Shown here: piece after piece, positions 1 through 32,010 of the stretch | Layout of the letters: each line of letters begins with the position of its first letter | Numbering within the stretch: the first letter of the stretch is position 1 | Assembly (NCBI GenBank): GCA_049512935.1 | Contig: JBEKWR010000023.1 | Coordinates: 1 to 32,010 of the forward strand | DNA length: 32,010 nt | DNA from: Candidatus Bathyarchaeia archaeon | GTDB taxonomy: Archaea > Thermoproteota > Bathyarchaeia > Bathyarchaeales > Bathycorpusculaceae | Direction of reading: 5' to 3' | Made by a program: the position numbers and the translations under genes | The notes under the pieces: model-generated | Told to the model about the DNA's origin: nothing | The model's input: only the letters and a program-made list of their open reading frames with translations | Databases searched by the model: none

Positions 1-104
1 CTTGCCCTCCAAAGTGGAAAAACAAAACCCAAGCAAACCGAACCCGCCGCCGAGAAAACCATCGCGCCCATAACCGACAATAACCTCAACATGCAGTCAA
101 CATT

Positions 105-236
105 GAAAGTCGCATCCCGCCAAAGCGAAAGTCGCAACGTTCAATCAGCCTCAAGCCCTAAACCAAAAAAGCAACCAGAAACGCAAACTGCCACCCGCGA
201 AAGTCGCAACTTATCCGTAGCAAAAGTCGCAACTTA
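105..236 (+). repeat. Four direct repeats of AAAGTCGCA(AC), in two pairs
   Basis: GAAAGTCGCA 105-114, GAAAGTCGCAAC 127-138, GAAAGTCGCAACTTA 199-213, AAAGTCGCAACTTA 223-236; spacing within pairs is 22-23 bp. Confidence 0.7.
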
Positions 237-464
237 AACTAGAAAAACACGAAAGCCAAAACCCGAAAAAAGGCGACGCGAAAGCGGGATAGCGTTTATT
301 AGGGTCGAAAACCATTTTTAGCATACCCAAAAAAGGGTCGAAGTCTTGTCATTAAACCAAGCATGCACTTGATTTAAACCCGCAACGACTTCGACGGCTT
401 ATCATTCAACTTATGTAAGAGTTGAAGAAAGCATACGCGTCAAAACAGAGGAGAAGTAACTTAA

Positions 465-863
465 GTGTCCACACCTAAAAAAACCATACTCGTTGTCGAT
501 GACGACAAATCAATACTTCGAACCTTCACACGCATCCTACAAAAAAGCGGCTACAACATCGACGTCGCCGAAACCGGCAAAGAAGCCATGGAAAAAGCTG
601 AAAACCAACACTACGACCTAGCACTAGTCGACATCAGACTCCCAGACATGGACGGAACAGACCTGCTTGCTAGACTCAAAAAGCAGCTACAGCACACAGT
701 CAAAATAATGATCACAGGATTCCCATCTCTGGAAACAGGCGTCAAAGCACTCGACGAAGGCGCAGACGCTTACCTGGTCAAACCAGTAAAACCACAAGAG
801 CTACTGCTTCTTCTAGAAGAAAAACTGAAAAACCGAGAAGAACCAGCCGATCTAAACAACTAG
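465..863 (+). CDS. Single-domain response regulator (REC/CheY-like)
   Basis: ILVVDDD, phospho-acceptor D in LVDIRLPDMDG, ITG, YLVKP; GAGGAG upstream of the GTG start. Confidence 0.93.
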   Translation: MSTPKKTILVVDDDKSILRTFTRILQKSGYNIDVAETGKEAMEKAENQHYDLALVDIRLPDMDGTDLLARLKKQLQHTVKIMITGFPSLETGVKALDEGADAYLVKPVKPQELLLLLEEKLKNREEPADLNN

Positions 864-951
864 AAAACGGCGCACCCGCCTAATCTTGATTTTCTACGCT
901 GAAATGGCTAAGCATCCTGAAAGATTCTGAATTGTAAAGTGAAAAACCTTC

Positions 952-3834
952 TCACTCGATGTATATCGCGGGTTGATAAGGCATGGCCGTTGTTGCACGG
1001 TTTTTGGGGTCATAACGATTCTGGTCGTCCTCGCAGTAAACCGAGACTTCAACGTTGAAGCGCTCCTTCAAAAAGCCGACGGCGCCAAGGAAGATTTCTT
1101 TCTCGTCTACGATTTTGATCTGTTGAATGTTCACTTTTCGTTCATTCGGCAGCCTAGTTAAAGACTTAATGACCCGAGGAACCATGCTTGCGACGTCCTT
1201 AATGTGAGGCTTTAAGTCCTTGTCAGCGGCGAATTCCTTCATTACCTCGCTGATCTTTGCCTCTCCAGACAGGGTTCTGTCTAAAACTTTTAGGTAAATC
1301 CGCCATTTCCATGACGTTGCAGTGTAGTAGCATACGCGTTTAGGAGTTATCTTCATTGCTTTCAGAATGTTAGAAGTATCCGAAATAACGTCGATTATCA
1401 GGTTCTCCTGTTCCTCCGCGATCACGTCCAATTTTGAGGCATCAAACACTGGCCAAGAAGCAACGCTGATGAAGCCCGCTTCACCCGTTTGGCTCCAAAG
1501 TTCCTCACATACAAAAGGCGCAAAGGGCGCAAGCATCTTAACCCAAACCTTCACCGCTTCAGCCAGCTCTTTAGCTTCGACGCCGCCTTTGCGTTGAATG
1601 TACCAGCGAATGTCATTCCAAGTTTCAAACAGTGCAACTTGCAGGGCAGTGCGGGTTTTAAGCTCTTCCAGGCTAGCCGTGACCTCCTTTATCCTGCGTT
1701 GAAGCTTGCTTTGCAGCCACCGTTCAAGCACCGTGCACTCTTCATGTTTTGCGGAAGCTATTATTCCGCTTGCAAAACCGTTTAGCGCTTCAAACTTGCT
1801 TTTCAGGTCGCTCACGTTGTCCGCTCGCCAGTCGGGGTCATCCATACCCTCCGCGCCTAAAAGCAACGCGCAGCGTGTGGCGTCGGCACCGTACTTTTCG
1901 ACGGCTCCCTTCATGGTTATGAAGTTGCCTTTGCTCTTGTGCATCTGTTTGCCTTCAACCATAAGCATCCCGTTTACGCCTATCGCTCTGGGCCAATGCT
2001 CAGGCGGGAAAAGGGCGGCGTGGTGGAAGATGCAAAAAGTCAGGTGGTTGGGCACAAGTTCCTTGGCTGAGTTTCTCAGGTCAAAGGGGTACCAGTACAA
2101 GAATTCGCTGCGCATCGAGTCAAGCAGAGAAGCTTTTATGCCGACTGCAGCTTCAAGCTGGGAAGCGTCGCCTTTGCCGTAGAAAACGTAGTCGAAAACG
2201 TCGGGCGTCAAGGCTTCTGGTTTGATGTTGCTTTGTTTTATGTGTTTGTTTATGGTGTAGAACGCCATGTAAACTGTGGAATCGCTAAGCGTCTCAATTA
2301 TCCATCCTTTCCCCCAGGGCAGTGGGGTCCCGAAGCCCGTGGTTCTGGCACAAGCCCATTCCCGCAGCCAGTCGATGACGGTGAAGAACCACGGTTTGGC
2401 TTGTTCAGGGTAAATCGTCATTTGAGCCACGACTTCTTTAGCTAACGCTTTCCACTGAGGGTCGGAGTAGTTGAGGAACCATTGGTCGGAGAGAATCTTC
2501 ACAATGCAAGTCGTCATGCATCGGCAAACAACAGGTTCAGGCAAATCGTACATCCTGTCGGCGACGCCCTGCTTGCGGAAATCGGCGATTAACCCGTCTT
2601 TGACTTCCCGAACGGTTTTTCCCGCGTAGGGTCCGCAGTTTTCTTTCAGTACTCCGCCGTGGAACTCTTTCTTGTACAGTTCTTTTGTGGCTTGGTCTGC
2701 TTTAGGGTCGTTCTGGTCTTTTATGCCCATTTGCCGAGTGATTTCAACCGCTGGGTACTCGCCGAAACCTGCAACTTTGATGATGGATATCGGCTTTATC
2801 TGCTTCACGACAGCTGGGTCCACGCCGAACTGCAAGAGAACCTCTGGCTTTTCCTGCAGGTCCTTGAGTGCTAGCCAATCGTACGGCGCATGAGCGGGAA
2901 CGCTGTAGACGACGCCGGTTGCGGTTTTAGGGTCGACAAACCAGCCTGGCAAAATCGGGAAAGTGCCTTTTGTGATGGGGTTTTGGAAGGTTTTGCCGAT
3001 GAGTTCCTTGCCTTTGAAGACGCGTTGAACCTGGACTTTCTTTTCTTGTTCTTTGAGTTTTTCAGCGGCTTCCTGGCTGATTATCCAGTTTTCTCCGTTT
3101 ACCGTTGCTTCAACGTAGGTGGCGTCGGGGTTTATCCACATGTTTGTGATGCCGTAGATCGTTTCAGGGCGGAAGGTCGCGGCTGGCAGAAAAGTGTTCT
3201 CGTCAAGCTTGTACTTGAGCAGGGTGTACTCTTCAGGGGTTACGCCTTCGCCGACTTGGCGGTCATGGTCGCCTGTGGGACTCTGATCTTTCGGGCACCA
3301 CACCACCGGGTGTGTTCCCCTTGTGACGTAGCCTTTTTCTTTGAGGTTCTTGTACTGCCACTCGATGAATTTCTGGTAAGTCGGCATGACCGTTGTGAAT
3401 TCGCGTCGCCAATCAACTGAGAAGCCTATGCCTTTAGCTGCTAGGCGCCCCTCGTTAGTGTAGTATTGAGCCATGTAGAAGGGGTCTACGAATTTTTTGA
3501 GTTCCGTTTCTGGCACGCCGTCGACTTCGCGGAGCACTTTAATGAATGCTTCGTCGCCCCGCGCGACGCGTTGGCTTGCTCCTAGAAGCGGCTGTCCAGT
3601 CCAGTGCCATGCCCAAGGCCACAGCACGTTGTAGCCTTGCATGCGTTTGAAGCGGGCGTAGGCGTCGACGCGTGAAGCCGTGAAGGTGTGTCCGACGTGC
3701 AGGGGGCCGTTCATGTAAGGATACGGGAAAGTCACCATTATCTTCTTTCTTTTCGGGTCTGGGTCGGCTTCGAAGATGCGGGCGGCTTCCCATTTGGCTT
3801 GCCATTTCTGCTCGATTTCCTTGGTTTGGCTCAT
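952..3834 (-). CDS. leuS: Leucine--tRNA ligase, archaeal type
   Basis: FPYPYMNGPLHVGH (HIGH motif), ATFRPET and TGVVYSVPAHAPYD editing-domain motifs, KMSKS-like QMHKSKGN, C-terminal AMPYQPAIYIE. Confidence 0.98.
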   Translation of the reverse strand: MSQTKEIEQKWQAKWEAARIFEADPDPKRKKIMVTFPYPYMNGPLHVGHTFTASRVDAYARFKRMQGYNVLWPWAWHWTGQPLLGASQRVARGDEAFIKVLREVDGVPETELKKFVDPFYMAQYYTNEGRLAAKGIGFSVDWRREFTTVMPTYQKFIEWQYKNLKEKGYVTRGTHPVVWCPKDQSPTGDHDRQVGEGVTPEEYTLLKYKLDENTFLPAATFRPETIYGITNMWINPDATYVEATVNGENWIISQEAAEKLKEQEKKVQVQRVFKGKELIGKTFQNPITKGTFPILPGWFVDPKTATGVVYSVPAHAPYDWLALKDLQEKPEVLLQFGVDPAVVKQIKPISIIKVAGFGEYPAVEITRQMGIKDQNDPKADQATKELYKKEFHGGVLKENCGPYAGKTVREVKDGLIADFRKQGVADRMYDLPEPVVCRCMTTCIVKILSDQWFLNYSDPQWKALAKEVVAQMTIYPEQAKPWFFTVIDWLREWACARTTGFGTPLPWGKGWIIETLSDSTVYMAFYTINKHIKQSNIKPEALTPDVFDYVFYGKGDASQLEAAVGIKASLLDSMRSEFLYWYPFDLRNSAKELVPNHLTFCIFHHAALFPPEHWPRAIGVNGMLMVEGKQMHKSKGNFITMKGAVEKYGADATRCALLLGAEGMDDPDWRADNVSDLKSKFEALNGFASGIIASAKHEECTVLERWLQSKLQRRIKEVTASLEELKTRTALQVALFETWNDIRWYIQRKGGVEAKELAEAVKVWVKMLAPFAPFVCEELWSQTGEAGFISVASWPVFDASKLDVIAEEQENLIIDVISDTSNILKAMKITPKRVCYYTATSWKWRIYLKVLDRTLSGEAKISEVMKEFAADKDLKPHIKDVASMVPRVIKSLTRLPNERKVNIQQIKIVDEKEIFLGAVGFLKERFNVEVSVYCEDDQNRYDPKNRATTAMPYQPAIYIE

Positions 3835-4057
3835 GAAACTTGTTGATTAGGCTGTTGGCTATTAAGAGTTTTGTTTTTTGTTGTTGCTGTGTTGGTTGTT
3901 TTTTTGGTGTGTTGGGTCAAGGTGTGTTGCGGTGAAAACGTGTGCAAATGAGGTTCAGGTGGTTGGCTTGCGGTGGTTGATTTCAAGGAAAATGGGTTGA
4001 GTGTGTAATAAACTCTTATGTACTTGTTTTTAGCTTACAGGGAAGCGGTGACGAAGT

Positions 4058-4435
4058 GTGTCAGATGCTGAGTCGAAGATTAAGCAGGATTTGTTTGTTG
4101 AGATCCAAAATTTAGAGCAGAATCACAGTGTCATTCGAAGTTTTATTTCGGGCAAAGATTACGATTCTTTAGCCATCGGCGGGACGCTTCAATCCTTCAA
4201 GGACAGCTTGAGCCGGGCCAGCGCGTTCGTTCTTGCATTGTACAATTTGAAAGGCAAGCGGGTCAGCATTCCGTGGGAACCTCTGTTTACGAGTTTGGAT
4301 TATGCGTTGGCGACGCTTGCGGTTTCTTCTTCGGTGAAGCAGAAGGTTGCGGTGCGGACGATTTTGTTGATGTCTGAGGAGCAGATGGAGCAGGTTCTGT
4401 CGTATTTTGCGGCGCTCAAGGAATCGTTGAAGTAG
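4058..4435 (+). CDS. Hypothetical helical protein
   Basis: 125-aa ORF with GGTGA RBS-like element upstream and a T-rich tract downstream; no recognisable motif. Confidence 0.7.
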   Translation: MSDAESKIKQDLFVEIQNLEQNHSVIRSFISGKDYDSLAIGGTLQSFKDSLSRASAFVLALYNLKGKRVSIPWEPLFTSLDYALATLAVSSSVKQKVAVRTILLMSEEQMEQVLSYFAALKESLK

Positions 4436-4664
4436 CCCGCGTTGAAACCCTTTTTACTTTGGTTTTTTCATGTAAATACTAGGTACCCTTCTATGGTCGG
4501 CTAAGAATTAAACCCATATTTACAATGGAATTTTGATGTAAATACTAGACCCCCTCTCTGCTCTCGTCGCCAGTCAGGGCTTGTTTTGGGCTGGTTTTTT
4601 GGTTTGGGGCTTGCCTGTGCAAGATAGAAGCCTAAAGAGCCCCTGAAATGGGCGAAGTTGAGGC

Positions 4665-4796
4665 TTAGGTGTTTGTTCGTTTTTTTCGGGTGTACCACCA
4701 GTCGTAAACGTGGGCGAAACCGTAGGCGAGAATGATCATGCCTGCGAAGAATGATGCGTCTGCAACGGCGAGGTCAAGGTTTGTTGGGTTTATCAT
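4665..4796 (-). CDS. Small single-pass membrane protein (43 aa), not in the ORF track
   Basis: MINPTNLDLAVADASFFAGMIILAYGFAHVYDWWYTRKKRTNT; hydrophobic stretch then basic tail; GAGG RBS and TTTTAAG TATA-like element upstream. Confidence 0.6.
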   Translation of the reverse strand: MINPTNLDLAVADASFFAGMIILAYGFAHVYDWWYTRKKRTNT

Positions 4797-4893
4797 GGGT
4801 TTTCCTCGTGTTGTGGTGCTTAAAAGAATTATTTCAGAAGCCAGCTACTTTTTGAGCGAACCTTCGCAGCTCGGGTTCGGTGCCGTTTGGAGT

Positions 4894-5241
4894 TCATTTG
4901 ATTTTCTTGTACTCATCCATTAAGTCGTTGAGTTGAGCGAACAATTCGAGAAACCGGTAGCCCTTTTCCGTTGTGACGTACCTGTTGACGTTTTTCTCAA
5001 GCAGACCTTGAGCGGTTAAAGAACTGATTTGCCGTTTCAGCTGGCCATAGTTCAGGTTCGCGTTGTACATGATGCTGGTTTTGCTCTTTTGTTCTTCGCA
5101 GAAAAGCAGAATTTCAGCTATGATATCCAATTTTCCTCTTCTTGCGCCTCTGGTAATGTTCCATTCTTTTTCGTGCTTTAGAAGAGCAAACTGGAGTTCT
5201 TGCGAGTTCAGCTTCGCGGCTCCGAGCGAACTGCTGGTCAA
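4894..5241 (-). CDS. Winged-HTH transcriptional regulator (archaeal COG3432-like)
   Basis: RRGKLDIIAEIL...KTSIMYNANLNY...YVTTEKG pattern. Confidence 0.85.
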   Translation of the reverse strand: MTSSSLGAAKLNSQELQFALLKHEKEWNITRGARRGKLDIIAEILLFCEEQKSKTSIMYNANLNYGQLKRQISSLTAQGLLEKNVNRYVTTEKGYRFLELFAQLNDLMDEYKKIK

Positions 5242-5395
5242 GTTACCTTCTCCATGCTTAATTGACTATGGGCTTCTAGAGTTCATAAATCGATGTGGTT
5301 GTGCATGAACAGTAACATTCAATCAGGCAACCGATTTACCCGTAACGCTTTAAATAATAAAACAAAGGATAAAATCATCACGAAGGAAACGAAAA

Positions 5396-5821
5396 ATGCT
5401 TGAGCGTTTGCTGCTTTACTCTGATGGGGGCGCAAGAGGAAATCCTGGACCCGCCGCCATCGCGTATCTTGCCATGACGGAAGCAGGGCAGGTCATCAAG
5501 GCGGATTCACGCTTCATCGGCGAGGCAACCAACAATCAGGCAGAGTACAACGCGTTGATAGCCGCACTGGAGTTTGCTAAAGCCTTCAAAGCCGAAGAAG
5601 TCACCTGCCACCTTGACAGTGAACTGGTTGGAAAGCAGCTAAAAGGCGAATACAGCATAAAAAACCCCGAGCTGCGCAAACTGTGGCGAAAAGCCGTAGA
5701 ATTGAAAGGCTGCTTTAAGAAAATCTGTTTTGTTAACGTTCCCCGAAGCAACCCTTACATTGAAAGAGCAGATGCACTTGTGAACAAAACTTTAGATGAA
5801 GAAGCAAAAAAGCACCAGTAG
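5396..5821 (+). CDS. rnhA: Ribonuclease HI
   Basis: DGGARGNPG, TNNQAEY, DSELV, ADALVN catalytic motifs. Confidence 0.95.
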   Translation: MLERLLLYSDGGARGNPGPAAIAYLAMTEAGQVIKADSRFIGEATNNQAEYNALIAALEFAKAFKAEEVTCHLDSELVGKQLKGEYSIKNPELRKLWRKAVELKGCFKKICFVNVPRSNPYIERADALVNKTLDEEAKKHQ

Positions 5822-6093
5822 CTAAAGGATTTGCCAGCATTATTCGGGTTCCAATTAGTGTGCCGCAGTTATCGCAGATGAAACTGACTTCAGCGACGCG
5901 CTCGTTAGACTAAATCAAAAAACAAAGCGTCACAAAAAAAATCTAAGGCTCCAAAACCAATTTTCTTCCTTTTGCCATACTGTTCTTATCAACTAGAAGT
6001 CTGATGTAATCTGGTATGGTGTGATTGGTTTCTTTAGCCTGCTTCTCGAGGTAACTATAGACGTTATCTGTGACGTGTACCGTTCGATAACCT

Positions 6094-6498
6094 TTACGTG
6101 GCACACGTTTTCCCCCTTATTGAGCGTGCTTCTTTCTTGCTTTCTACAATCTTGCGTATTGCATTCGCCAATTCACTATAGACCGCTTCAGGAGAACTGT
6201 TCTTGTTGATGTAATGATCCGCACCTAAGTTTAGTGCTCTGATCGCAACTTCTTCTCTGCCTCTGCCCGTGAAAACGATGAATGCAATGTTGTTTTCTTG
6301 TTCCCTGAGCTCCTTCAAAAAATCTAAACCGTTTTTTATGGGCATTTCGTAGTCGCAGACAATAGCATCATAAGATTGCGTTTGCAGTTTGAAGAAAGCG
6401 TCATCAACCGAGGTTGCTGTGTCAATCTCAAACTTGTTTTCCAACTCCAAAATCATCTTCGAAACTTCCAAGAAACAAGCGTCATCATCAACATGCAA
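6094..6498 (-). CDS. Response regulator receiver protein; true start probably further upstream
   Basis: (LHI)LHVDDD, CDYEMP, FTGRGREEVAIRALNLGADHYINK; frame stays open to the stop at 6628-6630. Confidence 0.85.
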   Translation of the reverse strand: MHVDDDACFLEVSKMILELENKFEIDTATSVDDAFFKLQTQSYDAIVCDYEMPIKNGLDFLKELREQENNIAFIVFTGRGREEVAIRALNLGADHYINKNSSPEAVYSELANAIRKIVESKKEARSIRGKTCAT

Positions 6499-6832
6499 AA
6501 TATGCAGAGATTCCTGTTGAAAAGAATCCTCCGTCCGAATCTTTTCCTTTTCTTCTTTGAAAACTTTGCTTTCAGGAAAAGGATTATGTTTCTCTCGCGG
6601 GTTTTTTTTCGTTCGAAGCCGCCTTTCCTAGAGAACTTAAGGACGAGTGTATAATTAATATTTACCGCGTGATACAAAGACATATGTTTTTGACATTTTA
6701 TAAAACAAACGTCACAAAAAATGATTATTTTTGCAAGTCTCTTTCGATATTCAATTGAAACAAGGTGAAGGCGAAAATGCAACATCTTTTAAGCAACTTA
6801 TTGAGAAATATAAGCACGTGCGAGGTGCCGTC

Positions 6833-7285
6833 TTGTCAGTTGTTTTGGATGAATTGGACAAGAAGATTCTTCATGAAATCTGCAGCGGGATTCATTCTTA
6901 TGATGATTTGGCTAAAACCTTGAATGTGACAAGGGGAACGATTTACAGAAGAATAGAAAAGCTGGAAAAAAACAATTTCATTGAAAAGAAAATCATGGCA
7001 ATACCAAACTATAAGGTCCTTAATCTCTCCAGTATAATTATTGGCATGGAGGTGGCTTACGATGACACGGAAAAAGTGACGGAAGCCCTCAAGCAGCTGC
7101 CGCAGATTAAGCTTCTTTGGAAATGCTACGGCGTTCACAATATAATCGCAGTTATGAATTGCGAAAAGGGCAGTGAGGGAGAAACGATAACTAATTTGCG
7201 TCAGCTTCTCTCAAAGCTTAGAATTGACTCAGTCCATGTATCTGTCGGTTTTGAGTGGGACAAAGTAGAAATTTCGCCCTATTGA
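6833..7285 (+). CDS. Lrp/AsnC family transcriptional regulator
   Basis: LDELDKKILHEI...LAKTLNVTRGTIYRRIEKLE HTH plus RAM-like domain; start moved to TTG 6833, which follows a GAGGTG RBS. Confidence 0.9.
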   Translation: MSVVLDELDKKILHEICSGIHSYDDLAKTLNVTRGTIYRRIEKLEKNNFIEKKIMAIPNYKVLNLSSIIIGMEVAYDDTEKVTEALKQLPQIKLLWKCYGVHNIIAVMNCEKGSEGETITNLRQLLSKLRIDSVHVSVGFEWDKVEISPY

Positions 7286-7579
7286 AGAACTTGGGTTTGT
7301 GCGCATGGTTGCTCCTAATTGAACGTGTTCGTCGAGTTAGTTGTTCATGACAACGAATTTACTGAAGTGCCCCTTGTCGATAGAGGTGGAGTAGTATCAG
7401 AACGGACGCCCCCTGCTATTCCTGCAAACTTGACGTTAAATCAAGCTTCACAAAAAAATTGTTGCCTGCCGTAACTTCGACATTGAGTTTCCACGGTGAG
7501 GTGATGGATTATTCCAAAAAACAAAGGGGATATAACAAACCCCGCGTTAGTAAACATAAGGAACGTGAGATGAGAAACC

Positions 7580-7966
7580 GTGTTTGTTCATGCAAGCATT
7601 CGTTCAAGTAACCTTGAGAGGACAATCGATTTTTACACAAGGCTTTTAGGCTTGAAAGTTTTGACCCGGCGAGAAATCAAGCAGACGAACGCTGAAATCG
7701 TTTTTCTTCAAGACCCGAAGGGTGAAGGGTGCACGCTTGAGTTGACTTTTTACCGTGACCAAAAGAAGTTCAGGCAGCCTGAGTATGAAGAGCGATTGTT
7801 TGACCATTTAGGCTTCGCCGTGTCGGATATGAGCCGCACCATCGCTGCGATGCGAAAGGAAAAGGTGACCATCACCGATGAGCCTTTCAAGCTGGGGTCA
7901 GACGGGCCGACGATAGCCTTCGTTGAAGACCCAGATGGAACGCTCATAGAGTTAATTGAACGATAA
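7580..7966 (+). CDS. VOC family / lactoylglutathione lyase-like protein
   Basis: HASIR, LELT, DHLGF, FVEDPDGTLIELIE metal-ligand motifs. Confidence 0.92.
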   Translation: MFVHASIRSSNLERTIDFYTRLLGLKVLTRREIKQTNAEIVFLQDPKGEGCTLELTFYRDQKKFRQPEYEERLFDHLGFAVSDMSRTIAAMRKEKVTITDEPFKLGSDGPTIAFVEDPDGTLIELIER

Positions 7967-8416
7967 TCCGAAGGCTGACACCGACGTTGCTCTTACCTTT
8001 TTTAGACGCGGTTGGCAGAAAAATCTCGATTTCTTCACTTTTGTGGCTAAAGATGTTCTTGACCGACGCACTTCTTCGTTACTAGTACAATTATTGAATA
8101 AGAACGCACCGTTCTCCATCTAAATTTGCCTTTTTCCATTGAAAAAATACCTCTTTTGGAATTATCATTGGCTAAAAAATTTACGTAAAATATTTAAGTT
8201 GAAACGAATACAGGGGTGGTGCGCGAGAGGGTAAGCATGCCCTTCCTTGCGTAAAAATCGTCAAAAATGAAGGGAGAAGAGAAAGGGCTGAGAAGGCTCT
8301 GATTAAATTTACCGTCGGTCAAAATAGCCAGCGGTTTGGAAGTAACCATTTGCAATTGGTCTTTCTCCTTAAAGCTCAGGGCCTCAGCAAACCTCCCAAA
8401 AAACGCTTTTTGACGG

Positions 8417-8722
8417 CTAAAGGTTGATCATGATTTCGTTGTTTTCGACTTTTATTTCGTATGCGGGTTCGCCTTTCTTTGTTGGTCCTTTAGTAAAGTT
8501 GCCTGTTTTAAGGTCGTAGATGGATCCGTGGCACGGGCACACTACTGTTTCGCCCACGAGTTTCCCCTTGGAAAGCAGGCAGCCTCTGTGCATGCACTTA
8601 TCGCCGATGGCATAGTACTTCCCGTTCACGTTTGCCAGCAATATCTTCTGGTCGTTGACTGTAAACCCCATCATACTGTTAGGTTTGACATCGTTTGTTG
8701 AAGCTAACTTCATAAATCCCAT
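8417..8722 (-). CDS. Rieske [2Fe-2S] ferredoxin
   Basis: CMH...CPCHGSIYD Rieske motif. Confidence 0.93.
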   Translation of the reverse strand: MGFMKLASTNDVKPNSMMGFTVNDQKILLANVNGKYYAIGDKCMHRGCLLSKGKLVGETVVCPCHGSIYDLKTGNFTKGPTKKGEPAYEIKVENNEIMINL

Positions 8723-8931
8723 AACATTTCGCCTCCCTAAAACTCGAAGTTAACTATGAATGCTGACTGAATTATGTTTTTTGGTTAACCATTTTGATAG
8801 TTGCAACAATGGCTGGGTTGTTGCGCTTTTGTTTTTGGGGTTTGGGCAGAACTTAGCTTGACTTAAAGCGGAAAGGGCAGGAACGTAAAATTCGTTTAAG
8901 ACTCAGAATCGAAAACAAGTTCATCTTGGAG

Positions 8932-9126
8932 TCATGAGGGTTTATTTTTGTTTTCATGCTTTTTTTCTTCGCTCACGAGTTGTGCCAGACGGTAAGTTAC
9001 GTAGGCTGAGAAGCTTCGGATGCCCCTTTTTATCGTGTATTCATCCTTTACTTTAAGCCATTCGCTAAAGAAGTAATCGTAGACTTCAGCTTTCACCGTG
9101 ATGCTTTTGTAGCCTCTCTTCGGCGT
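8932..9126 (-). CDS. Small ribbon-helix-helix-like protein (64 aa) with probable ACG start, not in the ORF track
   Basis: (M)PKRGYKSITVKAEVYDYFFSEW...GIRSFSAYVTYRL; GAGGGAG upstream; no ATG/GTG/TTG before the KSITV strand. Confidence 0.6.
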   Translation of the reverse strand, partial: TPKRGYKSITVKAEVYDYFFSEWLKVKDEYTIKRGIRSFSAYVTYRLAQLVSEEKKHENKNKPS

Positions 9127-9359
9127 TATTACGCTCCCTCTGAATCTGAACGTAGATTAACGGACGTACATTTAAGGCTTCAGAATAAACCCGACAAAAA
9201 CTGTCAATGCGAATGATTTAGCGTGTGTGGAACATGCCATAGAAGAGAACAAAGAAAAAAGGCTAATGCGCCATCTACAAACCCGCGGACGAAACCCGCA
9301 TTAGAACCATCCAGAGAAAACGCTTGAACATGCAGGCGCAATTCCGCGTTAAAGCCAGT

Positions 9360-9764
9360 TTACTTCAGTTTGGCATGCTCGGCTTTGAAAGAGGCGTTGT
9401 ACGTTCTTTTGCCGACGTCGTTAAAGGCGCACGTCACTTTCCCAGTCAACCTGACCCCTCTCAGACGCCGCAGATCCCTTGTCATATCAGGCTCCGTGTC
9501 GTCAAACCAGCACATGACGTAGCGGTCAACCGCGCCCTCCGACGACGAAAGGTAATCAGCGTCACCCATCAGAGTAAAAAAATCTTCAAGGCTGCCAGCT
9601 ACTCCGCCGCCGTCCACGCGGTTCAAAACGATTTTTCGCGCCTTAACAACCACGAACGGGTCTATCTCCGGGTCGTCGCGCTCCTTGAAAATGCAGACAA
9701 CAGGCTTTTTCCAAACAAGCTCGGACAAAACCTTTTCCCTCAAAGTAGCCTTACCCAGCGGCAT
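9360..9764 (-). CDS. Hypothetical protein
   Basis: 134-aa ATG ORF with globular-protein-like composition, divergent from the M50 gene. Confidence 0.7.
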   Translation of the reverse strand: MPLGKATLREKVLSELVWKKPVVCIFKERDDPEIDPFVVVKARKIVLNRVDGGGVAGSLEDFFTLMGDADYLSSSEGAVDRYVMCWFDDTEPDMTRDLRRLRGVRLTGKVTCAFNDVGKRTYNASFKAEHAKLK

Positions 9765-9835
9765 TATTTAATTGTATTGCAAAACTGGCTGAGCATCGAA
9801 AATTTAAAAAGCAAAACTTCGCCTTCTTGTTAGCC

Positions 9836-10909
9836 ATGAAGTTATCTTTTAAAATTGGGTCGGCATGGGGCATCCCAATCGAACTTCACCTGACGTTTAT
9901 CCTGCTCATAATAGCCGTGCTGGGCTTATCCGTCTACTACAACCAGTTCTACTCGTTCATCCTCGTAGTGTTCCTTTTCGTCTTCGTGCTCTTCCACGAA
10001 CTCGCCCACTCGGTCGTAGCGAGACGCTACAACATCCAAGTCCGAAAAATCATCCTCTACCCCATCGGCGGGGTCTCAGAAATAGAGGAAATACCCGAAA
10101 ACCCCTCCATAGAGTGGAGAGTGGCGTTTGCAGGCCCTGCCACAAGCCTAGTCATGGGAGCGGCACTCGTCGGAATAAACTTCGTTTTACCAGTAAAACT
10201 GATATTTCCCCCGTCTCCCGTGGTGATTTCAACGGGGAACCTGCTGCTTGACCTCGGATACCTGAACCTGTTGCTTGGCGCGTTCAATTTGCTTCCAGCA
10301 TTTCCAATGGACGGCGGCAGACTCTTGAGGGCGCTGCTGGCCGAACGCATGAACTTCACGGACGCCACCAAATACGCAAGTTACGTAGGCAGAATACTGG
10401 GCATCGGCATGGCGGTTTTCGGCATACTTTTTCCAGCGTACCTGCTGCTGATTGTGGTAGGCGTCTTCGTTTACGTCGGCGCAAGCGAAGAGGCGGAGCA
10501 AACAATCATCTCCACCACATTGGCAAGCGTCCGCGTGAAAGACGTGATGCAGTCTGAAATCGGCTCTGTACGACCCGACCAAACCCTCACTGAAGCCTTC
10601 GAAGTCATGTTCCAATCCAAGTACCACGACGCACTCGTCGAAAAAGACGGCGTCTTCCAAGGAGTCGCCACCTGGAACGAAATAATCAAGGTTCCCAAAG
10701 ATCAGCGCGGCAACATCAGGGTCGAGCAGATGCCCCTCAGGAACATCTCAACATACCCTGACCAAGCAGTTTTCGAAGCCTACAAGCTTATGGCTAAAGA
10801 AAAAATCGACCTGCTTCCCGTCGTCGAAAAGGACGCGCCTGCCAAAGTTGTGGGTGTCTTGACAAGCGAAGCCGTCACTAACGCCTTCGAGAAAGCGAGG
10901 AACCGCTAA
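9836..10909 (+). CDS. Site-2 (M50) zinc metalloprotease with CBS domains
   Basis: HELAH, AGP, NLLPAFPMDGGR; C-terminal CBS pair (VRVKDVM...). Confidence 0.95.
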   Translation: MKLSFKIGSAWGIPIELHLTFILLIIAVLGLSVYYNQFYSFILVVFLFVFVLFHELAHSVVARRYNIQVRKIILYPIGGVSEIEEIPENPSIEWRVAFAGPATSLVMGAALVGINFVLPVKLIFPPSPVVISTGNLLLDLGYLNLLLGAFNLLPAFPMDGGRLLRALLAERMNFTDATKYASYVGRILGIGMAVFGILFPAYLLLIVVGVFVYVGASEEAEQTIISTTLASVRVKDVMQSEIGSVRPDQTLTEAFEVMFQSKYHDALVEKDGVFQGVATWNEIIKVPKDQRGNIRVEQMPLRNISTYPDQAVFEAYKLMAKEKIDLLPVVEKDAPAKVVGVLTSEAVTNAFEKARNR

Positions 10910-11067
10910 AACTGGAAAAGCCCATTTTGAAGGCACATATGGAATTGCGCCTCGGGCAACGTGGCTTCTTAAAAAGTATGTAATTTCTGCAATAGACAAA
11001 CCCTATTATCTAAAAATAACCGTACTTAACCTAATCCAACTTACATCCAACCGAGTGGAAAAACAAA

Positions 11068-11631
11068 ATGGGTACAGAAATCCGTACGTTTACATCATTA
11101 AAAGACCTAACAGAGTTTCTGACAAACCAGACAACGCAGTACCGCGCGTTGTACGAAGACTACAGCCAATGGCTTGGCACCATGCTGCGAGACATGGAAA
11201 GCACCCACAAAAACGACGAGTGGTACCAGAAATCAGCCGCCCTGCAGAAGAACCTGAAAGCTCAATCCAAGAAACCCGCAGAACCCGCGGAGAAAGGGAA
11301 GAAAGGCGGCAAGGGAAAAGAGGAATCGTCATGCTGGATCCAGTCAGGCGAGGTTCAAATTTCTTTCACTGAGCAGGGACAGGCAGAAATCCTGTTTGAA
11401 GCCATCGAAAAAATCAAAGCCAAAATCTCGGAAAACGAAAAGTTCAAGCTAACCGTTCAGCAGCTTGCGCGCCTGGGTCTTGGAACAACCATCAGCTACA
11501 TAGTCTACTTCGAAGAGGATATCCCCAAAAAAATCGTGCTCAAACCAAAAGCAAACACCAAAGGAGATGAAACCTTCAAGTTCATGGCGGAGCTTTCCGT
11601 GCCAGCCTTCTACAGCGAAGCAAACCCCTAA
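11068..11631 (+). CDS. Hypothetical coiled-coil protein
   Basis: 187-aa ATG ORF with host-like codon usage; ends in IVYFEEDIPKKIVLK. Confidence 0.75.
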   Translation: MGTEIRTFTSLKDLTEFLTNQTTQYRALYEDYSQWLGTMLRDMESTHKNDEWYQKSAALQKNLKAQSKKPAEPAEKGKKGGKGKEESSCWIQSGEVQISFTEQGQAEILFEAIEKIKAKISENEKFKLTVQQLARLGLGTTISYIVYFEEDIPKKIVLKPKANTKGDETFKFMAELSVPAFYSEANP

Positions 11632-11729
11632 ACCCAACTTTGCCGCCCAAGGGTCGCCGCGTACGCTGGCTTCATGCAAAAGTTAAATATTGAAACTGCA
11701 AAAATGAATGTACAGAGGAATAAGCCGTA

Positions 11730-12245
11730 ATCCCCCAGTATGCCGTCTCAGGAGTCGTCGTTTCCATCAGCATTAACAGTTTACACGCTGAAAGAGTCGG
11801 CGAGTACCTTTCGAAAGAGGAGCTTTTTTTCGACGTGAACGCGAAGCTGGAGGAACAGAAAAGAGGCACCAACCAGGTCCTTCTCAGCTTTGAACTTGCG
11901 ATTTCGACTAAGCCCAACGTGGTAAAATACAACATCACAGGCAACGTAAGCCTCGTCGGCAAGCCAGACGACATCAAAAAGAAACTGGAAGTCAACCCTA
12001 AAACCAAAATTCCACAGCTGCTCTTCACCATCTACCAGCACGTCTTCAACTCAATCTACATGCTGGCAGCCAACCTGAACACGCCCTACCCGCCGCCTGA
12101 CCTCCTTCACCCGATGGCGGAGAAAATACAGATAATATCAGCCGCGTCCCAAAACCAGCCGCCTGAAAAACCTGAAGCCCCCGCCCCGGCGCCGACGCCT
12201 GCCGCAGCCACGCCGCCCGCCGCCGCACAAACGGCGCCGAAGTAA
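11730..12245 (+). CDS. Hypothetical protein, possibly SecB-like fold, with Pro/Ala-rich tail; start uncertain (ATC 11730 or GTG 11835)
   Basis: Beta-strand-rich N-terminal half, then helix and PYPPP; frame open from 11724, with GAGGA upstream. Confidence 0.65.
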   Translation: MPQYAVSGVVVSISINSLHAERVGEYLSKEELFFDVNAKLEEQKRGTNQVLLSFELAISTKPNVVKYNITGNVSLVGKPDDIKKKLEVNPKTKIPQLLFTIYQHVFNSIYMLAANLNTPYPPPDLLHPMAEKIQIISAASQNQPPEKPEAPAPAPTPAAATPPAAAQTAPK

Positions 12246-12426
12246 ATCACCGCGATCTTTTCAGTTTTTCTTGAAACGCCCCGTGCAAGGGCTAAGTCGA
12301 TTCCCAAGCTTTTCCGCATAGTACGATTTGTGGACATATTACCAGTTTCGATATAATCAGGAAAGTAGAGCAACGCTTTAAGCGGTTTTTCATCACTCAA
12401 AGCTTTGGAGAAGGAGAAGGGATAAT

Positions 12427-12639
12427 TTGGAAGCGGCAGTAGCCACGTTGCTATTAGTGGTCGCATCGGTTGTTCTCGCATGCACAGTCGTGACCGTAGC
12501 CGTGACCATGGTAGAGCATACAGTAAACACTCAAAACCTGCCTCAACTGGCTCAACTGAAAAGCCTTGAAAACACACTCCTAAACCAGACGTACATAGTA
12601 AACGGGACACTGCCGCAACTCCCTAACCCAACGCCCTAA
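12427..12639 (+). CDS. Small membrane protein with a pilin/archaellin-accessory-like hydrophobic N-terminus
   Basis: MEAAVATLLLVVASVVLACTVV; GGAGAAGG RBS-like element upstream. Confidence 0.65.
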   Translation: MEAAVATLLLVVASVVLACTVVTVAVTMVEHTVNTQNLPQLAQLKSLENTLLNQTYIVNGTLPQLPNPTP

Positions 12640-12763
12640 ACCGTCCCCGCCCAACCATCCAAAACCCCGCTTTTGCAGCCATTTTTCCTTTGCTGACTGC
12701 GAATATGGTTTTTGAATTCATAAATCCTAAAAATGCTGGATGCCCATTCTTGACTGAAGATTC

Positions 12764-13093
12764 ATGTCTACTGGTACAGGAGAAGACATTTCAAGATTCG
12801 ATGCGGAAAACGCAACGTCGCAGACTGTGGACTTTCTGAAGAGGTTAGGTTACAAGCAAAGCTGGCAGCCGATGAAAGTTTCAATGGACGGCGACCTGTA
12901 CATTGTAGAGATGATGTTCCAGAAGCTGACGGCTAAGGTGCAGATAAACAGCAAAACCAAGGAGATAAAAGAGTACGAGCTGCAGGAAAACGAGGCGGAA
13001 AACAAATCGTTCTTCAACTCGAAAAAACTGATGTTCATCGTCATCGGCGCCTCGGCAGCAGTAGTTTTACTTACGCTAATGGGCGTCTTCTAA
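12764..13093 (+). CDS. Hypothetical protein with C-terminal membrane anchor
   Basis: 109 aa; ends KKLMFIVIGASAAVVLLTLMGVF. Confidence 0.75.
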   Translation: MSTGTGEDISRFDAENATSQTVDFLKRLGYKQSWQPMKVSMDGDLYIVEMMFQKLTAKVQINSKTKEIKEYELQENEAENKSFFNSKKLMFIVIGASAAVVLLTLMGVF

Positions 13094-13229
13094 ATCAAAC
13101 AGGTTCTTCAAGTCTTCAAAAAAACCATCAATTAACTTCATTTCAGATTCATATAAATGAAAAACCTTAATTCTTCAACGGCAGACTGCCTGTGGATTGA
13201 TTACCGATCTCGCAATGTTTTGTTTAAGC

Positions 13230-14072
13230 TTATTTCTTAAGGTTATTGCTGTTTAAGGAGAATCTGTATGGTCTTTCCGATTTATCTACGGTTATTAATC
13301 CTTTGTTTACTAATCGAATCAGTTCTCTGCCGACAAATCCTCTTGCCATCTTCATTTCTTTCGCAATACTGTCAATGGTGGTGTTCCCTTTTTTGATTTG
13401 CCCAAGTAATGTTTTTTCCATCAACTTTTGTTGTGCAGCCATCCTAAGAGGTTTTTCGATTGGAGACGTAATGCCGTGTTTTTCTTTTAGTCCACGTAGC
13501 GTTTGATAAAGACCGTCTTCCCAGCAGATTCCGGACAATTCAGATTGGCTTCTGCATTCTTGACCGATAATATCCCAATTAAGGCCTGACCGCGCGAGTA
13601 CTCCAGTATCATCTAGGTCTACCTCTCTTGAAGTAATGCCTTTGAACAGAAAAAGGTCCTCCTTTGAAGCCATGAGAATTTTCAAGTGGTTACCTTGATA
13701 GATTGCGGTTGCTCTATTTTGCATCTCATTAGAAAGCGTTAGCTTGCCGCAGACTTTGTTTAGGAATATGTCCCATCGGAAGCTTTCCAGGTTTTCCAGT
13801 ATGGCGCTTGTCTGCACTTCATTGTATGGTCCAGTGATAACAAGAGGATTTGGCTCAGTGTAGCCCAACGCTTCGAGGGTTACTTTTAGGTTGTTCAGAT
13901 CATCTTGGTTTGTAAGAATAACATCAATGTCTTTTGTCGCGTCTTTAACACCGTAAAAAGACATTGCGCCCCCACCTATGAGGTAAAGCGTCAAAGGGTG
14001 CTTCATTGCCGCATTTAGTTTATCGAATTCCTGTTGGAGGTAGTTCTTGTCAAAAGAACGTCTTTGAATCAT
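13230..14072 (-). CDS. Nucleotidyltransferase (DUF6036/AbiEii-like) with C-terminal wHTH; putative toxin
   Basis: YLIGGGAM...KDATKDIDV motif, EDLFLFK...REVDLDD; ATGA overlap with the upstream gene. Confidence 0.8.
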   Translation of the reverse strand: MIQRRSFDKNYLQQEFDKLNAAMKHPLTLYLIGGGAMSFYGVKDATKDIDVILTNQDDLNNLKVTLEALGYTEPNPLVITGPYNEVQTSAILENLESFRWDIFLNKVCGKLTLSNEMQNRATAIYQGNHLKILMASKEDLFLFKGITSREVDLDDTGVLARSGLNWDIIGQECRSQSELSGICWEDGLYQTLRGLKEKHGITSPIEKPLRMAAQQKLMEKTLLGQIKKGNTTIDSIAKEMKMARGFVGRELIRLVNKGLITVDKSERPYRFSLNSNNLKK

Positions 14073-15016
14073 TCAGCAGTCACCAAGTAGTCCTTAGCTT
14101 TCGTTATAAACTCCTCCCACGTGGGCAATGAGTGATCTTTTGGTTGCACATGAGTATCTAGGAATTGAAACAACTTGGTTATTTCATTTGCAAGCCCAAA
14201 CCTGTTGGCTGCTTGTAACAGATAGGTTTTATCAATTTGTTGACAAGTTTTTTTGAGCAGCAAAAGCGCGTAGGTTTTGTACCTGACATTCGTCGGTTCT
14301 ATAAGTAGAGTATGCAGTAACACATCTTCAAGTTTGAGCGTTTTCTTGTTTGTTGAATAAAAGTAATAATCAAACTCAGAAATTAGAGGAAGGTCATATT
14401 GAGGGAACACTGAAAGAGCTGTTTTGAAAAAGTTCGGCATGGATGGCTTGGTGTCATTTGGAACTCTTATCAGAAATTCCATGTCCTTTTGCCAGAGAAT
14501 AGCCGAGTTTTCCGAGAACGTACGAGCGAGCTTGTTTGCGAAGAACTTTTGGTATTCACGCAAGAACTCAATTAGAAGATTGAATTGCGGGTTAATTGCG
14601 TTTGTTGGTGTGATTATTCCTCTAGCCTTCAAATTTCTGCGGTATCTCCACAGAGTGCTCTTTGGGGCGGTTGCAAGATTTTTATTGTTTTCTAACAACT
14701 CAAATAGAATTCTGAGGGCTTTCCCGCTCAATATATTATCCCAATCAACGTAGTCGTATGTTAAGATTAAGTCTCTTAGAACTATTGCATGTTTGAAATC
14801 AGCAATAAATACCTGTTTTTTGTTATTTTTTTTGACTGTTCTCGCAAGCCCTTTTGTTTGAAGCTTTTGCAGATTATAGGAAAGAAGTGATGGGCTTACG
14901 GAGAGTGTAGTCTCTATTGAAGAGAGGTCGTGTTTTCCTTTCGCTATCTCTTCAAGGATTTTTAATTCTGCTTTGCTGAAGGAGTATTCTGAGCTTGCGG
15001 TTTTCATAAGTTCCAT
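14069..15016 (-). CDS. wHTH regulator, putative AbiEi-like antitoxin
   Basis: N-terminal FSKAELKILEEI...SPSLLSYNLQKLQTKGL HTH; translationally coupled to the nucleotidyltransferase. Confidence 0.7.
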   Translation of the reverse strand: MELMKTASSEYSFSKAELKILEEIAKGKHDLSSIETTLSVSPSLLSYNLQKLQTKGLARTVKKNNKKQVFIADFKHAIVLRDLILTYDYVDWDNILSGKALRILFELLENNKNLATAPKSTLWRYRRNLKARGIITPTNAINPQFNLLIEFLREYQKFFANKLARTFSENSAILWQKDMEFLIRVPNDTKPSMPNFFKTALSVFPQYDLPLISEFDYYFYSTNKKTLKLEDVLLHTLLIEPTNVRYKTYALLLLKKTCQQIDKTYLLQAANRFGLANEITKLFQFLDTHVQPKDHSLPTWEEFITKAKDYLVTAE

Positions 15017-15058
15017 TATATTGAAATACTATATAAGCTTTTCAATCTTATGGAACTT
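15008..15058 (-). promoter_or_regulatory. 19-bp inverted-repeat operator enclosing a TATA box
   Basis: AAGTTCCATTATATTGAAA (15008-15026) and TTTCAATCTTATGGAACTT (15040-15058) match at 17/19; spacer contains TATATAAG. Confidence 0.75.
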
Positions 15059-15132
15059 TAAAAGTTTAAACAACTGATTAAAAAATCTCTTCCAAAAGCC
15101 AACAACCCTAAACAGTCTCCCTACGCTTGTAG

Positions 15133-15215
15133 CTAGACCAGCAAAACCCATGCATGCGTTGTCATAGTCAAGGTTGGTCTGCGATGGCAGCCCGCCACGC
15201 TAACCTGTCAGGTCC
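15133..15215 (+). ncRNA. Possible truncated SRP RNA S-domain-like fragment
   Basis: GATGGCAGCCCGCCACGCTAACCTGTCAGGTCC resembles the SRP helix 6-to-8 junction but lacks the GGAAG..AGCA continuation; local stems are possible. Confidence 0.3.
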
Positions 15216-15291
15216 AAACCTCAGCGGATTTACCATTCTCTTAAACCATCTTGAAAAATCTTATATTGCTTGTTTTTTCTTAGAGTAGATT

Positions 15292-15720
15292 ATGGCAAAA
15301 GTCAAGGATATCATGACTAAGGAAGTTGTTTCAATAGGCGTTAACAACAGCGTTTTTGAAGCGGCGGTGCTGATGGGTTCAAGCCAAATCGGCTGCTTGG
15401 TGATAGTGGACGGAGAATCACCCGTTGGAATAGTCACTGAAAGGGACATCGTAAGAAGAGTAATCGCGAAAAGACTGCCTTTAGACACTAAGGTTTCAGA
15501 CATCATGTCCAAATCCCTCATCACGGTTGACCCTGGCGCTTCGCTTAAGGAGGCGGCGCGGCTCATGTCAAGCAACAAGATTCGAAGGCTCCCAGTCATG
15601 CAGCAGAACAAGCTTGTCGGAATCGTTGTGGCTGCCGATTTAGTGCGTGACCTCGGGAAGAAATCTGTTTCCGAGGAAATAATTGAGGCTATGGGACGTC
15701 ACCCTGCCACCCTGACCTGA
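15292..15720 (+). CDS. CBS domain protein
   Basis: KVKDIMT...GIVTERD and VSDIMS...IRRLPV tandem CBS repeats. Confidence 0.93.
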   Translation: MAKVKDIMTKEVVSIGVNNSVFEAAVLMGSSQIGCLVIVDGESPVGIVTERDIVRRVIAKRLPLDTKVSDIMSKSLITVDPGASLKEAARLMSSNKIRRLPVMQQNKLVGIVVAADLVRDLGKKSVSEEIIEAMGRHPATLT

Positions 15721-15860
15721 ACGTGAGACCCGCCTTTTTCCAAGTCGTGACTGAACGGGCTAAGAGAAGCCATAAAAGAGAGCGTTAAGCTACTTAGAAA
15801 TAGGAAATTCACGGCTGTTTTCGATTGTAACAGCTGGCTGTTTGGGATGGTTGAGAAAAA

Positions 15861-17180
15861 ATGAGCATCTTTAGAGCGTATGATATTCGAGGAATCTACG
15901 GTGAGGATTTGACGGTTGAAATCATGGAGAGAATCGGCAAGGCTGCGGGAACCCTGTGCCCTGGCAACTTCACGGTTGGAAGAGACTTCAGGGAGCACAG
16001 CGACGAGCTGGAGAAAGCGTTCATCTCAGGCGTATTAAGCACAGGTTCAAACGCCCACTTAATCGGCACCTGCCCAGCCAGCCTCTGCGTCTTCGCTAAC
16101 TGGCATCTGAAAAACGACGTCGCCGCCTACATCACCGCTTCACATCTGCCTGCGAACTGGAACGGCGTGAAGTTTTTCCACCAGGACGGCGTCGGCTTCT
16201 TCGAGGAGGAAAACAAGAAGCTTGAGCAGATTCACCTTTCAGGCGAATTCAAGAAGGGCGTTGGCAAAGCGGAAAACATCGCTGGGATGGAAGAAAAATA
16301 CATCGCTTTCATCAAGGAAAGAATAAAGCCGAAAAAGCTGAAGGTGGTGATTGATTTCGGGAACGGCGCAGCCTGCCTGCTTGTCCCCAAAATTCTGAAA
16401 AGCCTAAACGTTGAAGCCAAGTACCTGTTTGATTGGCCTGACTCAACATTCCCAAACCGTGACCCTGAACCTAAACCTGAATCGCTGGGCGCGCTCAGCA
16501 AGAAGGTTGTTGAGGAGAAGGCGGATTTGGGAGTGGCTTTTGACGCGGACGGCGACCGCGCTCTTTTCGCCGACGAGAAGGGTAGGGTCATGATGGCGGA
16601 GCAAAGCGCAGTTTTGCTGATGCGTGACCTGATGAAGACAAGAAGGGGACCCGTCGTCGCCAACATCGAGTGCTCCAGCCTGCTTGATGAGGAAGCCGCA
16701 AAGTTCGGTCAGCAGGTTTTTCGCATTCCCGTGGGGCACACGTTTCTGGTTCAGCAGACCAAGGAGCACAACGCCATTTTAGGCGTGGAGAAGTCGGGGC
16801 ACATATGCGTGCCAAAGTTCACGTGGTTCGACGACGCCATTATCAACAGCGTGTACCTGATGGAGATAGTTTCAAACCTTGGCAAGAAAGTCTCCGAAGT
16901 CGTGGATAAGCTTCCGAAGGAGTTCTTTGACCGCGTAGAGCTTGACAGCACCGACGAGGCAAAGTTCGCGTTGGTTGAACGGGTAAAAGAGGCGGCAACG
17001 GAGCGGTACAGCAAGATAACGGCGATAGACGGCGTGCGAGTGGATTTTCCCGATTCGTGGGCGTTGATTCGCGCGTCAAACACCAGCCCGAAGATAAGGC
17101 TGACCATTGAGGCTAAAAGCCAAAAGAGACTTCAAGAGTTAAAAGCTGAGATGATGAACCTAATCGTGAGCGTAAGTTGA
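15861..17180 (+). CDS. Phosphomannomutase/phosphoglucomutase
   Basis: IFRAYDIRG, TASHLP, DADGDR, EKSGH, RASNTSP. Confidence 0.95.
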   Translation: MSIFRAYDIRGIYGEDLTVEIMERIGKAAGTLCPGNFTVGRDFREHSDELEKAFISGVLSTGSNAHLIGTCPASLCVFANWHLKNDVAAYITASHLPANWNGVKFFHQDGVGFFEEENKKLEQIHLSGEFKKGVGKAENIAGMEEKYIAFIKERIKPKKLKVVIDFGNGAACLLVPKILKSLNVEAKYLFDWPDSTFPNRDPEPKPESLGALSKKVVEEKADLGVAFDADGDRALFADEKGRVMMAEQSAVLLMRDLMKTRRGPVVANIECSSLLDEEAAKFGQQVFRIPVGHTFLVQQTKEHNAILGVEKSGHICVPKFTWFDDAIINSVYLMEIVSNLGKKVSEVVDKLPKEFFDRVELDSTDEAKFALVERVKEAATERYSKITAIDGVRVDFPDSWALIRASNTSPKIRLTIEAKSQKRLQELKAEMMNLIVSVS

Positions 17181-17220
17181 ATCATTGCCGCTCCAGACTT
17201 TTCCAGCGTTGGCCTGAATG

Positions 17221-18906
17221 TTACTTTGACTTGTTTGGAGCCTCGCCACTTGAGGCACCGTGAATGTATCTTTTTCCTCTAAGAAGCGACGCGACAGCTG
17301 CGACGCCTGCTAACACGGCACTCACATAGAACGCGCTGTGCAGGGAAGACATGAAGGATTTTGCTATCGCATTTGGGAACCAGTGCAACCCAGTGAGAGT
17401 GCTGATTGCTTGGCTGCTTAGTGATGCCGCTACGCTGGGGGGCAGCTGGGCTAAGATTGACGCGACGGGGTTGTAGCCTAAGAAGGCGGAGAAGAGCGAT
17501 TGCGTCGGCGAGAGCGCAGTGAAGTAGTGGACCAACTGAAGCGCTCCTGCGTTGGTTAAGGAGGAAGCGAAGGCTGATGGAAGCCCGTTTGAAAGCGAGA
17601 AAACGATGACTGCGAAGAACGCGGCGATGCTTGCCACCATCCCTGTGTTCTGCAGCGTGGTTCTCATTCCAGATGCGACGCCTCTGTTCTCAGGCGGCAC
17701 CGAGTTCATTATCGACGCTGTGTTAGGCGAAGCGAACATGCCCATCCCGAGCCCCTGCACGTATATCAACAAAGCGAAGTCGAGGTAGTCGAAGTTGTAG
17801 GGAAGCGTTGCCAAGCCAAGGAATGTCACGCAGGTAATTACCATGCCGAGGCTAGCCAAACCCCTCGCACCGTACTTGTCCGATAGGGTTCCGCTGATTG
17901 GCCCCATGGTTACGAACCCAGCTGAGAGGGGAAGCAGGTAGACTCCAGCCCAGAAAGGCGTGTCTGTGTAGCTGACCCCGTGCAGAGGAAGCCAGATGCC
18001 CTGGAGAAGTATGCTGAGCATGATCATCACGCCGCCCCTTGCCATTGAAGCGAGAAAACCAGCAAATATTCCCGCGGAGAACGTGCGAATCTTGAAGAGG
18101 CTGAGCTTGAACATGGGCGATTTGACTACTCTTTCCACGAAGGGGAACGCCACGAGCAGCGCAGCGCCAGATGTCAGGCCAGCTATCACATATGGGTCAG
18201 ACCAGCCCATGCTTGAGGAGCCGTAAGGAAGCAGCCCGTAAGTAAGCGAAATCAAAAGCACGGTTAAGCCAACGGCGAATGTGACGTTGCCCCAAACATC
18301 AATCTTCTCGCCTCTGCACATCGTTCCCAGCTCCTTTAGCTTCCAGTAAGACCACACCGCCCCAAAGGTGCTCACGGGAACGCTGACCAAAAAGACAAGC
18401 CTCCAATCGATCGTCGCCAAGGTGCCGCCTATGACGAGCCCTATAAACGAGCCTGCCAATGCCGCGACCTGATTTATGCCAAGAGCCTTGCCCCGCTCAT
18501 TCGTTGGAAACGCGTCTGTTATTATCGCGGCGCTGTTTGAAAAAAGGAAGGCCGCTCCGACCGCCTGAACGATTCGGAAAAAGATCAGTTCCAACGCGCC
18601 AAGGTCTCCCATGTTCGGGGTGAGGAAAAGAAGGATGGAGCCGACGGCGAATATTGCGAACCCCAAGTTGTAGAGCCTGACCCTTCCGAAAATGTCCGAG
18701 ATTCGCCCGAACGACACCAGAAGCGTTGCGGTGACGATCAAGTAGCCGAACAAAATCCAGAGCAGGTAAGGAAACGAAGTCGTCGGGTTCAGGTTTATGC
18801 CGCGGAAAATTGCTGGAAGAGCTATGAGCACTATCGTGCCGTCTATGGAAGCCATCAAAGTGCCAAGCGTCGTGTTGGAAAGCGCAACCCACTTGTACTC
18901 AACCAT
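17221..18906 (-). CDS. MFS transporter (DHA2/EmrB-like)
   Basis: GRISDIFGR motif A, ERGKALG, many transmembrane segments. Confidence 0.95.
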   Translation of the reverse strand: MVEYKWVALSNTTLGTLMASIDGTIVLIALPAIFRGINLNPTTSFPYLLWILFGYLIVTATLLVSFGRISDIFGRVRLYNLGFAIFAVGSILLFLTPNMGDLGALELIFFRIVQAVGAAFLFSNSAAIITDAFPTNERGKALGINQVAALAGSFIGLVIGGTLATIDWRLVFLVSVPVSTFGAVWSYWKLKELGTMCRGEKIDVWGNVTFAVGLTVLLISLTYGLLPYGSSSMGWSDPYVIAGLTSGAALLVAFPFVERVVKSPMFKLSLFKIRTFSAGIFAGFLASMARGGVMIMLSILLQGIWLPLHGVSYTDTPFWAGVYLLPLSAGFVTMGPISGTLSDKYGARGLASLGMVITCVTFLGLATLPYNFDYLDFALLIYVQGLGMGMFASPNTASIMNSVPPENRGVASGMRTTLQNTGMVASIAAFFAVIVFSLSNGLPSAFASSLTNAGALQLVHYFTALSPTQSLFSAFLGYNPVASILAQLPPSVAASLSSQAISTLTGLHWFPNAIAKSFMSSLHSAFYVSAVLAGVAAVASLLRGKRYIHGASSGEAPNKSK

Positions 18907-19000
18907 GAAATTTGCACCCCTTGCATGGTCAGCCAGCGTTACGGAATTATCAGGCTTTTCTTCACTTCTTACTTAATAATTTATGGGTATCCTCTCAAGA

Positions 19001-19045
19001 GGCTGTAGATTCCGACTCTCGATTCTCGCGCCCGAAGCTACATGC
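19001..19045 (-). repeat. Highly degenerate tRNA-Pro-derived repeat (copy 5)
   Basis: GGCTGTAGATTCCGACTCTCGATTCTCGCGCCCGAAGCTACATGC; last 18 nt match the tRNA at 16/18, and AGATT...ACTCTCG is in register with copy 2. Confidence 0.55.
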
Positions 19046-19082
19046 AATTCTCCACGAAACCAAACGATTTTTCGAATCCGAA

Positions 19083-19472
19083 TTATCTGGTTTGCTTGGG
19101 GTTGTACCTGTTTTTCTCTGAGAAGAAGTCCATCACTCGGGTTCTCTGAAAGAATTTGGCAGAATGAGCCGCGCCTGCCGGAATAAGGTATTCGTCGCCT
19201 TTCATGAAGACTCTCGGCTGACCAGCAATGTTCATCTCCATTTTTCCATCGATAACGATTCCCCACTGAGGATAACTGTGGCTGTGCGCAGGCAGATCGG
19301 TGCCCGCTTCAAACTGGAAAAAAACCAGCTGACTCGACTCCGCCTGGTGAATCCATGCTTTTGCGCCTTCAATTTGAATTTCCGCTTTCGGCAGACGAGT
19401 TATAACTTCGGGGTAACCTGAAGCCTTCTGAGACAGTGTTTTAACCAAGCGTTTACACCTGTGGATATGCAA
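19083..19472 (-). CDS. Cupin domain protein; start probably slightly downstream
   Basis: PAHSH..QWGIVIDG...GDEYLIPAGAAH. Confidence 0.88.
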   Translation of the reverse strand: MHIHRCKRLVKTLSQKASGYPEVITRLPKAEIQIEGAKAWIHQAESSQLVFFQFEAGTDLPAHSHSYPQWGIVIDGKMEMNIAGQPRVFMKGDEYLIPAGAAHSAKFFQRTRVMDFFSEKNRYNPKQTR

Positions 19473-19735
19473 GTTGCGGAAAGATAGAAAAACCCTTTGG
19501 ATTTGCTTCGCAGGTTGCAGACTTTAAGGTTGGGCTGGTTAGGAGCCCTGCGCTCACGTTTGGGAATTGCCTTTTCACTTTCAAAGCCTCTTCTTTCCAA
19601 AGAACAACGCCCATGTCAATTTATTATCAGAGCAAGTGCACTCATTTTCGATAACTTTAAAGAAAGCTGGGAAGTTCTCAATGAAGTTTGGTTTGCGGGA
19701 CCATGCTCATTCTGAATTTGACTGGGGCTGATTGT

Positions 19736-20182
19736 CTATGGTGATAGTCCAAGTTGCTTCATGAATCCGACAACATCATAGAACAGTCTTTCTTCCACGA
19801 TTTCGCCGTTTTTCCATGTGGCAACTGTGCAAAATTCAAGTTTCGCCGTCTTCCCCGTAGGCTGGATAATCTTTCCATCTGCACCTTTCATTGGTCCTTT
19901 CATAGTCACTGTCCAATCAGCCACGGTGCATGTGTGGTTTTCGTCTCCAAACGCTATCTTGTAAGGATTGTTGACTAATCGATTGTCGAAGGTTTTGAAG
20001 AACTCAGTTGCTTCGACGTCGTGGTTGTGTCGTCCTCTTGTAGGGTCGGGTCGAGCGGGCCAGTACACGGCGACGTCTTCTCTGTGACGCTTCTTAAACG
20101 TCTCCCAAAGCGGACTCCCAGGTCCTGCATTCCAAGCATCATCAAGAGTCTTCATCAACTCAAGATTTTCCTTAGAACCCAT
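19736..20182 (-). CDS. SnoaL-like ester cyclase / NTF2-like protein
   Basis: LDDAWNA...PTGK...GEIVEERLFYD..GFMKQLGL. Confidence 0.9.
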   Translation of the reverse strand: MGSKENLELMKTLDDAWNAGPGSPLWETFKKRHREDVAVYWPARPDPTRGRHNHDVEATEFFKTFDNRLVNNPYKIAFGDENHTCTVADWTVTMKGPMKGADGKIIQPTGKTAKLEFCTVATWKNGEIVEERLFYDVVGFMKQLGLSP

Positions 20183-20310
20183 ATTGCTAACCTCACTATC
20201 TGTTTTACCCGTCTAATGCTAATAAACTTGTAACGCGATTAATGAACTGAAAAAACTGGCGTTTTTGTGAATGGATTTCAGTTTTATTGTTTCGCTAAAA
20301 AAGCGCAGGT

Positions 20311-20637
20311 TTAGATTTGATATTTTGGGCGTTTGGCTTCTTTTAACCAAAATTGGTTGTCATCAACCCTGATAACTTGAACTTCAATGACGTTTTTAGG
20401 GCAAGTCATTGCCGCGCGTAACTTGGTGGGCAGGTCGGGTTTTGCCAGAAGCGTCATTCTAGACTCCTCTAACTGGTCTGCTACGCGCTCGGCTTTTTTG
20501 TTGGCGTAGCCGCCGTACTTTACGCTTTTTCCGTCAGTGATGGCTTTGTCAAAGTCGTCTTTGCTGCATTGGATCAGCTTGGCGCCATCTCGGATAAACC
20601 AGTATGGAAGAGCCTTACTCATAATAATCGTCGGCAA
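20311..20637 (-). CDS. Hypothetical protein
   Basis: About 103-108 aa ORF; likely ATG start at MSKALP. Confidence 0.6.
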   Translation of the reverse strand: MPTIIMSKALPYWFIRDGAKLIQCSKDDFDKAITDGKSVKYGGYANKKAERVADQLEESRMTLLAKPDLPTKLRAAMTCPKNVIEVQVIRVDDNQFWLKEAKRPKYQI

Positions 20638-20841
20638 TAGGGTTTAGGCGACTCCTAATTAACGTTGTCTTCGCTGACGCAGATTAGCGCCTCAGAAGTA
20701 GAATTCAAATCGATCATTACGAGCAACCAGTCCGCTTCACACTGACGTGTTTATCATCATAGGCGCCCTAAAACAGCGATTACAACTGCAAAACCATTTT
20801 AAAAACGCATAATAATTTTAGAAGAAAAATTCTGCGGAGTG

Positions 20842-20982
20842 TTAACGTTTGAGGGTAAGCGTAAGCGAATGGCCTTTGTGGGCAGCCATCCTGTGGATTC
20901 TTAATTCTTCAGGATTCTGAAATTTCGCGGAACACAACCTGCACTTAAATTCCTGACCGTAAATGACTTTGCTATCCAACAT
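20842..20982 (-). CDS. Small C2H2 zinc-finger protein (46 aa), not in the ORF track
   Basis: MLDSKVIYGQEFKCRLCSAKFQNPEELRIHRMAAHKGHSLTLTLKR = F-x-C-x2-C-x3-F-x5-L-x2-H-x4-H; GGAGAAGGTTGAGG upstream. Confidence 0.8.
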   Translation of the reverse strand: MLDSKVIYGQEFKCRLCSAKFQNPEELRIHRMAAHKGHSLTLTLKR

Positions 20983-21188
20983 CAGCCTCAACCTTCTCCA
21001 TCGGTTCGCAAAAATTGCTTCTTACAAACCGCTTAGCAGAGTACAACTAAGCCACTTATAAACCAACGATTAATTTCCGCCAAAATCACCATTCATTTTC
21101 GTCAAAATTTGTGTTTACTAACGTCAATTTTTCAGGCATGTTAAAACTTAAATAGAAATTCTAACAATTCTAAAGATGGGTAATTGAA

Positions 21189-21410
21189 ATGTCAATAGAT
21201 ATAAAACTTGAACGTGGCGTCAGAGGATACACCATCGTCAGGAAAAAATGCCCGAACTGCGATGCTGAATTGATCTTCAAGATCCACAAGAACGCAATCC
21301 ACGACGTAGGCGGAGAAGGAATGTATTATCCTGAAGAAAACGTTGTCCGCTGCAAAGTCTGCATGAGCACATTCAAGTACGAAACCAAACTTAAGGCTGA
21401 AACCAAGTAA
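21189..21410 (+). CDS. Small zinc-ribbon protein
   Basis: CPNC...CKVC. Confidence 0.75.
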   Translation: MSIDIKLERGVRGYTIVRKKCPNCDAELIFKIHKNAIHDVGGEGMYYPEENVVRCKVCMSTFKYETKLKAETK

Positions 21411-21561
21411 GCAGCAACCAACAAAAAGAATCCGTGCTATCGCAACTACTTCATTAGCTTACGCTCAAAAACTTGATTCTGAAGGTTAGTCTCCAACTTA
21501 CGATTTTTCAAGGATGTTGTTTCCTGCAAAATGTCAAGCCCAAAATCAAGGACTGCTGTTT

Positions 21562-21597
21562 GCCGGAAGGATTGAACTCTCGTCTATAACGCCCGAG
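21562..21597 (-). repeat. Degenerate tRNA-Pro fragment (copy 4)
   Basis: GCCGGAAGGATTGAACTCTCGTCTATAACGCCCGAG aligns to the T-arm through the anticodon of the tRNA and copy 2. Confidence 0.75.
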
Positions 21598-21802
21598 AGT
21601 ATCATTACAAACCAAGTTTACAACAATATTCCAATAAGCAACTTTCTATTATCAGCTGATCATTTGACGTATTAGGCGTCGTGCCGCATTCCTTTTCAGC
21701 GTAGTTATTTCATGTTATCTTTTGACGCTGAGTCTGTCTTAAGGACCAAAGAGCAAGGGCTTTCTCAAAGATTATAAGATAATCCGTTGCTATAAAGTAG
21801 AC

Positions 21803-22210
21803 ATGAAAGCTTGCGTGCTTTACATTTCACGCACAGGAAACACCAAACGTTTAGCCGAAGCAATCGCAGATTTGTTAAAAGCACCTATTTTCAACATAAC
21901 CTCCGCCCCTGACCCTTCACTTGTTTTAGACTTCGACTTGTTGATTATCGGCACGCCAGTTATGGGTCTTAAACCAGCTCCCGAAGTGCACTCGTTCGTT
22001 AAGCGCTTGCCAAACAGCACAGAAAAGAAAACAATCCTTTTCTGCACATACGCAATAAAACAAGGCGGAACCTTAAAAGTTCTGGAAAAAGAGCTAACAA
22101 CCAAGGGGTACGTTAACGTGTTGAGCGTTTCAAAACGAGGGCTCAAACCAAGCAAAACTGACTTACAAGACGTTCTATGCCAGATAAGCAACGCAGCAGA
22201 ACCCAAATGA
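21803..22210 (+). CDS. Flavodoxin family protein
   Basis: YISRTGNTKRLAEAI FMN loop, IIGTPV, LFCT. Confidence 0.9.
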   Translation: MKACVLYISRTGNTKRLAEAIADLLKAPIFNITSAPDPSLVLDFDLLIIGTPVMGLKPAPEVHSFVKRLPNSTEKKTILFCTYAIKQGGTLKVLEKELTTKGYVNVLSVSKRGLKPSKTDLQDVLCQISNAAEPK

Positions 22211-22351
22211 AAACGGGAAGCCCCTTTAAGAATTAATTAAATTGAAGTGGATTTCCTTGATTTGAAACGATTTCAAAAACATTCCGATATCTTCACGCAA
22301 TTTACTATTAGCATAAACGTTAAGAGCAATTGGAAACGATAAGGCTTAGAT

Positions 22352-22828
22352 ATGGCTGATGTGACCGCTTATCTTTTTGCTGGTTTCATACTACTTGTTG
22401 TTTTCCTTTATCTTGCACTTTGGGCTCTAACTAAGCTTCGTATACCTACCAGTGCAAGAAAAGAATATGGAATCAAGTCAATCACTGAACAGGGCATACT
22501 TGTAAGGAGCATAAGTGAAAAGCGGATTGCTGACTACTTTGATAGAATCAACATAAAGTATCAATACGAACGCGGGGCGGGCTATGGTTTGGGTCACCCA
22601 GACTTTTACCTGCCCGACTACGATGTGTACGTCGAATATTGGGGACTAGTTAATGCGGATGACTTGCTAACACGTGAGAGATATGTCAGGCACATGAAAA
22701 GAAAAATGGCAATCTACCATAAGCACAACCTCAGGTTGGTTTCGATATATCCACAGAACATGGAAAACTTGAATTGGATATTCAGACAGAAGTTCAGACA
22801 AGCCACTGGTTATGAACTCGACAACTAA
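22352..22828 (+). CDS. Membrane-anchored PD-(D/E)XK-like nuclease domain protein
   Basis: N-terminal TM helix; VRSISEKRIADY...YQYE...PDFYLPDYDVYVEYWG. Confidence 0.7.
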   Translation: MADVTAYLFAGFILLVVFLYLALWALTKLRIPTSARKEYGIKSITEQGILVRSISEKRIADYFDRINIKYQYERGAGYGLGHPDFYLPDYDVYVEYWGLVNADDLLTRERYVRHMKRKMAIYHKHNLRLVSIYPQNMENLNWIFRQKFRQATGYELDN

Positions 22829-22837
22829 AGGAGCAAT

Positions 22838-22927
22838 TAGTGGGGCTTCCCGGAATTTGAACCGGAGTCTATAGCGTTCTCGGCATGGCTCGCATTTAGG
22901 AGCCGTGTGCCCGAGGCTACAAGCCTG
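22838..22927 (-). pseudogene. tRNA-Pro(CGG) fragment with a 33-nt 37/38 intron (copy 3)
   Basis: Aligns from D-arm to 3' end; insert 22877-22909 lies one base 3' of the anticodon; CCA mutated to CTA; 5' acceptor strand missing. Confidence 0.85.
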
Positions 22928-22979
22928 AGTTGAGTGCTGGCTGGATGGATTTGGCACCAAAAAACTTATTTGCAAACTT

Positions 22980-23015
22980 ATCTATTTAATAGATCATATG
23001 ACATCTAAAATAGAT
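22980..23015 (+). promoter_or_regulatory. Palindromic operator candidates at the MNT-HEPN start
   Basis: ATCTATTTAATAGAT (22980-22994) and related ATCTAAAATAGAT (23003-23015) flank the ATG at 22998. Confidence 0.45.
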
Positions 23016-23621
23016 CAATTGTTCGGTTCAAAAACCCGTGTAAGCTTGCTAACCAAACTTTTGTTAAACCCTGACGCAAAATTCTACACGCGTGAGCTTT
23101 CACGGGACCTTCGCATACCCTACAGCATGCTATATAAAGAACAAAAAAAACTCGCATCGCTAGACATAGCTAAGGAGGAAAAAAAAGGCAAAATCACACT
23201 TGTATCGGCAAACAAAGAGTTGCCTTATTTTATTGACCTAAAGAATTTAATCATGAAAACCGCTGGATTAGGTGACCTGTTAAAAAAAGGTTTCTCAGAC
23301 TTACAGTGTATTCGCTTCGCGCTTGTCTATGGTTCTATCGCGAGCGGGCAGGAAACTGCAAGAAGCGATATCGACCTTTTAGTTGTAGGCGAAATAAATG
23401 AGGAAAAAATATTAAACGTCACAGACCTAATCGAGAAGCAAGTTGGCAGAGAAGTAAACTATATCCTATGGAGCAACGACGAATTTATGCAAAGACTCAA
23501 AAGCAAACACCATCTACTTGCAGACATTGCCAAGAAACCTGTCATAATGGTCAGGGGAAACGAGGATGACTTTAGAGGAACTATTGAAGAACCGAATCAT
23601 AAGTCGAATAGACCCCAATAG
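22998..23621 (+). CDS. wHTH-fused minimal nucleotidyltransferase (MNT antitoxin)
   Basis: LFGSKTRVSLL...FYTRELSR HTH; VYGSIASG...SDIDLLVVG MNT motif. Confidence 0.9.
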   Translation: MTSKIDQLFGSKTRVSLLTKLLLNPDAKFYTRELSRDLRIPYSMLYKEQKKLASLDIAKEEKKGKITLVSANKELPYFIDLKNLIMKTAGLGDLLKKGFSDLQCIRFALVYGSIASGQETARSDIDLLVVGEINEEKILNVTDLIEKQVGREVNYILWSNDEFMQRLKSKHHLLADIAKKPVIMVRGNEDDFRGTIEEPNHKSNRPQ

Positions 23622-24009
23622 GAATATAGCGTTAAAGTCTATCAAGCGAGCTAAAAGAGATATTGAAGCAGCCAAAACGTTGATTGCAACATGCCAATTC
23701 GACTGGTCACTAGCTGTTTCCTACAACGCTATGCTTGCAGCTGGACGCGCACTAATGTTCGACAAGGGATATCGACCATCAAGCACTGAAGGCCATTTGG
23801 CAGTTGTCCAGTTTCTAACCATAACGTTAGGGGAAGAATCAGGCAGCAGAATGGTTCTAATAATGAATGGCATGCGCAAGAAGAGACACCGCATAGTCTA
23901 CGAAGAAATGGATATAGTCTCTCTGAAAGAAGCGAAACAGGCGGTTGAATGGGCAGAAGAATTCATCGAGTTAATAGCGAACCAAATCAATCAAAACCGA
24001 GAAATGTAA
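23566..24009 (+). CDS. HEPN domain protein (putative RNase toxin)
   Basis: AKRDIEAAK...SYNAMLAAGRAL...EGH...RKKRHRIVYE; overlaps the MNT gene. Confidence 0.88.
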   Translation: MTLEELLKNRIISRIDPNRNIALKSIKRAKRDIEAAKTLIATCQFDWSLAVSYNAMLAAGRALMFDKGYRPSSTEGHLAVVQFLTITLGEESGSRMVLIMNGMRKKRHRIVYEEMDIVSLKEAKQAVEWAEEFIELIANQINQNREM

Positions 24010-24011
24010 GT

Positions 24012-24084
24012 TGGTGGGGCTGGAGAGATTTGAACTCTCGTCCATAATGCCCGAGGCTACAAGCCTGGAACAAGCGACCGACAG
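24012..24084 (-). pseudogene. Near full-length degenerate tRNA-Pro(CGG) (copy 2)
   Basis: About 62/74 identical to 26666-26739; keeps CCA; T-stem replaced by GAGAG/CTCTC; 5' GGGG lost. Confidence 0.88.
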
Positions 24085-24141
24085 GATGCATCAAAGGTGT
24101 GTTAGCTTGTCGTCCAGTCGACTGATTTCTCGGGTTTCTAC

Positions 24142-24666
24142 TTATGTTGGCCACAATTTGTTTCTTAGGACAGGTGGGAGGTCATCAGGCTCAGGCAGCG
24201 TCCCAATTGATAAACAATATTTTACCTTGTTGAGGTCAAAAACAAACTTAGGCGGAACACCACCCGCAACAATTAAGTGTTCATAACTTTGTCTAGCGCC
24301 AAACTTTACGCTCGTCAATACTGCCTTAAAAGTTGGAACATAGAGTTCAATAATCTTAAGCCTCTCCAGCGTAGAAATGTCGGGTGCTATTTCGAAATAA
24401 CGAATATCAATTGATTGTGACATAACTATCGGAGTGTGAACCCCTCCAACAAAATCAACAATGGGCAAGCCATCCTCTTCAACGGGTTGGGTCCATACCG
24501 TTGCAAGGTTCCAATGAAACCTACTGATTACTGTTTTTCTTTTACCATTTGAATAGACAAAAACTGGCTCATAATCTAGTTTCTTGTATAAATCCCAACG
24601 CCAATAAAAATAATGAATGTTGTTTTGTTCATGAACCCTTTCTGGGCAACACTCGCAAATCTTCAC
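24142..24666 (-). CDS. Hypothetical protein (cassette cargo)
   Basis: 174-aa AT-rich ORF abutting the upstream gene's stop. Confidence 0.65.
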   Translation of the reverse strand: MKICECCPERVHEQNNIHYFYWRWDLYKKLDYEPVFVYSNGKRKTVISRFHWNLATVWTQPVEEDGLPIVDFVGGVHTPIVMSQSIDIRYFEIAPDISTLERLKIIELYVPTFKAVLTSVKFGARQSYEHLIVAGGVPPKFVFDLNKVKYCLSIGTLPEPDDLPPVLRNKLWPT

Positions 24667-25463
24667 TATCTGATGCGATAAACAATAGCCCTCCCTAGCT
24701 TCTCACCGTTTTTTTCTAGTATTGCCGGTTTTAACTCTTTATCTCTTGCCTCTTTCTTTATCATGGCAATTTCGTTAAGCAGACTTGTGAATTTATGGAA
24801 ACTTTCCAGATTACAGTTATTATCCTTTGCTTGAACAAGCAAATTCATTGATTGGTCATGTAGGTCATGCATAACATCGTAATTCAAGGTGTTTTTATCA
24901 TAAGCAGATTCGGCAAAGCGAAAAGCGTTTTCCATATTTTCAAGAAATTTAATGTCTGCCTCTGAAAGCATTTGTTTTTCTATATTTGATGATATTTCCT
25001 TTAAAGCACTGGTTTCGTCCATAAAATTGCCTGAAATAGCATCGATTCCCATGTCAGCATTAGCAGTGACAAAAACCAATAGCTCTTTTCTGTTGCATTT
25101 AGTCGAGACAAAATCCCATTGCTCCAAGGAGTCAATTATAGGGCTCACCTTATTGCGGCTTATGTCACTGAATTCTGAAATTCCGCTTATCGTGGGTTTA
25201 AGTTCTTTGCAAGAGCCCGCCAGTCGTGCTGTTATCAATACTTTGAGCGAGTCAATTACGCTTTCCCTTAATCCATTAATTACTTCGGTTGAAAAATTGG
25301 GATCAGATAATGCCTTTCTTGCCAACTTGCATTGAAATAGGACAACGTCTCGTTCTTTGATACCGGTTCTTCTCAGTTTCTCTGCTACAACGGTTGGCTT
25401 GAGTAATACAAAGTCTGAGAACTCTAGTTGAGCCTTCCGTAAAACAATCTCTGTCTGGGACAC
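24666..25463 (-). CDS. Hypothetical protein with internal wHTH (cassette cargo); start reassigned to GTG 25463
   Basis: PTISGISEFSDISRNKVSPIIDSLEQWDFV HTH-like segment; the track's start at 25751 would read through a tRNA remnant and overlap another ORF. Confidence 0.65.
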   Translation of the reverse strand: MSQTEIVLRKAQLEFSDFVLLKPTVVAEKLRRTGIKERDVVLFQCKLARKALSDPNFSTEVINGLRESVIDSLKVLITARLAGSCKELKPTISGISEFSDISRNKVSPIIDSLEQWDFVSTKCNRKELLVFVTANADMGIDAISGNFMDETSALKEISSNIEKQMLSEADIKFLENMENAFRFAESAYDKNTLNYDVMHDLHDQSMNLLVQAKDNNCNLESFHKFTSLLNEIAMIKKEARDKELKPAILEKNGEKLGRAIVYRIR

Positions 25464-25533
25464 TGCAATCACGCATGCATTGTATGCATTGCATGCAATA
25501 TTAACATTACGGAGCTGATGATACCCTAAAGGC

Positions 25534-25587
25534 GGTGGGCTGGAGAGATTTGAACTCCGTCCATGACGCCCGAGGCTACAAGCCTGG
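25534..25587 (-). pseudogene. Degenerate tRNA-Pro(CGG) fragment (copy 1)
   Basis: GGTGGGCTGGAGAGATTTGAACTCCGTCCATGACGCCCGAGGCTACAAGCCTGG; two 1-nt deletions relative to copy 2; weak similarity continues to about 25601. Confidence 0.85.
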
Positions 25588-25629
25588 TCATAATCAGCCA
25601 CCACGAATGCAAGCCTTTCCTCAAATTGT

Positions 25630-26505
25630 TCATGCTTGCTCAGGACGTGTGGAGCCAGGGGGTGGGGATGGGACATGAACAGGAGAGCTTGCAGGGCTTG
25701 CAGGCGCATTCGATTCGTTTGGTGACGTTCGGTCAGCATAGACCGGGACAACTTGTCTTATATCCACTTCATTGACCAGATGCATGAAGTCCCCGCACCA
25801 GCTGCACTTGGCGGTGTTCATCGGCTGCTCCGACTGCCCGCAATTGGTGCAAGTCTTGAAGGCAGGAGAATAGCCAGCATGGAATATCCTGTCGATGATT
25901 GTGTTAATGCGGTTCAGTTCGCTCTGGTCATGCGCAATTAACTGGTTTTCGACGTTAATCTCATGCTGTTCCTGCGCGGTCCGTGCCTGCGCATCTGGAT
26001 TTGGAACCACTTCATTCCTGTAACCTCCAGAACCCGCAAAAAACTGGAAGTTTTTCTGCTCCCCGGGCTCCGTGTTCAGCGTACCGAAAATTGGCGGCAG
26101 CATGTAGGGCTCGTATGTACTTTTGGTCTCCGTTGTTTGAGTCTTTGCGATGTTCCGCTGATGGATGTTTATGTAATTTTGGATGTAACCAATTCTGAAG
26201 GCGTAATACCCCGAAAAGCCTCTAAGCACCTGCGTTGGCCACTCATCGAAGGGAACGTTTCCATCGAGCAATTTCTTTATTATGGATGCGTGTCTCCTGC
26301 AGAGAATGAACGATGGAGATTGCTCGTACCCGGGTAAATAGACCCCTTGGTCGTCTCGGTTACTGTTAGGATATATCTTCAACTGGCAGACGAAGCACGC
26401 TTCGAGGTTCTTGGAATGGAACCGCTGATAACTGGGAAGCTGCCGTACGGGCTGAACGGGTTTGGTCGACTGAGGTAACGGCTGCTTGTTTCTCAAAGGT
26501 TTCAT
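25630..26505 (-). CDS. Hypothetical protein with zinc-binding motifs and Pro-rich termini (cassette cargo)
   Basis: CFVC...CRRH at the N-terminus; CTNC...CSWC ribbon near the C-terminus; TATATA box at about 26529. Confidence 0.7.
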   Translation of the reverse strand: MKPLRNKQPLPQSTKPVQPVRQLPSYQRFHSKNLEACFVCQLKIYPNSNRDDQGVYLPGYEQSPSFILCRRHASIIKKLLDGNVPFDEWPTQVLRGFSGYYAFRIGYIQNYINIHQRNIAKTQTTETKSTYEPYMLPPIFGTLNTEPGEQKNFQFFAGSGGYRNEVVPNPDAQARTAQEQHEINVENQLIAHDQSELNRINTIIDRIFHAGYSPAFKTCTNCGQSEQPMNTAKCSWCGDFMHLVNEVDIRQVVPVYADRTSPNESNAPASPASSPVHVPSPPPGSTRPEQA

Positions 26506-26665
26506 CAGTTTTAATCGATAGGTCTCAATATATAAGCTTTAAGTTTCAGCTTTTGAACGATATTTTTCGTTTTTTCGATTATAATAATACAGCTGTTGCG
26601 ACAGCACTAAGTACGGTTATGCAGGCAATGGCTGATGATTACTCGTCCTCGCTCTATCAGTTGCA

Positions 26666-26743
26666 TGGTGGGGCTGGCCGGATTTGAACCGGCGTCTATA
26701 GCGCCCGAGGCTACAAGCCTGGACCAAGCTAGCCGACAGCCCC
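26666..26743 (-). tRNA. tRNA-Pro(CGG), intronless, CCA encoded
   Basis: GGGGCTG acceptor stem, D-arm AGCTTGGTCCA, anticodon arm GTAGC-CTCGGGC-GCTAT, GCCGG-TTCAAAT-CCGGC, ACCA; TTTAAA box upstream at about 26800. Confidence 0.95.
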
Positions 26744-26957
26744 CGTTCAAAGTTGGCTCGGTTTTTAGCGGGTTCATAGAATAATGCCTGCTTGGCTTTA
26801 AACTTTAACGGTTTAGAATGTTTGCTGTTTACCATGTTTCTTTGTTTTTTTGGGGAAGCCATGCTCCTGTTTTTCCCTACGCAACTTGCAACTTGTTGTT
26901 GATGATGATGGCTTTAACCACACGACTTAAACCTGAACTTGCTGCTAAAAGAAGCGA

Positions 26958-27569
26958 CTAGCTTAAGCCCTCGGTTGCCGCAGAGGCAGTCGGGTTCGCA
27001 ATCGTTTCAGGCTTGATTAGAGGTTGGAGAATGTGTCCATGGTAGAGTCTTGCGGCTAGGCATAATGCGGCGCCCGCTATTGCGAAGTAGAAGGACAATT
27101 GGAAGCTTCCTGAAACTAGCGCGGATACGGTGGCTCCACTAGTCCAGCTTCCAGGTATGGTGGCTGTTGCTGAACCGTTCAATGGAATGTTTACGCCGAA
27201 ATGTCCCGCGACTAACACGATTACCACCAGGAGAACGATGAAGCTTACTACGGTGTATAACGGTTTTTTCCATGAGAAGCCGAGCAGTTGCTTAGCGTAA
27301 GGTTTGGTGGGAACCAGCGAGTAAATCAGCATTACTAACCCGCAGGCTGTGAATGTCAAAATGGTTATGAGGTTCAGCGCCCAGATTAGCGGTATCGTGA
27401 ATTGGTCGCCGAACAAGCCGAAATTCGTGTAGATAGGGGAAGCATTAATCCTGATGAAGTCTTGACCAATCGTTAACTGCCACCAGGGCTCGAAAAGGGA
27501 GATAACAAGCATCACCAGCGTGATTATTCCAGCGGCGAGACCTAACCAGTTTATTTGTCTCACGATCAA
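26958..27569 (-). CDS. Hypothetical multi-pass membrane protein
   Basis: Four hydrophobic segments, N-terminal PWW; overlaps the upstream gene by 4 nt. Confidence 0.8.
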   Translation of the reverse strand: MIVRQINWLGLAAGIITLVMLVISLFEPWWQLTIGQDFIRINASPIYTNFGLFGDQFTIPLIWALNLITILTFTACGLVMLIYSLVPTKPYAKQLLGFSWKKPLYTVVSFIVLLVVIVLVAGHFGVNIPLNGSATATIPGSWTSGATVSALVSGSFQLSFYFAIAGAALCLAARLYHGHILQPLIKPETIANPTASAATEGLS

Positions 27570-28129
27570 GTCCCTCCTGTGACAAGCGATCCAATGTTGT
27601 TTATCTGGGGGATTTGGATGTTGATTCCGCCAAAGTTAACGGTCACGTTCTCCAAGGAGATGTTGAGGTTGCCGCTTTGGTATTCAGCTTCAAGCTGGTT
27701 AATGGCGCTTTGACTAAGGGTTCCCGTAGCGTTTATTATTCCACTTGCACCTGGAGCTATGTTGATCGGCTGTATCGACACGTCGCCTAACGGGGTGTTG
27801 TTTTCACCGACTACCTCGGCTGAAAAATGGTTGATTGAAATTTGACTGGTTAACGGATTCGTGAAGTTAAAGGGGTAACTAAACGCTCCCGTGGCTGAGT
27901 CATACTGCGGTTGCCCTATAGCTTGGGGCATCTGAAAGTGTGATATTGACTGGGACAGCTGGGATGATGACTGCGAACCGTTGGAGCCTCCGCCGCCCAG
28001 CAGGTCTTGGAATTGGGGGGGAAGAACTATACCGATCGGGTTATTTCTGTAAACGTAGGCGAGACCTGCTATGGGAGCAACTACGATCGCTATGGAAAGG
28101 ATTGTTAAGGCAATCTTGACTTTATCCAA
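27566..28129 (-). CDS. Membrane-anchored protein, LEA-2-like
   Basis: N-terminal TM; FNFTNPL...LGDV...INIAPG beta-sandwich pattern. Confidence 0.7.
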   Translation of the reverse strand: MDKVKIALTILSIAIVVAPIAGLAYVYRNNPIGIVLPPQFQDLLGGGGSNGSQSSSQLSQSISHFQMPQAIGQPQYDSATGAFSYPFNFTNPLTSQISINHFSAEVVGENNTPLGDVSIQPINIAPGASGIINATGTLSQSAINQLEAEYQSGNLNISLENVTVNFGGINIQIPQINNIGSLVTGGT

Positions 28130-28330
28130 ACTTTACCCCTGGTCGATGTTTATTCAGCGCTTACGCCTATTAATTTTTTCGTAACAAGAATTCAGTCTTT
28201 CAATCAACTTTCCCAGATAATGCCATTTCGTACGTAAACTATTTCGGGTAAATTCTTCAACACATATTTCGCGCACAGCCACAATCCATTAGCTTCCCCC
28301 TCAAAACTTTCATGAATCTGCAACGTCGAA

Positions 28331-28410
28331 AAAAGGACGGAAAGCAACGGGAAAAGTCGGGAAGGGTCAGGATGGGTCGTTTTAGGTCGGAAAGGGTCGA
28401 AATGGGTCGT
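28331..28410 (+). repeat. Degenerate 10-bp tandem repeat (NNNRGGTCGN)
   Basis: gaaaagtcgg gaagggtcag gatgggtcgt tttaggtcgg aaagggtcga aatgggtcgt, preceded by two weaker units. Confidence 0.6.
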
Positions 28411-28549
28411 GACTTACCAACGCTTCAAGTCCCAAACAAGCCAAGCAACCCAAAACACAAACAACAAAAAACACAAAACCCCAAACCCAGAATCTCGACC
28501 CAGCAGCATCAGCTTTAATTAGAAATGGAGCTTGCGACAAACAAAGCAG

Positions 28550-29245
28550 CTATGTCTCCGCGCGCGTCTTGTCCTTATACGGTGTGCTTAAAACCTCTTT
28601 CACCTTGTTAGTTATCACTGGTCCAAGCCCATTCACAGATTTCGACCAATCATCCGCATTAATCAATGCGTTCAACGGCGTCTGGTAGGATTCAAGAATA
28701 GCCACTGCCTTTTCCCTGCCGATACTGGGTAAGCTAGCAACGAAATAGACCTGAGCATCAGAAACCGTCTCGCACTTCTTGAACGCATGAACCACGGGGC
28801 TTCTCTTCTCAACGATCTGCTCCTGCCTAGCCGCGGTGTAGAGGAAATCAACTGTTTCCTTCATGGACGCCGTGTTGACTATCGCGATGCCGTTCTTCGC
28901 CAGGTTGAACATGGCTCCCCAGATCGCGCTCGGCTGGATGTGGCTAAACTTGTAGATTATAGGCAGGTAACCCTCCAAAACAATAAGCGACTTCGGGTAG
29001 GCGTCTTTAAGCGTGAAAAGCTGCTCGAAAAGGTACCGCCTAGTCAGGGTGTAGACGAAGTCGTGGACGGTTTTGCGTTCAACGGCGCACTGGTCAGAAA
29101 GCACGTAGTCGCCTTTCTCAAGCATCTGCGTCTTCACGTTGACGCCGCGTTCAACTAAGCCTTTAACAATTTTTGCCGCACTGCTGGCTTCACGGCTATC
29201 CACAATGATGGTGGGTTCTTCGCCAGCCTTCTTCTTTTCGCTCAT
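28550..29245 (-). CDS. xpf: Short-type XPF/ERCC4 structure-specific endonuclease
   Basis: IIVDSRE, GDYVLSDQCAVERKT..DF, C-terminal HhH motifs (LPSIG, VNGLG); start reassigned to MSEKKK. Confidence 0.88.
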   Translation of the reverse strand: MSEKKKAGEEPTIIVDSREASSAAKIVKGLVERGVNVKTQMLEKGDYVLSDQCAVERKTVHDFVYTLTRRYLFEQLFTLKDAYPKSLIVLEGYLPIIYKFSHIQPSAIWGAMFNLAKNGIAIVNTASMKETVDFLYTAARQEQIVEKRSPVVHAFKKCETVSDAQVYFVASLPSIGREKAVAILESYQTPLNALINADDWSKSVNGLGPVITNKVKEVLSTPYKDKTRAET

Positions 29246-29390
29246 GTATGGAAGCAACGTTTCAGTTCCCGACACACCAATCAACCCTAAAGTTAACGTA
29301 TCCACAACTGCAGGCTTATTTCACTTACGCTCCGCTCACAGACTTAGCCAACTTAAGAGGAAACAACTGCGCGCGTCTTTATCTTGCAAG

Positions 29391-30116
29391 TTACGTTTTC
29401 TGCGGAAGCGACAAGGTCTTGCCTGTAAACGGCAGCATAATCAAAACCGCGGTTTGCGGCGTCGCCTCCTTGACTTTCTGCTCGAAATCCCGCTTCTGCT
29501 TGTCTGACCCATGCATCGCGATGGCAACGTCGGGTTTAACGTCGGCAACCATTTTGAAGGCGTCTTCAGGCGTCGCCGTCGGAGACATCCCGCCAACGGG
29601 AACAATAGCCACCTGCGAAAGGTAGCCTTTGAGGTTTACGTAGCCCGAGTCGCCCCCGTGAAAAACCGCCACACCACCCATTTTAATCTGATAAAGCATT
29701 ATTGGACCCCTATGGATTCCTTCAACAGCGCTTACGGTTACGTCGCCGAAACTGTATGTTTTCCCTGACTCAGCGGTTGCAAGCTTTTCAGCGGGGATTT
29801 TGCCTTTCAGTTTGTTCGCCACTTTGGCCTCTGCTAGTACAGCAGCGCCTGTGGCTTTGAAGATTTTTTCAGCTTTGCCAGCGTTGAAATGGTCAAGATG
29901 ATCATGCGTGAAAAGCAGCAGGCGCACTGCCTTTAACGCTTTTACCTCGTCGTCTTTCAGGAAACCTGCTGGGTCAACAATTACGGTTTGGTTCGCCGCT
30001 CTTATAACGAAGCCCGAAACGCCAAGATAGAAAACCGCAAGATCCCCCTCCTTGAGGGGCGACGCAAAAAACTGGACTATTTCCTCAGCTTTGCTTTGCC
30101 TAAACATGCAGATCAC
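29391..30116 (-). CDS. MBL-fold metallo-hydrolase
   Basis: THDHLDH, FHGGDS, AMHG. Confidence 0.92.
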   Translation of the reverse strand: MICMFRQSKAEEIVQFFASPLKEGDLAVFYLGVSGFVIRAANQTVIVDPAGFLKDDEVKALKAVRLLLFTHDHLDHFNAGKAEKIFKATGAAVLAEAKVANKLKGKIPAEKLATAESGKTYSFGDVTVSAVEGIHRGPIMLYQIKMGGVAVFHGGDSGYVNLKGYLSQVAIVPVGGMSPTATPEDAFKMVADVKPDVAIAMHGSDKQKRDFEQKVKEATPQTAVLIMLPFTGKTLSLPQKT

Positions 30117-30299
30117 ACTCTCTCTGTGAACAATCGGTATAAAAGCTTAATCATCGACAAAAAGCGGAGTAGAGGCAGCATGGTCAATTGTCAAGCCAGC
30201 CTACGTTGAAAATGAAAAATTGACGAATGAGCAAAGCTAAGAAAACGTGAACGCCAACCGACACCACACGCAAACACAGTTGCCTTTGCTGACAACGAT

Positions 30300-30464
30300 T
30301 TACTCGTATCTTACCAAGAATAACGGTTTTTTTGCCTCTTTTCGTCTAGCTTCCAAGGGCACATCTTTTAGCGAAATGAAATTGAACTTTTCATGCATGC
30401 GTTCCTTTTTATCCTTGTAAAAATCTCTTTCGAGCACGCAGAGCTTTTCGCTTTGGTAATCCAT
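30300..30464 (-). CDS. Possible small hypothetical protein (54 aa)
   Basis: MDYQSEKLCVLERDFYKDKKERMHEKFNFISLKDVPLEARRKEAKKPLFLVRYE; GGTG upstream and a TATATAT box at about 30505. Confidence 0.4.
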   Translation of the reverse strand: MDYQSEKLCVLERDFYKDKKERMHEKFNFISLKDVPLEARRKEAKKPLFLVRYE

Positions 30465-30661
30465 AAATCCACACCGTCACAAAGAAACTCATCAAGATCG
30501 GATATATACAATTGTGACTGTCTAGTGACAACAACAAGTGTCGGTTTATAAGAGCACGTGAAGATGGAAAAACGCTTGTTCTGCCGTAAATGGCTAAGAA
30601 ATCGCAAGTTATGTTGAAAAATAATACAATATTAACAAAAATAAAATGGAAGAAGTGGGGT

Positions 30662-31957
30662 TTACGGTCCCTTTTTAGTTATTTCTTTTATGACGCCTGC
30701 AGCAACTGTGGTGCCCATGTCTCTGATTGCGAAGCGACCTAGCTCTGGGAAATCCGCGTATGTTTCGACTGCGATTGGGTGCAAGGGTTCCATTCGTACC
30801 AACGCCGCGTCTCCAGTTTTAAGGAACGCTGGCTTCTCTTCAGTTGTTTGGCCTACGGTTTTCTTTATCAGCTCGGTGAACCTGCATGCGATCTGTCCCG
30901 TGTGGAAGTGGAGCACTGGCGTGTATCCTGCCGCGATGGCTGTTGGGTGGTATATGACGATGATTTGACCGATGAACTCTTTGGCTACTGTTGGCGGGTT
31001 GTCAACGGGTCCTGCTACGTCGCCTCGGTGAACGTCGGTTTTCGCTATGCCTCTAACGTTCATGCCGATGTTGTCGCCTGGCTCTGCAATTGGGATTTGT
31101 GAGTGGTGCATTTCTATTGATTTAACCTCGCCTGTCTTGTTGCTTGGCATAAAGATGACGTTCTGTCCCGCTTTAAGAGTGCCTGTTTCAACTCGACCGA
31201 CTGGAACTGTGCCGATGCCTGTGATGCTGTAAATGTCTTGAATTGGGATGCGCAGGGGTTTGTTAGTTGATTTAGGCGGTACCTCAAGAAGGTCTAACGC
31301 TTCAATCAAAGTTGGACCAGAGTACCATGGCATTTTATCGCTTTTCTTCACCAAGTTGTCGCCTGTCCAGCCTGAAACGGGTATAAAGTTGATTTTCTCT
31401 ACTTTGAAGCCTACTCTTCGCAGCATTCTTGAAACTTCATTCTTTATTTCTTCGTACCTGTCCTTGCTCCAGTTAACCGAGATGTCATCCATCTTGTTAA
31501 CTGCAACGATTAATTGGCGAATGCCTAAAGTGAACGCTAGGAACGCGTGCTCCAGTGTTTGACCGCCTGGACCGATGCCTGCTTCAAACTCGCCTTTCTT
31601 GGCTGAGCAGAAAAGCACGGCGGCGTCGGCTTGGCTGGCGCCTGTAATCATGTTTTTGACGAAGTCTCGGTGTCCTGGCGCGTCGATGACTGTGTAGTTG
31701 AATTTCTTGGTTTCGAATTTCAGGAACCTGAGGTCGATTGTGACTCCTCTTTCCCGTTCTTCTTTGAGGTTGTCGAGGACCCAGGCGTACTTGAATGTGC
31801 CTTTGCCCATTTTTTCGGCTTCTTCCTCGAAGGCTTTGATTGTCCGCTCGTCGATTGCGCCTGCTAAGTAAAGAAGGTGACCTGTGGTTGTGGATTTTCC
31901 GTGGTCAACGTGCCCCATGATGATGAGGTTTAAGTGGGGTTTTTCTTGTTTGCTCAT
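30662..31957 (-). CDS. tuf: Translation elongation factor aEF-1alpha
   Basis: GHVDHGKST, EERERGVTID, DAPGHRDFVKNMITGASQAD, NKMD, LGRFAIRDMG. Confidence 0.99.
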   Translation of the reverse strand: MSKQEKPHLNLIIMGHVDHGKSTTTGHLLYLAGAIDERTIKAFEEEAEKMGKGTFKYAWVLDNLKEERERGVTIDLRFLKFETKKFNYTVIDAPGHRDFVKNMITGASQADAAVLFCSAKKGEFEAGIGPGGQTLEHAFLAFTLGIRQLIVAVNKMDDISVNWSKDRYEEIKNEVSRMLRRVGFKVEKINFIPVSGWTGDNLVKKSDKMPWYSGPTLIEALDLLEVPPKSTNKPLRIPIQDIYSITGIGTVPVGRVETGTLKAGQNVIFMPSNKTGEVKSIEMHHSQIPIAEPGDNIGMNVRGIAKTDVHRGDVAGPVDNPPTVAKEFIGQIIVIYHPTAIAAGYTPVLHFHTGQIACRFTELIKKTVGQTTEEKPAFLKTGDAALVRMEPLHPIAVETYADFPELGRFAIRDMGTTVAAGVIKEITKKGP

Positions 31958-32010
31958 TTTTTCTTCCTCTATTAATCTTACCTAATTTATGAATTCGTTA
32001 ACACATCAGT

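Follow-up and report, generated by a model that had tools for sequence, protein, structure and literature searches.

A row of small gene units behind a proline tRNA gene in a peat Bathyarchaeon, very probably a tRNA-anchored island built by accretion

In a peat Bathyarchaeon, the proline tRNA gene tRNA-Pro(CGG) is followed by an array of small gene blocks separated by degenerate copies of that gene, raising the question of how such an array was assembled. We analysed the window, the whole 32,010-nt stretch of DNA that holds the locus, and compared it with the genomes of relatives (designated by G numbers). A first-pass annotation had described integron-like cassettes, added one after another at the tRNA by a recombinase acting in trans; our results partly support that interpretation.

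Six tRNA sites and the units between them

ARAGORN found a single tRNA in the window, tRNA-Pro(CGG) (Table 1), which is the insertion target and probably owes its 3′ part to the unit inserted most recently; the gene is 100% identical to the tRNA-Pro(CGG) of G131, G030, G177 and G185. As a blastn-short query it matched 24012-24084 (tRNA positions 5-78, 84% identity, E = 9e-17), 25537-25587 (positions 22-73, 83%, E = 3.5e-9), 22840-22876 (positions 41-76, E = 8e-7) and 22909-22927 (positions 23-41, E = 6e-4), the last two separated by an insert of ~33 nt, with weaker matches at 21572-21597 (E = 0.002) and 19028-19045 (E = 0.13; best background match E = 3.4). For the weak copies, a second query, an allele with a GAGAG T-stem taken from a displaced tRNA copy of G196, aligned 21572-21616 to positions 16-60 (78% identity, E = 8e-7) and 19007-19045 to positions 26-64 (77% identity, E = 6e-5). 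A scan of both strands with 1064 tiles placed the top 14, scoring 15-55, at the six sites and on the minus strand, the next tile scoring 13. The five co-oriented remnants of the first-pass annotation are therefore real, reaching E values of 6e-5 to 5e-20 with the right tRNA allele as query, and all six sites, gene and remnants, are co-oriented and intergenic. Remnant 2 is nearly full-length, having lost the acceptor 5′ strand, and the two most distant copies are indeed the most decayed (77-78% identity versus 89-92%).

Outward from the tRNA, the blocks measure 1078, 1452, 1084, 1222 and 2508 nt, close to the earlier estimates of ~1.1, 1.45, 1.1, 1.25 and 2.5 kb, and hold 1, 2, 2, 2 and 5 ORFs, as the range of 1-5 genes per block had implied; their sequences are unrelated to one another. 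Units A-D are compact, being ~72-93% filled by ORFs (from ORF coordinates), and their intact ORFs reach to 2-70 nt from the att copies. Remnants fall between genes and follow two stops as tightly as originally noted: the HEPN ORF ends at 24009 and remnant 2 begins at 24012, and the nuclease ORF ends at 22828 and remnant 3 begins at 22838-22840.

Table 1. Features of the tRNA-Pro(CGG) locus, in order of distance from the tRNA gene (window coordinates)
Feature	Position	Strand	Description
Intact tRNA-Pro(CGG)	26666-26743	-	CCGG T-stem allele, CCA encoded; ARAGORN
Unit A	25588-26665	-	1078 nt; one ORF (25630-26505), 291 aa, orphan with CxxC pairs
Remnant 1	25537-25587	-	positions 22-73, GAGAG-type T-stem; 92% to GAGAG allele, E = 6e-13
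Unit B	24085-25536	-	1452 nt; wHTH-like, ~268 aa (24666-25472), and 174-aa protein (24142-24666)
Remnant 2	24012-24084	-	positions 5-78, GAGAG T-stem; 89%, E = 5e-20 (GAGAG-allele query)
Unit C	22928-24011	+	1084 nt; MNT nucleotidyltransferase (22998-23621) and HEPN (23566-24009)
Remnant 3	22838-22927	-	positions 23-76, intron-bearing allele
Unit D	21618-22837	+	~1222 nt; PD-(D/E)XK nuclease-like (22352-22828) and flavodoxin (21803-22210)
Remnant 4	21554-21617	-	decayed GAGAG-allele copy, positions 16-60; E = 8e-7
Block E	19046-21553		2508 nt, five ORFs
Zn-ribbon, 73 aa	21189-21410		block E
C2H2-like, 49 aa	20842-20991		block E
108-aa ORF	20311-20637		block E
SnoaL-like	19736-20182		block E
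Cupin	19083-19472		block E
Remnant 5	19007-19045	-	most decayed, positions 26-64 of GAGAG allele; E = 6e-5
Variable DNA distal to array	13092-18990		absent from G238, G293, G277, G245 and G242
MFS transporter	17221-18906		in variable DNA distal to array
Low-GC insert	13092-15253		2.1 kb; in variable DNA distal to array

The unit A protein, for which an alternative 250-aa call exists, matched DZR alone in a domain search (E = 0.063), had no homologue besides itself among 5.8 billion proteins and drew no lead from a fold search; at the DNA level, the unit had no match in 119 genus genomes bar one of 99 nt (75%, G213), which falls in its tRNA-proximal non-coding end. In unit B, the ~268-aa protein matched TrmB weakly (E = 0.073) and wHTH clusters with scores of 0.88-0.90, which are leads only, and the 174-aa protein retrieved itself and three relatives at 36-57% identity. 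No unit related to A or B was found in these searches, which counts against the mobile-unit reading that we favour below. Unit C gave matches to Polbeta (1.5e-9) and HEPN (1.2e-13) and, in PADLOC, to PDC-M05A (9e-46) and PDC-M05B (2e-14), marking its MNT-HEPN genes as a toxin-antitoxin and candidate defence pair. In unit D, the flavodoxin domain matched at 3e-10, and the nuclease-like protein matched PDC-S69 / HEAT_CxxC_PD-DEXK (1e-14) and a resolvase-like PHROG (2e-7).

Block E, initially counted as a cassette, is instead old tRNA flank, conserved as such in G238, G293 and G277. In G238 and G293 its genes stand directly behind the intact tRNA with no remnant; the cupin and 108-aa ORF are present and SnoaL is absent in all three genomes, and the Zn-ribbon occurs in G238 and G277. 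SnoaL, 82-86% identical in other genera, is a later insert, and its position within block E without a remnant counts against remnant-bounded exchange. The variable DNA beyond remnant 5 also holds phosphomannomutase-like and CBS genes, and in the five genomes that lack it the island adjoins window position ~10909 or ~13035-13095.

Alleles in the remnants and exchange among relatives

Three alleles of tRNA-Pro(CGG), each a functional gene in relatives, are preserved as fossils in the remnants: one with a CCGG T-stem, one with a GAGAG T-stem and one with an intron. Neither their T-stems nor the intron are decay products. The GAGAG pattern was present in 42 of 332 family genomes, and ARAGORN called an intact tRNA gene at 20 of 20 GAGAG loci fetched. 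Full-length intron-bearing tRNA-Pro(CGG) genes occur in seven relatives, at the syntenic locus and with a homologous intron, and share 80-91% identity with remnant 3 over 83-93 nt; in that remnant, the ~33-nt insert (22877-22908) occupies the 37/38 site and is a true tRNA intron. Because the remnants match alleles that are intact elsewhere, each insertion swapped the 3′ part of the tRNA. Remnant 4, identical at 26 of 26 nt to the tRNAs of G238, G293 and G245, lies in a 244-nt stretch (21513-21756) that alignment showed to be absent from G277.

Relatives have the flanks in common and differ in their units; in G196, G238 and G277, synteny breaks where the tRNA gene ends on its 3′ side and at remnants. 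Homology to G196 breaks off precisely at window positions 26666 and 18990 and, past the latter, begins again at 19092; the break at 18990 is 17 nt from remnant 5, which sits in the 100-nt junction. Between its tRNA and a copy of positions 3-78, G196 carries one 871-nt VapBC unit; this unit and its distal remnant are 87% identical in G277, which has three other blocks at the locus, against 70-78% for the surrounding DNA, and the neighbours differ on both sides. Units of 645-871 nt with just a VapBC pair between tRNA-Pro and a remnant occur in G196, G233, G267 and G022. The G233 unit has relatives (68-71%) in G022, directly behind tRNA-Pro and before a remnant (positions 36-73); it also lies in G176, flanked by a remnant on either side, and in G009, behind tRNA-Pro(TGG) with no remnant detected. 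In G245 and G242 the unit C junction of remnant and HEPN 3′ end is seen again, preceded by different first units; MNT-HEPN has shrunk to 92+68 nt in both, and to 48 nt in G196. The G267 remnant matches the tRNA perfectly from position 36 onward and has diverged ahead of that point, and a similar switch occurs in G233 from about position 43. Across unrelated units of several genomes, remnant left ends fall into clusters (tRNA positions 22-26, 42-46 and 52-56), fitting discrete att classes and not random homology. In the genome as a whole we counted 26 tRNA fragments, which represent about nine tRNA species and mostly begin at positions 22-32.

The idea that related genomes would vary in their cassettes, with breakpoints in the remnants, held for unit content and number and for the breaks at 26666 and 18990, but failed for the flavodoxin gene, which alone is 91% identical in G277 and there adjoins block E without a remnant on that side; this swap ignores the remnants and counts against exchange bounded by them. 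Cargo likewise followed tRNA-Pro fragments in part: VapBC and MNT-HEPN units recur beside them, whereas a tRNA-Pro gene or fragment lay within the fetched stretch at only 5 of 20 cargo-homologue loci, most such loci being away from tRNA-Pro. Stepwise addition at the tRNA, with older units further out, is borne out by the fall in remnant identity with distance and by the flanks of G238 and G293.

Integrase searches and competing origins

The array contains neither an integrase, as first reported, nor integrase debris. Searched against the full genome in six frames, PF00589 had no match in the window at E ≤ 0.01; a debris search for integrases and serine recombinases with PF16795 and PF00239 found nothing; tblastn with five recombinases against 13000-27000 gave a best E of 0.30; and no SSV-type int(N) or int(C) half was found at this locus. 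The orphan recombinase that had been postulated yielded no candidate: the organism's own genome (93% complete) encodes one full tyrosine recombinase, on a tRNA-Gln remnant, together with one fragment, and no Pro-type integrase. Five more genomes carry small units at tRNA-Pro(CGG); in all five, PF00589 (E ≤ 0.001) was absent from the array's own contig out to 100 kb from the array, with 4-24 matches per genome elsewhere. The only integrase found at tRNA-Pro(CGG) is that of G203, a 429-aa protein encoded 58 nt behind the tRNA, with serine recombinases and a TFIIB-like gene coming next; distal repeats were found in 3 of 9 cases in its family, at +8 to +21 kb, and their length of 15-18 nt does not match the 40-75-nt remnants here. 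The suggested excised circles and empty sites were not seen either: the array was identical in all four runs at contig level, with no excision joint or empty site in those contigs, a comparison that hides rare forms.

Weak matches of the two distal copies to the window's own tRNA (E = 0.002 and 0.13) might point to a local origin, by chance similarity or segmental duplication and with no insertion events. To this we give next to no credence: the allele identities and the correct-allele E values (8e-7 and 6e-5) refute it for practical purposes, the six sites are co-oriented and intergenic, the intervening blocks are unrelated in sequence, the copies carry three different natural alleles, and relatives differ exactly at the copies. 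Homologous recombination without an integrase, in which the tRNA gene acts as portable homology and a block loops out between repeats and, after transfer, re-enters the tRNA-Pro of another genome by a single homologous crossover, strikes us as improbable. In its favour, conservation of the tRNA gene across genera is 92-100%, and four other genera share it unchanged; two copies are nearly complete (5-78 here, 3-78 in G196) and so exceed the needs of a site-specific core; remnants of 40-75 nt suffice for archaeal recombination; and in this genome, which has no Pro-type integrase, one enzyme could not serve the roughly nine tRNA species represented among the 26 fragments. Nevertheless, left ends cluster as att classes would and free homology would not, the switches at position 36 in G267 and ~43 in G233 fit a fixed crossover near the anticodon loop, and the transfer of a non-replicating circle between cells is left unexplained.

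It is also unlikely, though to be taken seriously, that each block is the last piece of an ordinary integrase-carrying virus or plasmid (several kb to ~20 kb) at tRNA-Pro, its integrase and most genes deleted later while selection kept toxin-antitoxin and defence genes. Integrase-bearing elements do occupy tRNA-Pro(CGG) in the genus (G203), and the shrunken MNT-HEPN genes show that internal deletion occurs here. Toxin-antitoxin pairs, being addictive, are the last genes expected to go and so could be leftovers of larger elements, a point against the reading we favour. In the available text of the sources, streptococcal cis-mobilizable elements (CIMEs) are defined as deletion derivatives (PMC7563491), and tycheposon islands hold partial tRNAs with fragmented integrases (bioRxiv 10.1101/2020.12.28.424599). 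Erosion fits poorly, however, with zero integrase debris across 13.5 kb, with units A-D full of intact ORFs almost up to the att copies, and with the short repeats left by G203-type elements where any were found; the recurrent 645-871-nt VapBC units would need repeated deletions ending exactly at att sites.

Likeness to known islands

Streptococcal CIMEs (1.2-13 kb) and microCIMEs (130-220 bp) are att-flanked, lack integrase and transfer genes, and line up in tandem at a conserved gene's 3′ end, one such gene being tRNA-Lys CTT in S. agalactiae; in 37 composite structures the most decayed units were always furthest from the target gene (PMC7563491, available text). The array resembles them in its att-flanked integrase-less units, their size, their tandem arrangement at a 3′ end and the order of decay, and the remnant-only stretch around remnant 4 recalls a microCIME. 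Unlike CIMEs as described there, it has an archaeal host, no tandem ICE or IME as mover, no conjugation machinery, units down to 645-871 nt in relatives, and att copies that span up to 75 of 78 tRNA nt and record allele and intron swaps; CIMEs are by definition descended from larger elements, which is no more than one possible origin for the units here.

In Prochlorococcus, tycheposon islands arise from successive integrations at tRNA genes, with incoming elements pushing older ones deeper, scattered partial tRNAs, and defence and niche cargo (bioRxiv 10.1101/2020.12.28.424599, main account). The same succession, depth order, partial tRNAs and defence cargo appear here. The 937 tycheposons carry integrases, with fragmented integrases in the islands, whereas no unit here has an integrase or a trace of one; the supplements of that work may list integrase-less units. 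Among archaea, pNOB8-type and SSV-type 'suicidal' integrases act at tRNA genes (PMC7253208, PMC8371274), and the smallest cryptic integrated element described in the available account of thaumarchaeal iMGEs, at 2.6 kb, still encodes an integrase (PMC6563490). With such elements, as far as these accounts go, the array shares integration at the tRNA 3′ part, growth by site re-use, gene capture through trapped elements, and VapBC, HEPN and PD-(D/E)XK cargo; SSV-type elements are flanked by the int(N) and int(C) halves that they leave behind, and this array has neither. She et al. reportedly treated tRNA-gene integration as gene capture in 2001 ('Gene capture in archaeal chromosomes').

Integrase-less attC clusters are known as CALINs, and archaeal integrons exist. 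A row of small units at one site, mostly of one or two genes, differing in content and order among relatives and newest beside the insertion point, recalls both, but the label 'integron-like' holds as an analogy only: the array has no intI, attI or Pc promoter, its boundaries are direct copies of the tRNA 3′ part and not attC hairpins, both strands carry genes, which have upstream regions of their own, and every insertion rewrites a functional tRNA gene. In Dehalococcoides, ssrA-specific islands have integrated by a site-specific mechanism that is common in the genus, according to the available text (PMC3146451). They share with the array integration at a small stable-RNA gene. These islands are said to follow one another in tandem, with direct repeats of the 3′ end of ssrA between them, and reportedly carry their own serine recombinase and exceed the present units in size.

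We conclude that the locus is very probably an additive genomic island anchored on tRNA-Pro(CGG) and built by accretion; for the whole statement, accretion together with trans-mobilised minimal units, our confidence is about even. Accretion would have proceeded by at least four or five rounds of Campbell-style recombination between the tRNA gene and a circular DNA bearing a tRNA-derived attachment site. Each event would rebuild a working tRNA from the host 5′ part and the incoming 3′ part, and push the previous 3′ part and all behind it one step downstream, through a crossover 5′ of the T-stem that is consistent with the anticodon loop. The apparently last-inserted units A, B, C and D, single-operon blocks of 1.1-1.5 kb without a recombinase, may have travelled as minimal att-bearing non-autonomous units, an archaeal counterpart of CIMEs. 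The data show the array with its order, the swapping of alleles, the variation among relatives and the lack of an integrase; from them we infer site-specific catalysis in trans and a circular intermediate. The mover would be a tyrosine integrase encoded elsewhere, be it by the donor or a co-resident element, or one since lost, and the units would be frozen in this genome. With no integrase gene left, the array is an unusually pared-down example of an island type already known, anchored on a tRNA gene.

An additive island at tRNA-Pro(CGG)

The window spans all of contig C23 in a genome of 2.30 Mb (49 contigs, 93% completeness), and ARAGORN called a single tRNA in it, tRNA-Pro(CGG). Short-word BLASTN of the window with this resident gene as query returned five more co-oriented matches, three of them strong, at the sites where the first-pass annotation had placed degenerate copies. 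With an allele bearing a GAGAG/CTCTC T-stem as query all copies were clear, the two distal ones now covering positions 16-60 of the tRNA (E 8e-7) and 26-64 (E 6e-5); they had been weak in the first search because the query was the wrong allele. The best 14 of 1064 tiles, drawn from both strands, all mapped to these six minus-strand sites. We considered whether the copy at 19001 might be a chance match (E 0.13) and ruled this out, given its E-value of 6e-5 with the GAGAG allele and its position in a synteny break. An Rfam cmscan of 18500-27000 (E<=10) picked up nothing but the tRNA itself and the copy at 24012, which both came out under the tmRNA model through clan filtering. Block sizes, gene counts and spacing to the HEPN and nuclease stops likewise agreed with the earlier description. 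An exact 19-nt stretch common to the tRNA and three remnants was considered as a required core and rejected, as remnants in relative G233 carry three changes and that in G267 several changes plus a deletion. With an intact tRNA at one end and co-oriented partial 3′ copies between blocks, the locus is a genuine additive island at tRNA-Pro(CGG) in a good state of preservation, a variant of an already known kind.

Features of the array and of the low-GC stretch in the window; remnants are tRNA-Pro copies, and the last column describes BLASTN matches with the resident tRNA as query
Feature	Position	Strand	Content	Match to resident tRNA
Resident tRNA-Pro(CGG)	26666-26743	minus	intact tRNA	
Unit A	25588-26665	minus	one orphan protein	
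Remnant 1	25537-25587	minus	tRNA copy	strong, 25537-25587
Unit B	24085-25536	minus	wHTH-like protein; 174-aa protein	
Remnant 2	24012-24084	minus	tRNA copy	strong, 24012-24084
Unit C	22928-24011	plus	MNT-HEPN pair; both parts match PADLOC candidate system PDC-M05	
Remnant 3	22838-22927	minus	tRNA copy	strong, 22840-22927 in two pieces
Unit D	21618-22837	plus	PD-(D/E)XK nuclease-like protein; flavodoxin	
Remnant 4	21554-21617	minus	tRNA copy	moderate, 21572-21597 (E 0.002)
Block E	19046-21553	both	two zinc-ribbon/finger proteins; 108-aa ORF; SnoaL-like protein; cupin	
Remnant 5	19007-19045	minus	tRNA copy	weak, 19028-19045 (E 0.13)
DUF6036 nucleotidyltransferase	13230-14072		wHTH tail; in low-GC stretch	
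HVO_2833_C/wHTH protein	14069-15016		in low-GC stretch	

ORFs occupy about 72-93% of the length of units A-D. A homologue search with the unit A protein returned itself alone, and the 174-aa protein of unit B has three distant relatives, all on short contigs that give no genomic context. Neither unit was found in 119 genomes of the genus, a single match of 99 nt at unit A's non-coding end aside, and a protein Atlas search with them gave no recombinase lead. Metagenome matches to the MNT protein of unit C comprised the same organism (8621/8621 nt identical) and one 32% relative. A 361-aa frame through remnant 1 (24666-25751) was considered as a chimeric split integrase and rejected, because no integrase domain is present in it and the downstream portion resembles a wHTH protein.

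Two further inserts were noted. A 2.1-kb low-GC stretch (13092-15253) is missing from relative G196 and looks like another two-gene insert, with no tRNA remnant seen at its edges. The SnoaL gene (19736-20182, within the stretch 19500-20297) is an insert relative to G277, with other DNA in its place in G238; its identity to homologues in other genera is 82-86%, versus ~67-78% for neighbouring genes. In G134, a fragment resembling tRNA-Pro(TGG) precedes the start of the SnoaL homologue by 8 nt.

Metagenome runs containing this DNA come from peat and wetland. In runs from four studies, of which X1-X3 may be the window's source and hence not independent of it, the array was covered by pieces without differing letters (some bins of X5 and X6 lack cover), and contigs bridge remnants 1, 3, 4 and 5. 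A second assembly carries an identical 8621 nt on a 95-kb contig. No unit-removing or unit-sized joint was seen in the contigs of four runs, a form of data that hides rare excised forms; the only joint was an 88-nt skip inside SnoaL on one low-depth contig of X6. At 24012-24075 and 26666-26743, other organisms in X1, X4, X5 and X6, some of them more abundant, have contigs that share these tRNA copies and then diverge from the window, and at position 24043 the alternative letter reaches a depth of 38.5 versus about 8.5. Since the contigs of more abundant organisms carry the GAGAG copy, this allele is common in the same samples, in line with such alleles being frequent in the habitat.

Variable content among relatives

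G196 has both flanks in common with the window and core DNA about 83% identical. Homology breaks off on one side precisely at 26666, where the tRNA ends 3′, and on the other at 18990, which is 17 nt short of remnant 5; the interior holds a different set, comprising an 871-nt VapBC unit, a GAGAG-stem tRNA copy (positions 3-78), genes for a Rieske protein and the cupin, MNT debris of 48 nt and an ORF of 401 aa. G245 and G242 have first units unlike the window's, that of G245 being an 840-aa UvrD-like helicase-nuclease; the remnant after the first unit is clear in G245 and weak in G242 (score 14, below threshold), and in both genomes there follows an MNT-HEPN that has suffered an internal deletion but joins the remnant at the HEPN end just as in the window. 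The order in G277 is flank, cupin, 108-aa ORF, Zn-ribbon, flavodoxin, CBS gene, remnant (14-73), G196-type VapBC unit, 439-aa gene, remnant (46-78), two genes and tRNA. Finally, in G238 and G293, which lack the window's ~10909/13095 to 19095, an intact tRNA of the GAGAG allele is followed by the genes of block E without any remnant, directly in G238 and after an intervening 1.5-kb block, also present in G273, in G293.

Content varies, with breaks at the tRNA or at remnants, in these relatives, in line with the additive array first proposed, but the flavodoxin and SnoaL swaps lack bounding remnants. The presence of block-E genes at relatives' tRNAs (G238, G293, G277) identifies block E as an old tRNA flank, and its description as a single cassette did not hold. 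By comparison with these loci, units A-D were inserted later than block E, and all of 13092-26665 is variable.

Across relatives' tRNA-Pro(CGG) loci, at least one co-oriented remnant lies within 10 kb or less in 10 of 46, a fraction that overstates the frequency because four loci (G233, G267, G245, G302) were fetched for showing two pattern hits. The maximum in these loci is two per locus, and the window's five-remnant array is the largest seen. The window's own genome contains 26 tRNA fragments outside tRNA genes, from about nine tRNA species (Cys, Leu, Gly, Thr, Val, Glu, Arg, Gln, Pro), most starting at positions 22-32 and several forming short arrays 0.4-1.5 kb behind their tRNA.

Allelic forms of the tRNA and the crossover

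Three forms of the tRNA-Pro(CGG) gene occur among relatives. The resident gene has the CCGG T-stem form, which is 100% identical in four other genera. Of 332 genomes in the family, 42 show the pattern of the fully compensated GAGAG T-stem, among them 25 of the genus's 119, and ARAGORN called an intact tRNA-Pro(CGG) at 20/20 fetched loci of this form. The third form bears an intron at 37/38 and was present in seven genomes at the syntenic locus. ARAGORN mislabelled two of these intron-bearing genes (L095 and L096, from G105 and G236) as tRNA-Ser(cga) with intron and missed five others, so that automatic annotation would conceal this allele.

Four of the remnants (1, 2, 4 and 5) show the GAGAG form. 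The intron form is represented by remnant 3, whose intron and acceptor variant both match intron-bearing alleles of the same genus (G165, G304). The remnants are therefore more than decayed copies of the resident tRNA, with other alleles represented among them. With remnants of two forms beside a resident gene of the third, the array is a record of successive states of one gene. Every insertion swapped the 3′ part of the tRNA, and one exchanged an intron-bearing 3′ part for an intronless one. There is also a warning for practice, as the two oldest remnants are recognisable only with the relatives' allele and not with the resident tRNA.

The T-stem exchange puts the crossover 5′ of position 51. 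The G267 remnant equals that genome's own tRNA from position 36 onward and is diverged upstream of 36, and remnant 3 retains its intron along with the matching 3′ part; together, these observations are consistent with a crossover in the anticodon loop. Elsewhere, a fragment in G217 (contig C116; L102:3045-3101) comprises tRNA-Pro positions 24-47 with the intron, followed by unrelated DNA, a half-site opposite in kind to the window's remnants.

Recombinases and the possible movement of units

The absence of an integrase from the array, part of the first-pass annotation, was borne out. Six-frame searches of the whole genome with PF00589 (E<=0.01) matched contig C2 and, weakly, contig C21 only, with no match in the window, where PF16795 (SSV type) and PF00239 (serine recombinases) also had none. 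Five recombinases of the genus gave a best E of 0.30 against 13000-27000 by tblastn, and no integrase, relaxase or other mobility gene emerged when the ORFs were scanned with Pfam, PHROGs and PADLOC. Neither the 32-kb contig nor the 8.6 kb of identical sequence on the 95-kb contig carries an autonomous element in tandem with the units.

A recombinase acting in trans had been proposed, and the suggested whole-genome check for an orphan tyrosine recombinase found one full enzyme (C2, tRNA-Gln site) and the C21 fragment; a Pro-type integrase was not found in the genome. The C2 protein (511 aa, 123052-124587), the genome's only full tyrosine recombinase, is part of another island; its frame crosses a tRNA-Gln remnant (124427-124457, opposite strand), and the intact tRNA-Gln lies 4.6 kb beyond. 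On C21 (3239-4227), a 140-aa integrase C-terminal fragment sits just 5′ of tRNA-Val, with His at what we take to be the catalytic Tyr position; behind that tRNA, a remnant of positions 28-73 is accompanied by a Zn-ribbon gene and a VapBC-like pair.

In relative G203, tRNA-Pro(CGG) is followed after 58 nt by a tyrosine integrase of 429 aa. The family of this integrase, which the window's own genome lacks, occurs in 34 of 120 genus genomes (E<=1e-10) and adjoins a tRNA gene or tRNA 3′-end match at 14 of 15 fetched loci. Target follows integrase similarity, from Pro(CGG) through Pro(TGG) at 84-86% identity and Pro(GGG) at 75-77% to Ala, Gly and Arg, so that the family (L057, L070-L084) neatly illustrates drift in specificity. 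Only three of nine cases yielded distal repeats, 15-18 nt long and 8-21 kb away, with none within 55 kb for G203's own tRNA-Pro(CGG), and the element there has no DNA in common with units A-D. We rejected a G203-type integrase as maker of the window's remnants, since repeats this short do not account for remnants of 40-75 nt.

The locus lacks the features that define integrons, to which it had been likened, and SSV-type elements. Integrons and CALINs have intI with attI or are bounded by attC, whereas the window has no PF00589 match and its bounds are, by sequence match, co-oriented tRNA-Pro(CGG) copies; integron cassettes are promoterless, co-oriented and served by a common promoter, whereas the array's units lie on both strands. 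SSV-type elements carry int(N) and int(C) halves at their att copies, in contrast to the lack of PF16795 here and of an integrase domain in the remnant 1 frame. The closest described systems are CIMEs and accretion arrays in streptococci (PMC7563491) and tRNA-anchored islands from successive integrations (tycheposons, bioRxiv 10.1101/2020.12.28.424599). As in CIMEs, units A-D are each bounded by two tRNA-Pro copies, att-type flanks from the target gene's 3′ end, and lack mobility genes, but the autonomous tandem mobiliser is absent. As in additive tRNA islands, conserved flanks enclose variable content, the flavodoxin and SnoaL swaps excepted, although the integrases or fragments expected within such islands were not found. 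Arrays at re-used tRNA sites are known in archaea, the smallest cryptic element reported for Thaumarchaeota being 2.6 kb and carrying an integrase (PMC6563490). Our search of the literature on archaeal and bathyarchaeal integrated elements returned no integrase-less units of such size and no such arrays in Bathyarchaeota. The tRNA-anchored island is of an established kind, here in an integrase-less and unusually small form.

Whether the units travel as units can be judged from their relatives. Between G196 and G277 the VapBC unit with its distal remnant is 87% identical, in surroundings of 70-78% and with different neighbours on both sides. A 771-nt VapBC unit in G233 has 68-71% relatives at three other places, directly behind tRNA-Pro(CGG) and followed by a remnant in G022, between two remnants in G176, and behind tRNA-Pro(TGG) with no remnant detected in G009; a further VapBC unit of 765 nt lies between tRNA and remnant in G267. 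In all five further genomes with small units, PF00589 (E<=0.001) had no match on the array's contig within 100 kb, with 4-24 matches elsewhere in each genome. Homologues of the window's cargo, expected beside tRNA-Pro, had such a gene or fragment in the fetched stretch at 5 of 20 loci and not at the rest. Our preferred reading, held at about even confidence, is that minimal units are mobile as such. That they are instead eroded stumps of larger elements seems rather unlikely to us. Movement by homologous recombination is less probable still as an account of the units, and we regard it as improbable. Exchange without bounding remnants does occur: the flavodoxin gene by itself reaches 91% identity in G277, versus 77% for adjacent block E, and abuts block E there without the 244-nt remnant stretch, and SnoaL lies inside block E without a remnant. 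The first-pass reading thus stands in part, for a real additive array without integrase, but not for block E as a cassette, and remnant-bounded exchange is not universal.

A broader and more doubtful proposal, rather unlikely in our view, is cassette exchange on tRNA genes in Bathyarchaeia, in which single-operon, att-bearing units of 0.65-1.5 kb without a recombinase, made up of toxin-antitoxin, defence and orphan genes, would be cut out and inserted in trans by integrases whose genes lie elsewhere, or by host recombination. Whatever the mover, the array documents insertions that rewrite an essential gene, with three successive tRNA-Pro(CGG) alleles kept at one locus, and replacement of an intron-bearing allele by an intronless 3′ part bears on the gain and loss of archaeal tRNA introns and their link to mobile-element integration. 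If minimal units move, they would offer a testable route for the spread of toxin-antitoxin and defence genes among uncultured archaea with few plasmids or viruses. If the broader proposal is true, tRNA genes would be an archaeal functional analogue of integron platforms, with tRNA alleles and introns turned over as a by-product.

Follow-up and report, generated by a model that had tools for sequence, protein, structure and literature searches.

A truncated copy of a tRNA-Pro(CGG) gene, here called R3, carries a 33-nt intron at position 37/38 that the intact tRNA-Pro(CGG) gene 3.8 kb away lacks, and on its sequence features R3 is best read as a dead recombination scar in which a genuine bulge-helix-bulge (BHB) intron has been stranded. 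The window analysed is the whole of a 32,010-nt contig (C23) from an archaeal metagenome-assembled genome (G000; 2.3 Mb, 47% G+C, 93% complete). Our explanation as a whole, which joins a scar bearing a BHB intron to an att-type origin and an imported tRNA copy, has in our estimate a probability of roughly 55%.

The R3 remnant and its surrounding array

A single intact tRNA was called in the window, tRNA-Pro(CGG) at 26743–26666 on the minus strand (ARAGORN; Rfam RF00005, 54.3 bits). Profile searching revealed four tRNA-Pro remnants, R1 to R4, all of them downstream of the resident gene and on the same strand (Table 1). A same-strand repeat of the tRNA 3′ part downstream of a complete gene is an attR-type feature. 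The array spans 21554–26743 (about 5 kb), and its remnants separate cassettes of 1.1–1.5 kb without an integrase. Four copies of a 15-nt tRNA-Pro core lie on one strand within 3.8 kb, an arrangement unique to G000 among 120 genomes of the genus; shorter tRNA-Pro arrays were seen in G095, G117, G108, and G016. The distal remnant R4, although strongly decayed, contains a 26-nt stretch identical to a remnant in the relative G117.

Table 1 Features of the tRNA-Pro array in the 32,010-nt window
Feature	Position	Strand	Characteristics and evidence
Resident tRNA-Pro(CGG), intact, intronless	26666..26743	-	T-arm GCCGG/CCGGC; acceptor GGGGCUG/CAGCCCC
R1, degenerate, nearly full-length tRNA-Pro copy	25537..25598	-	T-arm GAGAG/CUCUC; deletions; E 1.3e-07
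R2, nearly full-length (~6-76) intronless copy	24012..24083	-	T-arm GAGAG/CUCUC; CCA kept; E 6.8e-12
Cassette between R2 and R3	22928..24011	+	Nucleotidyltransferase (22998-23621) and HEPN (23566-24009); toxin-antitoxin-type pair
R3, 5′-truncated tRNA-Pro(CGG) remnant with intron, tRNA positions ~24-76	22838..22927	-	nhmmer E 2.3e-10, profile positions 23-77
R3 5′ exon fragment, positions ~24-37	22910..22927	-	CAGGCUUGUAGCCUCGGG; 3′ D-stem, anticodon-stem 5′ strand, loop with anticodon CGG
R3 intron at 37/38, 33 nt, predicted BHB	22877..22909	-	Alignment, folding, covariation
R3 3′ exon, positions 38-76, 39 nt	22838..22876	-	Decay marks; alignment
Segment between R3 and R4	21618..22837	+	158-aa protein (22352-22828) and flavodoxin gene (21803-22210); PHROG and family searches
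R4, strongly decayed tRNA-Pro remnant, distal to R3	21554..21617	-	61% in repeat family; E 0.0057

The coordinates and letters that the initial annotation gave for 22838–22927 and for the insert in sense orientation proved exact, as did its placement of the insert: alignment of R3 with the resident tRNA and with R1, R2, and R4 leaves one 33-column gap, at G37|C38. The 18 nt 5′ of the insert are identical in R3, the resident tRNA, R1, and R2, and the core from position 24 to G37 is common to every copy. In the 3′ exon, the T-loop contains one additional T (TTCAAATT) and the 3′ end reads CTA where relatives encode CCA. The T-stem is UCCGG/CCGGG and the acceptor 3′ strand AAGCCCC, and A66 is unable to pair with G7 of the resident 5′ half. 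At tRNA position ~24/25, R3 is joined to unrelated DNA, and a BLAST search of the genome found no orphan tRNA 5′ half elsewhere. Because no 5′ half is attached, R3 is non-functional and cannot make a tRNA. ARAGORN with introns allowed missed R3 and mis-called the intact intron-bearing genes of relatives as tRNA-Ser(cga) with a shifted intron; given that it misplaces the intron in these genes, the intron was placed by alignment.

The nucleotidyltransferase/HEPN cassette abuts the 5′ boundary of R3. The 158-aa protein between R3 and R4 gave weak nuclease/resolvase-like PHROG matches, and matches to it were found in 11 of the 120 genomes at E ≤ 1e-5 (10 besides G000); four other genomes hold clear homologues, with no tRNA within ±1.5 kb, the rest being weaker domain-level matches. 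The other cassettes encode a 291-aa protein of no family and two further unnamed proteins. No family was found through the ESM Atlas for the 291-aa protein or for a conserved 203-aa protein upstream of the tRNA; the commonest label in the Atlas cluster of the latter is Candidatus Bathyarchaeota, which is a taxon hint at most. A search for mcrA, intended to place the organism, gave no match.

No recombinase family was detected by Pfam in the ORFs of 13230–26505, and none by PHROGs and NCBIfam in the four unnamed cassette ORFs (22352–26505). The genome, at 93% completeness, contains one clear tyrosine recombinase, on contig C2. A weak tyrosine-recombinase fragment (18.8 bits; G000:C21:3949–4173, minus strand) lies ~225 nt from tRNA-Val(GAC) at C21:3647–3724 and may be another integration scar. 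An ORF running through R1 (24666–25751, minus strand, 361 codons) was considered as a split SSV-type integrase and rejected, as it matched no family in Pfam, PHROGs, or NCBIfam; the part of it over R1 looks non-coding.

A BHB intron with relatives in the genus

The CGAG of the R3 intron (22879–22882 in plus-strand coordinates), which lies 2 nt from the intron 3′ end, can pair with exon C32-U33-C34-G35, and the resulting 4-bp CUCG/CGAG helix is flanked by two bulges of 3 nt each, G36-G37-C(i1) and A-A-C38. The intron has an inner stem, GGCUC/GAGCC, with A.C and C.A mismatches further out, so that the inner helix h′ comprises A.C first, then C-G, A-U, C.A, and 5 bp. This is the geometry that had been described from the sequence beforehand, with GG^C and AA^C as the bulges. 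On folding, the 52-nt arm gave −21.5 kcal/mol against −12.75 ± 2.36 for shuffled sequences (z = −3.71), a value equalled by none of 200 shuffles. In the minimum free energy (MFE) and centroid structures, the 4-bp helix and the 3′ AAC bulge are retained, but an added G36-C or G37-C pair leaves the 5′ bulge drawn as 1–2 nt. The pair adjoining the 5′ bulge is A.C in R3 and G-C or G.U in intact homologues. The predicted BHB motif of R3 is slightly relaxed rather than textbook; the word canonical, as applied to it at first, is slightly generous for a decayed copy with A.C beside the 5′ bulge.

Comparison of eight homologous arms supported the structure. When it was imposed on them, 91.2% of cells were paired, as against 26–38% with the partners slid; the outer helix h, which is the 5-bp anticodon stem, was 100% paired and the central 4-bp helix 93.8%. 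Four pairs had changed on both sides, and the covariation score of 0.160 (shuffles, 0.111 ± 0.020) was reached by 6 of 500 shuffles, although the same test with six sequences was not significant (90/500). RNAalifold applied to four intact genes recovered the anticodon stem, the 4-bp helix, and the AAC bulge unaided and placed the inner helix in a different register. In five of the eight arms, the intron begins with CGCU, the first four letters of the 3′ exon, so that the two predicted splice junctions share a short direct repeat; in R3, only the C is present.

The features of R3 are those of archaeal hBHBh′ introns cut by the splicing endonuclease EndA, with which it shares the 37/38 site, the 4-bp helix formed by nucleotides 32–35 and the 3′ part of the intron, two 3-nt bulges with predicted cuts after the second nucleotide, and the anticodon stem as outer helix. 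EndA genes are present here as well, as two paralogues (PF01974, 100 and 82.4 bits) on contigs C25 and C10, each a 188-aa frame. Unlike those introns, R3 is without a tRNA 5′ half and its inner helix starts with A.C. Judged by alignment, folding, and covariation, the insert is a genuine, slightly decayed member of a family of putative BHB introns, with predicted splice sites.

The pattern of an arm with an insert was found in 6 of the 120 genus genomes. Four of these (G070, G082, G097, and G140) hold a complete tRNA-Pro(CGG) gene with a homologous 30–33-nt insert at the position of the R3 intron, and two (G000, with R3, and G020) hold a remnant. A metagenome scan returned 16 stretches, of which one matches the window exactly, two more contain intact genes with the intron, and 13 match by chance. 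The initial annotation would have been refuted had no related tRNA-Pro carried a similar 37/38 intron and had the insert been unable to form a BHB, but such homologues do exist in these 4 of 120 congeners and on the two metagenome contigs. These findings show that the intron family is still of the spliced type, as predicted from its BHB-forming capacity, in intact genes of a minority of species in the genus. The intron closest to that of R3 is the one in G082, with 25 of 33 nucleotides identical, and the introns differ from that of R3 by 24–33%. The 15-nt core is present in 106 of the 120 genomes, and an intronless arm in 100; the six core-holders that lack a match to the intronless pattern are the four intron-bearing genomes together with G122 and G142, whose intronless arms have a variant stem.

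The G020 remnant consists of the anticodon arm and intron alone (positions ~25–43), with unrelated DNA on both sides. Its 5′ boundary, AGGCUUG, is the same as that of R3, and like R3 it adjoins a toxin-antitoxin-type pair. A junction of unrelated DNA with position ~24/25 of an intron-bearing arm is thus present in two genomes, G000 and G020. The G020 locus (L031, on G020:C116) also contains a tRNA-Pro(UGG) at 954–1031 and a decayed second copy of it at 2765–2842; an MraZ-like/PIN pair (VapBC-type, 7146–7897) follows ~5 kb on and ends 28 nt before the intron-bearing CGG arm. In G005, an intact intronless gene stands at a contig end and a different contig starts with AGAA followed by the 3′ exon. 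This contig-start piece may be a further intron-bearing remnant, the four letters being thin evidence.

A covariance model of the intron-bearing gene was run against 151 genomes of the order; among the best 150 matches, which were listed ahead of a further 1,058, only G070 was of intron-bearing length. Nine longer matches were inspected and proved to be five tRNA-Pro(GGG), three tRNA-Pro(UGG)-like, and one tRNA-Gly genes with other introns, none of them CGG. In other genera and families of the order, tRNA-Pro(GGG) genes have introns of 19–29 nt at or near 37/38 (L185–L191), and tRNA-Pro(UGG)-like genes have short introns upstream of the anticodon (L184, L188, L189). The tRNA-Pro(GGG) of G000 itself is without an intron. 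A loose pattern scan of genome contigs, which returned at least 120 stretches, was uninformative: among the matches listed, all but two were bacterial, and the archaeal row L066 was a chance match.

Origin of the intron-bearing copy

We propose that mobile DNA and an intron-bearing copy of this tRNA became joined by site-specific recombination of the att type, acting in or close to the anticodon arm, and that the partner supplied an intronless 3′ part, which would leave the working gene intronless and the intron stranded in the scar. With a crossover 5′ of the intron, the intron and the 3′ exon would come from the target and the intronless 3′ part from the partner; with a crossover 3′ of it, the intron would be carried on the element's own site. 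The loop sequence is kept in both allele types because the intron begins with C (CGCU in relatives), as does the 3′ exon. The intron-bearing copy would be foreign to the recent lineage, having arrived with or inside mobile DNA, either as the internal scar of a composite element formed in an intron-bearing congener or as an intron-bearing attP. An internal scar such as R3 would travel passively within a composite element that was excised between distant scars, and integration on one side of the intron followed by excision on the other could move the intron between host and element in either direction. Several observations stand against such a mechanism. Searches with Pfam, PHROGs, and NCBIfam detected no integrase in the window, and the one clear tyrosine recombinase of the genome lies elsewhere, on contig C2; the contigs of four public sequencing runs (X2, X4, X5, and X6) showed neither excision nor alternative joints, although contigs drop rare variants; and R1 is more decayed than R2, which is a misfit with a simple chronological stack.

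The origin of the copy was considered in the light of relatives. On the 5′ side of the tRNA, above 26743, the order of genes is syntenic in relatives and comprises two unnamed proteins, an ERCC4 nuclease, a metallo-beta-lactamase-fold protein, and EF-1alpha. The two unnamed proteins (203 and 187 aa, 26958–28129, minus strand), which belong to no family, lie directly upstream of tRNA-Pro(CGG) in most relatives and diverge fast (30–65% identity). On the other side, the conserved downstream block begins only near 13100. G108, at 96% EF-1alpha identity the nearest relative, shares the resident allele and has, downstream of it, one nearly full-length remnant after 0.87 kb, followed by genes matching 15254–19505 of the window. 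G117 shares 19095–22211 with the window; ~600 nt from its flavodoxin gene, in the place occupied in G000 by the 158-aa gene and R3, lies an intronless remnant of the GAGAG type. In the flavodoxin stretch (window 21754–22211 against 5973–6430 of L035, from G117), DNA identity is 91.5%, as against 73–79% in the neighbouring shared DNA; this suggests that the segment was exchanged recently. Nothing corresponding to the cassettes of 22928–26665 is present in the loci compared from G108, G117, and other relatives.

Three types of tRNA 3′ half occur in the genus: CCCGG/CCGGG (with C, A, or G at 66–67), GAGAG/CUCUC with CAGCCCC, and the resident GCCGG/CCGGC. We examined their distribution on an EF-1alpha tree of G000 and 40 other genomes (the 20 most similar and 20 chosen to include every intron-bearing genome), which is a tree of one gene with a midpoint root and leaves out 64 of the 104 matching genomes. 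G000 pairs with G108 (support 100/99) inside an 18-row clade whose residents are of the GAGAG/CUCUC type in 15 cases, the resident type in two (G000 and G108), and CCCGG-CAG in one (G026). The CCGGG-AAGCCCC type of R3 has no representative in this clade, and residents with it occur only at 81–88% EF-1alpha identity. On basal branches of the major group of G000 are CCCGG-type alleles, among them G097 with an intron (91% EF-1alpha identity) and G073 with AAG. The intron-bearing genes sit on four scattered, deep branches: G097 is basal in the group of G000, and G082, G140, and G070 are in the other. The sisters G070 (with the intron) and G072 (without it) have the same neighbour gene directly after the tRNA and no scar; therefore, intron loss or gain also happens cleanly, without a retained insertion. 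The GCCGG/CCGGC 3′ half is itself scattered over distant branches (G000/G108, G020/G098, G029, and G134), as is expected if element-borne 3′ halves replace native ones.

The initial annotation had offered two origins, an ancestral intron-bearing 3′ half displaced by integration and a cassette brought from an intron-bearing host. Both are compatible with the data, which lean slightly towards import with mobile DNA. Import is favoured because the R3 allele type is absent from the 18-row clade, A66 cannot pair with the resident G7, R4 lies beyond R3 so that R3 is not the outermost scar, and the flavodoxin DNA beside R3 appears to be recently shared with G117, which has an intronless GAGAG-type remnant at the equivalent spot. 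On the other hand, no donor was found, the best intron match being that of G082. The CCCGG-type basal members of the G000 group, one of them with the intron, make an intron-bearing ancestor plausible; R1, R2, and the G108 remnant are nearly full-length tRNA copies, so the resident 5′ half may also have been replaced, which weakens the G7.A66 argument; and the tree is that of one gene from 40 chosen genomes of 104 with a match.

The alternative is that the ancestral allele was displaced in situ, an element with an intronless att site having recombined 5′ of 37/38, which would amount to intron loss by integration. We regard this as quite plausible, though short of even odds. The presence of intron-bearing genes on deep branches of both EF-1alpha groups fits an old intron lost many times; the decay of R3 (the T-loop T, CCA to CTA, and A.C in h′) is consistent with long residence; and G005, with its intronless gene at one contig end and AGAA plus 3′ exon at the start of another contig, has a similar layout. 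The allele type of R3, foreign to the clade around G000, the presence of R4 beyond R3, and the different remnant at the equivalent place in G117 all count against displacement in situ, as does the scarless difference in intron between G070 and G072. Whichever of the two origins applies, an intron-bearing anticodon arm would have taken part in site-specific-type recombination.

It is unlikely that the intron sat in the element's own attP with a crossover 3′ of it, in which case it would never have entered the working gene here. Recombination between an intron-bearing attP and an intronless attB has a precedent in the account of one archaeal tRNA gene (Sugahara et al., 2012; PMC3293823), and the G020 fragment, with arm and intron only beside a VapBC-type pair, resembles a carried site more than a displaced 3′ half. 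Nevertheless, a scan of 2.9 million viral contigs gave no match to the intron-bearing arm, neither R3 nor the G020 fragment has an integrase nearby, and the homologues of the 158-aa protein in four other genomes are not beside tRNAs.

The R3 array is real and is no assembly artefact. A 95-kb metagenome contig is 100% identical to the window over 8,509 nt (18659–27167), which takes in R4, R3, R2, R1, and the tRNA. Contigs from runs X2 and X4 span R3 with both flanks without a difference; that of X4, a run not flagged as a possible source, is 1,231 nt long and covers 21838–23068. The public runs with the stretch are labelled as peat and wetland metagenomes, with no RNA run among them. That assembly or binning joined different organisms at the repeated tRNA sequence is extremely improbable, for although public-run contigs do break at the tRNA repeats (24012 and 26665/26743), the identical 95-kb contig runs across the array and the tRNA and the X2 and X4 contigs bridge R3. 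It is hardly credible, too, that a pseudogene in decay acquired the 33 nt by random insertion or by duplication, as the loss of function and the other small changes in the copy might suggest, given the homologous inserts at the identical position in six intact genes, the compensatory pair changes, and the placing of the 4 nt that match the anticodon loop, exactly 2 nt away from the 3′ junction.

Comparison with known systems and implications

Integron and tycheposon-type tRNA-flanked arrays consist of small promoter-poor cassettes, with toxin-antitoxin pairs and copies of a recombination site, at one anchor. The present array is like them as they are generally known, but its sites are tRNA pieces and no platform integrase was found. 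With SSV1- and pNOB8-type elements and the integrated mobile elements of thaumarchaea, the locus shares a same-strand repeat of the tRNA 3′ part downstream of a rebuilt gene, and with archaeal integrative elements more widely the arrays that arise by repeated use of one site (Krupovic et al., 2019; PMC6563490). It differs from the elements treated in that account in having no whole or split integrase, in cassettes of just 1.1–1.5 kb, and in a repeat that spans an intron instead of the 3′ exon only.

The closest parallel is the tRNA-Thr(GGU) gene of Caldiarchaeum subterraneum, in which an extra intron was attributed to att-site recombination with an intron-bearing attP (Sugahara et al., 2012; PMC3293823). 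In both cases, a fragment and a full gene form direct repeats around an insert and differ in intron content. In that account, the extra intron gained by the working gene is at 24/25, the fragment comes from the 5′ part of the gene, and a recombinase is encoded in the insert. Here, the working gene is intronless, and the canonical 37/38 intron is in a 3′ scar, one of four, with no recombinase. By this analogy, the R3 locus appears to mirror the Caldiarchaeum case. A limited search of open-access literature found no equivalent case for tRNA-Pro or for this archaeal group.

The protection idea, that introns guard tRNA genes, is attributed to Randau and Söll in the same paper (PMC3293823), and the initial annotation had taken R3 to bear on whether introns block integration. 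This bearing is weak. A CGG-type remnant lies downstream of none of six intact intron-bearing genes (0.7–14 kb of downstream sequence, in unequal windows), and of 100 intronless genomes, about 10 contain another copy or a remnant; this comparison has no statistical power and says nothing on introns blocking integration. What R3 does show is that the anticodon arm recombined in spite of an intron at 37/38. Insertions in thaumarchaea were counted in 10 intron-containing and 29 intron-less tRNA genes, i.e. 10 of 39, in the data given by Krupovic et al. (2019; PMC6563490). In G082, a decayed tRNA-Pro(UGG)-like remnant (L028, G082:C33, ~2165–2209; E 0.026) lies 47 nt downstream of the intron-bearing gene. 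The UGG and CGG isoacceptors of tRNA-Pro share their 5′ halves, and elements might convert one isoacceptor into the other.

A bolder possibility, which we put forward tentatively and consider rather unlikely, is that the 37/38 intron of tRNA-Pro(CGG) shuttles in this genus between the chromosome and att sites of mobile DNA, by integration with a crossover to one side of the intron and excision or deletion with a crossover to the other. Homology would be offered by the anticodon-arm core as well as by the 3′ exon, and the intron starts with one to four letters of the 3′ exon, so a host could lose the intron cleanly and an element gain it, or the reverse. Shuttling would explain why the intron is kept in 4 of 106 genomes on scattered branches, why sisters differ without a scar, and why stranded arms lie beside toxin-antitoxin cassettes in at least two genomes. 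If true, the traffic of mobile elements, in addition to mutation or selection on splicing, would control whether a tRNA gene has an intron.

The gain and loss of introns in archaeal tRNA genes, and a possible role of introns in protecting these genes from integrating elements, are long-standing questions, and few direct genomic snapshots of such events exist. The R3 locus keeps both products side by side, an intronless working gene and a scar with the canonical intron, and it is a combination of an intron in a 3′ scar, an intronless gene, an integrase-less array, and living intron-bearing relatives in the same genus. The genus, which keeps the intron in the intact genes of a few species, lends itself to concrete tests, since the att core and the intron alleles are defined and 120 genomes are available for comparison. 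The locus indicates that a tRNA and its intron can be parted by recombination at tRNA genes.
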